A stretch of DNA of 64,000 nucleotides from Moniliella sp. 'wahieum' (taxonomy: Eukaryota). Positions 1 through 64,000 of the stretch are shown piece after piece; the first letter of the stretch is position 1, and the number at the start of each line of letters is the position of its first letter. Both the position numbers and the translations under genes were made by a program. The notes under the pieces are model-generated. The model made no database searches and was not told where the DNA came from. It was given only the letters and a program-made list of their open reading frames with translations. The stretch spans positions 124,001 through 188,000 of the forward strand of contig RSEE01000053.1 of the NCBI GenBank assembly GCA_003971905.1, given 5' to 3'.

Positions 1-24
1 TGCTAATCGATGCTGCACGAACAG

Positions 25-493
25 GTGCGGTCTGACGCCTCAGCTCAAGGAGTTGCAAGAACTGTATGACGCCTACCATGCTTCTGGGCTGGAGGTGATT
101 GGGTACCCCAGCAACCAATTCCGTTCCCAGAACCCGGAGAACGATGAGGACACAGACCTTTTGCCAGCTCAACTATGGTGTCCAGTTCCCCATGGTCAAC
201 AAAAGGTAAGCAACGTAGGCTAGCACCGTTGTTTGGTGCAACATGGGTACTGACAAGATCTCTTCAATTTAACACAGCGACGTGAACGGACCGGGTACGA
301 ACGAGGTGTTCAAGTATCTTAAGGAGCATGGCCATGGTGCGCTGGGCGAGTCGATCGCATGGAACTTTACCAAGTTCTTGGTGGATCGGAGGGCAATGTG
401 GTCCGGTATGCGCCTACCACGCAGCCGAGCTCGCTCAAATCGGAGATTGAGAAACTCCTTGCGCAACCCCCTCCCCCTGCGTCCCAAGTGTAG
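25..493 (+). CDS. Glutathione/thioredoxin peroxidase (Gpx3/Hyr1-like), 5' end outside the window
   Basis: Manual translation gives CGLTPQ...YPSNQF...FCQLNYGV...WNFTKFLVDR. Exon starts after an AG at 23-24, intron gtaagc..cag at ~206-278, stop TAG 491-493, 1-bp frameshifts present. Confidence 0.92.
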
Positions 494-1371
494 GGCCACT
501 TCCTGGAACCTGCCACATCTGCCGTTTGCAACGCTGTATTGATTCGCGATTCGTGCGCCGCGGTTCGCGTTCTTGCGTTAGCTACGGTAAGCAATACTTC
601 TCCATTTGGTGCAGTCAGGCTCGAAATGTAGCCACCCCCTGCATTTGAGTTACGAGGGATCGACGTACATCTTATGGATGGAGACCAAGCTGAGGCCTAG
701 TTGAGCCAAAGAGAAGAAGAAGAATTGAATGTGGGTATCGTCTGATGCCGGCGCTCGCAAGGGACGTTGATGAGAACCAATACGGGTATACCTGTTGCCG
801 TACACTCCTATATGGATGTTAAGATAGCTCATGTGAGCTGTTTTCGAGCCAACAGAAGTAGACCTACGCTGTTGGACGCACCACAACGGCAGATATGGAA
901 AAGGGAGCCCACTAATCGCCAGAGGAGGCAGGAATGCGGTGTGACTGGCGCAAAGTGTATCCTCTTCGCGCTTGCACCTCTTCAGGGCGATGCCACCGGT
1001 ATATGTATGACATGGGGGTTACGTTCTCGTGCATGCCGACTGCTGTCCCTGCGTGTTTAAAAGCGAGGTGAACAGCGGATGCGCAGACGCACCGAAGTTC
1101 TGAGTCTGAGTGCACCGGCTAATGACCCATTGAAATATGAAATGTGTGACTGAGCCAGTGCACATGCCCATACTGCCACACTGGAAGGTCCGACGCAGGA
1201 TGGGAGATGTGAGAGTAATCCCACAGCCCTTACCACGACCTTCGCGCGCTCGAGCCTCATCTCCTGCGAGCTCCTCCTCTTGCCTCGCCGTTCCTCTTCC
1301 GTTGGTCGGTGACACCCTAACCGCAGTTTTCTGGTTCGCCCCCCCCCCCCCCTCCCCCCTAGGAGCTCGTC

Positions 1372-2334
1372 ATGGGTTCGTACTTTTCCAAGCCCGAGTC
1401 GAGCGAAGTGGCGGTGGCGGAAGAGGACGAAGTACTCCACTCCCCGGCGTGGGGGGACCCGTCCCCTGAGGATCCCTATGTCTTACCGACACCAACTTCC
1501 CCGACTTTCCTTGGTGGCTGGGCTTGGCATTGCCGCTACGGCTGGCCTGTTCACAGGGCTCAGCCGTTCTGGACGTCTGGCCTCGCGGATTTTTCTGGCG
1601 GAAAATACCCATCGGGCACCGACGACGTATCACGGCTGGTACTTCTACAACAAGACCAAGAACTACCATGTTATCAAGATGGCGGTCAGTGGGGGCATCA
1701 AGCGCAGTTTCATCTACACCTCTGTCGTCGCTACGTTCCTCCTGACCGATGTGGCGGCAGGCACGATCCGGACCTGGGCCCAAGCCCGTTTCGCGCATGC
1801 CTCTTCGCCAACACAATCTAACGGGCCGCTTGCCAGCTACGGCAACACAGGACATAACATCGCTCGGCGTCGCTATCCATGCACGCGGAGCGAGCCGACT
1901 CGGACCCCCCAGCGCCACCTCAATGGCGGGACGGCAGGGATGTGGATGCGCACATGGACGTTGATATCATTCGCCCTAGCTACGACACCGACCAAGATAT
2001 CGCGCTCTTGTCATCTTCCGGTTTGCACCCGCTCCCGACCCCTTCCTTCCCCCCCCTGGTGGTCTCGCGCCGCTGCGATGGAGCGAGGCCAGTCGCCCTG
2101 GCGCGTGGTGGACGGGTTGATTGCTGGGGGCTTGACGACCTTGGTGCTGGGCTACTCGGCCCGCTTGGGACCGGCATCGTTGCGGCGAACAACCAAGATG
2201 GGCATTTTGGTCGGTGGGGTGTATGGCTTGACCGGGTGCTCAACAACATCGTGACGAGCTGCTGCGGCTGTTGTCCCCAAGCGAGGAGGCGGCTCAGCCG
2301 CAATGAGCATCAATCACAGCTGGAGGCACCATAA
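1372..2334 (+). CDS. Conserved fungal hypothetical membrane protein (AENxHRxPTT..GWYFYxKTKNY family), possibly mitochondrial
   Basis: Motif FLAENTHRAPTTYHGWYFYNKTKNY with flanking Gly-rich hydrophobic segments in ORF 1478-2254. The gene spans several frames and its ends are approximate. Confidence 0.65.
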
Positions 2335-2542
2335 TACTTTCGAGTCCTGTTGTGGCTATGTATTCTCTAAGCACCACCTCCAGTTGCATAGTAGACACCT
2401 GGCGCTGGAAGGGGGAGATCCACCGGGATATTGATGCTTCTTCGTGCGCTCAAAGTAGCTGGATGGGCGCGGGTAGCAGCAGTAGCAGTAGTGGCAGAAG
2501 CAGTGGAGATGGCAATCGATATTCGAAGCAGCGAAGTGCTCG

Positions 2543-2731
2543 GTCACGTGCCCCCCCTTCGCGCCACCGGCATCCCAGGAAGGCACGGTATCACGTGATC
2601 TTCCGTTTTCAGTCACGTGCATCGCGCTTGGTGGGGCGCGAGCGACGAGTCTGGGCTGGACAGGACAAACTCCACAGTCGCCGCTGCCTGCGGGCAGGCC
2701 TTTTCGACCACCGCCTCGTTTTCCCACGCGT
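2543..2731. promoter_or_regulatory. Three RTCACGTG (Cbf1-type E-box) motifs plus an MCB-like ACGCGT upstream of the condensin gene
   Basis: GTCACGTG 2543-2550, ATCACGTG 2590-2597, GTCACGTG 2612-2619, ACGCGT 2726-2731. Confidence 0.45.
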
Positions 2732-2750
2732 CTGGTGCTCCCCCTCGCCC

Positions 2751-5373
2751 ATGAGCGCCATACCACCGCTCGCCCCACCGCCGCCGCGCCCTCGGGCACA
2801 CCGACACCAACGCTACGCACCATACGCGTCCTGGTTCGTCGCATCCCGCTCCCCACCTCCCCATTTGCGTCCATCAACACTGACTATGTACGCCGTTCAC
2901 GCAGGCTCTAAGCCCGGCAAACCCGCCCCCGTGCCTCGACTGGCGTTGCCCGCCGCCCCCGCCTGTCAGCGATCGATCCCCCGGCTACGGGAAGATCTGC
3001 TGGTGCAGGTGGAGCTGATGGGCGCGCCAGTGGCTCCTCGGGGCCCATCCGGGTGGACAGCACCTCGTTCGAGGAGTGGATGAAGCTGGCGACCGACAAT
3101 AAGATCAATGCGTCCAACACGTGGAACTTTGCGTTGATCGACTACTTTCACGACATGAGCCTCCTCCGTTCCGACTCGGGCGATGGCAGCATCAATTTTC
3201 AAAAGGCGTCTTGCACGCTGGATGGATGTGTCAAAGTCTGGACGTCGCGTTGACTCGGTGGTGGAAACGGGTCGGTTGCTGCACGGTCTCCAGGACGAAG
3301 CGAGCAGCACGCGTGCCAACCCCCATGCGGACGACGAGGATGGGGAGGAAGACGCCGTGGGCGAAGATGGCGAGCCTCTGACGGGCAAACGCAAGCGCAA
3401 GACCACCAAGGAAAGCACGTTGGTCAAGGATTTCCACCAGATCGCTCTCAAGGGCTTTGACCTCGAGTTTTCGGTTGACCCACTGTTCAAGAAGACAAGC
3501 GCCGACTTTGACGAGGGTGGTGCTGGTGGTCTGTTGATGAACCATCTTGGTGTCGACTCCCACATGCGCATCGTTTTTGATGCCGGGGATGCTCCCGGTG
3601 TGCCGGAAGATCATGCGGGCTCCCAGTCGGAAACGACCAACCCTGCCGAAAGTGCCCATCCGACCCGTCCGATGCGGACCCAGGCGCATCAGCTCCCTTA
3701 ACGCATGCGACTGTGGCAGTGGAGCAGCTGGACATGGCCAAACTGGCATCCAAGCTGCTGGGAACCGATCTGGTCCCCTCGTCGGGGGAGATGAACGAAG
3801 CCCTGACGGATCTTTTGGGACCTCAGGCCATCTGCCCTACGTTTGCCCCCTTTCGCTTCGCTGCGAATGACACCACGTTGTTTGAGGACTTGGCCGATGC
3901 GCCTGCGTCGAGTGCCGGGTGGGAGTCGATGCCTTCGTCGTCGGCTCCGGCTTGGGGCCCATCGCTCAACTCGACGTGGGCGGACGATGAAATGCCAGCG
4001 CTGGAAGATGGGCCAGAGATGGATGGGGATGCGGATCTGTTCCAAGATGCGGCTCTGGCCGAGGTGGGCGCTCCGGGGCTGTCTCACTTGGATTCGGATG
4101 ACCTGGATGCCGGGCTGGCCGGGGAAGGTCTCGGCTCGATGGGTTTGATCCTGTTGCGGGCGAGCGGACTTCGTCGGCCGTGCAGCGGGGCGGCCAAGAC
4201 ATCTTTGTTGCCTTGGGTGATTTCCGATTGGACAATGGGCCTGGGACCGAGGGGGATGGGGATGCATTTTCGACCTGTTTGATGCGCAGCTGACGAAGAA
4301 CTGGGCCGGCCCGGAGCACTGGAAGATGCGTCGGCTGCTCGGTGGAGGCGACAAGGACAAGGCAGCTAAAGACAAGGCCAACGAGGCCGGTCCAAGCAAG
4401 CGCACCAAGAACAGCCATTGGTGATCGACTTTGACGATCCTGAAGGCGAGGTGGATGCCAAAACGCTCTTTGCCCCCCCCCCTCGCGCACAGGCGCTGGG
4501 GGGATCACCCTTCCGCGTCCCCGCAAGAACCAGGGACAAAGTGCCAGTCAATTCCTTTGCCGCCTGACACGCATTTCAACTCTCGCCAACTCCTACGTCT
4601 GTTTACCAAACCACGCATGCTGCTCAATGTGCGCCGCCGTGGTGCTCGGGTGGAGGCGCCGAGATGATGGCGGATGAGACGACTGGCGTACCACTCGGAG
4701 CAGAACAGAGATGGGGGAGACGTTTTGGGCGGATGCGCAGGCGGCACGGGATGAGGCAGGGAACTTGGACTTTGACACGGGCGCCGGCGGGACGAGGGAC
4801 CGTTGCCATTTGGTGACAATGGCTTTGACGACCTGGACGACATGCCTGCGCTGGATGAGGGCTTTGAGCGACCAGTGTCCTTTGGTTCGGCCAAGGAGGA
4901 AGATTGGGACGAGGCTCAGCTGGCGCGAGATCGGCAAGCGCGCTTGCCGGCTGTGACGGTTAATTACGCCAAGAAAGCCAAGCGGATTGATGTGCGCCAG
5001 CTCAAGGAGAACATTTGGCGTGGGTTGGAAATCAAGGGCGCCAGTGCGGCCGAGGCGGCAGGGGACTCGGATCCGACGTCGGACGAGGCAGAGCAAGAGC
5101 CGGCAACGCCTCCCAAGGAGCCCAAGGTGATGGATACGATCCTCAACGGCCTCAAGGACCGGTACGGCAAGGAGCAGCTGGAGGAGATCTCGACGTCGTT
5201 CTGCTTCATCTGTCTCCTGCACCTGGCCAACGAAGAGGGGCTGTCGGTGAACCACGCGATTGTGGTGGACGACGATGAGGAAGGGGCGCCGGGGGACGGA
5301 CGGAGAGGGGTTTGTGGGGGCGCTGGACCAGCTCCAGGTGGCGCGCGACCCGACGGCTGGGCGGGGGGCATAG
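2751..5373 (+). CDS. BRN1: Condensin kleisin subunit (Brn1/Cnd2/barren)
   Basis: FEEWMKLATDNKINASNTWNFALIDYFHDM, NFQKASCTLDGCVKVWTSRVDSV, VDPLFKKTSADFDEGGAGGLLMNHL, NWAGPEHWK, YAKKAKRIDVRQLKENIW, FCFICLLHLANEEGL. Several frameshifts, stop TAG 5371-5373, start uncertain. Confidence 0.96.
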
Positions 5374-5589
5374 CGAGGGGCGGCGTGGCTGGTGGGCCGA
5401 AGAATGTGTTTGCTTCCGTGGCGTGGGTGTGGCAGTGGGCAGGCGGGCGGGGGTGCGGTAGATGGGGTGATGGGCGTTCTGGCAGCGGGGCGTAAGCAGC
5501 GGGGTAAACGGCAGGCCGCCCGACGGCGGATCGAGCGGATGGGCTGCACGGAGGGATGGGTGACAGGCGGTCGGTGATTGTTCTGAGAT

Positions 5590-5698
5590 GCGCGTCGGTC
5601 GCGTCATGCGTCAGGCTCCGCTCATGCGTCATGCGTCACGCCCACACGCGTAGCCGCTGTTAATTAGCAGCGGCTGGAGCAGTGCGTTGAACGTTCAA
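5590..5698. promoter_or_regulatory. Cluster of YGCGTC/ACGCGT (MCB-like) motifs and two palindromes upstream of the APSES gene
   Basis: cgcgtc, cgcgtca, tgcgtca x3, acgcgt (5646). Hairpin agccgctg-N8-cagcggct 5652-5675 and ttgaacgttcaa 5687-5698. Confidence 0.4.
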
Positions 5699-5966
5699 GT
5701 CGTGCTTGCGCTGCGTCTCGAGTGGGCTGCCGCCTCGCCTGCCCGTCGGCATGCTTCCCAACGCCATCGCCATCGCCCTCGCCCTCGCCATCGCCATCGC
5801 CATCGGCCCCGCCATCCGCTCTGCCCGCCGCCCCGCCGCCCCTCCATCCTCCTTTCTCTCTATCTTCATCCACACCGCCATCTCCTTCCCCCTCTCCCCT
5901 GCCGCCCTCGCCCCTTGTCGCGCTATCCTTCGCCCTCCCCCCCCCGCCGCCGCCCGTCGCGTCCCC

Positions 5967-8900
5967 ATGGCCGCTGCCGGCTCACCCTCGGCCCCTGTCC
6001 CCGGCGGCACGCCTTCCAGCAGTGCCCCGCCATACCCGCTGCCCCAGTACCCCCCCCGCCCCACCGACCCGCAAGCACCCACGGGCCTGCCGCCCCATGC
6101 CCATGGCGTACCCTGGCGCCTACCCCCACCCCGCTCCTCTCCTCATGCCCTACCCCCCCCCCTCCTCCATCCCACAGGCGGCAAGCCTGCTCCTGCGCTC
6201 CCTCACCGCGCATATCCCAGTGGGAACATGCCTCCTCCCGTGCCGGAACGCGGCGCGCCGGGACCACCGGGCTCGCTTCACGTGCCACCACCGGGCCCGG
6301 CGCATCTACCCAGCCCGCGCGCATTTACCTCGCGACTTACTCTGGTGTGCCTGTGTACGAGATGACGGTGCGTGGGATTGCGTGCATGCGTCGGAGGGGG
6401 ACGGGTACTTGAATGCGACCCAAATCCTCAAGGTTGCAGGCATTGACAAGACGCGGCGGACCAAGATTCTGGACCGGGAGATCTTGGTGGGCGAACATGA
6501 GAAAGTGCAAGGTGGGTACGGCAAGTACCAGGGTACCTGGATTCCCCTGGGCCGTGCCCACCAGTTGGCCGCCAAGTACTCTGTTGCCCATCTGCTCAGC
6601 CGTTGCTCGAGTTTGATCCGGCCACAGAGGCGGCCTTGACTCTCGCCCCCAAGGACAAACGACCCAACCCCAATGCCCCTTCCCAGCAGAGCGTCAACCG
6701 GATGATGGCCTATCTGCAGCCTCCACCAACCAATGGACCTCTTCTTCCACCGTCAGACAATCGTACGATGCCCCCTTTCCCCCCACCTTTAACAACGCCA
6801 CTTCATTGCCGCCATCCCACCCGGCCCCGCAGGCAGCATTGGGTTCCCCCTTCCCCCCTCCTCCACCGGCGTTTGCCCATGCCGAACCAGGTCACAGTGC
6901 AGCGTCGATTCAAGCCCCCCCTTCCTTCCTCTTGGCCCTGACGAAGCGGAAGGGGCAAACAAGCGGCCGCGAATGGACTCTTTGCATCAGGGCGCCGATT
7001 CCGTGCCGTTGTCCTCACCCCCAGCGCCATCCTCCGCCTCCGCCTCAGCTCCAGCCCAAGCTCCATCCCCAGCTCCAGCTTTGCCTCTCCCCCCTTCCAC
7101 ACGTACGTCTGGCCTCGAGGCGACGGCAGAAGCGGCGAGCCTGTTGTCGAGTCTGGAACCGGTGCGCGACTTGAATACGCTAGGTCCTGAGGGGGTTGGT
7201 ACAAGCTGCTGCGCTTGCCTCGACCGATGGTCATGCCACCAACGTTCTTCGGGTGGGAAAGAGTGCGCGTATGATCCTTGGCCCTCCCGAGAACTTGGCG
7301 CGGGACACCTCGGCACGCTTTGCCGATCGTCCGCAGGCGTTTCATGCGACGGGGGCCAATGAGCAACAAGAGCGTGCGCTCAAGGAAATGTTGACCACCC
7401 TCTTTCTCGATACGGGGCCCAATGCCGAGAGCACACGCCATGGCACGCCCGCGATGCAATTGCAAGCATTGTTGGCGCGTATGACCGCTGCTCTGTCCTC
7501 CGCGTCTGGCCCCGAGGTGGCCCCGGCAGTCAGCGTCAATTGTCATTGACGATCACGGCCATACGCCGCTGCACTGGGCATCGGCGTTGGGTCAACTTGC
7601 CCTGGTCCAGATGCTTACCGCCCTCCCGCCTGACCAAGGCGGCAGCAACATCCAAGCTGGCAATTTTGCCGGCGAAACGGCGTTGCATCGGGCGTGTATT
7701 GGTAACAAACGGGTACGAGGCAGCTACGTTTCCTCAATTGCTTCGGATCTTGCGCGATTCGATCTTTACTCGCGACTATAAACGCCGTACCATCCTGCAC
7801 CACATTGCTATGGTCGCCGCACTTCGAGGTCGCAGTGCATCGGCACGGTATTACCTTGCGACCGTGTTGGATCTGCTGTTCCCCCGCGCGCGGTACGGCA
7901 GGGGATGGTACGGGGGACAAGGCCACCGAGCCCGTGGTACCACTGCAGGCGGCCTGCGCGCTGCGGACGCGCAAACGACGATGGTGAAACGGCGTTGGGG
8001 ATCGTAGCGCGGATTGGGAATGGGAGCATGGTCGTCTCTTGTTGGCCTGTGGCGCAAGGAGAGACATGCCCAACCACCTTGGCATCCGTCCTGCTGACTG
8101 GGGGTTGGACACCATAGCTTCTCCAGTCGCACGCGAGGCCGAGGCGAGGCAAGCGTCTGCGACTGTAAAGGATGTGGTGGCGTCGTTGGCGCCGCCCCCC
8201 AAGCCACCGCTGGCAAAGAGCAGCGATTTGCTTCAAGGTATGTGCTCGTTTCCCCCCTTGTCTTGCTTTTTTTTCTGTGGCCTCTTGGCAGCAGCACCAT
8301 GCTAATTACGTTTGCATTTTTGCGGGGTGGGGGGGCAGACATGACCAGCGCGCTGGAGGAGATGGAGCGTATGCACCAGGCCGAGCGGACGAGCAAAGAG
8401 ACGGCCGTCGCGGCGGCGCAGACAGCGTTGCAACGTGCCACGCCGACTTGGCCGCCCAACGGCGGCAGCTGGCACAAGCGCAGCAAAGGGATGCACAAAT
8501 GGACGAAGCGCGGCACATGCGTGCGCATGTGGACCGGGTGGTAGAAGAGTTGACGACGCAAGTGCCTCCGTTGGACGAAGAAGCCAAAGCGGAATGGGCT
8601 TTGTTGGAAGAGCAACGTGCTAAGACAGGCGACGGGTGGGACGAGGTGATGGCGCCGGTTGTGTCGGTCGAAGTGAATGAACAAGAAAAGCAAGATGAGT
8701 TGGTTCGGTTACGCTGGTTGGACCATGCGCTTACCCACCAAACGTCGCTTTGGACCGCCCGTGCCGCCCAAGCCACCCGAAGCGGCACTCAGCGGGAAGC
8801 CAAGTGCCGAAGAGTCGTCGCACTCTGCTGCAACGTAGAGGAAGAAAAAGTGGAGGAGATGTTGGACGAACTGGTGGTCGCCGTCGAATCGGATGGGCCG

Positions 8901-9120
8901 GCACTGGACTTGACGCGAGTAGCTGGCATGATGGGGGTGGTGCAGCCAACCACTTCGCTGGGCCCCTCGGCCCCGGCGACGCAAACGCAAGCGCAAGCCC
9001 CAACACAAGCGCAAGCACAAGAACCAGCACAAGCACAAGTACCCCGCCGGCCTCGACAATGGTGCAGCACCCCTTTCTCCCTCTGCTGCCTCTCCTGCAC
9101 CTGCGAAACAAGCGACGTGA
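5967..9120 (+). CDS. APSES/KilA-N + ankyrin transcription factor (Mbp1/Swi4/Res1-Res2 family)
   Basis: IYLATYSGVPVYEM, YLNATQILKVAGIDKTRRTKILDREI, HEKVQGGYGKYQGTWIPL, ankyrin DDHGHTPLHWASALG and GETALHRA, C-terminal KCRRVVALCC..MLDELVVAVESDG. Probable intron ~8238-8338, frameshifts. Confidence 0.93.
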
Positions 9121-10648
9121 TTGTAGGGTTCTCGCTCGCTTCTTCCTATTCCCTTTTTGGGTGTCTTTGTGTTTTTGTCTTTTGCATTTGCCCTGTCTTG
9201 CTGCCGGATCGGCTGTTGCAGTTTTCCCTGCCGCCGCAGCCCTGTCGTGAGCCCCACCGAGCTTAGCCCCTTGAAGCTCCTTTGAGCACCTTGTGGGAGT
9301 GCATGGCTGCTCCACGGTCAGGGTGGGCGAGATGGATTTCAATGGAGACGGTTGTGGCCAGACGAATGTGCGCGAGTTAAGAAAGAGAGTGGTGGGAGAG
9401 GGATGGAGGGGGAGAGATTGTCACATCAGTGGCAGGCGACCAGGCAGCAAGCACAAAGCGACATTCGTGATAGTGATACTGCGGAGGGACCGTTTGCGTC
9501 GATCTCTATGCCATGTCCAGCCAAGGTCCAGCCAAGGCACTGGCGAGGCATGGGGTTCAAGAGGTAAGGAAGGACGTTGCGTCAAGACCAACTATACATG
9601 ACGCGATGACGTGGACGACGGACCTGATGAAGGGTTGCCGATTGTATCTCATCGTGCCCCGTACTAGTGCGTACCAGGGCCGCCAAGTCGAGCGCTGACA
9701 CGCACAGTCACCATGGTTACGTCTAGTGAGGACGAGGGACGCGAAGTGCGAAGTGCGAAGTGCGAAGCGAGACACGAGGTGGGAGCAGTGAGGTAGGGCT
9801 ACAGAGGATAGGATCATCCAACATCGAAATACCGAACACCGACATCGAACATCGAACATGGGGCCGAAGGGCGAATGCATGAGTTGTGGTTATACCGGTT
9901 ATAGGTCCAGGAGAGCTCAGGAACAGGGAGGGGTTAGGGGGCGGGGGAGGTGTGCAAAGTATGCAAACACAATGCAACAGCATACAAAACGGTGGGTTGA
10001 AGAGTTGAAGGGTTAATGGTTAAAGGGTGTGAAGGGGTGAAGGGGAGGGCAGGCAGGGCCAGAAAGCCAATGCGCCAGAGAGCCCGCAAACGCGCTGCGG
10101 CGCTCAAGCATGGATTGGATCGTATCGGTGGGCACGCTAATCACTGAGCGATGCGTCACCTGTACCCGACTCGACTCGGCTCGACGTCGCATGATGCATC
10201 ACGCATCACGTCCCTGGCCCTGTCCCGCGCAGCACAGCTGCCGGGACAGAGCGAGAGCGTTGGTGCCTCTTGAGCGCCGCGATCGCCTCCACCGGCACAG
10301 CAGGAAGCGGGTGCAATTTCGGGGAGCACAGGTCGGACGAGGAGGGATGTGGGGAGCTGACGAGGGAGGAGGAAAGGAAGCCAGTCGCGCGCGTCTCCGC
10401 GCTGGGGCAGAGGGAAAGAAGTGGTGAGAGGGAGACGAGGTGTGCGCGGGGGCGGTGACGGGGGCAGGGGCGGGGGCGAACGAAGTGGCTGGGGAAGGAG
10501 GTGAGGGTGTGGGTGGCGCGGTGCGTGCGCATCGCCAGTGGCGGGCGGCACAGCTGGTACAGGCGCTGGCCAATAGGGCACGCCAACCCACCCAGGCAGA
10601 GAAGTGTAAGGGTAAGAAGGAGACACGTGGGGTGCCATCCACCATGCT

Positions 10649-13095
10649 TCAGGTCCGCCGACGCTTGCCCCCCGCCCGCACGCCCGTGATTCCAAGTCCC
10701 ATCGCAGCCCCCAAAGTCTGCCCCTGGCCCGGGGGCGGCAGAACCGGGGCAGAGGGAAAATAAGGCAGCTGGCTGGAATGCGCACGAACATGCTTTGTCC
10801 CGCCCATCCCACCGCGAGGGGGGGGACTAAAGGAGGAACCGTACGTGTAACGGCGGCAGGCCGACCCCTGCTGTCCAGGTTGGGGTAAAGATGGGGCAGT
10901 AGGCGACAAGGTCGAGCTCGACACGCCTTCCTTGGCCTTGGTGTTCAAGCCATCAGGGTAGGTCCTTGGGACAGAAGAGGCGTCGAGGCAGATGCCGATG
11001 TGGACGCCGACAAGGTGGAGGAAAAATCGGGCGAGACCGCAGGCAGATCGAGCGCATCGTGATCGTGGCCTACCACTTCGGGCGCACGGAGCGGCACCGG
11101 GAGCGACACGCTCGGCAAGGCGCCCAGTTCCGCCTCCACATCTTGCAACAAATCCAGGTCGATCGACGGCTTGCATTCGTTCCAATCTTCCCTTTCATCT
11201 GACCGACGACCACGCAGGTGCCAGGCGGAGCCGGACGTTGTCCGCGCATGACCCGATCCCCGCCTTTCCATCGCGACCGCCGCACGCTTCTTGAGCCGTG
11301 ACACGGTTTCTCTCGCCTGGGTACTGAGTACCATCGGGTCCGACGTCTCCTCCTCGGTCCAATCCGGGAGCGTCGAGGTGACACCGCGGCCTCCTCCTCC
11401 ATCTCGCCCATCTCGTCCTCCAGTCCAAACCCGGCGCCTAGTCGCGTCCATCGCCGTTGGTCCGCTAGCCAAGACGGATCTTCGGCGGCAGCACTCACCC
11501 CAATGACCTCGGCAGGAAGACGGAAGCGGACATATTTGCCCTCTCTTATTGGCTGGACAGTGACGTCACCATCGTGCCGTCCAACATGGAGTGATCGGGA
11601 AGGACGACTGCAGGGGTTGGGCCGGAGGCAGTAAGGGCAAATGCCAGCTCGGGATCTTCAGCCAGACGATCGAGCATGGGCGTTGGGGTGGGAGATGTGC
11701 CATGGGGTGCAAGGCGCGGAGAATCGAAGGGCGAGACGAGGCCAAGGGCAGGGGCCATATGCGAGGGAAGAGGGGAAGCAAGTGGGGAAGAAGCTCTTGG
11801 TGTGCCGTGGAACGGTTCGGGGCGGAGACCAGTATCGGACTCGGTATCGGATGTGAGGGAAGCTGAATCAGATCGGTCGCTCGAGGAAGGAGGTGCTCCC
11901 AGAGCAACTTCTACCGAGCGCAATGCCTCATTTGCATCCACTGGCCCGCGTGCAGATATAGAAAGACGAACGCTCTGCGCGTGCCGGCGCCTCCGCTGGG
12001 GGAGTGGGCCGGGGAAAGATCGAGGGCATAAGGTCATACCGGTTGACACTGCAGGGAAAGAGTAGGCGAGCGACGATGCGATGATGGTGCGGGCGACAGT
12101 GAGGGCTCAGCGATCGTCGACTGGATAGCTCGGGCGATGGGTGGGGAGACAAGCCCAGGCCAGCTGGACTGAGTTGGGCGGTGTTGATTGGGGACAGTGC
12201 CGGCGAGACAGAGGCAGCTTGCTGTGGCCGCCTGGCCGACGGGGACGTGGAGGGGGAGCGGCCAAAAGAGAACTGAGCCAAACGGGACCGTTCGGCAACT
12301 GTACCACGTATTGGGCTCTGCTCAGGCCCGCCTTGTCGGGCAGACAAAGAAGACGCCCAGGTCGTCATCTGCCTGAGAATGAGAAGACGGTGTCAGTGAC
12401 ATATGCGAAGAAGAAGAGGGGAGGACACACCTCGGGTGCTTGGCGTGGAAAGGTCCAGCCGGTGAGGCCGACCGGGCGGGTAGGTGTAGGGGCGGTGACT
12501 GTAGGAAGGGCTGGTGGAGGAGGAGCAGAGACCGGGGCTGGGGTAGGCAGCCGATGCGATGCAGGTGGCATGGCGCGCCCGAGAGGCGGGGACGAGGGGG
12601 CGGAGGGAAGAGAGAGGGAAGGGGAGGGGGCAGGGGGCACAAGTGCGACGGGAGATGGTGGGCGGGGCTGGGAGGATGTGGCGGAATTGGAGGGGGCAGG
12701 GGAAATACAATGGCGGAGCGGGAGTGGGAGCGGGAGTGGGAGCGGCGATGGGGGTGGGGCGGGGGCGGGGAGAGACGCAGACGCAGATGCAGGCATGCTA
12801 GGCACCTCCAGTACGCGGGAGACGGGGAGGGCAAGGGGACGCAAGGCAGCCGCCGAGACGGAGGGGCGGAGGAGGCGAGGGAGGTGAGGGCGCCAGGGCT
12901 CAGAGTGTGGGCGCGGCGGTGGGCATCGAGGCGGGCGGCAGGAGAGGCGGGGAGGGAGGCGGGGGGGCGGAGGCGGGGGGGAGGCGGGGGGGGGGAGGCG
13001 GGGGGGGCAGAGGCGGAGGCGGTGTGGATGTGTCGCGGCCGGCGGGGACGCGGGCCGAGCGATGGCGGGGCAGAGGGCAGGACCTGGGTCGACAT
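10649..13095 (-). CDS. Hypothetical Ser/Pro-rich protein
   Basis: Chain of overlapping minus-strand ORFs from MSTQVLPSAPP to ..GGKRRRT*, with a probable intron ~12372-12430 (gtgtgt..ctgac..cag). No domain recognised. Confidence 0.5.
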
Positions 13096-13834
13096 GGGCG
13101 GGGCAGGGGGCAGGGGGCAGCGCAGGAGAAGGGGAAGGGGAAGAAGGGAGGTGATGGTGGTGGTGGGTGAAGCGGCGGGCAGAAGGAGGACGGTGCAACG
13201 AAGGTACGGAGCACTGCGTGAGCACGAGGGATGGTTGATGGTCAATGGCCGATGGTGCAGAGGGACGGTGATGATGCTTGGTGCATGATGCATGCTGCAT
13301 GCTGCCTGCTGCAGATGCCTCCCTGCATGCGCGCATGAGAATAATTGGCCCGCCTGGCAGCGCACAGCACAGCAGAGCGCCCCCATCGCCTCATCTCGGG
13401 CAGACACGGCCGCCCAGGTGGTTACTAAGCGTTCAAGCACCCTCCCACTCTGCCCCCCGCCTGCCCGCGAGCGACCAGCAGTCGATCAGTGACTAGTGAT
13501 CGGTGGTGGGCGGCAGCACTGGGCTGGTGCTGCGTCGTCAATAGCAGCTAGGAATGCCCGACGGATGATGCGCTGACATTGCGCAGCGCAGCGCCCCCGT
13601 AGGCGATGATCCCTGCACCCTGTCCCCCCACGGCGGCAGTGTGATGGTGACACACCCATGCCAGGGCATGCCGATCCTACCCCCAACCGAGACCTGCACG
13701 GCGCCAGTCTGTCCCCCCCTGGCTCAGCGCGCCTTCGGAGGCAGTAGGCCGCAGGCCTCCGTTGCCCAGGCACTCGTGCTGGTGAGCAGCTCTCACGGAC
13801 TCGTGGCTAGTGAGCGTGAGTCGTGAGTGCTGAG

Positions 13835-13879
13835 CCGGTGACCGGTGACCGGTGACCGGTGACCGGTGACCGGTGACCG
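13835..13879. repeat. (CCGGTGA)6 palindromic heptamer array
   Basis: Six perfect tandem units read directly. Confidence 0.97.
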
Positions 13880-15427
13880 CCACCTGCATGCGGCGCCAAC
13901 AGCAGGGCTTGTTACATGTTACAGTTGTAACAGCGTGTAACCCCCGGCACAGCAACGCACCGCACCCCCACGTCGTATGGCATAGCACAGGTCCCGCCTT
14001 GGCCGGCAGACGACCTAGCTCAACTCCTGCTAGCTCTCGCTCGCAGCAGCCCGTCGCCATTCGGCGCGTGTGAGTCCAAGCTCGGCGATAGTGACTGCGT
14101 GCCTGAGGCAGGCCTATGCCATAGGTCTAAGACCCTATGGTCCAAGGCGTCCTAGAACCTAGGGCCCTCTAAGGCTGTGGAAATTGAATGTGACTGAGTG
14201 GGGTTCCATGGCTGGGCGCTGAACCGTTGAACTTCAACGTTCAGTTGAACGTTCAACAACGTTGAACAGTGGCTGGGAACAATACGACCCGGACGCCCTC
14301 GACGGCCTTGGTCCGTCTTGCCTTGACCTCGCCTGTTTCGTCTTAATCAATTGTCTCCCTTTTGTCGCCTTTGAAGTTTGGAGCTTGAGCGCTTCAAGAC
14401 TCTCCGCTTCCCTCACCGATGTTCTTGTTGTTTGCCTTGTCGGGTCCGCAACAGGACGGTACGCCCTGGTACGCCCCCCACAACGTTGCCACGCCGCAAT
14501 TTTCATACACCACAGGGCCACATGCACCATGCATCATGCATCGATCACAAGTCACTAGCTAGTCATGTGACTGTCGCAAATCACACCTCCCAGCTCCGTA
14601 CTCAGTCGAAAGGCACACTTGATCGACTAGAAGCTGGATGATCGGCTTGATCGACTTGATCGACGATCGGCCGACGGGCAGGTGGATGGCGCTGCGCCAG
14701 TGCTGTGCCATGGGCGCTGGGAACATGGAGCATGCGGAAACACCTGTAGAATCTCAGTGGACCTCAATCTCAGGGCGTTATTTATTGTTGGCTTGAAGCG
14801 AGGAGCTTGAAGAGCTTGAAGCTTGAGCTGAGCAGCTCAGCCACTGCCGAGGCGCTGAGGAGCCCTTGGCTGTCCCCTGCTGCTTGCTTGCCGCATCCGA
14901 TCCCACACAACCGCCACCACCCACGCATCCGCCTTTCTTCCTTCCTTCCAAGCCCAATCAAATTTCAAACGTGAATCAAAAACGCTGGTGTTACGTAATG
15001 TGCGCCCTAAGCAGCGTCCGACGTCTCAATTGCATTCACAACCACCAACTAATACTTCAAGAAGTGCCCCCAACCATTGCTTTCCGTGTGCATGTGATCT
15101 GTGACCAACAGCACTCGAACTGGAGTTGGATGCATCCAGGGCATCCCATGCCACACACCAGCTTCACGCAGTCACTATCTTCCGCCATGCATGTGCATGT
15201 GATGGCTCTCGATAACGGCGGCGTGGTTTTAGGACCTACTGCAGTTAGCGCTTATCCTGGCTTACCGCTTACTTCTCCACAGGCCTCGATAACACCCCGC
15301 CTTTTGTTTTTTTTTTTTTGCCCCAGCAGTCCCAGCCCCCGGCTCGAACCCACGTAGCGGGTAACTCAGATGGGGGAGCAGGCAGGCCAGAAGACAACAA
15401 AGAGCAGCGCAAAAATGTAAAAGAAAC

Positions 15428-15516
15428 CTCTCCGACCGGGAATCGAACCCGGGTCTCGTCCGAACGTCCGTCAACTGCATGACAGGGACGTGTCATAGCC
15501 ACTAAACTATCGGAGA
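15428..15516 (-). tRNA. tRNA-Asp(GTC) with 17-nt intron
   Basis: Acceptor TCTCCGA/TCGGAGA+G, anticodon arm CGTCC-CT GTC A[intron]C-GGACG, T-arm CCGGG-TTCGATT-CCCGG, downstream T-runs. Mature length 72 nt. Confidence 0.95.
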
Positions 15517-16769
15517 AGATTGGCATAGCACTTCATTCCCAGTCCCTGCCAAGTCAAGCGCAAAAAGTAACGAGCCGGCTGGTACATGGTAATGCGACTT
15601 CAAGGGAGACCGTCGCCGAGGTGCTGGTGACCGTTTTGGCCTAGCAGGCTATGCGTAGGGGTATATATATGATGTCCGGATGGATGGCGTGCATAAGAAA
15701 TGACATTATTGGATTGGGAAAGGAACGAGATTAACATGTGGGTCTTTAGCACACTTTCTTGTACGGAGCGAGATGGTGTCGTACCCGAGAAACACAAGAT
15801 GGATCTTGGTTATCTATATACAATGAACGACGGTGAGGGTGTCATACCTTGGCTGATCTCGCTCCTTTCCTGCTCTTCCGAATTCGCACCATGCCCTCTG
15901 CCCTTGCTTCTTCCCCACGAACGATTGCTACATGCCTTGAGCTAGGATTATATCTCAACTCTGGTTTCCCTCCCCTAATCCCGACTGCGGCAGGGGGTAT
16001 ATAGTGGATGTGGCTTCGGCCGTAATGTACTCGGACTATACCCCAACGCTCTTCCTCCCATCTGCGAGAAGCGGATGGACGCGTTCGACGCACCCTGCAT
16101 CGTCTTCTTGTACTATGATCCTTTCAGCATGCAAGACGCTCCGGTTCCAGGCCGTCAAGGAGACCAAGTTGGTCGCCGACAGTGGCTAAGCACTGGCGCC
16201 TGTTCCGGTGGGACCCCAGTGTAGAAGCCATACTAGTACTAGTGGTTTCTTTTTGGAGTACGACTGGAATAACCCCGGTGTCGGATGGGGGACAGCTGCC
16301 GCGAATATAAGAAGTGAGTCAAGCTAGTCAAGGAAATGCTCTTTTGGGGGGGGGGCGAAAAAGGAAACGAGGGCGGGGGAAAGTGCCAGGCGTATGTGGG
16401 TTCCGGAGTGATGGGGGACCAGGAGGATTTGGAGGATCATTGCAGGGATGGAGGTGGACCACGCTCCAAGGGGCTCTTGGATGCAAATAAGGAGACCAAG
16501 GTTGCGTACAGTTAAAACACGAAGGGGCTGGGCGACACCAGTGGGACCCCGGGAGAAGAATCTCTGTATCGACTATTGGAGCAAGCAAGTAATGTGCTAA
16601 GAAGACTGAAGTAAGGAGATCATCAGGGATATGATCAAAAGAGCCTTTCAATGCCCTGTGGTCTTGACGACACGCAGGATTGCCACAATTCGAAAAAGTT
16701 GCTAGTGTGTGATAATTGGACGGAACTTACTGAGAAGAGTATATCATTGGAGAAATACGGTCCATCCCT

Positions 16770-17710
16770 CATGTTACGGGCTGCGTTTTTGGGTCTGAGA
16801 AGGTCTGGTCCGAGCTAAGGCCCGCCCGTTCTGCACCTGCCCAGTATATCGCCCTAGAGTCCAATCAAGTTTGATGATAATAGTTGGTTAAAACCATGTA
16901 CGCTGGCCCCAACGGCCAAGCATCCGCGCGCGACAGGAGTCGCCCCCCGCTCAAGTCGAAGTCAGTGGGTCTAAATGAGAGGCTACCAAGTTTCCGGTAT
17001 CTTTGCAACGACTGTCGCTCCGTCACCACTTACTCTATCTTTCTCCGTTGCGCCTATACGGTAACCAACCTCTCTCTTTGGCATGTCTTCCTTTCTACAT
17101 CCCTATTGCGTCCGTTTTCACTTTTACATCTAGCCTGCATCCCTGGTTGGGGGAGATCCTTTCCCCAGCTTCCATTCTCGTCCCTTCCCCCCTTTCCTGT
17201 CCAATTCCTGCATGTTTGCAGCCCATTGACTCAGTACAGGCAACCTCGTCTCCACTGAGCTGTCTCCTCATCCTCCAACCTCGTCCTCCAGCTTTCCATC
17301 CGCTCTTCAGTCGTGTTAGTCTTTCCTCAGCCGCGTCGAGTTCCCTTACCATCAGTTTATGCGTGAGTTCCTTTCCAGCCAAGTCGACAGCTGTCCTTGT
17401 TCAGTCTCGGATCTGGTTGCGTTTGTCCACCACTGCCTCTACCTCTCCCTAAACTCCGGGGGCTTCAGACAGGTTACTACGTCCCAGGCCGGTGCGTACG
17501 CAGCCTTTCCACACGTGCAGCCACCTCCGATTCACGCCCCAAAGCCTCTCCTCGTCCCTAGTTCCGCTCGGATCCATCAGCAACTAGCCCAAGCCCGAAA
17601 CTACCGAGTCGTCTCTCCGTCTCCGAAGGGATTATATCCTACAAACCTGGGCGAGCCCCCTGGCGGGGCCCTCCCGTGGCACCTCACGTCTGCTGTGCTC
17701 ATTTGCTTAT
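16770..17710 (-). mobile_element. Decayed dispersed repeat, copy 1 (probable non-LTR retrotransposon 3' fragment)
   Basis: Alignable by eye in inverted orientation to ~52285-53200. Stop-interrupted frame WIRAELG..GCTCGKAAYAPAWDVVTC resembles a LINE C-terminal zinc knuckle. Confidence 0.7.
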
Positions 17711-18779
17711 CTGCTCACGTTATATAAGCGAAGCCTTTCTATCTGTCCCCTCGAATCCTCTTGTGTCTTATTACACGCTCTGCAAATCGAAGAGGAGAAC
17801 AAGAAAAAGGTTCTTGTGCAACATTTCTCAGAATCATCGACAACGAGATTATCCGCCAGACTTCTTGACGCCATGCAGATTGGTTGGGCAGAGCTGTATT
17901 GGAGTTTGGATGACCATGCCACGGGACGGACGGAAAAGGGCCTGAGAAAAAGATCATCATATTCTCTTATCAGGCCTACTACTATAATCATATCACACAA
18001 GGATCTTAGGCCCAAATCCTAAAACCAACACAATGCTTTCATTGCAGTGGTCGCGCCTGCTTCCCCAGAGAGCAAGAGAGTAGAGGGCCGGTAACGTGGT
18101 ACTAGATTGAGAGGCAGGAGAAAGGGGAGGGGGCAGGCCACATGATTTAAGGCGGGCAGAGGTAAGATCTATAAGACGTAGTGCAATGTAGTAGCCGCAA
18201 GATAAGGAGAGAAGAGCCTAGGAAAGCAAAGCGTGCCGCGATGCAGTGAAGAGAGGCGGGCACTGGGTAACTTGTTGTTACCGTTTACGTAGGCTTGGGG
18301 AGTGTATCATGTGGGGGTGGAGCGGGCGGGCGCTGGATTCCTCCACTCCAATCCGTTAGCCCTTTCTCTGCGATCTCTCGGTCTGCAGGCGCGCAGAGCG
18401 CGTATCGCGCGGCAGACGTGCAAGCGTGAAGCGGGAGGCGAAGGTGCGGGCGCTGTGCGCTGCTGTGCCCGATCCCACCGTGGTTTCAACGTTGCACGTT
18501 TGCTTCCACCTGCATCTTCCTATCAATGTGCCGGCGCAGGCGCCCTGTCCAGCGCCCCAACCTGAGACGGCGCTGAACTGGTCCCAGCCGGACAGTGGCC
18601 GTGTGCGCGATGGCCGCGGCAGCCGGTTGGAACTACTGAATGGGTAGATTGCTCCTGCGATTGGATGTGCTGTTGCTGGTGCAAGCGGCTGTCTTTTCTC
18701 CTTCTCCTTCTCCGCCTCCCTCTCCTCTCTCCCAACCACCCCCCCCTCCTTCCCCCCTGGCGCCCCGCCTGCCAGCCCC

Positions 18780-21204
18780 ATGTCTGTCAACTCGCGCGGC
18801 CAGTTCTCGGCCCCCGGCAGCGTCCCGCGCGACTATGGGCTGCTGCAAGCGCCGCGGACTAGCATGATGCCCTACCCGCGCCCGGACCTGCCCGACTCGC
18901 AGCTCCAAGCGGCCGAACTGGACGAGGCGCGGCAAGCGTTGGAGCGCTACGCTCAGTCGGGCAGCGTGTACGAGCCTCAGCCGGGCTCGGAGCGTCCAGC
19001 TCGCCTGGGCCGCCCTCGTCGTACTTCCAGCACCACCGGCTCCCTCCTTGACACGTCCCGGGCCAGCAGCCGTGCGTCGTCGGTCGACCCCACCCGTGCT
19101 CGCCCGGTTGCCATGCCCGGCGCCCATCCCCATCTCCACCCTCACCACGTTGGACCTCGGCCTCGTTCCATCCTTGCTGCGAGCCCGGGAGGTTCGAGTT
19201 TTCATGGCGGTATCGCGATATGGTGCTGGGCGGCGAGCCGAACCCGCCGCCGATCGAGCAGATCCAGCAGCACTATCTCGACCAACATCTGCTCTCCTCG
19301 TCCGAAGGGCAGCGCCCGCCGTCTCTTTCAGCCTTACAAGGCCGACGCAGAAGTTTGAGTCAGCAGCGGACGGGCACACGTCCCTCTCTTGCCCGTCGTT
19401 GGTCACGTACGGGCGAGCTGGTGCCACGCCAAGCCGATGTAGCCAACGTTCGAAATCAGTTGCGCCGCTCCAGCGCTGCTCTTACCTCGAGCGATGTGGA
19501 GTCGTGGCAGGTGGGTCGAATGACTGAGTGGATTGTTAAGCCAGGCCCAAGCGCCTTCGTACGCTGCTGTGGGCTCGGCAAACCAGCCCGCGGTCAAACC
19601 CCCCTCGGTAGAGGATGATGGTGCCTCGGTAACGTCGACGGACGAATCACTGGCCCAGGCTGTGCCAGGCCCCGGGCCGGGCGGGAAGAGGCAAATACAC
19701 TGACGTGGTATACGATGCCCATCTTGGGCACCCACTTACTCGAGTTATCGCTTAGCGTGGTGACTGTCTTTGCTATTGGACACTTGGGCACAACGGGTGC
19801 GCACCTCTCCCCTTCGTTGTTACTACCAACCTGAACGATCCAACAAGATACTAACCCCCCTTTGTTTTTTTTTGTTTTTCCAGAATTGGCCGCAGCTTCG
19901 CTCGCGTCCATGACAGCCAACGTGACTGGTTTCTCGATTATTTCTGGTTTCGTCTCGGCTTTGGACTCGCTCCTGCCTGCGGCCTACAGCTCGCCCCATC
20001 CCTACACAGTAGGAATTTGGACGCAACGGATGTGTATCCTGATCGCACTGTTAATCGTACGATCACAATCACCTGGCTTTACACTGAGTCCATCTTGATT
20101 GCACTGCGGCAAGAGCCGGCGGTGGCGGCCATGGCGGCACGGTACCTGTCGGTTTTGACGTTGGCCTTACCGGCGTTTGGTGCGTTTGAGATTATGCGTC
20201 GGTACCTGCAAGCCTTGGGGCTGTTCCATGCACCAACGATTGCCGTTGGCGTCGCTTCGGCCTTCAATGTGCCCGCGCAAATTTTGCTCGTGTACGGTCC
20301 GGAAAAGGTTCGGATGGGGTTTTTGGGGGCGCCCGTGGCCAGTGTCTTGTCCTACTACCTGATGCTGGCCTTTGGTCTATTCCAGTGCTGGATTGCACCT
20401 CGTGATGCATGGCAGGGGCTGACGCGCAAGGCGTTTGATCTCAAGGCTTGGTGGACGTATGGAACCTCGGACTTTCTTCAACGATCGCCATGGCGGCAGA
20501 ATGGTGGGCATGGGAGGTGGCGAATCTCATGTCGTCGATGCTTGGCACTCAGCGCTGGCGGCCCAATCGGTGTTGCTGGTGACGTGCAGTCTGACGTACC
20601 AGCTTCCGTTGAGCGTCAGCGTGGCATCGGCAGTGCGGATTGGCAACTTGCTAGGCGCCAACCAACCGTATTGGGCCGCCCTTTCCGCCCGGATGGCCAT
20701 GTTGGCCGCCCTACTCTGCGGCCTGCTCAATTCGTCGGCCATGATTCTATTCCGGAACCAGTGGGGGTGGATGTTCTCCTCAGACCCAGAGCTGGTGGCA
20801 ATGATTGCGACCATCATGCCGTACGTAGGGGCGTTCCAGATTGCCGATGGCATCTGTGGTGTCGGCGCAGGTATTCTGCGTGGCAGTGGACGACAGAGCA
20901 AGGGCGCGGTAATCAACTTGTTTGCTTACTACGTTGTCGGTTTGCCCATTGGGGGCGCACTCATGGTCTATGCCGATTGGGGATTGCAGGGTACTGGCTC
21001 GGTTTGTCAATCGGCTTGTTGGTCGGCGCAACCGGATTCCTCGTTCTTATCTTCCGCACCGACTGGTTCAGCGAGGCGGAGGAGGTGCTGACCCGGATGG
21101 AGGAGGACGTGGCTGCAGAAGAAGAGGAATGTGCCGAGGAGGCCCTCGAAGAAGAAGCACGTTCGCTCGAACGCGACGACGAGAGGTATACGGACCGACG
21201 CTAA
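18780..21204 (+). CDS. MATE family efflux transporter (Erc1-like) with long disordered N-terminus
   Basis: ELAAASLASMTANVTGFSIISGFVSALDSLLPAAY, MGFLGAPVA, EWWAWE, SVASAVRIGNLLGANQP, GILRGSGRQSKGAVINLFAYYVVGLPIG. Intron ~19796-19883, frameshifts. Confidence 0.95.
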
Positions 21205-21957
21205 GACCAACTTTTGGTAGCCTGCATCTCGGTTTTGCCCACTGCAAGAAGCTCTTGGCCGACAAGCTCTACTTGTTCTCGGGCTACTACTGTCCCTTGT
21301 CCAGTAGGGACGAGACACTCGCCGGGGTCCCATTCTTTTTTTTCTACAGCTGTGTTGCGTCGGTCCCGCAATCTTTATTCTCGGATTGAACGACGCGTGT
21401 GTGGGTATAGTTTCACTGAGCTACCGAGTGGACACAGGGGAGGATTTGATCACCAAATAAAGTTAGCTAGAGAGGTGGGCAAGATCTGCGGATGAGATCT
21501 TGGTATACGGTGCAAACGATTGATTAAGTGATTGATGACTTCCAGCCCTACTAATAACTACAGAGCGCTGTCGTGATAGGGCGCTGATAGAAAGAGCTGT
21601 AGGACGGCATTGATAGAAGTGTAAGAGAGGAGCCCCGAGCCGCGGCGTTCGTTCTGGGTATTAGATCGCGTATTATACAAGTGCGCGCTCAACTACGCCT
21701 CGCGCGCTGCCGCGCTTCCGCGTGTGCTTGATGCCAAAAATTCCTGCAACATATCACCGCCGATCAAGCTGTCCAGGTGGCCTTCCCGTTCTACGCTCAT
21801 CGAGCTCATCGTCGTTTCCCTCTCTTGGCAAACACCAGCTTAAAAGGCAACAGGACAACTAAGAGCCTTGTTGGCCGCAACAGCTGTAACTTTTTTTCTC
21901 TTTAATTCTCTCACATGCTCACACATCAGACTGATGTCTCAACTCTCGACGTCCAAT

Positions 21958-21997
21958 CTTCAAGCTTCAAGCTTCAAGCTTCAAGCTTCAAGCTTCA
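21958..21997. repeat. (CTTCAAG)5.7 palindromic heptamer array
   Basis: Read directly. Reverse-complement arrays at 22931-22954 and 23481-23527. Confidence 0.97.
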
Positions 21998-23480
21998 TGC
22001 CAACCTAAGGATGGAGTGAGGGTCATGCAGATCATGTCGATCATTCAGGACAATTATGATCTCAAGGACGCATACAGGCCATGTCGGTGGCCGGCCGAAA
22101 GGTCTAATAGGATGGCACCGTCACGGTTCTGCAACCTGCACACGTGATATAGTATAGTAGGGCTGACGCCCTGACGCGCGGCACCCGACTGACGGATCAA
22201 ACTTATTAGATCAGTGGTGCTGTGTTGTAGTATGAGTATGCGAAAAGGTGTTTGGACTACTACGGAGATGAAAACATGCACACGAGAGGTAAGACTGGTA
22301 AGATGTAAGATGGATTGGATGTGCAGGAAGATGCATCACGCATCATGACACAACGAGACATGCCATCAAGCTCACCATTAGCGCCATTGGATATTGATGG
22401 CTTGGAAAGAATCGAAGGGCCAGCAGGGTATACAAAGCCCTTCGGTAGGGATGCAAAAGCATATTCTCGCTTGCAAAGGCTGCGAAACCTAATGCGATGA
22501 TCATCTTATAGTAGACTTTTTTGTCGCCACACAGTAGGACCCTTTGTGAGTGTCTTCCTGTCACTCGTGCCTGCTGGTGGAGCAGAACGCGGTACTAATT
22601 CAGTCGCGCCATGGGTGATGCGCTGATTGAGGATCGGCGAGAGCGCAGGGCAATGGACAGAGAGAAAGCGCGTCAGTAAAAAACACTGTTGGGTGGTGTT
22701 CGGTCCTGTTCAACACATTCTACAGTGCTGGTTTTGTTCCATGTTGCGCGAGAGGGCGAAGCTGGGTTGGTGGAAGCTTTGTACATACCTACACATTTTA
22801 AAACGCGTTTGAAGTGTGTATCATCATGATGAGAAGTTGCCGTGAGGTTGTGCATCATTATCTCACAAGAAACCGCACTCAGTACTCACTCCCTATACTG
22901 ACTGAGAGGCTTGGCCCTTCATGCACTTCATGAAGCTTGAAGCTTGAAGCTTGACACAAGTCACGGTGGGGTGACATGGGAAGGGTGAAGAAAAGATACG
23001 TACATTGCTGTGCCGGTGTGGGCCATGTAGTAGCTCGCAGGGAGAAGGAGAGTGGCGGGTGAGGTGGGGGATCTTCGAGATGATCGATCGGGATGCGCGC
23101 GGGTGAGAGATGGATGGTGTTGGATGATCGATGCATCGTTGAGGATTGCGAGTGTGGGCGGAGACATGGACAAAAGGAGTGTTGTGTTGGTGGTGTTGGT
23201 TGGGACACGTCAGCATGCTTGGCTAGCTATAGGGCTGAGGGGCTGAGTATTGAATCCTGGAACTATTAACTGAGTACACTATAGTACGATGATCGACTGG
23301 GGCTGTAGCTGACTGCTCGATGATCGTATGCTGATCAAATTGATCAGCGTACACACAGCCCAAGTGGAGCAGGTAGGATTGCCTTGATTAGTCACTGGAG
23401 CACGTAACTAGGCTGAGCAAACAGAGGTGCTCAAGCCAGTCGTAGTCATGCTAGCTTGAAGCTAGCAGCAAATAAAGTAC

Positions 23481-23527
23481 CTTGAAGCTTGAAGCTTGAA
23501 GCTTGAAGCTTGAAGCTTGAAGCTTGA
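23481..23527. repeat. (CTTGAAG)6.7 palindromic heptamer array
   Basis: Read directly. Confidence 0.97.
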
Positions 23528-24846
23528 CCAAGCATTGTCGCTGTCGCCGCGGCCCCGGCGCCCACGGCAGGGACTGGGAATGGGTGATTGGGGGGCGTGG
23601 ACGGGTGGGGCGAGGTGTGCTGTGGATGTGACGTGTGAGGTGGCGAGAGAAAAAGCCTCGGGCGCGCCATCGCAGGCTGAGCTGAGCACTGCTGGGCCTC
23701 AGCGCCTCCGTGGCTGCAGGACTCAGCTGCGCTGAGCGCTGAGCTGAGGCGTTGCGCTGGGCCCAGCCATCAGCCATACCAACCAGCCCGACCGGAGCCA
23801 CATGCGCCGAGCCGGACGCTGGGGCAGGCGGGGAAGGCGCAGGCATCAATGCATCAACGTCAACCATCAACACACCAATTGACACCGCGCCCCTTTCCAA
23901 CGGTCGGTGGAGCAAGCGCTATATGGCACACGGTGGGCCTTGCGCGTTGCGCGCGTCATTAGACGCTTCCCGTTTCATCCATCGGCGTCATCGAGTCATC
24001 GTTGCACGCGAAACGCTCCCATGGAAGCACTACGGCCTCTATTTTACACCAAGATGCTGAGCCTCAGCCACGATCAATTCGATCTATGGTCACGGTGACC
24101 GTCGGTGAGGCCGTGACGCCTGAGGGGGTTTAACGTGTTGAGGGCAATTCAGTACTTGGTTCAACCTCACCTCGAACATTCAGCACTCCGTCTGAGTATA
24201 CACAGTCGAGTATACTCAGCTCTGACGCAGTGCGATCGTCCAGCGGCAGGCAGGCACAGCGGGGGCGGGCAGGCAAGAGGGGTGCAGTGCGAGACTGCGG
24301 GGGGCGTGCTGCGTGCCGCGTCTACGCTGCCCCGTGCGGGGCTGTTCCCGTACAGTTGTGCCGTGGGGCCTGCGAGGCTGCAGCGCACGCGCCAGTGCAT
24401 CCGCCGCCGACGTCAGAGTGCGGGCGTGCAGCGCCGTGCGGCTGGGTGCGGCCGCCGATGGAGGCCAGCGGGGGAGAAGGCAGGCAGGCAGTGCGCCAGC
24501 CGGGCAGCACGCAGCACTACGCATCACGCACTAACGCCGAGCACCCAGTCCTGCCAAGTGCCTCCTCGATCATCGATCACCGGCCATCGGCCATCGACCT
24601 CTCAGATCCCACGCAGGCCCAGGCACTGAGGCGCAGTACGTGCAGTGTTCAGTACTTCAGTGCTCAGTCAGCTCTGAGACTCAGATCTGAGGCCAAAACG
24701 CATAGCTAACCTCCTACACCAGACCAGCTCCTGCCAGCACATATGTCCAGCCCGCACCCAGGCAGCCGTCGGCGTCACATCCTCTCCACCTCCACCACCA
24801 CCCGCCTCCTCCTCCCCCTCGCCTGCCTGCCGCCGCCGCTGCCCCC

Positions 24847-27800
24847 ATGAGCTCCCCCTCCCCCGTCTCGGCGGGCCACGCGCAGCACCATTTGTCACGC
24901 CTCCAACCCCCCCGCCCCGCCTCGTCCCCCTCTTCCGCCCCCCCTGCGCCACCCACCCGTGCACCCTGGGTCGTAGGAGCAGCTCTTGGCCGCTTCCGAG
25001 GCTCGCTTTTCCGCCACGCCAGGTCCGCCTCCGCCCATTCCGCCGTGTCCCCCTCGCCTTCCTCTGCGCTCCCTCCCCCCTCTCCTCCGTCCGTCTCGCG
25101 TGTCTTCGGCGTCCCGCTCGCCCACTCCATCCAGGTCGCTTGGTCCCCGTTCCGAACAGTTTGGGTCTGGCAGCCGACGCCTGCGTTCCCTATGTCGTGC
25201 TCCGCATCGGATCCCTGCTGACCGCGCATGCAGTTCATGTCGAAGGCATCTTCCGCAAAGTGGGGTCCCAACGCCGCATGCGCGAGCTTCAGGACGAATT
25301 TGAGCTCGCTCCCAGCTATGGCAGCCACGTCGACTTTGGTTTGGACCCACCGTCAGACGAACCTTACTATACAGTGCACGACGCTGCTTGCGTGCTCCGC
25401 CGCTACCTCACCTCCCTCCCGGATCCTTTGGTCCCACGGGACTTGTGGATGGCCTTTCGTCAAACGGTCATCGCAAGCAACCCTGCCTACTTTGGCTTCT
25501 CACCTACCCTCTCCCCCACTCACGTGTCCGTGCGTCCGTCGACAGTTGGACCGCTGCCTCGGCGGCGGGGGGTCATCTTTTTACTTCTCACTCACCTGTA
25601 TCTTCCACTCCTGCGTCGGCTGTTTCACATTCCCGCCCCTATTCCTACTCTCACTCCCACTCCCATTCCCACTCCCATTCTCATTTCCATTCCCCCTCCA
25701 CCTCCCCGTACCCTTCCTCCCTAAACGGTCGACTTTCTCGTGGGCCCGATGCGGACGGAGAGCCAAGGGGTGTCGCGGTTGTTCCGACTGCGAGTGTGCC
25801 TGCTGGTGGGCAGGAGAACAGCTACAGCCTCTGGCGCGGATTCGGGCGCTGGCTCAAACACACCACATCCCCTACCCCCGGAGATCCTCCGCTTCCGTCA
25901 ATTGCTTGCTCAATGCCCCCGTTTGAACCGCGATCTGGTGCTCTATCTCCTCGAATTGCTGGCCGTGGTGGCTGCGAACCATGAGGTTAACTTTATGACG
26001 GCCGCCAATCTCGCCGTGATTTTTCAGCCCAGTTTCTTCAACCACCCTTCCCTCTTGACCCACCCCGAGGAGCACAAACTCGCCGTCCATGCGCTCGAGT
26101 TGCTCATCCTACACCACCGGGCCTTGCTTCCCGCTTCCGGGGCTGGTACTAAAGCACCAGACACAGGTACAAGTGCATTCTCCCAGGCACCGGCCATCTT
26201 GCCGCGGGGCGCATCGCTTCCACCCTCGTTACGGCAATCAACAGCACTTAGGGAGGAAGGGGAAACTTCGTTGGAGGACGGCGTGTCTGCTCCTTCCTCG
26301 CGACCGGGGACGTTGTGCGACTTTGACCCGAACGTGCCCTTGTCCGCACCAGCCGATGCATCTGTACTTGGAACGGCAGGACGACCGTCCGCTGGGATGT
26401 GGCGGGGCGCATCCACGTCTACGGCGGCATTGGCCGCATCAGCTCTCTCGCCCCCTGTACCGTTCTGCCTATCCGCGTCCACCTCTGCATCGCCAGTGAG
26501 CGCTTCCATGCGGCCACCTACTGCACCCACTACCCCCCACCACCGTCATGACTGCCACAACCGACGACTGGGACCGAAGACGCGCGAGTGAACAGACGAG
26601 TTACACCTCGGTCTCTCACAGTACGTACAGTTGTAGGCCTCACAGTAGCGGTCGCACCGCTCCCACCCTAGCCAGTCCCGTTGAGGAGCGAGAATGCCAT
26701 CCTTCCGACGCAGCTTGCGCTTCTTCTTCGACTTTGCTTTGACCTCACCGCCGTTCTGTGCTCCTCCGCCGCAAGCTCTTCCCTTCCTCGCTACACACGC
26801 ACCGGCGAAACGCGTCCCCTCCAAAGCCCGCATCATCTCCACGGCCCTTCCACCGCGCCTGCTTGCTTCCGAAGACGTCGACGCCCCGTCGCCCATGCCC
26901 GACACCCACGGTCCTGCCCAACAGGAACGAGCCAACGCTCATCCGCTCGCCCCACCTGAACGCCTTTCTCCTCCGGCTGCTGAACCACCGTTGATGCGAG
27001 GACACGGTCGCGCCTCCTCGGCTCCCTTGATGTCGCTCTCAGGGTCCGGATCGGAGTCGTACCGTACCTCCCACTCCACCCTCAAGGCCTTACCTTTCTC
27101 CAGTTCGGGTGTAAGCGAATTGGGCCACCGACTGTCCATTCGCCGACGAAGGGCAACGTACTTGTTCCTCCCCACCCTTCACCTCTACCTCCACCTTTGC
27201 CTGCGGTCCCTTCTCCCCCTCAACGCAAAGCGTCATGGACCAGTCGCTTGTTGGGCCGGACCTTGTTCTCTTTGCCCTCGGCTCATCCGCCTGCCCAGCG
27301 CCGTCCGCCTCGCGCCCCTACATCCACACCCACTCTCACTTCAGCGCCTGCTTCCGCACCTCGGCCCACCCCCGCTCCACTGGGCACGCACTGCCCCAAG
27401 CCAAACCCCAATCGGGGCCCAATATGGGGGTGCATGGGACTGCGCCTGGCGCCGCCCCTGGCTGTTTCTGATACTGTCCCTGGTATTGTCCCTGGTACTG
27501 CCCCTGGTACTGCCTCTGGTACTGCTTCTGGTGGGCCGGCTTCCACGGCCGGGCACGACACTCGCACCTCTTCGTCCCGTTCGGCTTCCGGACGCTCGGG
27601 GGTATCGCGTTCGGCGTCGTGTCGCAGTGCGGTGGCCGCGGTGGCGGCGGCGACGGGGTGGGACGAAGTGCTTCTCACCGCTCGGCGCATTCGGCCCACC
27701 GTCGAGGGCTTAACCCCCCGAGTCGACGGATTGTCCTCAGCTGAACGATCCGGTTGTCAAGTCAGGAAGCCACGGAGGGTGAAGGGAAGTACCAGGTGCC

Positions 27801-27961
27801 AGGTACCTGTCACTTGGTGCGCCGGAGAGCGCTCTCCCCTCCCCCCTTCAACGTTATGCCCAACTGGGGTGCAGCGGACCGACAGGAGCACATTGTCTCG
27901 ACCCTCTCGATTATCTCGCTTATCGCGGGCAAGTCTTGATGTCGCTAGGGACTGCCTTTAG
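24847..27961 (+). CDS. Rho GTPase-activating protein (Sac7/Bag7-like)
   Basis: VFGVPLAHSI, VPYVVLRIG, EGIFRKVGSQRRMRELQDEF, YTVHDAACVLRRYLTSLPDPLVP, NFMTAANLAVIFQP. The low-complexity C-terminus is frameshifted and the 3' end is uncertain. Confidence 0.9.
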
Positions 27962-28852
27962 TTTTCTTCTTCTGTTACCTTGCTCTGTGATTTGGTGTGG
28001 ACATGTTATGCTGGGATACCCCTCCCTTTCCCCCTTCTGCCGTCTTCCCTGCCGGCCCTGGTCGGTCACCTCTGGTGCAATGGTCTTTGTCATAGAGCGG
28101 CTTGCACCCACCTTCCATCTCCTTGTACCTGGATCCTCTGCATCTATAATGGATTTGTTCACTCCACTCCAGACCGCTTTGCGGGGTTGGAATCGCCAAT
28201 CGCCTAGTCGAGACGGTGTGTGGTGAGATGACACGACGTTCACATTGCCCTGAAACCGAATCGAGAGCCCCCGCAGGCTTTCCCCTGTTTGCTCCCAAGG
28301 GGTAAGCCACCGAGGACTCGAGAGATCTACGCCGCTGTTGGGACCGTAATGTGCTCTCACGGCTCTACGGTCATTTGGTGCTATCTATTTTTGCCTGCAT
28401 CCGACCTACCGCTCCCGTCCGCCCCCGTGCCCTCGGACCGAGCTAACCCAGCACCCCAGAGCCAGCAGGGGACCGACCGAGCGGACTCGGGGGGATGGGT
28501 GGAGGGGGCAGTCGCACGCAGCGCGTGCACGTTCCTACGGGGCGGGCTATAAGAGACACTAATGAACGACACTAGCCCAACACACAAAAACGAATGGGAA
28601 AACGGAAAACGGAGGATCCACCGGGCAGGAACGAGAGGAGGTAGAGAACGAGCATCGTACACGGCAAGAACGCGTTCAAGGGAGCGAGAAAAAGGAGCAA
28701 GCGTGGCGAGGGGAAGGGAGCGGAAGAGGTCCAGAGGTCCAAAAGGAGAGAGGGTATTAAGGGTAAAACAAAAACAAAAGAAAAAAAAAAACCTAAAAGC
28801 AGGTCGGTCCCCAGGACGACGGTGGCCACCGAAGTACGTATAGGCAGGTAGG

Positions 28853-31800
28853 CTAGTTGGGCAACCGCAGCGCCTCGACCAAGAGGTGGTCCAAGGTTTG
28901 GCCCAGCTGGGTCAGTTGCCCTTCCATCGCACTGTACCATGCCGGCACGGGGGGCGATGGCCCCGGCCGCCCAAAGAGGGGCACGAGCAAACTACGCTCG
29001 CGCAGTTGTAGCGCTTCGTGCGCCCGAACCGACTGGGCGTCGGGCCACGATGCGCCACCCCACCCCGACGAGAGGGACGGGTAAGTGGCCATGCTGCTCC
29101 CGGTCCGTGAGGCAGAGCGGGACTCTTTCCCCGTCGGTCGCGAGGGAAGGGTGGCAGCATCCATCAGGGCGTACAGGTGGTCCAGGTTGAGTGGACCCAG
29201 TTGGCCATCCGCCCGGACGCAGGGCCCGGGACCAAGGACCCGTTTGGGACCGTGGGAGCCACTTGGCGGGGATGGGCGACGGAGGGGATGCCAAGGACGG
29301 CGCGGCGGCCGACGCGGGGGAGGCACTGGATCGTTGCGTTGCATTGGGTAGCGTCCGGGAGGATAGGGTAATAGCAGCCGAGCCTGCGCCACCCACCGCT
29401 GCGGCGTTGGCGGCAGGCATGCCAGTTCCCCCTCCGGGTGCAAGTCCATTTCGATCCTCCGGCGCCGGGGTTGGGGTGGCACTGCTACTTTGCGAAACCC
29501 AAGCACCAGGAACGTCCAATGCGGAGGTGGCACGCGACGTGTCCGACGCATCCTTGGTATCCGACACCATCCTGCTCCCCGTGGTGGGGGAGAAGGGCGA
29601 CGGAGATGGAGCGGCTCAACTGGGCGGAGAGACTCCACGGCCGCGGATTCCTCTGGACCCATCTCACCGCCCCGCCCGGATGCAACAGCCGCAATCGAAG
29701 AGAAGTGAGACTCGTCGGGGGAGCGGGTAAGGGAGGAGACGTCACTCTCCCCATCTCCACCTTGCATCACATGGTTCAAGATGGCATCAATCGCGTCCGG
29801 TTCCTCCTCCTCGGGTTCGGTGGTCACATCGGGTGTAGTAGGCTCCGAGTCAGGCGCAGCATGGGTAGGCATCGGCTGCGTTCCTCCCACATTTCGAGGC
29901 GCGGCGGTAGGTTGGCCACCAGGCTGGGTCCCAGCGTCAGCCGGGGTCGAAGAGGCAGCAGCACCGCCGCCCCCGCCGTGACCTTTGCGCGCGGCCTCCA
30001 TAGCGAGCGCACGGGCCTTAACCCGCTGGGCTGCAATCATCTCGTGCCGACGGGCCTGCTCATCGTCAGAAGCAGGGGTTGCGGATCCCTGTGCAGCAGA
30101 TAGCTGGGTGCTCGGGGGCTCAGAGGCGGTTACAGGCTTAGTGGGAGGGGTGCCACTGGAGCCCATGCCAGCCTCGGACTCGGCCTCGCGGAGCGCGCTA
30201 ACATCGGGAGCAGTACGGACAAGGTCCAGCTGACTTTTGCGTCGCGCATCGCGTTTGGACGCCAAGGCACGTTCGGTTGGGCTCCAGGCGCGGGCGGTGC
30301 GACTGATGGGGGCGCTGAGGGTACCGTAAATGTGCTGCTGTTGGCGGAGGATGAAGACAGGGTCGGTACTGCGCATGTCGGCCAAAAGGTTGAGCATGGT
30401 ACTGCTGTCCAAACTTCGTCGATCGGTGTTGTTCCAATCGCGTGCGACAGGGCGTAGGGAAGGAGGTGAACGGAACGCATCGTACACTGCCGAGTTGGGG
30501 CGGAGAGGATGTTCGGTGCGATCCACATCCGCTGTCATGCCATAGGGAATAGTGGCCTCCTCCTCGTCGGTCCCATTGTTGCGACGGGTCTCTTCTTCGT
30601 CGCCTCCTTCGGCAACGCCTTGATGGATGCCAAATTTTTCCAGCGCCTGTTCAATCACCTCGGCCACGGTGGCCGAGCGTGGGATGGCTAAGATCTTTTC
30701 CCGATAAGCTTGGTTTACCTCCCCAGTACCACGACCAGTACTACCGGAGCTGCCGTGACGCGAAAGATCAGCAAGCATACTGCGCCGTACGATGGCCGAG
30801 CTGGAGGGGTCAAAGGCGAGAGAATGTGGGAGCTCATTGGGAAGATCAATACACGAATCCCAAATCGTGTAGGCGGCTCGGCTTCAGAGGCCGCAGAGGG
30901 CGCCAAAGAGGATGGATTGGTGATTGACGCGAGACTTGACGCATTACTGAGCATGCCAGGCCGAGGACGACGCGTAAGGAAGAACTTGACAGCGTGGTCG
31001 TCACTAAAGTCATGACTCAACTTGGTGATGGCTGACTTGGCGCTCAGGTTGGACGTAACTGACGAGATTGATCCCACACTAGAACGACGCACGCGGGGCA
31101 TGAGAGCGTTGGCCTCATGCTCTGTGATGTGCTCATATACTTTGAGAGGGACTTCCTCCGGTCGCAATATGCGCTCTTCCCCATCCGCCATTCGTACTTG
31201 CAGGGCAAACTCGGCCTGCACATCAGGTGATAGGCGGTCGCCGGCAGCGGACAGAGCGGAGTGTCGTCGAATACCAAAGCGCTGAACCGCTTGCTTGACA
31301 ATCTCATTCGCCGTTGTCGTCTCGTTGAGCAACACTGTCTTGTATGTCGAGGCAGTTTCCAAATTGGCCGCAGCAAAGACACGGAGAACGTTGAGCATCG
31401 ATACTGAAGTATCCCCGCCAGGGACAATTAAGCTGCCTGGTCGAGGGCGAGCCGGCCCGGAAAAGGTGTGTCCCGAACCCGAGCTGGACATTCCTCCTGA
31501 GCCTGACGAGACCAAGCCTCCGTAGATCGATAGACGGCTGTTGTCAGGCTGCATCGACATACGAGGGGAAGGAGGAGCTTACACCCTCCGGCGGAGGAGA
31601 GAGAACGCCAGTTGCGGAGCCAACGTTGACCCTGGATCCACGCTCGATGACAGAGGGCGGATGCTACTCTCATCCGACACCCCATCATTCGTTCCAGTAG
31701 CCGATACGGGACTCGCGCGCTCCTTCTTATGCCGAGAGAATATCCCAAAGACGCTTGACCGCTTTTTGGTTGCTTTTCCCCGTTAGGCGAGCTCGACCCA

Positions 31801-31994
31801 GCATCCGAAGGAGGCGAAGCACCGCTCTCCTGGGAGCGCATGCTTGTGTCTTGTGTGGGGGAACGTACTCGAATATCCGGAGAGTAGCGTGGCCCAGTGG
31901 TAGACTGAACAGGCGAAAGCCGATTCTCTTGTACCAGCTGAGATTGACGCTGCTGCTCTTGAGCCTGTTGTTGTTGGAGCATTTGCTGACGCCA

Positions 31995-32027
<33 letters not shown>

Positions 32028-33564
32028 TTGCTGTCGTTGCAGTAGTTGCTGCTGCTGCTGCTGCTGTTGCTGCTGTTGCTGCTGTTGCTGCTGTTGCTGC
32101 TGTTGCTGCTGTTGCTGCTGTTGCTGCTGTTGCTGCTGTAGGAGACGTTGATCCTCCTGTTGCTGGTAATAGTATTGGTGAGATTGCATCTGCGTCGCCC
32201 CCTCGAACCGAACGTCAGAGCGCGTTTGGGGCTGCTGAGATCCATAACCTTGCTGCGCGGCAAGGCCTGCTGGCTGACCGTATTGCTGCTGGGACCGGTT
32301 GCCATACTGCAACTCCTCTTGGTACTGCTGCCCAGTGGTATTGGGCTCTTGATTTTGGTCGACGATCCGTCCTGAAGCATACTGCGCCTGCTGCTGGGCG
32401 TAGGCGTCGTGCTGCTGCTGCTGTTGGAGGGCGAGGTGCTGTTGAGACAAGGGCTGACCTTGCGAGAGGGGTTGCTCTGTTTGTTGGGCGCGAGCTCGTT
32501 CGTTGGCCTCCTCTGTTTCGCCCTCGCCTTCGGCCTCGGCATCTTCATCTTCCTCTTCCTCCTCCTCGTCGTAGTAGCCACCCTCTTCGTCATTTTCCGA
32601 CCATTCCTCATGATCACTCAGCTCGAGGACAGTCGAATTACCAAAAATGACGGCCGACTTGCGTCGGTTGGCCAAAATGGCAGGCGTCGCGCCATCGACG
32701 CGGCGAGACAGGGCCGAGCGCTTGCCCGACGAGGCAAGGATGTTGACGCGCTGCTCGCGCGTCTTTACCAGGTAGGACTTTTGGATGTTTTCCTGTACCT
32801 GCACCTGGTCCGCTTGCGTCGCTGAGGAGAGGTCCACATTGCGATGCTTGTTCAAGCGAGCCAGACGCTCAAAGGGGCTCTCGATATTTTCGGCAGGGAT
32901 GTAGCCCACCTCTTGGGTATGTAGGACGCGCACCAGCCACCTGGCCATCGAAGCGTTGTCGGTCAAACTCGAGCCAGCAACGGGGGCAAGGAAACGTACC
33001 AGTAGGAGTTGGAGTCATCGAGAAGAGTGAGACTGTTGCCCTTCTGGACAGTCGCCTGTCCTTCGACAGTGGCAATAAAGTTGTGCAGGGCATAGACCAG
33101 ATCAAAGTCGATGTTTTCGTCGGGGATGGAAGGAGAGGAAGACAGGTCGCCCTCGTCCTCGTCCTCCTCGCCATAGTCGTCCTCGTCCTCTTCCTCGTCG
33201 TATGCGTACCCGCCCGAACATACTGGCCTCCGCTCGTGCGCGTACTCACCCATGTATTCGCCGGGTACAAGGGACATGGCGGCGGCGGCGCCCTGCCCGC
33301 CAGGCCAGCGGCGGACGGGCCGAGGGAATCTGCGTAGTCGTCGGCCTCGTCGCTGAAGCCACTGTTTTCAGCGACATGGGGGTTGTACAGTTGGGCGCCC
33401 TGCGCGCCGGTGTTGAGGCCAGCATCGCCGACGTGGTGGACGTCGGCCTGGGCCTGGAGGGCAGCGAGCTTGGCGGCCTGGTTGCGTGCGGCGATCTGGG
33501 CGGCGGGGCGGCGGTTGTCGAGAGCGAGGCTGGCGGACTGGCCGCCAGTTGCAGCAGAGGCCAT
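28853..33564 (-). CDS. Tea4/Bud14-like polarity protein: SH3, polyQ tract, Ras-association-like domains
   Basis: SSSPSIPDENIDFDLVYALHNFIATVEGQA..LLDDSNSYW|WLVRVL..GYIPAENIESPFERLARLNKHRN and VLRVFAAANLETASTYKTVLLNETT. Intron ~32943-32999. Confidence 0.9.
31966..32137 (-). repeat. Coding polyglutamine tract with (CAG CAG CAA)n core
   Basis: (ctgctgttg)n on the + strand, translating to long Q runs in ORF 31428-32966. Confidence 0.95.
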
Positions 33565-34987
33565 GGCGGTGGGGGGTGGGGGGTGGGGAGTGCCGCCTGC
33601 CTGCAAGCGGCGAGGGTGCAGGGGGGGGGGGAAGGAGGCGGGGAAGTGGAGATGGAGGTGGGTGGTGGGCCGCGTTGGATGTGAATGCGGACGAGCCACT
33701 GAAGAGCTCAGGCGTCGGTGGGGCTGCTTAGTCGTAGTCACCGGCCAGTCACAGCAAAGCACCTTGCCCGCGCTGCCTGGGACAGCGTGCTATGCGGGGG
33801 GGTGCTTGTGCTGGTTGTGCTCTGCTGGCTGCTGGGCTGCGTGGAGAGCTGCCGCGAGAGTCGGCTGGAGCCCAGAGCAGCGAGGAGCCAGCCAGTCCCA
33901 GCCGAGCACACAGCGCCCCCCTGCCTGCATGCGTCCCCCGCCAGCGCCTCGCCGCCGCACCACGCCACTCTCCTGCTGCTCACCGGCCGCCCCCGGATCC
34001 ACAATTGTGATGTCCGGCCCCAGCACAGCGCCTGTCTCCGACCCACATGCAGCCCCCCCATCCAAGTCGCCCTGTGCCGCCCGCCGCAGCCCGCGCACCC
34101 ATCGCATCGCCCAACGCCTGCGGCCCCGTCGACACGTGTCACACATGTCATTAACCAAGCATCATGAATGAAATCATGAAGGGGTCACCGGTCACCCACC
34201 ACTCATCACCAACCACACATTGCACCTCCCTTCGACACCCACCCTCCCCTCTTCACTTCCAACCCTCGGCACCTGCATCTCCACCAGCCCCAGGCAGCTG
34301 CTGTCCCGATCGCACACATCCACCGCCCCCGTGCGGCTTGTTCCACCTGCTACATTCGTTGGAAGAGTGCACATTCATGCATGGATGCTTATGACCTGTG
34401 ATGCCAAACACACTGTACGCCTGAAAAGCGAGACGAGAGAAGACAAGAGGAGTGGGCACTTAAATGGAATTGCGGACAACGACGTGCGCCCCTCGCACCA
34501 TGGCCACGGCAACCCACATAAGGTCGATGGGGGTGTATGAACCGAGTACTGGATGCTGAAAAGGAGAACGGTGAGGAGAACATTGTTTTCGTTGTTTGGC
34601 TGATGGAAGAAAAAAAGAACCAGAGTCCACAGAGCTTCTCCTCTCGCCCATCTTCTCGAGACGGTTCTCTTGCCGGCAGGCTGTACTGGGTCACTGTATG
34701 GAAACGGAGGTATGGAGGAAGAGAAGAAAGAATTGGTTAAAAAACAAACCCAACAAGGGCAAACGGGCCTAGTGGGAAAAGTGAGCCATGTTTTGGAAAC
34801 ACAGCAAAAGTGGTGCTCTGTGCCCAACTCCCTCTTCGAGTCAGAACGAGATGGGGGAAAGAGAAAGCAGCAAAAGTCACCGAGTCCATTTCGGGGAGAA
34901 CAAGAGAACGGACGCCAAAGCGAGAGGAAAAGGCCGGGTCACGTTGACCAAACAAGTGAGTTTTGGTTTGTGGGGGGGGGGGGGGGT

Positions 34988-37304
34988 TCATTCAACTATG
35001 GAATTTTGTTTACAGTCTTCCCGCAAACAAGCGTCCAGACAAAAACATGATGACCAGAAGCCAAAGAGCATAAAAGGGGGAGGGATCGGCTGCGTCGTCA
35101 TATGGCCACCCCCGCTGTCGTGCGCGGCCAACTGCCCAGGGGAGATGGGAGTAACCTGGATCAAGGTTGACATGCCCTGGGTCACAGGCACAAGAACGAT
35201 GGTCTGAACCAGCTCCGAGGTGGTCAAGGACCCAGCTTCCTATTCCGATCCAAATTTTCGGAACATCAACAACAACAGAAGAGAAGAGTCAGTACACCAG
35301 CGTTGATCTATTGCTCCCACAACCACAACCCGTTCCTTGTTGTTCACGGCTGCAAACAAAAGCAGAGAGAGAAGAGACGTACATTCGTGCCCACGGCCGA
35401 AGCCGTTTCGACCACCGTCTGGGTCGCCGTCAAATCCTGCACCGCCACGATCGTGGCCGTCGTCGGGATCGCCGCAATCACTGCCGACGCCGACGGAGGC
35501 GGGGCGACGGCAGTCGAGGTCAAGGTGACCACCGATCCTGGCCCTCCTCCCGATGGCGTCGCTGTCAACGTTTCCACCACCTCGGTGGGGGAGAGGCTCA
35601 GCGGGATGGAGACCACCATTGAACCGGACGATGCAGAGGGAAAGGTGAACACGGTATTCGACGTTGATGATGACTCTGAAGAGTGAACAAGTGAAGTGGA
35701 GGTCTGCGTCACCGTCGATCGAGAGTCGGAAGCAGTGCTAGTGGCTAGGACAGCAGAAGAAGTCGGGGACGTGGTTGTCGAGGAGCCCAACGTGGTACTC
35801 ACAGATGAGGTAGGTTGAGTTGATGAACCTGAGAAGGAAAGCAACGTGCTTGAGGCCCTCGAAGTAGATTCCGCATCTGTTGTAGACGATGCGGCACTGC
35901 TCGATGAAAGTAGAGAGGAGCTGGATGGAGTTGAGGAGAAACTGGGCCCGTTGCTTTGCATAAAGGTGCTACTCTGTTCTGCAACACTTGAATATGAACC
36001 AGGAGTCGAACTGATGGGCACTTCCGAGCTGGATGGAGCTGAGGAAAGGCTTGAACCAGCAACGGCAGTCGAAGAAATGGGATAGCTACTGGTCACAATT
36101 GAAGCCTCGGTGCTGGAGCTCAGGGGGGACTGGAGCTCAGCATGGAGCTGGAACGGGTGATTGCTCAAAGCGGTAGGAGAAGATGCAGACGGTAGCCCCG
36201 TTGAACTCACGGAGGCCTCGAAAGAGGAAGAATCAATGTTGATGGACGATTCTGCACTGGCCGCCGTGGTGAACGACACAATCGCCGACGAAGATACAGG
36301 GGCCGATGTTGGAGCTGGGCGAGCGAGAGATGGTGACGGATCCCGTCTCGTGCGTTGCTGTGCTCGAAATCGACAGCAAAGAAGACATGGACTGAGAAAA
36401 TGTACTTGTCAGGGGAGAGGAGGAAGCGGTTGGATCAATGGTGGTGCTCGGGTCGCTTTCCGTATTGGAAGCGGTACGGGTGGAGGACTCAGGCAAATTG
36501 GAGAAAGTAGAAGAGCTGATTTCGTCCGTAGTTGTGAGATCTGTGAAGCTAGAAGTGGGCACAGCTGTGCAAAAAATAAGGTTAGTTGTTGTTCCTCTTT
36601 CATAGTAACTTTATCAGAGAAAAGTGCCGGAGACGCACTCTGTGTGGACGATACAGTGCCCAAGGAGGAGAACTAGTACTGGCGCCGGTTGGAGCGAGGG
36701 TACTACTATCGGCACTGGTCTGGCGCGTGTTAGAGCCTGTCGGAGAGGATACTGCGCTCATTGTGCTGGTCGAATCAGGTGGGATACTGGTCTCTGAAGA
36801 GATCAGTGTGACGCTGATGGAATCGGAGGAGAGGGGCGCGTTGGTACCCGTAACGACGGTCTCAGAAGGCAGGGTGCTGTCGGCTTGGGTACTAGTGAAG
36901 ATGCCAGACTCTGGTCCAGAGGCAGTAGTGGAGACAGATTCTGACGTGTGGTAGCTTGATGCTTGAGGAGACGAAGAACCCCCTTGTTCAGACTGCAGAG
37001 GAGTGGGAAACGGACTGTGACACAGTCTGGCGGGATGAAAGAAATTGGGTGGATGTGGATGGGCTGGGAGTAAGGGAAGTTGGCGTAGAAGCGGGAGAGA
37101 TAGAGGTGAGGATGGGGGTGAAGTTTGAGGTGGGGGAGTGGTTTCCTCAGGGGAAGAGACTGGTACCGGTGTAGTCGACGACATCGTGGAGACATCGACG
37201 GGGGGGTTCTGAAGCCATTTTATTTTTTGTGGCGGCGGCGGAGTTGCGTGGCCGATGGGCGCAGCTGTTGCACGGCCTAAAGTGGTAAATGTTTCCACCT
37301 GCAT
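34988..37304 (-). CDS. Ser/Thr-rich mucin-like, putative cell-surface protein
   Basis: Consecutive S/T-rich minus ORFs (36600-37328, 36233-36562, 35344-36279), probable intron starting gtacgt near 35381, hydrophobic tail. Boundaries uncertain. Confidence 0.6.
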
Positions 37305-37809
37305 CACTCTGATTCCACTTGCCACCACCGGACCACCACCACCACCACCACACCACCACCACCGGCACCGCCTGTTTTAACGTTTGCTCTCATAGAAAAG
37401 GGACTTCAAGCTTCAAGCTTTATCTTTGGCCCGCTCCACATCAGCCCCACACACACCGGTACCTTGTCCTGCTGCGTTCTGTCAGACAGGGTCTCTGCGC
37501 GTACCTATAGCTCTTTGCTGCACCTGTCGTGCGCAATGCGCAGCCCCCGAAAGCGTTCATTACGTTCCGTGTTCCACGTCTAAAGGTTTGACAAATTGAA
37601 CTTAGACGCCTCCATTTGAACTTCAGGCTTGGCGTTCGAGCGTCGGCCACGCACGCCAGTATCCGGTTTGGTGTCGTCCTCCGATCACCGCATGTAAGGA
37701 CAATTACTAGTGTGCGGGCCGTGGCATGCGTTACATCCACAGTGGAGAAGGTCCAAGCCGGGGAAATAACGTTGGGTGGGGGATGGGAGCCAAACGTTTG
37801 CTCGGCAAT

Positions 37810-38428
37810 CAGGCGCTCCAGGGGTCTTGACAACGGCAGCAATGCACTCCACCTCAACCCAACATCGAGGGGAAGGCGAGCCACTTCGACCGCAGAGCGG
37901 GCAGGCTTGTGGCCCTCAAACGCCTTCAGGGAGCTCGGTTAGAAAATCATAGAAGCCTGCCAGAGAAAGGGTGGGACGACGAAACATACCTTTTCGTACA
38001 CAGCGTTGATGCGTTTAAAGTGTTCCATGTTCTTGAGGAAGACAGTCGTCTTGAGGACCGAGGTCTTGTCCGCTCCGGCGGCTTGAGGACCGCAAACAAG
38101 TTGGTGAGGGCCTGTTCTGTTTGCTTCTCGATCACCCCAGGCGCCGAGGCATCGCCCTCACCTCCCTCAACCAACTTGCCCGTCTTAGCATCGAGCGGAA
38201 TGCAGCCCGACACATACGCGGTCTGGGTCGCTTCATGCACGATTACCTGAGAGTAGGGTCCCAGCGCAGCGGGCGCATCAGCAGAGTGGTGCGCAGTGAG
38301 CTGGAGGCGCGGGGGGAGGTGTGGAGAGCACGCGCAGGGAGTAGCTGAGCCGCGCGTGCCGGAAGCAGGAGGGAGCGCGAGACGGCAGGGAAGGCAGTGC
38401 GGGCAGAAAGTGCAGAGCGAGCGAACAT
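37810..38428 (-). CDS. RidA/YjgF/UK114 enamine deaminase, mitochondrial (Mmf1-like)
   Basis: Arg/Ala/Ser-rich presequence, [40 protein letters not shown], intron gtatgt..ctaac..aag, [18 protein letters not shown]. Stop position uncertain. Confidence 0.92.
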
Positions 38429-38869
38429 GGCGGTGGTGATGGAGATCAACAGCTGAGGCGATTTCCGCTGAGGCGGGAAGAGCGATTGGACAGACGGATG
38501 AATGGGGTCTTCCGGATCAAATCGTCCGTGCACGATTGCTGCCAGCTTGTCCATGTCCACTGCACTTGGGTCCGGCAGGTTGCACCGATCCACAGCTGAT
38601 TAAGCAATGCGGCGGTCGCCTGATTCGCCCACAATCTACGAGCTCCGGGCGGGCAAGAGGAAAGAAATGAGCTTGTGGGGGTGTCTGGCCAACGCACTGG
38701 CGCTCACGCGCCCACGCTCCTACCTGCCGCACCCTGTCCGCATCCTGGCTTGCCACACTAGGCATGCTAGCCAGGTTGCCCCTAACTGGCTAACCTCTTC
38801 ACTCCGCCGAGCAACTGCTGCTGCGACCAGGCCCCCCCATACCCCCGACTGAGTCTGTGATACCTACGC

Positions 38870-40540
38870 GTGCCGTTGTATCGGGCTGGAGTGGACAGAC
38901 CAGTTTTTATTCGTTTTTGGCTCTTTGCCCAGACTCCCTACATCATCGGTAACTACTGCCGCAAGAGCGTAGATGGTCTGTCTGGCGTCTTTGTGGCACA
39001 GTGGACTGCGATGTGCTTAATCTGTACGTTTCTTCTTGTGCGATCAGAGGGCTTAGTTGACGCTAACATTGGCGACAGGATCGGCTCGCTGGCTCACCCA
39101 CCAGCCCCCATTCCCCATTGCAGTAGCCACACTTACTTTTGCAGCATTGATCTCTACATCGTGGTTCAGTCCGTTTAGTACATCCTGATCTATCGCTGCC
39201 CGCAGGTTGCTACGCCCCAAATCCAACAGGCAACTGGGTGATACGGGCCACGCAGAAGACCTCGTCTCCGTGACAATGGTCATGGCGCCTGGGGCAAATC
39301 TCGTTCCCGCCAGCCTCATCTTTGGAACCTAAATTTGGTTCCATCGCCTTTTTACCGAGCAGGATCCAGTCTAATCGATTCGCACGATGGAACAACTTGT
39401 GAACCACGATTTCGAAGAGGCTACTCCCCAAGACGAACCGAATCGTCATACCCAATCCGGCGCGCGTGCTCTCCATTGGGTGATGGGACAAAAGCAGGAC
39501 AAGAGATTGGACGTGTGGAACGAGATAGGGGACGAGGACGATGAGGACGACGCGGGTCGGGGTCAGGGAATAACTCGAACCGCAACAATTGTGGCGTGTC
39601 TCGCCACGATCGCATCTTGGCTCAAGATCCGGCTCAGATCAGCCCAGCGATTCGCCGATCGCAACCTGCTCGGCGTCTCCCTCTTCATGGGAGGCCGCAC
39701 TCATGGAGCAGAGCCAAATTGTGTTTCCGACCCAAGTGACAGAGGCGGTGAAGAGGTCCTCTCCGCACTTCCTGGCTGCCTTCAATCCAGGTGAGGCACT
39801 TTGGAGAGAGATGGTCATGGGCGCTCGCGGCCAAGGCATATATCTCGTTCAACAGGCCCTTCCATGTTTTGCTCCTGGTGGGTGTTCTTTTTACTGTCTG
39901 ATCCTGGGCCAGTGCTGGCCCGTCCCCTTCTCATTCGGCCATCTTTCTTGGCACAGCCTCGAAACCCATCGCCATGGAGGGGCCCATGTTCATTTGTTCT
40001 CTTCCTCCTCTTCCCGCACAGGACCGGACGCTGGAACATATGTGTGGTCGCATGTCGGCGTGATTTTTGCATTCTGCTGTACTTGACCAGCCGATTGCCT
40101 CAGATCTAGGTCAAAACGTAACCTGTGCTTCCATTGCAGCTTGGAGCATCCTCCTCTTCTTTTCTGTGTTTCTCGGCAACAGTCTTTATAACCTGGCTCC
40201 GTCAGGGCCGAACGGCCGAGCCTACTTGTAAAAGTGGCTACCTTTCCTGTTGGGTTCGGGTGGGACACTGATCTTTGACCTGATTATTGTGGTCCAGTGG
40301 ATTGCTTGGCGAAGAAAACAGCTACATCCGATTATGTATGTCCAAGAGACTACCTCGCACCACGCTTCTACATCGCGCGAGCTCCTCCTGACCTTGCTCT
40401 TTCGCACCAGCGCCTCATGCCGTGTCCTTCACCCTCAGATGGCGAGCACCGATATGCACGGCATCGTTCTCGCTCAATCCGCCGCAGCACACGCGGCCGC
40501 AGCGCCTCTGTCCCTCGATCATCATCTCGTCCGCCATTAG
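38870..40540 (+). pseudogene. PQ-loop vacuolar cationic amino-acid transporter (Ypq/Rtc2-like), apparently degenerate
   Basis: WLFAQTPYIIGNYCRKSVDGLS, LTHQPPF..YFCSID, LYLTSRLPQI*, LGSGGTLIFDLIIVVQ. In-frame TAG stops, altered first PQ motif, no clean start found. Confidence 0.6.
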
Positions 40541-41062
40541 AACCAGTCCAGGCCAGCGGAACATGCCTGTGTCTTTGGTAGTACCCAACCCGTCGGGAAC
40601 ATCTTTTCCTCGTGAAAAGTCTTCGGCGTAATCATCTTAGCCTCCCCTCTCTGCATTGTCTTGTCCCTTCTGGCTTGGCCGATCATTCGTCATGTCTATG
40701 TTCAAGCTAACATATCTACTTGTTGGTGAGCTTGAAAAGCAACCAGACTTGTGGTAGGCGAGCAGGATGCACAGGGTAGAGTTACATAGGGATTCCTAGG
40801 CATGCCAACCATCACGTGTCTTTGGAGAGCGGAATGGTCACATGTGGTGGAAGGCATGGCTTGCAGGGTCGTGAGTGAAGAGATATCTTGATCATCTCGG
40901 GAGACGTCCCGGAGCGTCAGTGGATCAGCACAGTCATCTTGCATAGTGACTGATTTGCGGATTTGTGCCCGCAAAAACGCGCTTGGGGACGGTGGTGCTC
41001 AACATTATGGCGTGGGGGTGCAAGAGCAACGCTGAGCCGAAGGGGAACACAAGTGCCATCCC

Positions 41063-41347
41063 CTACAAGGCGGCATGTGGCAGGCGGCGCACCGCGGCGT
41101 AGTGGCGATGCTGGAGAACATGGCGTATCGGGACTTGTGTGTACAGCCGACGTCCTGGACGGTAGGGGGCGGGGCCTCGGCAGCGTCCATCTGGAGCGCG
41201 ATCTTGCACTCGGCTGCGAGGCGGCGAAGGAAGGGACATAGGCAAGCATGACGGCCAGTCGATGCGCGCGCCCATGCGATACCCTTCGGAGAGCGGGGCA
41301 CGAAGCTTACGGCGCAGGAGCGCACGCGGGTATCCACGCAGCGACAT
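41063..41347 (-). CDS. Small histone-fold protein, CENP-W-like
   Basis: Joining frames across two 1-bp indels gives MSLRGYPRALLRRKLRA..RMGARIDLAVMLAYVPFLRRLAAECKIA, resembling fungal CENP-W (YPRxxxxxxxKA..D..I.L.Y..F...L..E). Confidence 0.5.
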   Translation of the reverse strand: MSLRGYPRALLRRKLRAPLSEGYRMGARIDWPSCLPMSLPSPPRSRVQDRAPDGRCRGPAPYRPGRRLYTQVPIRHVLQHRHYAAVRRLPHAAL

Positions 41348-41973
41348 GTTGAGCCAGTCGGTAGTGGTGAGCGTCGGGCAGGTAGCTGTTGCCTCGTTGG
41401 ACGCGTCTGTCCTGTGTCGATGTGCCGGCACCACCAGGGCAGCAGCACACGTGACCCGAGGCGGGCGGGGTCGGTGCAACATAGCAGCTGGCTTTCCTAC
41501 AGCTGACGTGTAAGGTGAAACATTTCAAATGCAGCACCCTATCGCATACCAAGGCCCTGGGCCCATGATGTTAACGCTAGCATTGGCATTGCCTCGGCAT
41601 CATGTCATCGGGATGCGATGATGGGATCTGAGATCGAGGCATGTGTGGGGCTTGTGTTTGTGAGGTGACGTCAACAAATGTCGGCCTGCATGTGACACAT
41701 GCACGACGCAACCCCGGGCGCTGACTCATACTGGCGCTGTGTGCCATGCATGGATGCAGGGATCGGGCTTAGTAAACACACTGGGCTTCTGCCCGCCTGC
41801 AAGGTGTGCCTCCAGCGAAGGTGCCTCCTCTGTGATCCGTGCGCTGTCCGTGCACGACCCACCCCACCCAGCCACGGCCACGTCCTGCCTATAACAGACT
41901 GCCAGCCCTCGCTTCTCGCGTCTCTCACCACCACCACCTTGACGTGCTCTCACTCGCACCCCTTGTTACCACC

Positions 41974-42711
41974 ATGATCGGAACCACCCTTTCGCGCATT
42001 GCCGTCCGCGCTGCTCGCACCGCCATTCCTACCGGCGTGCGTGCCAAGCACACCCTCCCCGACCTTGACTACGACTTTGGCGCGCTTGAGCCCTTCATCA
42101 GTGCGGAAATCATGCAGACGCACCACAACAAGCACCACCAGACTTATGTGACCAACCTCAATGTGGCCGAGGAGAAGCTGCAGGACGCGGTAGCCAAGAA
42201 CGACATTGGGCGACAATCGCGCTGCAAAGTGCGCTCAACTTCAATGGTGGTGGACACATTAACCACTCGCTGTTCTGGAAGAACCTGGCGCCTGCAGGCA
42301 AGGGCGTGGAGAGCTTCCCGAGGGCGGCAAGTTGGCTACGGCGATCAGCAAGGACTTTGGCTCGCTCGACAACCTCAAGACCAAATTCAACGCTGCCCTT
42401 GCTGGTATTCAGGGCTCGGGCTGGGGCTGGCTGGGGTACAACAAGGCTACGGGCGAACTGGAGATCGTTACGACTGCCAACCAGGACCCCCTGTTGACAC
42501 ATCCCCCTGGTCGGTATTGACGCATGGGAGCACGCTTACTACCTCCAGTACAAGAACGTCAAGGCTGACTACTTTAAGGCGATTTGGTACGTCTCCCTAT
42601 CCATTCCCATCCTGGTCTCCTTGCGTGGCCGGCAACCAGTACTGACGCTAGATATGTTACAGGAACGTTGTCAATTGGAAGGAAGCCGAGGCTCGTCTCA
42701 CGTCGGCCTAA
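41974..42711 (+). CDS. SOD2: Mitochondrial Mn superoxide dismutase
   Basis: Presequence, [66 protein letters not shown]. Intron ~42587-42662, stop TAA 42709-42711. Confidence 0.97.
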
Positions 42712-42938
42712 CTCGTCCTTTCACACAACCTCCTCGTCGATTGGCTGCATGCGAATGTCGCGCCCATGAATAATGCACTTTTCCCTATAATTAGTGTGGG
42801 CTATAAACGCTCGTGACACATCTGGATGGGATTTGTGGAGCTACTCATTATTAGGGTGCAGTAGACCGAGCACAGAATGCTATTTTGGCGGTGTTGCGAG
42901 AAGTCACAAAAAATAAAAAGAAGGACGCCCTGTCGGGT

Positions 42939-43020
42939 CGAACGACGCAGGGGTCGAACCTGCAACCTCCTGATTACAACGAATTCGTAGTCAGACGCGC
43001 TACCATTGCGCCAGCCGTCC
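42939..43020 (-). tRNA. tRNA-Arg(ACG) with 10-nt intron
   Basis: Acceptor GGACGGC/GTCGTTC+G, D-arm GCGC-AATGGTA-GCGC, anticodon arm TCTGA-CT ACG A[ATTCGTTGTA]A-TCAGG, T-loop TTCGACC, downstream T-runs. Confidence 0.93.
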
Positions 43021-43218
43021 TTGTTCATGCGGACTCGGGAGATACGGAACCCTCAGAAGGTATCGTTGAAATGGAGAAATGTGTTTCCGCTCCGTGCAAA
43101 CTCCGCTGGTCTTACTAGGCGCAGTGGGTCTGTGTCTGTGCGGGATCAACGATCCCACTGCCGGCTCGCCCACACCCGCTTTCACCCTCACCTCCTATCC
43201 TTCCCAACCATTACAATC

Positions 43219-43757
43219 ATGGAACCCCAAACGAAGCCCACGCAGTATGTACCCCCGTCCCCGTCCCCGTCCCCGTCCCCGTCCCCGTCCCCCCCTCCCC
43301 GTCCCCGCCCCCAATCCCGTCTAGCATTCGGATGCCGTACTTACCTTATGACGTGGCAGTCCGCCCAAGGACGACCCCATCTCGGTCGCCGAGCTGGCCA
43401 AGTACAATGGCACCGACGACAGTTTGCCTGTGTACGTGGCAGTGAAGGGGGTGGTGTTTGATGTGTCGCCGCGGAGGGAGATGTATCAGCAGGCAAGGGG
43501 TACAGTGTGTTTGCCGGCAAGGACGCTAGCGCCGCGTTGGGGAAATCGTCCCTGAAGCCCGAGGATGCAATTGCCGATTATTCGCACCTGACCGAGAAGG
43601 AACTCAAAGTGCTGAACGACTGGTTTGCCTATTATTCTAAAGTGCGTCCCCCTTTCTCTTGTTGTCTGGTTAACTGGAACTAAATTGACCGAGTTCCATA
43701 ATCCTTTTTCTCATCTTGCTTCAGAGGTACAACATCGTCGGCAAGGTTGTGCCTTGA
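43219..43757 (+). CDS. Cytochrome b5-like heme/steroid-binding protein (MAPR family)
   Basis: ELAKYNGTDDSLPVYVAVKGVVFDVS..YSVFAGKDASAALGKSSL..LNDWFAYYSK|RYNIVGKV. Two introns (~43245-43358, ~43641-43724). Confidence 0.93.
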
Positions 43758-43966
43758 CCCATTTAGCTCTTGCCCCCTCCCCCTAACCCATTATGGTTCT
43801 GGTGATCTACGGGGATAAGCCCTTGGTTCTGAATGAGCGTGGCCCATACCCTCTGTCTTGAGATAGCCAGGTAGTATAAGATTGCCTCTTTCCATAGGAT
43901 GCTGCTTATCCTCCCATCATCGGTACACACGATGGTGCTGACAAACGCGCAAACTCACGGTCGGTC

Positions 43967-45593
43967 CTATGCGTATCTAGCTAGTGCGGCGACGTTTGGG
44001 CATTTGTGTCCGCCAGAGGAAAGATGGGGAAAATAAGGCATGGCAATGACAGGTGGAAAACACTTGGGGACAGGGAACAGTAACAAAGGAACTCGATCGA
44101 GATAACAAGGAGAGAGAGGGAAAGTCGATGAGAGAAGTGACTTATATGATAGTCCAAATGCCAAATAAAGTTCAAGTAGTGTCTGTGTGGAGCGGTTCCA
44201 TGCTTATTACAAGGGAGAGAGGCTGCTCGACGGCAACGCCGGAGACTGACGGCGACTCGACCCTTGTAGAAGGAACCGAAGAATAGGGAGAGGGGAAGGA
44301 GAGGGGAGTGGAACAAGGAACACAGAGAAAGGGAGTTGCCCGATGGGAAGGTGTAAGCATGTCTGCTCAACGACACAAGTCGGAGCCTGATAGCTGCCAA
44401 AAACACCGTGCGGGGTACCCATGCTCATCAGGTTCAGTCGACTGGATTGGGTCCAGCTCGTGAACGAGGTAGAGTTCTCTGGGCTCGAGGTCGAAAGAGG
44501 ATTTGGTAAACTAGAAATGAGGGAAGGGGGCTGGGCTGGGCAAATGGTCAGTTTCAGAAAATCCAAAGACAAGAGGATGCATACCCAATTACTGAGACTT
44601 GACACCCCGTTTCCTCGAGGGGGAGGCAAAGTCACCCGCATGGCTGGGTAAGAAGCCAAGATGAGTGATTTGTGCTCAGGCGTGAGCACCTCCTTCTTGA
44701 TATGCACGTTCTTGATATGACGGTGCATGTCCGCCCTGCGATGCGATGCATGAGGACAGTGGACTAGAGGGCAGGAAAATTCCTTGATGCAAGTGGGGTC
44801 GTGGGTTTTGAGGTGCTCGCGCAAATTGTAGGCACGATCAAATACTAGAGGACATTGGTCGCACTTGTACATCCTCGGACCCGCTGGGATGATGTACGGC
44901 GCTACGTTGATGTCAGACGCGTTGGATCGACGGGAGCGGCGCTGAGGGCCGGTGCTGGAGATTTGAGATGAGGCGGACGGCGACGATGGTTCCCCATTGG
45001 GCGTTCTCCAGCTCCATCAGGCCCTGAAGAGACTTCACAGGAATACTCCGGTCAAGTCCAGGGCGCGAAGCATTACATACTCCAGCATCGACGAAGCCGG
45101 GAGGCCATGGGCGGCCATTCCGCGCAAGTTGGCACATGCCGTTTCAAAATCTTGCTCCTTGTTATGCTGAACAGCGGGGAATGAGGGTAGCTTGGCTCGA
45201 CGGCATGAGCACAGGGGCTGCGGGAGCAAAGGAGAATGCGTCCAGGTTTGACATGAGGTCATCCATCGGGGCCGGAGCGGCATCAGGGCAGATGCGTCCA
45301 CAGGGGAGAACCATGAGGATAGACTCTCGGCATCGCGTCACCGAGGCTGCGCGTTCCGGCGCGTCAAAGAAGCAGGGCTTGAGGCAAATGATGGGTCACT
45401 GAAGGGTGAGAGAGTATCGGGGTTGGGACCACTGAAATGGGATCGGGCTGGACAGCTGGCGCAGGGGCTGCGCGGGAGGGAAGCCCAAGATGGCATCGGC
45501 GATGGTGAGGGTGTGTCTCGCTTGCTCGTCAGGAGAGCGGTAAGGGAGAGGTCGAGGGGGCATGGAAGGGGAGGCGGGGAAGGCGGAGGACAT
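43967..45593 (-). CDS. C2H2 zinc-finger protein (two fingers)
   Basis: YKCDQCPLVFDRAYNLREHLKTH..FSCPLVHCPHASHRRADMHRHIKNVH at ~44700-44872. Outer limits inferred from flanking ORFs. Confidence 0.8.
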
Positions 45594-46535
45594 GTGGTAG
45601 GGTGGAAGCGGAGGTGAAGTGGAAGTGAAGTGGAAGTGGGAGTGGAATGGGAGGGGGAGGGACGTTGGTGTTGGTCAGTTGGAAAGGGCAGGAGTGCAAA
45701 GGGGCATGACACGGTACCTACTTAACCAGCGCCTCGTAACTCCGAGGACAGCTGACAGGCCAGCCGGCTGCTCGGCTGCGCAGCACAAAGCTTACTACCA
45801 CTGCTGCGCAGCGGAATTGCAAGCTGCCCCTGTGCCGGAGACAGGCGGCTGCGACAGAAGGCGCACCTAGCGTTGCCACCAAGGTTGCGCCAAGCCAGCC
45901 GAGGCTTGCGTGTCACGTGATAGATCATCGATTAGGCGTGATGCATGATGCATGCCACAAATTCCGCCGTTCCAGCTCCCTAGTCCCTCCGTCTCAGGCC
46001 TCTGTCACATAGTCGGCTCGCGCTCAGGGCGGCCCTCTGGCCTGAGGTCAGGCCTGACATGCTGACAGGCCTCAGGCTGCCTCAGGTTACCATCGATGCC
46101 GGGCACCCAGATGAGGAGCTTCTGTTGCCACTCTGTGACCGACCACCACCATGTCATCCGATGGAGATGTTGTAAAGATCGAGGAAAACCCTTGACCACA
46201 AACAGGCACGGAAAAAGGATGGCAATCTATGGCGTTAAGAAAAAGACGAATAAAGTAAGGGGAAGGCAGGAAAGTGCGCGCTCGGTGCGTTGCATCGGTC
46301 GCCTCAGCGGCCTGAGGCCCTCTCAGAGTCCAATCATTGATTGAAGGCCACGAACGCAGGTGGAGGCGGCTTGGCAAACTATCCCCGTTGTCACAATAGT
46401 AGGGCCGCAGGCGGGCGCAGCTAACGAGCAGGACAAATTCAGCCAGGAGAACACTTGACTTTTCCTTGAGCAAATGATAAAATTCATTCGCCTCATAGGT
46501 GCACACGATGGACCAGCACTGCATCACGCCCCTTT

Positions 46536-47800
46536 CTAGTCCTCCTCGTCCGCCTCGATGTCCCCGACCTCGAACGGCTGTGATGGGCAACGGGGCACGC
46601 GTTGCCTTCTTGCCTGCATCCTCATCGTCCGACATATCAGCTGGAAGCAGCTCCAGCTCCTCTTCCACGGCACGTGGAGGCAAAGAGGCGTGGGGGACGT
46701 GAGAGGTCGTAGCAGAGGGAGATGGAGAGGTGGAAGGAGGAGGAGGGGCATGGTTACCTTGTTCAGCCGCCAATGCTGCGTCGTCGGCCAAAGTTTGCGG
46801 ATAGAAGAAGTAGGCTTGGGCACAGATAGCCAGGTCGACTGCCAATTGGATCAGGGCAAAGCAGGTGAACTGGAGTGGTGTGTTCCGCACAATGTAATAG
46901 ACTGATTTGAACAAATCGCCGAACGTCCATCCAGCCAAGACAGACAGTTGGAAACCCGACAAAGACCGGCGACGCTGGTTGATCCAAAGCTGTGGGATGG
47001 GCAGCAAGGCCTCCACTCCCATTGCCCAAGTTCCTAGAATGGAATTGTACGTTTGGGACCAGCCCAGGCAGAGCTGCAATACCCCCATGACAATCAAGTA
47101 CCCCGCGAAGACAAACACATATCTGAGCCAGAGAAAACAGGTTAGCCTTCTTATTGGACCCATTCGCACGACTCTTTACTCACGTCGAGAACTCGGGCCA
47201 GTTCCAAAAATTAAAGGGACGGGATGAAGAGGTAGAAGACTGGAGCGACTGAATCCCCAGCTGCGGCAGATTCGCCAGTCTTCTGCCCGCATCGCGCAGA
47301 GCTTCCCCTGACGATGACAAGAAGGAAGCAAAATCGTCCAACCCAGGCCGATGCGAGGGTGCGTGGTAGCCTTCCTCACCCATATCCTCTGGAGGAGGAT
47401 CCACTCGGAATTGGAATCGGGGCACAGCGGGTACAGCGGGGCGCCCAGTGCCGGGTGCATTGGTGTCATTCGCATCAAAGACCACCGCTCCAGGCTGATC
47501 GGAGGAAGAGACGCTGAAGGCCGAGCTGGCAAACGAGCCCGAGCGAAACTTGATGCACAGATGCAATAGAAAGAGCTGGGCGACGATCATAAAGAGCGCT
47601 TGGACCAGCAGAGCCAGCTCATAGTGCACCCCGAACCACCAGAGCACCCGCGCGCCATTTGCGAACAGCAGCACGCCGCACACCTCCTTGGCAAAGCCGC
47701 GGCTGTCGCGGCGCTGTTGGATACGCCACGCCTGCTCAGCGTAGACAAGCGGGGGGCACACTGCCAGTCCCACGACCGCGGCCACCTCGAGCAGTGTCAT
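46536..47800 (-). CDS. PQ-loop protein, Any1/PQLC1-like
   Basis: PPLVYAEQ..DSRGFAKEVCGVLLFANGARVLWWFG, RPFNFWNW, EALLPIPQLWINQRRRSLSGF..GWTFGDLFK. Intron gtgagt..ctaac..cag ~47123-47183. Confidence 0.9.
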
Positions 47801-48042
47801 GCTTGCGCGGCGCACGTACGGATGTGGATGTGGTTGTGGTGCTGGTCCAAGCCTGTTCCTTGGCTACCTTCAGGGACTAGTGACTTGACTTGAAGCATGA
47901 CTGCCGCCGGTCACCAGTCCTGGTATCTCTCAGAGCCTGGGCCAGTCGGGAATGCACGTTAGCAGTCGGTGCAACATGGACCGAGCTGTGGCCGGAACGT
48001 CGGGTTGAAATCGCAACTACCCGGCCGCATCCCATCGCACAG

Positions 48043-49631
48043 ATGACGTCATCCGTCCTGGGCAGGAGACGCACGAGTGGCCGAGGCCGTCCTGGTGATC
48101 CACCCATTCGTCTGCCCTGTCCCCTTCCTCTTCTCTCGCCGCAGAACGCAGCCCCATGGACCCCCCAGGCCCTCCGTTGGCGCTGGACCATCTCCTCCAC
48201 GAGACCCTTGCTCTCCGGCCTCCATCTCCCTCGCCGCCTTCTCCATCGGCATGGGAGGCCATTGCGCTCACGGAGACGCGGCAGTACACGCAAGATATCC
48301 TGGATGATGGCGAGCTGGCGCGCCGCTTGCGGCACCAATGGGATACGTGGTCCCAAACCCCGCCCACATTGCTGCCCGTGAGAAGCGCACGCGGTATCGT
48401 GACCGTAAGCGCCAAAAGACCGCGCCTCGTACCAACCCATAGCTGACGAACCCCAGCCGGGCCCTACCGCCCTCCTCGCTCGCAATCCACACTGGGAGGA
48501 GATGGAGGCGCGCTTGCCCAGTGCCTTTCGCTTTGGCGAGTATGAATTGCCACCGGGCACCCAGGAAGGAACAACTGTGATCCGGCAGTATGCCCATCGC
48601 ATCCAGCCTCACGAGCAAAACGTGCTATACCAGCCCACGCCTACCGAATCGATCCTCAGTGTGGGACAACGCGTATGGGACGAACGTGCACGGCTGGTCC
48701 CCAGCAATAGCAAGCCCGATTGGTGCGTCACAGTTGACATATATTCGTCCCTCCCCACTCCCTTTTCACGTGGATACTACCGCGGCCGATCCGCCCGGCC
48801 ATCTCGCACCCAGCCCCAGCCACACTCTCCATCCCCCCCGCCTCGGACCCTGACGTTGCCTCCACCACTTCCTCCTCCTCCGACTCAACCTCCGACTCGT
48901 CCAGTTCCAAGTCAGATGATGAGGTCGCCGAAAAAGCAGCTACCCCTCTGGCCCCCACTCAACATTCCCTGTTAGACGACTTAACTTTGACCAAACGCTC
49001 GAGCTGGATGCCTCCTCGCCCCTCTCGCTTCTTCGAGCAGCGGTGGTGTGTCGGTGGGATGATACACCAGAAGAAGAGGCTATTGATGGGGATGGCCTTC
49101 CTCACTACCGCCACCACTCTGCTCCGATCAAGCGGCGCTGCACATGGGGGATCAACTCTACTTTTCCGATCCCCAGAGCGCGTGGGCACGTACCCTGGCT
49201 GCCAGCTGCGAGGGGAACACAGCGTTCGCACGTCCTTGGAACGAAGTAACCCTGATATCGGTCCCAGGACTCCGGTTGGGGCAGCCCTACTGGCTTCGCC
49301 ATGCCACAAGCTGTACCCACCTCCTCATTTCCGAACGCTTCACTTGACCCACACCGCCCTGCCCCGCGCCACTACCACCTTCCTCTCGGTCGCTGCACTG
49401 CAGCGCCCTGTCATTTCCTACGCCCGGCCGGGGCCGGCACCGCTGCCTTATCGCGGAGGGAAGTGCAAGCTGTGCGACATGCGCTTTCCGCGCTACTTGC
49501 TATATGGGGGTGCACGGATCCATGTCGGGGGCAACCTATTGGTCTGCAGCGAGTGCCTCCTCAGTTTCCTAGGTCCTACGGCTCTGAGGTCCCAAGGCAA
49601 AGGGTGGACCGTGGTGCCCTTGCTGGAATAG
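48043..49631 (+). CDS. SNAPc subunit 3 (SNAP50)-like zinc protein
   Basis: LRLGQPYWLRHATSCTHLLI followed by CKLCDMRF...LLVCSECLL, matching the SNAP50 C-terminal pattern (G.PY...H...C.H; CxxC..CxxC). Frameshifted. Confidence 0.65.
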
Positions 49632-49652
49632 ACCGAGGCTCATAGCAATGCA

Positions 49653-51132
49653 TTAACGGTCCACCTCACCAAACACCAAGTCCATCGTCCAATGATGGCT
49701 ACCATGTCAGCGACATCGTGGTGACGCGAGATCATGTCGGCACCCGCAAGGTGGAGGAAACCGGGGGCACGGATGCGGCAGCGGTAAGGCCGGTTGGTCC
49801 CGTCCGAGACGAGGTAGACGCCCATCTCACCCTTGGGTGCCTCAATGGCCGCATACGTCTCGCCAGGGGGCACATTGAAGTTCTGGGAGAAGAACTTAAA
49901 GTGGTGAATCAGACTCTCCATGCTCTCCTTCATGTTGGCGCGGGGTGGAGCAGTGAGCTTGTGGTCGTCCACCTTGACCTGACCAGGGGGCATCTTGTTG
50001 ATACACTGCTCAATGATCCGTAGCGATTGCCGCATCTCCTCCACCCGGCAGAGGTAGCGATCAAAGCAGTCGCCATTCTTGCCGACCGGCACTTCGAAGT
50101 CCACCTCGTCAAACTTTTCGTACGGTTGACTCTTGCGAAGGTCCCATGGGATACCGCTTCCACGCAGCATGGCCCGCTGAAGCCATAGTTGAGGGCCTGG
50201 TCAGCCGTGACACGACCAATGCCCACCGTCCGCAATTGCCAGATACGGTTGCCCGTCACCACTTCCTCAACCTCATCAAGGCGCGAGCTAAACTGGGAGG
50301 CCCATACATGAATGTCATCCAGGAGACCGACCGGAAGGTCAAAAGCCACGCCGCCGGGGCGGAAGTAGGCTGCGTGCAGACGGGCACCACAGACACGCTC
50401 ATAAAACTCCATAAGCTTCTCACGTTCCTCGAAACCCCACAAGAAGGGCGTCACCCACGTCCATCACGTGGGACAGGACAGCCATCAAGTGGTTATTCAG
50501 TCGCGAGATTTCGGAGTACAGAGTGCGAATCCACTTGGCGCGCTCGGGAACCTCAATGTTGAGCAGCTTCTCCACCGCCCGGACGTAGCACAATTCGTTG
50601 GTCATGGCCGACGAGTAATCGAGACGGTCAAAGTAGGGCATGGCCTGCGTGTAGTTCTTGTACTCAATCAGCTTCTCTGTGCCGCGATGCAAGAGGCCCA
50701 CATGGGGGTCGGCACGAAGAATCTCTTCGCCATTGAGTTCGAGAATAAGACGCAGCACACCGTGAGCAGCAGGGTGCTGAGGGCCAAAGTTGATAGTAAA
50801 GTGGCGCATGTTGGCCTCTTTGCGCGAGCTCGCCTCCTTGTAGATCGCGTTCGACATCTCGATCGATGCACGCAGAACGATGCGGTCGCCATACGGGTCA
50901 TGCTCGACCTTGGTGGGGGTGGTGATTACGGGGATACGCTTGTCAAAAAACCCGTGCTCGAGGCGATGAGGGTTGGCGCTGCCGGGGGGGACCTCGTACT
51001 CGGGCAGATCCTCGGCATTCGCCGCGCGGACAGACGAGGCGAGGCCACGTGAGCCAAACAGACGCCGAAGGCAAGCGGGCCACGGGCAGGGGCAGCGGCA
51101 CGCAGGGCGCCGGCGAACACGTGGGGGCGCAT
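49653..51132 (-). CDS. NDUFS2: NADH:ubiquinone oxidoreductase 49 kDa subunit (complex I)
   Basis: [70 protein letters not shown], ends DLVFGEVDR*. No introns seen, frameshifts present. Confidence 0.97.
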
Positions 51133-52284
51133 GGGCAGCGGGGGCAAGACGGGTGGACGCGGTGGTGAGACGGAAGAGGACGGGATGCGGTGGCCTCGAC
51201 TGACCACTTCGGTTGGTTGGAGCGCTTGCCTGCCGCTCCCACTGCTCCCCACGCAGAGCAGACAGACCCACACATGAGCCCAAGCATCTGCTCTCACTGG
51301 CCCAGTGCCCCGGCTTAATAATCGCAATCCCCGCTCCGCCTGCCCAATTCCGCCCTGCCCCGCCTTTTCCATCCGCACAGAAATATGCCACAGCCGAGAG
51401 GTCACGGTTGTGCACCTCTTGTGGGGTCTTCTATTATAGCTCCCCACCACCACACTGGCTGGCGAGAGAAAGCGCGCAAACGGCACCAGGTTGAGGAAAC
51501 AGAGACTATGTTGGTCTGCGTTATGCTCACCTTTGGGGACATGCATAGTACCGCCTTCGGATACATCCTGTGCAATCCTACAAAGAACGGTGAAGAGATG
51601 TTTTTTCGTACACCCTCGCAGAGCACAGCTTTGATGAGGTGCTACAGGACTGCGTTGCAAGCATTACTCTCCTGGCTAATGTATATGACTTTTTACTTGG
51701 TCATGTGGATGATGTCATGGGCGGGGCCCGGATGGGAGCCCCACCGAAAGTTTAGGGGTGTTTCTCTTTGGAGAGAAGGACGGGCCACTCACGGTTGATG
51801 GAGCCTGAACGCTACTAGCAGATCCTAACGGAGCTAGAGACGAGGCGAGGCTCCTCGATCGGGGCGTCGGCTCGCGTGTCAAGGCTGTGTATGCGCCGGA
51901 ACGAGCAAGACTAGCGTGCCTCTGTAGTCCGTGGTCCTGAAGGGTTGGCCGAATGGTTGATGCACAGGCAACTAAAGGCAGGAGCACGTTACTTCGCGTT
52001 CGCATTACAAGACATCAGAAGTTGGATGTTCCTCAATGGACACATGTAGCATTTACCGGTCTCGTCGCCTCCGGCAGAGCGGGCAGGAACCATGAAAACA
52101 GTTCATATCAAGCTCGATTATAGCTGGCATCGAACTCGGCCTATCGAAAGCGAAGAGAACCGAAATGTGAAGTCAAAAGTCAAGGCATTGAAGAAAAAGA
52201 GAGGCAAGTTAACTTGGGTAGCAATGGTTCGTAAAGAAGAATCAAAAGAGCAGGAGACAGGGAGCATGGAAGACAAGGATAGAG

Positions 52285-53200
52285 AAGAGAGCAAATGTCA
52301 CGGGCGAAGACTGGCTGGCACGCCCAGGGGAGCGTACGCGCTCTCTTCATCTTCCTAATCCCGCCGCTACGGTTTGATTATCGGTTCCAGATCTGATCCG
52401 ATCCGATCTCAGGAGACGGAAGGCCGACTCACGGTAGTTTCGGGCTTGGGCTAGTTGGTGAATCCGAGCGGAGCTAGGGACGAGGAGAGGCCTTTGGTGG
52501 GGCGGCTGCATGTATGGCAAGGCTGCGTCTGCACCGGTTTGGACCGTAGTAACGTGTCTGAAGCCTCCGGGACTCAGGGACGGGAGGAGGCAGCGGCGTT
52601 CAAACACTGGCTTAACTGGGACTGGATATAGAGACTGGAAATCGACGCGGCCAGAGGAGTGCTCGCGCGACTAGACTGACAGATTGCTGGAGGACGAGGT
52701 CGGAGGAGAGTCGAGAGCTAACAAGAGGAGTCTGCCTGTACTGGATCAATTCGCTGGAAAACGGGCAGGAGTCGGACAGGATAGGCGGGAAAGGACGAGA
52801 ATGGAGGGTGGGGAAAAGGATCCCCACCGACCAGAGGTATAGGTTAAATCAAGGGGAAAACGGACACAAGAGGGGCTGTAGAAGAGAAGAAGAAACATCA
52901 AAAGGGGGGGGTTGATCGCCGCAGGCGCGACCGAAAAAGAGAAATAAGCCCCGGTGACGGGCGACGGACGCGACGACAAAGATACTGAATACTTGGTGGC
53001 CTTGTTTAGGCCAACCGACTTAGTCCTGGGTGGGGCGACTGCTGTCGCGCATACGCATGGCTACTCGGGCCACCGTACATTGTTCAACCAACCATCGTCA
53101 AACTTGGTTGGGCTTGGGGAGCGCGCTCCGCTGGGTTGTGCAGAGCAGGCGGGCGTTAGCTTGGCTCAGACCATCTTGCATCCGACGCGGCCCGTAACAC
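52285..53200 (+). mobile_element. Decayed dispersed repeat, copy 2 (inverted relative to 16770-17710)
   Basis: Best-conserved block 52412-52570 vs 17456-17625 (both contain ggtagtttcgggcttgggctagttg). Further matches at 52978-53104 vs 16867-17005. Confidence 0.75.
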
Positions 53201-54780
53201 AGTCGCCTCTTCTATACACTGATGAGAAGCCCCTCCTTCTTCCATAGCCCCACCCGGAACCGCCAATCAGCCCAAGCGTGTAACTACCGTGAGTCCACCT
53301 TAGGACTTGTAAGGGATTGTGGGGGGGGGGGGGCTGCTGGCGGCGCCCACTCGTGACATCAATAGACGTACCAGGCAGAGGAATCGGAAATGGGAGAGCA
53401 TGATCATTTACATAACTGTCAATCACGGTGATATGATGGGAATGAAGCCAGATTTGCGACTGTGATCAGGCCGAGTGTGTATTCATGGGGACCTGCATGC
53501 GTGCATGTGTGCTACAGCAGTGCATCAGGATGGTGGGCCCGGGTTTGTGAAGAATGGACAGCGGAGGTGCATCACAGTGTGCACAGCGTTAAGGGCAAAC
53601 ACGTTGGCTTGCGAGTCAGCTGATGAGCCCGTATTGGCAGGCGGTATTTATTATCGTCCTAACTCTCCTCGACGAGAGTTTGGACTCGTACCCCCCAACC
53701 ACCCACGCCCGAAGGAAAGAGAAGCGCTGCAGGCACCGATTTGCGCCCATGACTTCGGGGCGCACAGGCGAGGTCCTGGCGCCCACGGTGCATTCAACAA
53801 GTATATCGGGAAAAGAAAACGTGCCAATAAGTGTCGTTGTTCCTCTCGAATGTACGGGAGGAAGGGGCAGGAGTAGTGAGTCCATGCCGAGAAGCTCATT
53901 GTTGGGGCACAGGGAGGTCGTCTTTTTCTTTTAAGCGTGGGGATACGCCTTATGAGGGTAGGAGTGTGATACCTCACGGGCGACGGCGGACGGCCAAACC
54001 GGGGTGAGCCCAAGCCCCCCTTATTGCCACCATTTCCTATAGGTTGTGTCCATACACGTAAAGATCGGGTGACTATATTCTGACGTAGTTGCACATTGAA
54101 CAGGACATGCACTCCATGTATTGCATCAAAACGGTGAACATATTCCATTCGATGTGTGCGAACTATATCGAATCCCGTTCGTACGGCCGAGGTCGCCCAT
54201 ACGCTGCTTGTTGTTGTTGGTCTCTATGTACTTTTGGTCACATATAGTTTGGTTGATCCTACTCCCATTCTAATTTCTTCTTCGTTCTCAGCGTCTCGCC
54301 CTTTTCCTGTTTTTCCTCTTCGCTCCATGTCCTCTGCTCACGTTTCTTCCCTACCAGGATTGCTACGTTTCTCCGCCTTTTCCTCTCGACTCTGGTCTCC
54401 CTCGACTTAATCCCGACGACTGTGACACTTTTAATGTGATTACTTTTTCGCGTCTTTGGTCTTGTAATACACAGATGAGCTCTGGTTAATCTTCCGGATC
54501 TATCGTCTCGTTCTCTTCTTGCAAAGCCCTCTCCCCATCCATCCAGTTCCCCTCGTCAACTAGCAATAATGAACTGGACAACCATTTCGTTCCTGTCTAA
54601 GGATGGGAGGGTTATTGTCCCTTCCCTTGCTTCATATGTCTTTGCGTTATTCTTTGCCTTTTTATCTCTATTCTGTAACCATATCATTGACAGAGATTAA
54701 GGCTGGGACAAACAGACGCTTCTGCGCTTGAACCGACCCGTTCATCCGGCGTATGTATTGATTATTAGCGCCAACCCCGT

Positions 54781-56060
54781 TTAAGGAACCAGGGGGATCG
54801 CCAGGATATCAGGACCCTTTGGTGTCCGCCATCTGTTCCTATACACGAGGTAGCGAGTGTGGATATACGGATGAACCCGGTAGACATCCGAGCAGTAAAC
54901 CATCTCTCCATTGAGACTTTCAGTAGTTAATTCCTTCCACTTGCCAAGCGTCTTGCCCGCTGTCTTGGGGGCGTAGTATCCTCGTGTCGTCAAAACTAAA
55001 GGGAAAAACGGTTCGTGGGCGCGTCCCTGGTACTTCACGCACGGTATGTCCATATGGCTTCAGATCCTGCGCAGAACCAAGACAGGGTGTAGGGGCGAGG
55101 GAGAGAGCGTGTGGCTGCCTGCATGCAAAAATCAAAAGGAAGGAAACGAGAAGCAGCGCGCGTAAGTCTCGACAAGACCCCACAAAGGGCTCGAGCAGCT
55201 CCACAGGCGTTCCTGCGCTGCCGTTATGCCACGGTTAACGCCACTGTGGTAAGCGCACCACTGAGACGGAATCTTAACTGAAGGACAAGCATTACTTTCA
55301 TTGCAGTATAACCAACGCAAGCCGTAAATTCGCAAGAGTACTAATAGTATGGATAGAGAAGTCGAGCGTCAAGGGAGGAAAAGGTGGAAGGGAAACCAAT
55401 GTGTATGCCAGCGTTGGTTGGTAGCGATTCAGAGGTGGTTGGTAGGACGAAACAGGCCAGTAGTCTTCGATATGGGAAACAGAGAGGATGGTCGATGAGG
55501 AACACTGTTGGCAAGGCTTTAACCGGGCCGGTAATGAAGCAGTGTAGATATCAGAGCGGGTATGCACGGTATGTAGTAGCTTTGCTGAGAAGTAAAAAGA
55601 CTATATAATAAGCCGCATCAGCCTGTGCTTTCAAGTTGCTGACAGAGTGCACAATGGGGACAGCAGACTGAAGGAGTCTTCTGCAAGACGGGGCAAAATG
55701 GGTATTAAGCATCGTATCATGAGACCATGCGATCATGGCTATAGCTGCCGACGAAGAGGTACGCAACGATGGATAAGTTGCCTGTGGTGATTGCCCGGTG
55801 ATTAGTGAATGTCACTAGGGAATCTCACTCGCCTAAAACAGGACTGGCGCGTGTTTGCAGGGTAGTTCTATTACCAAAAATGTGGGGCGCTGTTGTTTAT
55901 GTCCGGAGATAACCCAACCGCCCCGGAACATAGTGGAGGGATCTGCCCAAACCTGTCGTATAGCCTACTACTTCGCCTTCCCACAGCGAACCTTCTAGAA
56001 CCACTACATACGGCCAACAGGGTCTCACTAATATACGCCCGACCCCGTCGGATACACAAA
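54781..56060 (-). mobile_element. Heavily decayed REL-endonuclease non-LTR retrotransposon (CRE/Cnl1/MoTeR-like)
   Basis: Ordered remnants SLPARL, LVSLPPFPPLTL, C..C...W..H..V, VELLEPFVGSCRDLRA, VKYQGRAHEPFFPLVLTTRG..TLGKWKE. Confidence 0.55.
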
Positions 56061-56149
56061 ACGTAGTTGCCACGCGAGGCTACATTTTGAGTAAGTAGAC
56101 CTCCTCTCCGCTACCTCCGTTCGCCGTCAATGGTGTTTGAGCTTTTGAA

Positions 56150-59100
56150 GAATGAAGCTTGAAGCTAACGCACCCCTAACCTACGGGTCGGGCCTGAGTT
56201 TTCACCTAATGCACATTGCCATGAGCCACGGGGGTTGTGAAACGGAGAAAGGTACTGGGCGAGGTTTTGGAACGATATAGCGACTCACATGTCACAGAGG
56301 CCTTAAGCATGATGCATGAAAGGGGGGGGGGGGGCGTATGGGCGAGTGAGTACTGAGTGGTGATGAAGAAATGAATGAGACGGGGCGCTTCTTCCAGGAA
56401 ATGTCGTCCCGAATCTACAGAATTGCCACACTGCAGCTAGGGGATAGGATACAAGCCTACTGTAGCTACTAACTGTGGTACTTCGAAAGGTGACCGGTGA
56501 CAGTCATATGGGTCGGAGCGTTACGCGTTACCGGCGTTACCATCCCCGTCTCCTTGCCGTACTACTGTGGCAACTATTGGCGTGCCTTTTCTTGCGAACA
56601 CGCAGTACCTTGCCAGCCTGGTTATGATCGATGATCGATGAGTTCGATGAGTACGTATACTGAGTCATGATGCATGATGTATGATGCATGACACCGTGTT
56701 CGGGCAGATTCGGGCAGAACATTGAAAGTTGACCGGTGACCGGTGACCCATGAGAATCCGTATTGAATTCGATGAACGATGTCGATGAATGTATGACGTT
56801 TGAAGCTTCGTTGGACGTTGAGTACGTTGAATATTGAATGAACTGAGTACTGACTGAAGCACCAGAATGAGAGGGTGGCAAAAAGGCGAAGCTGGCCCGA
56901 CCGAGCTTGGCGCTGCAGGGCGCTGCTTGGTGCCTGGCGGCCTAGCCGAGCTGACTTCCACAGTGTGCGGCAGTCAGCGCTGACGGTCAGCGGTCAGTAC
57001 GTCAGTTCTCAGAGGCGGTTGCCGTCGCTCTTTCGCGGCCTTTGGCGGCTGCGCCGCTCCGTCAGGGTATCAATCAGTTCACGATCACAACATCACGATC
57101 GTTGAGAACATACAGGGTCCATCGGACCCACGTCAGCGCGTCAGCTCCCGCTTGCTCCCGCCTGCTCCCGCGCGACGTCTATAATAGGATCCTTTTGATG
57201 CGGTCCAGGTGTATTGGCGTGCACCGCTTTCGCCGTGAACGTACGCACTCCAGCGCTCAGATTGAGCATGATCGATGTTCTCAATGCCTCTGATCGTTAG
57301 TCGATGATATGTGCTATGAGGCTTATGATGCTTGTGATGCTTGTGATGCTTGTGATGCGTGATGCATAACCGGCATAACCGGCATAACCGGCATACTCGG
57401 CATAATCGGCATAACGGTGGCGATAGCATATCCAGGCAACAACCTCGGCCGCATAACAAATGGCATGGATTTATTCAGCGGTGTTTCCTCCGCTTTAGGT
57501 TCAACGTTCAGGCCCTCCCGGGCGTGGTAGCCAGTTAGCTCCTTAAGGGGGAGGTGCTAACGTCCTCTCTTTCCTGGTTCTTCTGCATGTACCTGCAGTC
57601 TAAATCCTTCCAACCCCCATTCACGTGCGAATGCTCGCTATAAACATTAAACGTTAAACGTCATTCGGGCTGATCCTAAACCCTGTTGAGCCCCTGTCCC
57701 ACCTTATTCCCGTCGTCTGTTCGACCCCGCCCGAAGGTGGGCAATCTGAGACTCTTATTGCAGCAAAATTACTAATGGAAGGGTCCAGCGCGAAAGGACG
57801 GCGCGGGTTCCAGATTCGCTGTCCGCGGGTGTGAAGCCATGCATGCACCAACATGTATGGACACCAGGCACCAAAAGAAATGCTTAATCGATGTACTCGA
57901 TGAGCTCAACCCCCCCCGCCGTGTGCCTGAATTGACCTCGCTTCTTCCGACCTGTGTGGCAACATTCCAAGACAAAACATAATTGTGGTTGCCTCAGCGC
58001 CTCAGCCATCAGTACTCAGTTCCAGCCAGTTCCAGCCACACTGCCCCACCTTGCCTCAAGCCCCCCTCTCATTCACGCATCTGCAGAAAAAACTGTTGTG
58101 CAATCGTCAAATTTGTTAAATCTCGATCTCTACCAATTGTAATCATACGAGATTGACAGAGCTTAAGGCTGGGACGCGGGAGAAGAAACGCTGCACCTAA
58201 TAAACCGACCTCCTGATCCATTAAATCGGGGTCGATCGTGTGCCACTTAATAAGCACGGCCAGGTTGCGACGGTGACCGGCTTCACCGATCGCGGTGCAC
58301 TTCCGGCATCATTTGCATCATTAATCATTAGCCCCGAGGCTCCGCGGACTCCGAGGGGTGCTGATGAGCGTGTACCAGCGTAAGCTAACGACTAGTAGCC
58401 TTGTCCGGTAGCCCTCGTTCTGCTTCCTACCACCAACGCCTATCTCTCGCCCGCAATTCATCGCCTACGCTGCTGTCCTAAACGCTTCAGCATCCATTGC
58501 GTTCTCCACAGCCGAGTGGACCATGACGTCGCTACAAGTCTGCATTGGTCAGAAAAAATTGCCCAGCGCTTTGATAATACTCTGCACAGTGTATAAGTCG
58601 CGCGATACGAGTGTGAGGCCACAAGTAAAGGGAAGAAGCAAAGGATGCGCTGATAGGGGAAAGGAGGACACAATCGGCGAAGAACAGTGAGAAGATTTGC
58701 CTGATTAGCTACGAGGACCGTGACACAGGGTTTTGACAGTCCTTATCCTGGCATTTATTGCAACGCTTCCTACTGTCATCGCCAAGTAGTCCAGCCCAGT
58801 TCAACCCCGCAACCATAACCACCCTTCTCCCCCCCCTCTCCACCCAATGGCCGTCCCATGCTGCGCAATGCATCTCATCCTGCACAGCAGCGGCGCCTCC
58901 AGCTCCGACTTTCCTTCCCTCTTCTATTGCCCGCTTTTTACCCTGCTCTGCCCCGTACGCACGTTTTCATGGGACGTGTGGGTTTCCATGTAACCTTTGT
59001 AGTGCAACAGGGAGGGAAGAAAGGGGATCGAGCCGGAAAGAGATAATCAACCCTGTGCGCGCAAGAGGCGGAACAATGAGGCCTGTGGCAGGAGAAGTGC

Positions 59101-62100
59101 AAGGAGAAGTGACTAGTGACGGGTTTGGCGCCAAGAGCAGTACAAGAGCAGCACACACAGGTCGGTTCCCATCAGCTGCATCCGCCTCATTGATCGGTAA
59201 ACGTTGTGACGCGGGAGTGTTACACATCAGGTATCGATTGATTGAATATTGATATTGACCGGTGACCGATGACCGGTGACCACCGATATCCCAAATCCCT
59301 TCTCAGATTCATATACCAGTGCTCAGCGCTCAGCCGCTCAGCGCCCATCATGCATCATGCATAGTTGCAACTAAAACCCAAGAGTGTTTGTGCTCGACGG
59401 TTGAGACCCTAGCGTGAGGGCATGAGCACATGTGGCGCTTGGCGCAGGGCGCAGCATTCTGGCCACAATGCCACCCGTCCCAGATCCTCAATCACCGAAT
59501 ACCGATCACCGGGCACACTTCAAGCTTCAGCGCTTCAGCGTGCCAGACGTCGTATGTGTCGCATCCGAAGGTCTGTATGCTCGGCAAAAAGCGTCAATAG
59601 CTGACCCGCGGTCCCACAGAATGTGTTTCGTCGGAGTGCGGACGCATCGAGTATGGCGAATGTCTGAACGCACTGAACTCGAACGGGTAGATTTTAGAAC
59701 GCCTTAATTCTGCTGGGCGTGCTCTCATGCACATGGGCTTCGGCCTCACCGGTCACCCAATGCGCGCGAAGCGCGGAGCCTCTCAGCCTGTGGCCTGAGC
59801 GCCTGAGCCCGTTACGCGTTACGGTTGTCTGCAATAGTCATCAAATAAATTGAGTCCCATGATGCATGACATGTGACATGTGACATGCGACAAGACATGG
59901 GCAAAGAGGAAGAGGGGCGAGCGGGTGCGATGCATCTCAATCCCACAGGCGGCAGGCTCAAGTCATGCATCAGTACTCAGTACCGGTCAGCGCGTCCCCA
60001 TCAATATGACAGTGACTAGTGACGCGTGACGCGTGACGCGTGACTGACTCGTGGAATGCTGCGTATGAATATGACACGCGACATGTTGCAAACATTCATA
60101 CTTGCAGCATGCGGCGTGTGGCACACAATCAGGTACAAATCCGGGAGGCTTGGAGCTTGGATTGAAGCTTGAAGTCAAGCTTCACAATGGTCACTGGTCG
60201 TATGTCGCTGTCACCGGTCACCGGTCACTAGTCACTAGTCCCTTGCCCTTGTCATTAATCATTAAATATTGATCGATGGTCGATGATCGCCGATCCCATG
60301 TTTCTCGATCCCATGTATCTGACACCATGCACCACGCACCATACCTTAGGCCTTAGGAGGCCTCCTCTTAGGCCTTACGCTAAAGCGTTATATGCCATCA
60401 TGTAAACTAGTTACTCGTTCCTCGCAGTGTTGCCGGCACGCGCTAAACGTTAGCGTTACCGGTTACCGGTTATCCGTCGGTTCCCAGGGGACACCGGGCG
60501 AAACCGGGTCGTCCTGCTTCTTTAAGCTTTAAGCTTTAAGCCCGTAAACGTTAAACACCAGCATCCGGTCCACCATATCTTCTGAGATCCTCAGATCTAA
60601 GTCTGAGATCTGACATGCTGACAGGGTACCCTGAACTTCAGGCCCTGAGGCCTGAGGTCTGGGGTATGATATACGATGCATGGTGAATGATGCAAGCGAC
60701 CCCCTGAGGGAGGCCTGAGCCTCAGGCCTGGGGAGCTTAGCGCTTAGCCCTTAGGCCTTACTGGAGCTTCAGATGTGAGCCTCACAGCTGAGCCGCGTCA
60801 ACGCCAACGCATCAATGCATCAGCCACGCTATTCATCATGCACCACCAACCCCTCCCCCCCCCCAGCGCACCCTGCATCATTTGCGCCACAGTCTCAATG
60901 TTCGTTGAACTTGAAGCTTGAAGCTTGAGATCTGAGAGCGTGAGGCTTGAAGCTTGAGTCAGGCCACAGAGCCTCAGCTTCCTCCGCAAGATCATCGATC
61001 ACAGCGCTGCAGGCCCATCGACTAGCCGTAGCAGACCAAAACCACCATCATGCATCATGCTCGCCCAGACTACTAGACAGGGAAAATGAGAGGATCGCTG
61101 CCATTCGCCTTTCTGGCATTCTAGCGTTGCTCCATACCGGTCTTACACCACTTCTCTCCATGCATCTATTCTCTTGGTACCTGGCCTACTTCGCATATAC
61201 CCGCTCTTTCATTTCATGCCGAGAGATGTGAAGCATAATGCATGTAATGTGTGACACGTGACGGATGATCGAGGACATGGACAGGACCAAGGCTTGTGAC
61301 ATGTGACATGCGACATTTCGCGCGTGATATATGGCACGCCATGCACGCCATGCACCACGCTTGACATGGACACGTGACAAAAGTGACGTCGTGACCTGGT
61401 GGCACGTGTCACATGTTAGCCTTTCAAGCTTCAAGCTTCAAGCTTCAAGCTTCAAGCTTCACACGTTCACGCCTAACTTGCTCCATGTATCGAGTATCAG
61501 CTACCCCACCCCCGTCCTCAGGTATCTGATCTCAGAGCGCGGAGAATCCGCGCCCACGAACACCCAAGAGATTAATCGTCGTCGATATATACACGTTAGT
61601 AAAAACGCGGAGGCCACATGCATTCGTCAAACTCGTCACGCGTCACCCCATGTCACGAACTGCATATCATACACGGCCGTCACGTAATGCGTAACGATGC
61701 ATGGAATGCATAATGGAGGAGGCACGAGATACTGAGATCTGTGGTACCACGGAATCTAATATGTCCCCCGTGGGATGCTCCCGTGCAGAAGCCGGCCTTT
61801 CAGGTTATCGAGAGGATATGTGCTGCAGAATCAAGTCAACGTTTAACGTTTAACGATCTACTCTTCTTGCTCACCATCTGGCTCAATTATCGATTCCCGC
61901 CGGGTTAAATTTAAACGTTAAGGCTTTTAAATTTTAAGGCTTATGGCTTAAGCCGCTTAAGCTTAAGCCGCTTAAGGCGTAAGGCGTAAGCGTAAGGCCT
62001 AATTGGCACTCGGCCTAACCGGCCTAACCGGCCTAACCAGTAACCTAGTAACCCGGCCGAACACGGCCTAACATGGAACAGGGCCTAAGGTTTAACAGGG

Positions 62101-63230
62101 CTTAACACGTGAAGCATCGTGCGTATCACCCGTCAGATATCAGATGATCGATGAGGGCGCTGCGGCGCTCAGGCGCGCTGAGGCTCAGCCCTGGGCTGAG
62201 CGCCCTGAGCCTCAGGTTCTCTGGTTGAACCGCTCAGACGTACCCAGGCGCTCAGGCTCAGGTCTTAGCCTCCACGTGGAATATGCATACGGGCCTCTAC
62301 GTTGACTAACATCGTTATGTTGCGTCAGTAGGGTTGTGTTGTCGGGTAATTGATTTAGTCGCTTAAATATTCAACGCTAAGTTCCAAGTCACTAGTCACT
62401 GTAATTAGCCACTAGTACTGTGTGGCAGTGGAAGGCGAGCAAGGCAGGGGAAAAGATGGTGTGGATGCGATCAGGAGGAAGGCAGCCCGGAGGCCCAACA
62501 GGAAGGGGCGGAACGGAGGCGAAAGGCGAAAGGGCCGCTCGCACATGGAGCTAACAATAGTCACTAGTAGTCACTCTCGTCCACACGTTTCAAACATTCA
62601 CACAATCCCCATCCTGCTCCGTGAGGCTGGCATCGATCGCGTCCCCGGATCATCGATCATCGACCATCGACCATCCGCCTCACATCATCACACGACCCTA
62701 GCCAACCCTCGGACATGCACCATGCACCATGCATCATGCATCATGCATCATGCGTGGTCTGTGGCCTGCCGCATGAGTGATGTGGCTGGTGACTAGGGAC
62801 TAGGGACTAGTGACTTCATCTGCATCATGCACATCATGCATCCGATACCATCCAGCACGTGTCGCCGGTCACACATCATCTGTGGGCTCTACACTTGGGT
62901 GCTAACATCGTCGGCGGCGGAGCAATGACGGGCAGCAGGCCGCTGGCTACCAGCTCCAAACAGCTGGAGCTGGAGCTGAAGCTAGCTCAGTACTGAGACT
63001 CAGTTGAGTGTGCTCAGCCGCTGACGCTGGAAACTAGCTTGAATTGCGGCAACGCTGAGCGTCAGTGGAACGTTGAACCTGAATGTGCAAGCGAAAAAGC
63101 TTCAGCGCAAAAGCCCAGATGTCTTCGAAGCCTGAACAAGCGCAAGCCTCCCCGATCATCTCGATCTCCCGGCTTTAGATCTTCAGAGCTTCATCCTTCA
63201 AGCTTCAAGCTTCGAACATCAAGCTTCGAG
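56150..63230. repeat. Gene-free tract dense in (TNA + palindrome)n micro-arrays
   Basis: Dozens of short arrays, e.g. 56625, 56730, 59860, 59963, 60013, 60211, 60456, 60522, 61423-61461 (TTCAAGC)5.6, 61836, 61905, 62734, 63196. No recognisable ORF. Confidence 0.9.
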
Positions 63231-64000
63231 CTCCAATTCGCAACCTGGGCGGCCGCGCCACAGTCCTAGTCAATCCCAACGCCGCCCGATCCTTGCCCAG
63301 CCAGGCTTCACTTCAAGCCGGCTCTCCATCTCTTGTCGACTTTCACGTTCATTTTCGTCTCACGACGCCATCCCCTGCCTTACTCCCATCTTCCATCTTC
63401 TCCAGGCACCCTCTTGCCATCCAGTGTGTCCGTTAACAGCCTGGCGCATTGAGCGAGTCCCCGGTTGCGTACAGTTCTGGCTTCCAACCCTTCTACTCCC
63501 CAAGCGCCCTGATCGTCATCAGGCTTCCAGTTCCAAACGCCATTGACCAACACTTGCTCTGCAAGCCCAACTCGAACCCCCGCATCGCCCCAGCTTCTGG
63601 TGGAGGCAGTTCCTGTTCGCATTGCGTTCAGAGTCCCTAGCACACTGCACACTCGGCTCGCTGCGCTTCCGCTGCTGCTGGCGATCGGTCTGTTAGTAAT
63701 CACTCAGTTCCGGGTTCCACCCTCATCCTGCATTCCTAACCATTCTCTCGTTTGCAACCGCAGGCCATGCATCCACTGAGTGGTACTCCGGACGATGTTC
63801 AGGCCAGCAGTGCACCTGACCCGCCCCCACACACTGGTCCTGCCTCGGCAACCAACCCACCAAACCCCCACCCCGGATAGCCCCACCTTCGCTTCTGGCC
63901 CCTCGCCTCTCGAGGCTGTCGCTTCACCCCAGCCTCATCCACCTGAAGAGGAATCTCCTTCCGACCCTCCAGCCCGACGGCGCGGGGGTAAGGCCGCTTC

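Follow-up and report, generated by a model that had tools for sequence, protein, structure and literature searches.

RESULTS

T-N-A hinges and palindromic cores in the window

The window, which is the whole 64-kb stretch of DNA that was analyzed, contained tandem arrays of 7-bp units in which a T-N-A trinucleotide (the hinge) alternated with a 4-bp palindrome of the form xyy'x' (the core). The uniform arrays and the regions used for counting were as follows, none of them being assigned to a strand.

13835..13879: perfect array (CCGGTGA)6.4
21958..21997: perfect array (TCAAGCT)5.7, the left boundary of which reaches out by exactly 'CT'
22931..22954: array (TGAAGCT)3.4, with a hinge at both ends
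23481..23527: perfect array (TGAAGCT)6.7; its single strand folds at -14.6 kcal/mol, versus -2.4 kcal/mol for shuffles
51800..56149: event-free adjacent non-coding stretch, used as an internal control; none of its 208 TNA sites is a hinge, and degenerate matches occur at the chance level
56150..63230: dense field of TNA plus 4-bp palindrome, with 76 same-N hinge-core-hinge instances
61423..61461: perfect array (TCAAGCT)5.6

The original prediction had brought a set of different-looking microsatellites under this one form, and every array that it named was found at or a few bases from the position given for it. These arrays had cores of AGCT (61424, 60522, 21960 and 23483), CCGG (13839 and 60456), TGCA (62734), CTAG with CGCG (60013), CATG (59860-59883), TCGA (56625), GTAC (59963-59979), GCGC (59323), GGCC (60646), GATC (60604), ACGT (61836), TTAA (60252), AATT (61905) and ATAT (56828). 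The claim that 15 of the 16 palindromic tetramers are used also held for hinge-core-hinge occurrences; TATA was not found in this arrangement and was present only in lone TNA.TATA units with no repeated hinge. Usage was broadly similar over the fifteen cores, at 2 to 15 runs per core. A single core was present in 69 of 87 runs, and singletons of 1.4 to 1.7 copies dominated. The predicted preference for TGA and TCA hinges over TTA and TAA was likewise observed (89, 78, 31 and 13 occurrences, respectively).

Comparison with 200 dinucleotide shuffles detected 76 same-N TNA-palindrome-TNA instances in 56150-63230, against a shuffled mean of 0.45 and a maximum of 3. Other hinges flanking a palindromic core were at chance levels in the same region (ANT, 0; CNG, 1; GNC, 2). 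Over the whole window, 4-bp palindromes were enriched only with hinges of length 3 starting in T (107 versus 2.2 in shuffles), and no enrichment was detected for 2-, 6- or 8-bp palindromic cores or for hinges of length 2 or 4; an apparent enrichment of 5-bp hinges with 2-bp palindromes was a rotated view of the same arrays. The hinge T was found in 99 of 113 first copies, and the hinge A was needed, with 156 instances having an A and 14 having any other base. These results confirmed that the hinge-core pattern is genuine and well above chance.

Perfect period-7 arrays of at least two copies numbered 75 in the window, the longest having 6.7 copies, and 43 of these were reverse-complement symmetric (∼11% expected). 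A TNA hinge was present in 42 of the 43 symmetric arrays (TCA, 18; TGA, 15; TTA, 8; TAA, 1), the remaining one having CTG. TNA content was not elevated in the nonsymmetric arrays (9 of 32), and plain 7-bp duplication of nonpalindromic TNA-centered targets was rejected as a model on this count. There were 10 perfect arrays each of period 8 and period 9, none of them symmetric.

Elementary event and length of the duplication

The following features illustrate single events, their longer variants and runs in which cores are mixed. In the single events, W5 is the 5-bp word that is repeated.

56285..56296, forward strand: single elementary event TCACA + TG + TCACA, with the reverse complement of the final 2 nt of W5 standing between two copies of W5
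56347..56358, forward strand: single elementary event TGAGT + AC + TGAGT, of the same W5 form
57131..57145, forward strand: period-8 variant CGTCAGC + G + CGTCAGC, alternatively read as GTCAGC + GC + GTCAGC
57365..57389, forward strand: period-9 variant CATAACC + GG + CATAACC within (GCATAACCG)5.8; the entire nnTNAnn is duplicated, with 2 palindromic nt added
59860..59885, no strand assigned: mixed run TGA.TGCA TGA.CATG TGA.CATG TGA+ca; the cores at the left and right ends are palindromized forms of the left flank (ca) and the right flank (ca), respectively
60013..60043, no strand assigned: mixed run TGA.CTAG TGA.CGCG x3 TGA; N and hinge phase are constant though the cores differ
60211..60240, no strand assigned: mixed run TCA.CCGG x2 TCA.CTAG TCA ctag
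60912..60937, no strand assigned: mixed run TGA.AGCT x2 TGA.GATC TGA+ga; each outer core fits its own flank

The elementary event was a 7-bp insertion at T-N-A in which TNAxy became TNAxy·y'x'·TNAxy, with direct repetition of 5 bp and addition of the two flanking bases in reverse complement. In 49 of 55 single-core, same-N runs, the core extended at least 2 nt past a terminal hinge on one side (∼6.7 expected), in agreement with the proposal in the original prediction that the core is copied from the two bases beside TNA. When these 55 runs were classed by the extent of the match on each side, 17 were (2,0) or (0,2), none was (1,1) and 3 were (0,0). The (2,2) class contained 9 runs, versus ∼1 to 2 expected, indicating an excess of fully palindromic targets, y'x'TNAxy. 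The outer base matched in 5 of the 17 cases with a match on one side only, which is the chance level; these cases were therefore true 12-mers, and their interpretation as mutated 14-mers was rejected. Of 124 cases, 107 had an identical N on the two sides of the core, and N was retained in 5 of 6 neighboring pairs with different cores. In the mixed runs, of which there were five, outer cores were the palindromized form of their own flank in 7 of 10 cases, and each run had at most two core types.

The length of the duplicated segment was examined by counting words of length L followed by the reverse complement of their last 2 nt and a second copy of the word, with the TNA position fixed relative to the junction. 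At an L of 5 there were 142 hits at 66 loci (0.38 in shuffles), at 6 there were 14 hits at 13 loci (0.08) and at 7 there were 17 hits at 12 loci (0.04), the last of these lengths, which is symmetric about N, being the maximum at all but one locus. One hit was detected at an L of 8 and none at 9 or 10, so that a single locus exceeded nnTNAnn. The direct duplication thus takes in TNA plus up to 2 bases per side. Spacings between identical hinges were enriched at 7 (112 versus 6.0), 8 (23 versus 5.6) and 9 (31 versus 5.7) and weakly raised at 6 (15 versus 6.1), with no enrichment at 3 to 5 or 10 to 12 (7 versus 6.6 at spacing 3). The less common period-8 and period-9 variants kept one or two further upstream bases, and some period-9 cases could be read equally as having 2+0 or 1+1 palindromic bases.

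Random 7-bp tandem duplication, followed by slippage favoring hairpin-forming, self-complementary units, would make these ordinary microsatellites. Perfect arrays reaching almost seven copies suit this explanation, as does the folding of array single strands, which was far better than that of shuffles (-14.6 versus -2.4 and -18.1 versus -8.9 kcal/mol). It leaves the exclusive use of T-N-A unexplained, because CNG or GNC hinges would fold better and yet both were at chance; the dominance of singletons, the boundaries at exactly +2 nt, and the phase and N shared by neighboring arrays with different cores are equally unaccounted for. We regard this explanation as highly improbable, and the hinge and boundary counts already contradict slippage as the source from which the units came. 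The earlier argument that simple slippage cannot keep the hinge constant at TNA while leaving the choice of palindromic core free was upheld. Slippage probably does add and remove whole units within the arrays.

Regional distribution and age

Hinges accounted for 133 of 522 TNA sites in 56150-63230, and none was detected among 736 TNA sites in four control stretches that included the adjacent non-coding DNA. The events were thus strongly confined by region. The dense field was still continuing at the end of the window (position 64000), beyond which local hopping would predict an autonomous element close by. Perfect 12-mers covered 11% of the bases in 56150..63230, and when up to two violations were allowed, coverage rose to as much as 41% of 60-62 kb. 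There were 94, 68 and 166 12-mers with 0, 1 and 2 violations, respectively, compared to 0.1, 1.2 and 14.8 in shuffles, and events of every age are present in this series.

The distribution bears on two further explanations. Clustering in some intergenic regions and absence from others could be expected of selected cis-elements, either sites for dimeric or structure-specific proteins or promoter cruciform signals, and TGA and TTA presumably resemble bZIP half-sites. Selection of this kind nevertheless appears very unlikely: fifteen cores occur at broadly similar frequency, a core that is set by its own flank bears the mark of mutation, not of a code for recognition, the hinges are direct repeats and not inverted half-sites, and decayed copies are abundant. 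The structural protein-binding signal raised in the original prediction was unsupported, the cores being unrestricted and each following from the flank beside it. An artefact of sequencing or assembly is scarcely credible. Nothing in the sequence speaks for it, the grammar is precise and tied to local flanks, older degenerate copies are included, and the pattern is missing from neighboring DNA of similar composition. Templated palindromes are, moreover, not a product of base-calling errors.

Searches for a resident element

No credible element was detected in the 64 kb in a search for terminal inverted repeats enclosed by identical 3-bp (TNA) or 7-bp (nnTNAnn) repeats. Transposase domains, including the DDE_Tnp_4 type, were not detected in the 126 (18 + 108) open reading frames of at least 110 amino acids in the window. 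Rfam and tRNA scans detected two tRNAs only, with no match inside the arrays. Literature searches found no account of heptamer arrays of TNA and palindromic tetramers, and the array strings gave unrelated matches only.

DISCUSSION

Excision scars as the favored mechanism

The reading that we favor, at a little short of an even chance, is that the units are mutational scars rather than functional motifs, left by a cut-and-paste element that makes a 7-bp TNA-centered duplication and whose flank hairpins are opened 2 nt off the tip, with re-targeting and slippage then growing the arrays. A cut-and-paste element or transposase-like enzyme would integrate through a 7-bp staggered cut centered on TNA, giving a 7-bp target-site duplication. 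Excision would leave blunt covalent hairpins on both flanks, as with hAT, Transib/RAG and MULE elements, and host nucleases would open these 2 nt off the tip, so that the duplex would stop exactly at TNA and 3' overhangs of 4 nt (xyy'x' and q'p'pq), each self-complementary, would protrude from it. End joining that retained one overhang and lost the other would yield pqTNA-xyy'x'-TNAxy, with a period of 7, and partial trimming would be an alternative outcome producing the period-8 and period-9 variants. Cohesive overhangs predict the excess of (2,2) targets. Each new hinge would be a fresh target, and since internal hinges lie in a perfectly palindromic context in which both overhangs are cohesive, one-core arrays would grow by re-targeting. 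Replication slippage, aided by hairpin formation in the arrays, may also lengthen them, and a contribution of slippage to array growth is very likely.

Parts of these steps have precedents. For hAT, Transib, RAG and Muta1, one account describes flank hairpins whose opening by Artemis or other host enzymes is followed by NHEJ footprints (PMC5499845). Palindromic copies of flanking DNA make up the Ac/Ds footprints, and mPing, a PIF/Harbinger element, takes TNA targets with a free middle base, according to an excerpt of PMC4561436. The existence of hAT families annotated with a 7-bp target-site duplication is implied for Repbase in an excerpt of PMC4455052. The original prediction had listed a TNA-targeting enzyme as an alternative, and it is a good candidate on the present evidence; P-nucleotide formation at opened hairpin ends fits better than 3'-end fold-back.

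The scar reading has points against it. The window yielded neither such an element nor a transposase domain. The density in these 7 kb is extreme for transposon scars and the product is highly uniform, whereas the rice data excerpted from PMC4423477 include only 8 perfect sites among 94 natural excisions, deletions or fillers being the usual outcome. To our knowledge, a 7-bp TNA-centered duplication combined with blunt flank hairpins fits no superfamily that can be named: target-site duplications measure 8 bp for hAT, 5 bp for Transib and 8 to 10 bp for MULE elements, in part according to PMC5499845, and 3 bp, with precise excision, for PIF/Harbinger elements.

Several more specific models were tried and rejected. 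The hairpin of Hermes-type hAT elements has a 1-nt offset and predicts a spacer other than that seen here: an 8-bp hAT duplication with such a hairpin, worked by hand, predicts the spacer comp(b8)comp(b7) and an A-N-T center, neither of which was seen. Remnants of element ends, in analogy to the Tc1-like TA-CATG-TA and with a TNA duplication, predict a (0,0) boundary, seen in no more than 3 of the 55 runs, and the core was that of the flank. If 5 bp were duplicated symmetrically as x'TNAx and joined by a filler of 2 nt, runs should fall in the (1,1) class, which was empty. A Transib-like 5-bp TNAxy duplication with 2 P-nucleotides fits period 7, but the period-8 and period-9 variants also duplicate q or pq. 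Duplication of TNA alone (3 bp), with hairpins formed at the tip of the target-site duplication, needs TNATN'A palindromes and spacings of 3 or 6, of which the former was at chance and the latter only weakly raised.

Scars could also arise with no transposon, which we consider a real though less likely possibility. A TNA-targeted nick or staggered break, due to a host or domesticated nuclease, a topoisomerase or a repair intermediate, would be followed by a short templated fold-back or template switch that copies two flank bases in reverse and realigns on T, and then by slippage. This is in essence the primary model of the original prediction. It likewise rests on the flank-templated core, the fixed TNA and the direct copy of N, and the excess of pre-existing y'x'T microhomology in the (2,2) class would aid realignment. 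Neither an element nor a transposase was found in the window, and the high local density and uniform product suit a recurrent endogenous process better than sporadic visits of transposons, judging from the excerpted part of PMC4423477. Against this, a TNA-specific nuclease of no known kind is required, as is a ruler of exactly 2 copied bases, given that cores of 2, 6 and 8 bp are not enriched. The period-8 and period-9 variants and the near-complete stop at nnTNAnn, i.e., at 7 duplicated bases, are not predicted, and generic repair should also mark 51800-56149, where 208 TNA sites had no events. Polymerase snap-back with a loop of 0 to 3 nt is sterically implausible. The version originally put forward, in which a TNA-terminated 3' end folds back for synthesis, was not supported as stated, falling short on the same variants and stop and on its 1- to 3-nt snap-back; the templated core, the insufficiency of slippage and the TNA enzyme were the parts of that interpretation that stood.

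A bolder reading, which seems to us possible but less than likely, is that a TNA-specific hairpin-forming nuclease, endogenous or domesticated, or else a transposon superfamily that is unclassified and makes 7-bp nnTNAnn duplications, repeatedly breaks chosen intergenic regions and that a deterministic 7-bp palindromic insertion heals each break, in a lineage-specific and previously undescribed process. Such a process would build a sizeable share of the non-coding DNA, and the whole class of palindromic microsatellites, from one rule. If the excision-scar reading is right, that rule, which combines TNA as the target with duplication of 7 bp and the addition of 2 bases from a hairpin, covers dozens of different-looking microsatellites, and break-repair scars, not slippage, can give birth to a microsatellite class. 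This would also point to a highly active transposon or nuclease of the hairpin type, unusual in its target geometry, in a poorly sampled basidiomycete lineage, and its scars would be a historical map of cut sites. The rule is sharp enough for genome-wide and between-strain counts, and the rate of scar formation, the choice of targets and the growth of arrays would thus be directly measurable.

Comparison with known systems

A close likeness is to the footprints of hairpin-type transposons (hAT such as Ac/Ds, Transib/RAG and MULE), in which a direct duplication of the target is kept at the empty site, as it was here with 5, 6 and 7 bp at 66, 13 and 12 loci. The short palindromic junction additions of those footprints are templated by flanking DNA and not by the element, according to excerpts of PMC5499845 and PMC4561436. 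Opening ∼2 nt off the tip and subsequent end joining would fit both. The 7-bp TNA-centered duplication differs from the lengths given above for all three groups, and the palindrome here is even centered, in contrast to the 1-nt offset of the Hermes hairpin. There was, furthermore, one dominant product in this region, with scars iterated into arrays, kilobases saturated and no element found in the window.

PIF/Harbinger elements (Tourist/mPing) share the T-N-A target, and mPing accepts TTA, TAA, TCA and TGA; their duplication is 3 bp, with mostly precise excision via complementary 5' overhangs, as described in the part of PMC4561436 concerned, versus 5 to 7 bp plus 2 palindromic bases here. That excision is without palindromic filler, whereas every event here has a 4-bp palindromic core, and the signs for a 3-bp TNA/TWA duplication are mixed, in that the hinge is TNA but the duplicated segment has 5 to 7 bp and spacing 3 is at chance. 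Canonical Tc1/mariner footprints are alike in form, consisting of a duplicated target, a 4-bp palindrome and a duplicated target, as in the Tc1 footprint TA-CATG-TA. Their palindrome is family specific and flank independent because it is derived from the inverted ends of the element; here it is the palindromized flank, with fifteen cores and agreement with the flank in 49 of 55 runs. The palindromic repeats of Fusarium mitochondria are mitochondrial, larger and indel associated, and neither a TNA hinge nor a rule of 7 bp appears in the excerpt of PMC7218506.

Hairpin-prone slippage microsatellites, e.g., CTG/CAG, also form head-to-tail tandem arrays with imperfect single-strand hairpins. They would be expected to have no unit rule and boundaries in any phase, whereas 42 of 43 symmetric units here were TNA hinged and boundaries peaked at +2 nt. 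Compared to CTG/CAG-type repeats, the birth of units here was site specific (TNA) and templated, and their length was fixed at 7.

Palindromic heptamer arrays with a T-N-A hinge

The original prediction described intergenic arrays of period 7 in which a T-N-A trinucleotide (the hinge) alternates with any 4-bp palindrome (the core, xyy'x'). All of the arrays that it listed were found in the window, and the observation was confirmed. Perfect tandem arrays of at least two copies numbered 75 for period 7 and 10 each for periods 8 and 9. Reverse-complement symmetry about one odd centre was detected in 43 of the 75 period-7 arrays (∼11% expected), and 42 of these 43 had a T-N-A hinge. Comparison of region 56150-63230 with 200 dinucleotide-preserving shuffles detected 76 TNA-core-TNA 10-mers with the same N, versus a mean of 0.45, and other hinges flanking a palindromic core were at chance levels there (ANT, 0; CNG, 1; GNC, 2). 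When hinge lengths of 2 to 5 and palindromic core lengths of 2 to 8 were scanned window-wide, the sole enriched combination was a hinge of 3 starting with T and a core of 4 (107 versus 2.2); entries with a hinge of 5 and a core of 2 were the same arrays in rotated phase. Fifteen of the 16 palindromic tetramers were used as cores, as predicted, and TATA was indeed missing between hinges, being seen in single units only. Equivalently, the arrays are 6-bp palindromes, A-xyy'x'-T, in tandem with one base between them; A...T hexamer palindromes were in excess (140 versus 24.9 expected), and those of the C...G, G...C and T...A types were at or below chance.

The elementary event

Chaining of in-phase hinges and cores produced 87 runs with 124 cores, and 69 runs had a single core. 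The core continued at least two bases past a terminal hinge in 49 of the 55 single-core runs with the same N (∼6.7 expected), and the runs are thus not merely bounded by hinges. Counting the core bases continuing beyond the left and right terminal hinges, 17 of these 55 runs were (2,0) or (0,2), 9 were (2,2), none was (1,1) and 3 were (0,0). The (x,0) cases were not decayed 14-mers, as the next-but-one base matched in just 5 of 17, but true 12-mers. These boundary statistics and the true 12-mers therefore indicated that each change converts TNAxy to TNAxy·y'x'·TNAxy, in which the spacer between two direct copies of 5 bp is the reverse complement of the last two bases of the copy.

A general scan for a word W of length L repeated around the reverse complement of its last p bases gave 199 matches for L = 5 and p = 2, versus 10.2 in shuffles, and W was T.A.. 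in 142 of them. The first T was pre-existing in 99 of 113 first copies. The third hinge base was A in 156 instances, versus 14 for the other three bases combined, and A is obligatory at this position. N is a direct copy, being identical across the core in 107 of 124 cases and retained in 5 of 6 pairs of adjacent cores that differ. Among the 10 ends of the five mixed runs, 7 had an outer core identical to the palindromised form of its own flank, and there were never more than two core types per run. A weak preference for G was detected at position −1 (25 of 56), with no clear flank consensus beyond it. Slippage with hairpin-favoured expansion of ordinary microsatellites fails as an explanation: it accounts neither for the hinge specificity nor for the singletons or the boundaries. 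An array of selected binding sites also fails, since any core is used and each is dictated by its own flank.

Same-hinge spacing was enriched at 7 (112 versus 6.0), 8 (23 versus 5.6), 9 (31 versus 5.7) and 13 (25 versus 5.9) but not at 3 to 5 or 10 to 12. Cases with spacings of 8 and 9 obeyed the same rule but duplicated one or two additional upstream bases (CGTCAGC-G-CGTCAGC and CATAACC-GG-CATAACC, respectively), and certain period-9 cases fit either 2+0 or 1+1 palindromic bases. When the position of TNA was fixed with respect to the palindromic junction, there were 142 matches at 66 loci for L = 5 (shuffles, 0.38), 14 at 13 loci for L = 6 (0.08), 17 at 12 loci for L = 7 (0.04), one for L = 8 and none for L = 9 or 10. 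The duplicated segment was thus confined, with the L = 8 match as the one exception, to nnTNAnn, 7 bp symmetric about N. What the sequence itself shows is the TNA rule with its specificity, the templating of cores by their flanks and the limit of 7 bp.

Compound palindromes lay between TGA hinges 13 bp apart at 56648-56663 (GTAC plus a GTATAC filler) and 60619-60634 (the 8-bp GGGTACCC). Nine perfect 10-bp palindromes with the hinge base complemented, TNA-core-TN'A, were present (5688, 10192, 14246, 24681, 46048, 56974, 61905, 61957 and 62987; ∼3 expected by a rough estimate); these may be a minor by-product of the heptamer process, in inverted form, or due to chance.

Distribution and age

Within 56150-63230, 133 of 522 TNA sites were hinges and 778 of 7,081 bases lay in perfect 12-mers. 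Degenerate 12-mers exceeded the shuffles with one violation (68 versus 1.2) or two (166 versus 14.8), and at up to two violations coverage reached 41% of 60-62 kb against a background of ∼2%. Lesser clusters were present at 13.2-15.3 kb and 21.9-24.7 kb. No events were detected at the 736 TNA sites of four control stretches, one of which was the adjacent non-coding 51800-56149 (208 TNA sites). The clustering, degenerate copies and event-free controls indicated that the process is regional and long-running and probably ongoing. A sequencing or assembly artefact is unlikely, since the grammar is templated by the flanks and decayed copies are present.

A (TGACATG) array with its 3' flank was present twice (59865-59892 and 61288-61315; 89% identity), which suggests a small segmental duplication in the dense field or a recurrent event. 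A non-coding 24-nt direct repeat (54686-54709 and 58152-58175; 96% identity, 3.5 kb apart) had no Rfam match. Inside the event-free 51.8-56.1 kb stretch sits an inverted-repeat unit of ∼880 bp (52420-53301; 75-nt arms, 73% complementary, 732 nt between), at which no matching flanking duplication was found; the unit could represent the decayed remains of a foldback or MITE-like element.

Hairpin-type excision scars as a proposed mechanism

P-nucleotides, whose signature is a loop-less inverted copy abutting its template, are produced in V(D)J and hAT systems by nicking of a covalently closed hairpin a few bases from the tip. Hairpin-end opening as their source is described in PMC5499845 and PMC4561436. 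In the proposed scheme, an element would integrate with a 7-bp stagger centred on TNA, leaving pqTNAxy on both flanks (pq and xy being the two bases on either side), and its excision would leave blunt hairpins on both. If these were opened 2 nt off the tip, each would carry a self-complementary 3' overhang of 4 nt (xyy'x' on one, q'p'pq on the other), and the duplex would terminate exactly at TNA. Retention of one overhang and removal of the other would give pqTNA-xyy'x'-TNAxy, with period 7 and boundary (0,2) or (2,0); partial removal of the second would give periods 8 and 9. At targets already reading y'x'TNAxy both overhangs would be cohesive, which would explain the excess of (2,2) cases, and also the repeated gain of the same core by internal hinges, which are always in this context. 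Slippage surely adds to array length as well, given the strong single-stranded folding of the arrays (−14.6 versus −2.4 kcal/mol). Hairpin formation, opening at 2 nt, end joining and the element itself are our inferences; the scheme is the simplest that gives all event classes.

Among known systems, the palindromic footprints that hairpin-forming transposons leave on excision come nearest. They share the retained duplication and the flank-templated palindromic bases with the heptamer scars, which differ in duplication length and in that no element is present in the window. Target duplications are 8 bp for hAT, 5 bp for Transib and 8 to 10 bp for MULEs. Likeness to Tc1/mariner footprints is in shape only, and we know of no transposon superfamily that the scar geometry fits. 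Repbase evidently includes some hAT families with 7-bp duplications, judging from part of PMC4455052. PIF/Harbinger shares a TNA target with a free middle base (PMC4561436); its duplication, however, is 3 bp and its excision precise. A full-text literature search found no description of TNA and palindromic-tetramer heptamer arrays; the palindromic microsatellites of Fusarium mitochondria appear, from excerpts of PMC7218506, to be different elements.

Several results spoke against a transposon. The 64-kb window contained no TIR element between TNA or nnTNAnn repeats, and no transposase domain was found in its 126 ORFs of at least 110 aa. Scars are packed at an extraordinary density and vary far less in form than the natural excision sites of rice, of which 8 of 94 were perfect and the majority had deletions or fillers (PMC4423477). 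These points make a transposon-free, TNA-targeted break-and-fold-back process, which shares the entire phenomenology, a serious if somewhat unlikely rival; it lacks a known enzyme and a ruler, and predicts neither the event-free neighbouring region nor the period-8 and -9 variants. The interpretation in the original prediction was partly supported: the flank-templated core and fixed TNA hinge were borne out, but its fold-back synthesis does not predict these variants. The heptamer units constitute a genuine mutational signature with sharply defined rules, from which a family of palindromic microsatellites is seeded. They are most likely hairpin-type excision or break scars of a previously undescribed form, and an undescribed enzyme or element may lie behind them.

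Gene content and setting

The window has a G+C content of 58% and carries intron-containing eukaryotic genes for condensin Cnd2, MatE, RhoGAP, Fe/Mn-SOD, PQ-loop and the complex I 49-kDa subunit. For the latter, an exon at 49643-50200 (minus strand) had 76 to 81% identity to proteins of the basidiomycetes Phakopsora, Sporisorium, Puccinia, Exobasidium, Mixia and Microbotryum; the top match overall, to an unnamed sequence, was at 91%. These identities place the source among the basidiomycete fungi, in agreement with the fungal origin assumed in the original prediction. Two tRNA genes were detected by both Rfam and ARAGORN:
15427-15517, minus strand, tRNA-Met (CAT)
42939-43020, minus strand, tRNA-Arg (ACG)
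The tRNA-Met gene directly adjoins the end of the 13.2-15.3 kb heptamer cluster, and the tRNA-Arg gene has no cluster nearby. A (TGCTGCTGT)15 repeat at 32002-32139, within a long minus-strand open frame, is probably a coding low-complexity repeat and has nothing to do with the heptamer grammar. Other repeats were a G-rich minisatellite of the GAGGCGGGG type at 12928-13022 (consensus units of 11 to 25 nt) and long homopolymers, poly-G near 56.3 kb (56322-56335) and poly-C at 1.3 kb (1339-1359).

Follow-up and report, generated by a model that had tools for sequence, protein, structure and literature searches.

hAT, Transib, MULE and RAG systems are described as forming hairpins on the flanking DNA, the repair of which leaves footprints (PMC5499845). 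Both hairpin-type footprints and the P-nucleotides of V(D)J joints arise by hairpin opening and end joining (PMC5499845, PMC5873905), and footprints with P-nucleotides also occur in fungi (PMC5873905). In Ac/Ds footprints, the inserted palindrome has at its centre the complement of the base flanking the element (PMC5873905). In Basidiomycota, the hAT7 and Kyakuja transposons, reported in Pucciniales and Laccaria, produce target-site duplications of 7 bp (PMC12730594). hAT7 falls together with Ac and Tam3, which act through flank hairpins. Galileo, a Drosophila element of the P superfamily, likewise duplicates 7 bp of its target, and the consensus, GTAGTAC, is an odd palindrome (PMC2775673), so that targets symmetric about one central base have a precedent. 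In yeast, trapped topoisomerase II was described as leaving a staggered break made by a symmetric enzyme, which fill-in and end joining turn into a small tandem duplication (10.1101/2020.05.03.075358).

The arrays studied here lie in a 64-kb window (the whole stretch analysed) of one genome, that of Moniliella sp. 'wahieum', to which all counts refer unless otherwise noted. They resemble the flank-hairpin footprints of hAT, Transib and MULE elements and V(D)J coding joints, as these are described, in that both copies of a duplication remain and the joint between them carries short inverted copies of the flank or short deletions (PMC5499845, PMC5873905). They differ in that the duplication is 7 bp long, that the palindromes at the joints are even, nearly all of 2 nt, and that no element is present in the window. 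The even joints also set them apart from Ac/Ds footprints with their centre on the complement of the flanking base (PMC5873905); odd-centred joints of that type were not enriched in the window, with 7 at T-N-A against 0–9 at seven control centres. hAT footprints have an 8-bp duplication, or 7 bp in hAT7, so that within hAT the 7-bp length could fit hAT7 only (PMC12730594). The likeness to hAT7 and Kyakuja consists of a 7-bp duplication in basidiomycetes, (PMC12730594), and nothing ties these elements to the Moniliella genome. Galileo is unlike the arrays in being an animal element with A-G-T rather than T-N-A at its centre. P-type excision leaves element ends, not P-nucleotides. The topoisomerase II cut is staggered by 4 nt and leads to 2–4-bp duplications, and such events, unlike the arrays, show no 7-bp duplications, T-N-A specificity or inverted joints. 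Template-switch mutations at quasi-palindromes resemble the arrays in that one arm is turned into the complement of its partner. Classical events of this kind leave the length unchanged and involve longer arms, whereas the arrays gained 7–9 bp at a fixed distance from T-N-A, and at T-N-A only. The density of the arrays is far above any footprint load known to us, and no description of T-N-A heptamer palindrome arrays was found in the literature searched.

The basic unit and its T-N-A centre

The basic unit was a 7-mer with T-N-A at its centre (abTNAcd), and complementary arms were not required. Directly duplicated 7-mers of this kind were present at 83 loci, compared to 1, 5 and 3 at A-N-T, C-N-G and G-N-C, the other symmetric centres, and about 0.27 T-N-A loci in each Markov-3 simulated window. 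This confinement to T-N-A suggested a sequence-specific cut. The loci were restricted to non-coding DNA (83 within roughly 25 kb) and most were short, with 1.4–2 units; the two mirror forms were found 21 and 18 times, as in a strand-symmetric process. Units of T-N-A plus a 4-bp palindrome numbered 329 vs. 169 ± 12 in Markov simulations, and TNA-pal4-TNA with the same N occurred 107 times vs. 2.5 expected. With a T-N-A hinge, a 4-bp gap and the same N, 107 of 183 cores were palindromic, against 2–9 of 63–190 for other hinges, and the effect was absent for every other hinge or gap length examined. Among 55 reconstructed targets, in which T and A at −1/+1 are set by definition, there was a symmetric target-site preference centred on the duplication: N was G or C in 94/110, as was position ±4, just outside the 7-mer, in 82/110.

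Exact period-7 runs of at least 14 bp dominated, with 77 runs vs. 10, 12 and 2 for periods 8, 9 and 10. The repeat unit was one base plus a 6-bp palindrome in 43 of the 77, compared to about 11% across all 7-mer necklaces (our own arithmetic). All 43 palindromes were of the A....T type, at least 12 different ones being present in exact arrays, and the arrays were almost self-complementary, N excepted. Isolated 7-bp odd palindromes around T-N-A occurred at chance level, both at 54–64 kb (43 vs. 40.8 expected) and in the rest of the window (138 vs. 129), yet 43 of 48 exact tandem duplicates were perfect odd palindromes, indicating that palindromy was made by the event rather than pre-existing. 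A favoured binding motif was rejected on the same chance-level counts.

Joints between copies

The joint between two copies was an inverted copy of the neighbouring arm, and it is this joint that appears as a "4-bp palindrome" between hinges. Either one or two extra bases stood between intact copies, or the last 2 bases of one copy were replaced, the latter at 39 loci. Both copies of a fixed-length duplication could be seen side by side as exact 7-mers with a 0-, 1- or 2-nt spacer. Where a T-N-A-centred 7-mer was followed by 2 nt and the same 7-mer (n = 20), the spacer was the reverse complement of the adjacent 2 nt in 14 cases, compared to 12/161 at 15 other centre types (Fisher P = 9e-10); 1-nt spacers complemented the neighbouring base in 6 of 7. 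Spacers and replacements alike have the form of P-nucleotides. Loci with two intact 7-mers, of which those with a complementary 2-nt spacer (T0-P2-T0), such as 21795..21810, are the clearest scar class, included:

21795..21810, GCTCATC ga GCTCATC, two 7-mers, intact and not palindromic, whose 2-nt spacer reverse-complements the last two bases of the left copy
22917..22932, CTTCATG ca CTTCATG, of the same T0-P2-T0 class
59794..59808, CCTGAGC g CCTGAGC, intact 7-mers with 1 base between them that complements the adjacent base (T0-P1-T0 class)
59810..59823, CGTTACG twice, a perfect odd palindrome exactly duplicated in tandem; the run boundaries fall on its centre

The locus at 59794..59808 had earlier been taken for an 8-bp tandem repeat.

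Exact 12-nt period-7 runs of the A....T type fell into two mirror phases in 19 of 20 cases (P = 7e-10), extending from the palindrome centre to just past the hinge or the reverse, with boundaries fixed 2 nt either side of T-N-A. Because the 2 nt past these runs matched the expected copy in 5/19, which is chance level, their interpretation as decayed 14-mers was rejected. A Harbinger-like reading, with a 3-bp duplication on either side of 4 bp left over from element ends, was rejected as well, as all kinds of 4-bp palindrome occurred and whole 7-mers were duplicated. Regarding the by-products predicted by a two-hairpin model, TNA-pal4-pal4-TNA was found twice vs. 0.05 expected, and TNATNA was not enriched in the window (40 vs. 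35).

Palindrome switches within arrays

An earlier note on this DNA had reported arrays that switch palindrome while the hinge stays in 7-bp register. All six strings that it quoted were present at the positions it gave:

59858..59892, CATGATG / CATGACA / TGTGACA / TGTGACA / TGCGACA, tgca-to-catg switch (from 59860, TGAtgca-TGAcatg x3), with joints tg/ca left and ca/tg right and the hinge mutated in the last copy; the second unit, a chimera (ca..ca), would be the founder
59961..59983, AGTCATG / CATCAGT / ACTCAGT / ac, tgca-to-gtac switch (from 59963, TCAtgca-TCAgtac x2), with joints tg/ca and gt/ac; CATCAGT is the putative founder
60011..60045, AGTGACT / AGTGACG / CGTGACG / CGTGACG / CGTGACT, ctag-to-cgcg switch (from 60013, TGActag-TGAcgcg x3-TGA), with joint ct/ag, then cg/cg x3
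60209..60241, TGTCACC / GGTCACC / GGTCACT / AGTCACT / AGTCC, ccgg-to-ctag switch (from 60211, TCAccgg x2-TCActag x2), with joints cc/gg left and ct/ag right; GGTCACT is the probable founder
60602..60615, TCTGAGA / TCTGACA, 12-nt period-7 run (from 60604, TGAgatc-TGAcatg), apparently a perfect odd palindrome followed by a founder with an unrelated right arm
61905..61921, TTAaattTAAacgtTAA (from 61905, TTAaatt-TAAacgt-TAA), in which the first pair forms a perfect 10-bp palindrome rather than a direct repeat, because the hinge flips to its complement

Complemented-hinge cases like the last numbered 8, vs. 107 with the same N.

In-register switching exceeded chance, with 16 differing pairs at +7 vs. 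a mean of 3.75 at other distances (8–13 and 15–20; Poisson P = 2e-6). Ten of these had the same hinge and different palindromes, and six had different hinges (five with different palindromes, one with the same). The switching is real, but based on just about 16 junctions in 64 kb.

The interpretation given in the earlier note was that symmetry itself is generated or maintained, by inverted template switching or by selection on structure, rather than a single motif being amplified. This was partly borne out. Generation de novo held, given the variety of A....T palindromes in exact arrays, the inverted-copy joints and the chance frequency of isolated odd palindromes. Maintenance by selection found no support, as 89 of 104 in-register neighbours with the same hinge and differing cores had lost palindromy, 23 of them by one difference, and template switching in a purely sequence-blind form does not agree with the confinement to T-N-A. 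Nor did the switches need the 2–4 coordinated, symmetry-preserving changes that had been proposed: seven showed two differences and eight showed four, a split that fits unrelated palindromes (6:9) and not stepwise paired substitution. Each switch has a chimeric unit that may be taken as a founder 7-mer with two different arms, which would give two different joint palindromes and hence a switch without coordinated substitutions. "Founder" and "derived" are labels that we infer from array structure.

Growth and genomic context of the arrays

Arrays grow by ordinary slippage and decay by symmetry-breaking point mutation. Expansion and its setting were seen at the following places:

13835..13879, (GGTGACC)n, 6.4 copies, slippage-expanded array of a perfect odd palindrome
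21958..21997, (CTTCAAG)n, 5.7 copies, with the CTTCAAG unit in opposite orientation at 22931–22954 and 23481–23527
23481..23527, (CTTGAAG)n, 6.7 copies
62648..62753, mutated-hinge variants, themselves expanded (TCAtcga to CCAtcga; CCAtgca beside TCAtgca)
56000..63400, gene-free zone that holds most elementary loci

Because mutated-hinge variants were themselves expanded, array growth is independent of T-N-A, which demonstrates slippage. This later growth was slippage-like, but seeding was T-N-A-specific with palindromic joints, unlike an ordinary slippage microsatellite. Derivation from one ancestral long 7-bp array was rejected, as there was no long-range register (distances between adjacent loci were 0 modulo 7 in 12/56). 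Neighbouring loci shared the hinge in 27/56 vs. 18.3 expected, a modest effect (P about 0.01). Exact period-7, -8 or -9 direct repeats carrying a T-N-A copy made up 19% of the bases in the gene-free zone.

Among 1517 candidate pairs in the window, none was an inverted-repeat element with a T-N-A-centred 7-bp duplication on its flanks, and a general scan of the window for inverted repeats and duplications revealed none either; element copies flanked by the same kind of duplication, as expected for footprints, were likewise absent from the window. No transposase domain was detected in 150 of the 171 ORFs of at least 45 aa at 51.5–64 kb, or in the 150 longest of 327 ORFs of at least 90 aa in the whole window. 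Rfam and tRNA scans gave two tRNAs and nothing else. The assembly contains single-base frameshifts in the conserved genes NDUFS2 and Mn/Fe-SOD, with no room for an intron.

Origin of the arrays

We consider it fairly probable that the arrays began as scars left by one recurrent kind of DNA break and its repair, most simply the excision of a transposon with 7-bp duplications, and were later expanded by slippage. In the sequence, a 7-bp stretch of the form abTNAcd, usually with G or C as N and with a G/C preference at the position next to the 7-mer, is directly duplicated, as it would be after a 7-nt staggered cut, and the joint has gained a brief inverted copy from the arm beside it. Of the three outcomes observed, one has both copies intact around 1 or 2 inserted complementing bases (T0-P-T0, periods 8 and 9). 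In another, the last 2 bases of one copy have been replaced by an inverted copy of the first 2 of the other (abTNA b'a' / abTNAcd, period 7), so that one copy is a perfect odd palindrome and a 4-bp palindrome lies at the joint; in the third, perfect odd palindromes are duplicated exactly. As the arms of a founder are unrelated, left events would give b'a'/ab and right events cd/d'c', and the palindrome would switch with the hinge in register. The joint sequence may consist of P-nucleotides, supplied when hairpin-capped flanks open 1–2 nt from their tip, or may reflect a fill-in polymerase that turns around to equivalent effect. Since the window contains no element, the agent can only be inferred, a cut-and-paste DNA transposon with 7-bp target-site duplications, since gone from the site, being the candidate. 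Arrays of 3–7 copies may reflect replication slippage or repeated hits on newly made perfect sites. Several observations count against excision: the scans described above revealed no element or transposase domain, the joints are even, unlike those of Ac/Ds, joint length was strikingly uniform (nearly always 2 nt, whereas end joining usually yields many variants), and 83 loci in so little non-coding DNA is very dense for footprints. More tentatively, the scars could be the work of an undescribed activity, be it a nuclease (domesticated or of the host) or a new kind of mobile element, that cuts S/nnTSAnn/S with a 7-nt stagger throughout open intergenic DNA.

A replication error without a break, in which the nascent strand switches template at a quasi-palindrome, copies the opposite arm and returns out of register, seems unlikely. 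Such a break-free switch, by fold-back or between strands, corresponds to the inverted template switching of the earlier note. It would account for joints that are inverted copies of adjacent bases, for arrays nearly self-complementary except at N and for the lack of a transposon in the window. However, a sequence-blind error should hit all symmetric centres and not T-N-A almost exclusively, and it would need two switches, pairing over at most 2–3 nt and a fixed return 7 nt upstream. A defined cut is a simpler source of boundaries exactly 2 nt from T-N-A and of intact 7-mers around a 1–2-nt insert, and classical quasi-palindrome correction adds no 7–9 bp. We regard as quite improbable that the arrays are selected functional elements, whether all-frame stop codons on either strand, structure-forming insulators or arrays of protein-binding sites, even though any T-N-A spells a stop codon on one of the strands (as TGA, TAA or the complement of either), the 7-nt spacing shifts the frame so that three units cover all three frames, and arrays occur only in non-coding DNA. 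The third stop was unused, as T-n-G hinges, which include TAG, had palindromic cores at chance level (7/121, same N), and TGA and TCA arrays were mixed in one intergenic region between same-strand genes (21.4–24.7 kb); together with the loss of palindromy in neighbouring copies, these observations led us to reject stop-codon selection. Furthermore, most loci have only 1.4–2 units, no functional reading accounts for the complementary insert of the T0-P-T0 class, copies decay by single symmetry-breaking changes, and no protein can read arm complementarity over so many different palindromes.

Ordinary microsatellite birth, with chance juxtaposition of independently slipped 7-mer motifs in register, has very little to recommend it as the origin. 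Slippage itself is clear, with up to 6.7 copies and expanded hinge variants, and the absence of long-range register would agree with it, but the excess of in-register heterologous pairs, the dominance of period 7, the high share of palindrome-type units and the T-N-A specificity would not. A sequencing or assembly artefact is scarcely credible: the frameshifts mentioned above attest to errors in this assembly, but single-base indel errors cannot make exact 7–9-bp duplications with complementary joints at one trinucleotide, and the loci were confined to non-coding DNA.

Biological significance

The stop-codon-like hinges, the changing palindromes and the 7-bp register reduce to one rule, a staggered cut at T-N-A with an inverted joint: inverted-copy joints after a staggered break would account for palindromes that differ between adjacent repeats while the register is kept. 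The arrays show a birth route for short palindromic tandem repeats from non-palindromic DNA. With the exact signature abTNAcd - P - abTNAcd, the responsible enzyme or element could be traced in the full genome and its activity dated in populations. If the scars stem from an undescribed activity, its repair would keep making palindromic heptamer repeats and lengthen intergenic regions, and the 19% repeat content of the 7.4-kb gene-free stretch would be its direct product. An agent other than a transposon would mean that structured mutation in fungal intergenic DNA has an endogenous source that is new.

Palindromic period-7 arrays

Exact tandem runs in the window were dominated by period 7 (77 runs, vs. 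10, 12 and 2 for periods 8, 9 and 10, respectively). In 43 of the 77 period-7 runs (at least 14 bp), the 7-base unit was a T-N-A trinucleotide (the hinge) followed by a 4-bp palindrome (the core), equivalent to an A....T 6-bp palindrome plus one base; the A....T palindrome was present in 43/43. The strings quoted in an earlier note on this DNA were all recovered where it had placed them. T-N-A units with a palindromic core numbered 329, against 169 ± 12 expected from Markov simulations, with concentrations at 56–64, 20–24 and 12–16 kb, each non-coding. Palindromic cores between two hinges of the same N were found 107 times (2.5 expected). This amounted to 107 of the 183 same-N T-N-A pairs 4 nt apart, compared to 2–9 of 63–190 for A-n-T, C-n-G, G-n-C, T-n-G, C-n-A, T-n-C and G-n-A hinges. 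No palindromic-core effect was observed in the window at hinge gaps of 2, 3, 5, 6, 7 or 8. T-N-A-type repeats occupied 19% of 56.0–63.4 kb.

The most frequent unit in the window was CTTCAAG/CTTGAAG (core AGCT; 48/329 units), whose arrays at 21958–21997 and at 22931–22954 and 23481–23527 lay in opposed orientations ~1–1.5 kb apart within a single intergenic region. Two arrays flanked an imperfect hairpin of ~55 nt at 60057–60112 (atgctgcgtatgaatatg ... cattcatacttgcagcat), and further array pairs formed inverted repeats spaced 85–142 nt (59860/59959, 61245/61403).

Genomic setting

The window comes from a eukaryotic nuclear genome. A domain scan assigned exon-sized ORFs to condensin subunit 2, a KilA-N/APSES-like domain, MatE, RhoGAP, an RA domain, Mn/Fe superoxide dismutase, a PQ-loop protein and the 49-kDa complex I subunit (NDUFS2). 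For the complex I fragment, the top-ranking named relatives were basidiomycetes (Sporisorium, Puccinia, Exobasidium, Mixia, Microbotryum; 76–81% identity). A domain scan of 150 of the 171 ORFs of at least 45 aa in 51.5–64 kb recognized no gene from ~51.7 kb to the window end. The tRNA genes were:

15427–15517 and 42939–43020, minus strand, intergenic: one Met-CAT (91 nt), the other Arg-ACG

Judging by its length, the Met-CAT gene probably carries an intron. One-base frame slips without space for an intron were found in NDUFS2 (50160–50175, minus strand, and 49643–49700; '...GFSG' resumes in a different frame) and in the superoxide dismutase (42198–42210), reflecting either assembly indel errors or pseudogenes. 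The lowest G+C over 2 kb (0.49) was at 54000–56000, a segment without T-N-A duplication loci or Pfam-matching ORFs that directly adjoins the repeat-rich zone. Long low-complexity repeats at 12900–13150 and 43250–43320, G-rich (GAGGCGGGGGG-type) and C-rich (CCCCGT), had no relation to the heptamers. A 9-bp repeat at 32002–32139 (TGCTGCTGT, 15 copies), within a long minus-strand ORF, is probably a coding low-complexity tract.

Identity of the duplicated unit

In tandem interiors, T-N-A plus palindrome is indistinguishable from an odd palindrome x'w'-TNA-wx (x'w', inverted complement of arm wx), whereas run edges discriminate. Of the exact 12-nt A....T runs, 19/20 had one of two phases that mirror each other, x'w'TNAwx + x'w'TNA or TNAwx + x'w'TNAwx, and in runs of at least 14 nt the most frequent phase was two complete odd palindromes. 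The two bases flanking the 12-nt runs matched the expected copy at chance level (5/19, among the rows listed), so decay of longer arrays was ruled out as their origin. Isolated odd palindromes at T-N-A were not enriched (43 vs. 40.8 in 54–64 kb; 138 vs. 129 elsewhere); the excess consisted entirely of cases with a neighbor copy at ±7. T-N-A-centered 7-mers are therefore substrates or products favored by a duplication event, and their reading as a favored motif was rejected.

An independent class, which settles the geometry, had identical T-N-A 7-mers separated by 2 nt (n = 20). This spacer was the reverse complement of the neighboring two 7-mer bases in 14/20, against 12/161 for 15 other center types (Fisher P = 9 × 10−10). 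With 1-nt spacers (n = 7), the base complemented its neighbor in 6/7. Spacer-class 7-mers were mostly non-palindromic, while 43/48 spacerless exact tandem duplicates were perfect odd palindromes. Examples and related period-9 arrays were:

2-nt spacer: GCTCATC ga GCTCATC; CTTCATG ca CTTCATG; GGTTATA cc GGTTATA
59793: 1-nt spacer, 8-bp repeat GCCTGAGC x2
57317–57415 and 62011–62038: period-9 arrays, TGATGCTTG x4.7, GCATAACCG x5.8, CGGCCTAAC x3.1

The GCATAACCG and CGGCCTAAC arrays are T-A-A-centered 7-mers with a complementary 2-nt spacer, later expanded as 9-mers. Taken together, these classes indicate that a single event converts abTNAcd into abTNAcd-P-abTNAcd (P, inserted complementary nucleotides), abTNA-b'a'-abTNAcd, or the mirror of the latter. 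The window held 83 such loci (replacement forms 21 + 18, the mirror forms being equally frequent; spacer forms 6 + 10; array starts 28), against 1, 5 and 3 for A-N-T, C-N-G and G-N-C centers and ~0.27 per window in Markov-3 simulation. In 55 reconstructed targets, strand-pooled, N was G/C in 94/110 sites and ±4, directly outside the duplicated 7-mer, in 82/110.

Palindrome switches

In-register switching of the palindrome, as the earlier note described, was real, with few cases: pairs at +7 comprised 41 identical, 10 with the same hinge and a new palindrome, and 6 with a changed hinge, the heterologous pairs exceeding other distances (mean 3.75 at 8–13 and 15–20; Poisson P = 2 × 10−6). The note had proposed coordinated, symmetry-preserving changes, with a comparison of units inside arrays as the test. 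Among 104 in-register neighbors retaining a T-N-A hinge with differing cores, 15 kept palindromy (6.1 expected; P = 0.001), confirming an excess, but not one of paired substitutions. Palindromy was kept in 0/23, 7/39, 0/24 and 8/18 neighbors with one, two, three and four differences; the four-difference class was significant (P = 4 × 10−4) and the two-difference class (expected 1/9) was not, which indicates whole-core replacement. The 7:8 ratio of two to four differences fits unrelated palindromes (6:9), contrary to coordinated change, and the 23 symmetry-destroying single differences argue against maintenance of symmetry.

Array structure suggests how switches would arise, from a putative founder, a chimeric 7-mer with two unrelated arms:

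60209–60241: TGTCACC / GGTCACC / GGTCACT / AGTCACT / AGTCC
59858–59892: founder reading also fits, CATGACA
59961–59983: founder reading also fits, CATCAGT
60011–60045 and 60602–60615: founder reading also fits

At 60209–60241 the arms of the central GGTCACT, gg and ct, are unrelated. To its left, right arms would have been replaced by the complement of gg, cc (joints cc|gg), and to its right, left arms by that of ct, ag (joints ct|ag). No array, only four being informatively long, showed a second switch or reversion to the first palindrome. The reverse type, in which two perfect odd palindromes abut and the joint between them is not palindromic, was found in 5 cases. The example at 61905 differs in its complemented hinge, which yields a perfect 10-bp palindrome; complemented hinges numbered 8, this one included, vs. 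107 with the same N.

Mechanism and possible agents

The loci carry exact 7-bp direct duplications centered on T-N-A, a 1–2 nt inverted copy at the joint, and strand symmetry. A symmetric sequence-specific enzyme probably made a break staggered by 7 nt, with joints arising from hairpin-capped flanks opened 1–2 nt off the tip or from an equivalent fill-in turn-around. The simplest candidate for the agent would be a DNA transposon of the cut-and-paste kind, duplicating 7 bp of target on insertion and later excised. Slippage acts later, having expanded the mutated-hinge variants CCAtcga, CCAtgca and GGActag, and copies decay through point mutation. At 62648–62810, arrays of these variants (2.6–2.9 copies) adjoin T-N-A parents.

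A template switch without a break is an unlikely source, as neither confinement to T-N-A nor the fixed 2-nt distance would be expected from it. Selection for stop codons is less probable still: TAG-type hinges were at chance level, orientations were mixed between two same-strand genes, most loci had <2 units, and no function accounts for the spacer class. Chance juxtaposition of motifs is highly improbable given the +7 excess in the distance histogram. Least credible is an assembly artefact; single-base frameshifts do occur in conserved genes, but such structured duplications are beyond its reach.

The preferred break-and-joining reading has precedents. Flanking-DNA hairpins, with footprints after end joining, are described for hAT, Transib, MULE and RAG (PMC5499845), 7-bp duplications for hAT7 and Kyakuja of Basidiomycota (PMC12730594), and 7-bp duplications with an odd-palindromic consensus for Galileo (PMC2775673). 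Ac/Ds footprints in a fungus are described as short deletions and P-nucleotide insertions with an odd, complement-of-flank joint pattern (PMC5873905), whereas joints here were even palindromes and the Ac/Ds pattern was not enriched. Trapped topoisomerase II with end joining, yielding a small duplication, is a non-transposon analogue (10.1101/2020.05.03.075358). Inverted-repeat and duplication scans, and domain scans of a subset of the longer ORFs, found no transposon or transposase remnant in the window. This, the very high load, the even joints and the unusually uniform outcome count against a transposon, and the agent may thus, with lower probability, be an endogenous or domesticated nuclease.

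A literature search found no published description of T-N-A heptamer palindrome arrays. Footprints and target duplications are already well known; new are the T-N-A-centered 7-bp signature, its even 2-nt joints and saturating density, and the part of T-N-A duplication in generating palindromic heptamer repeats.
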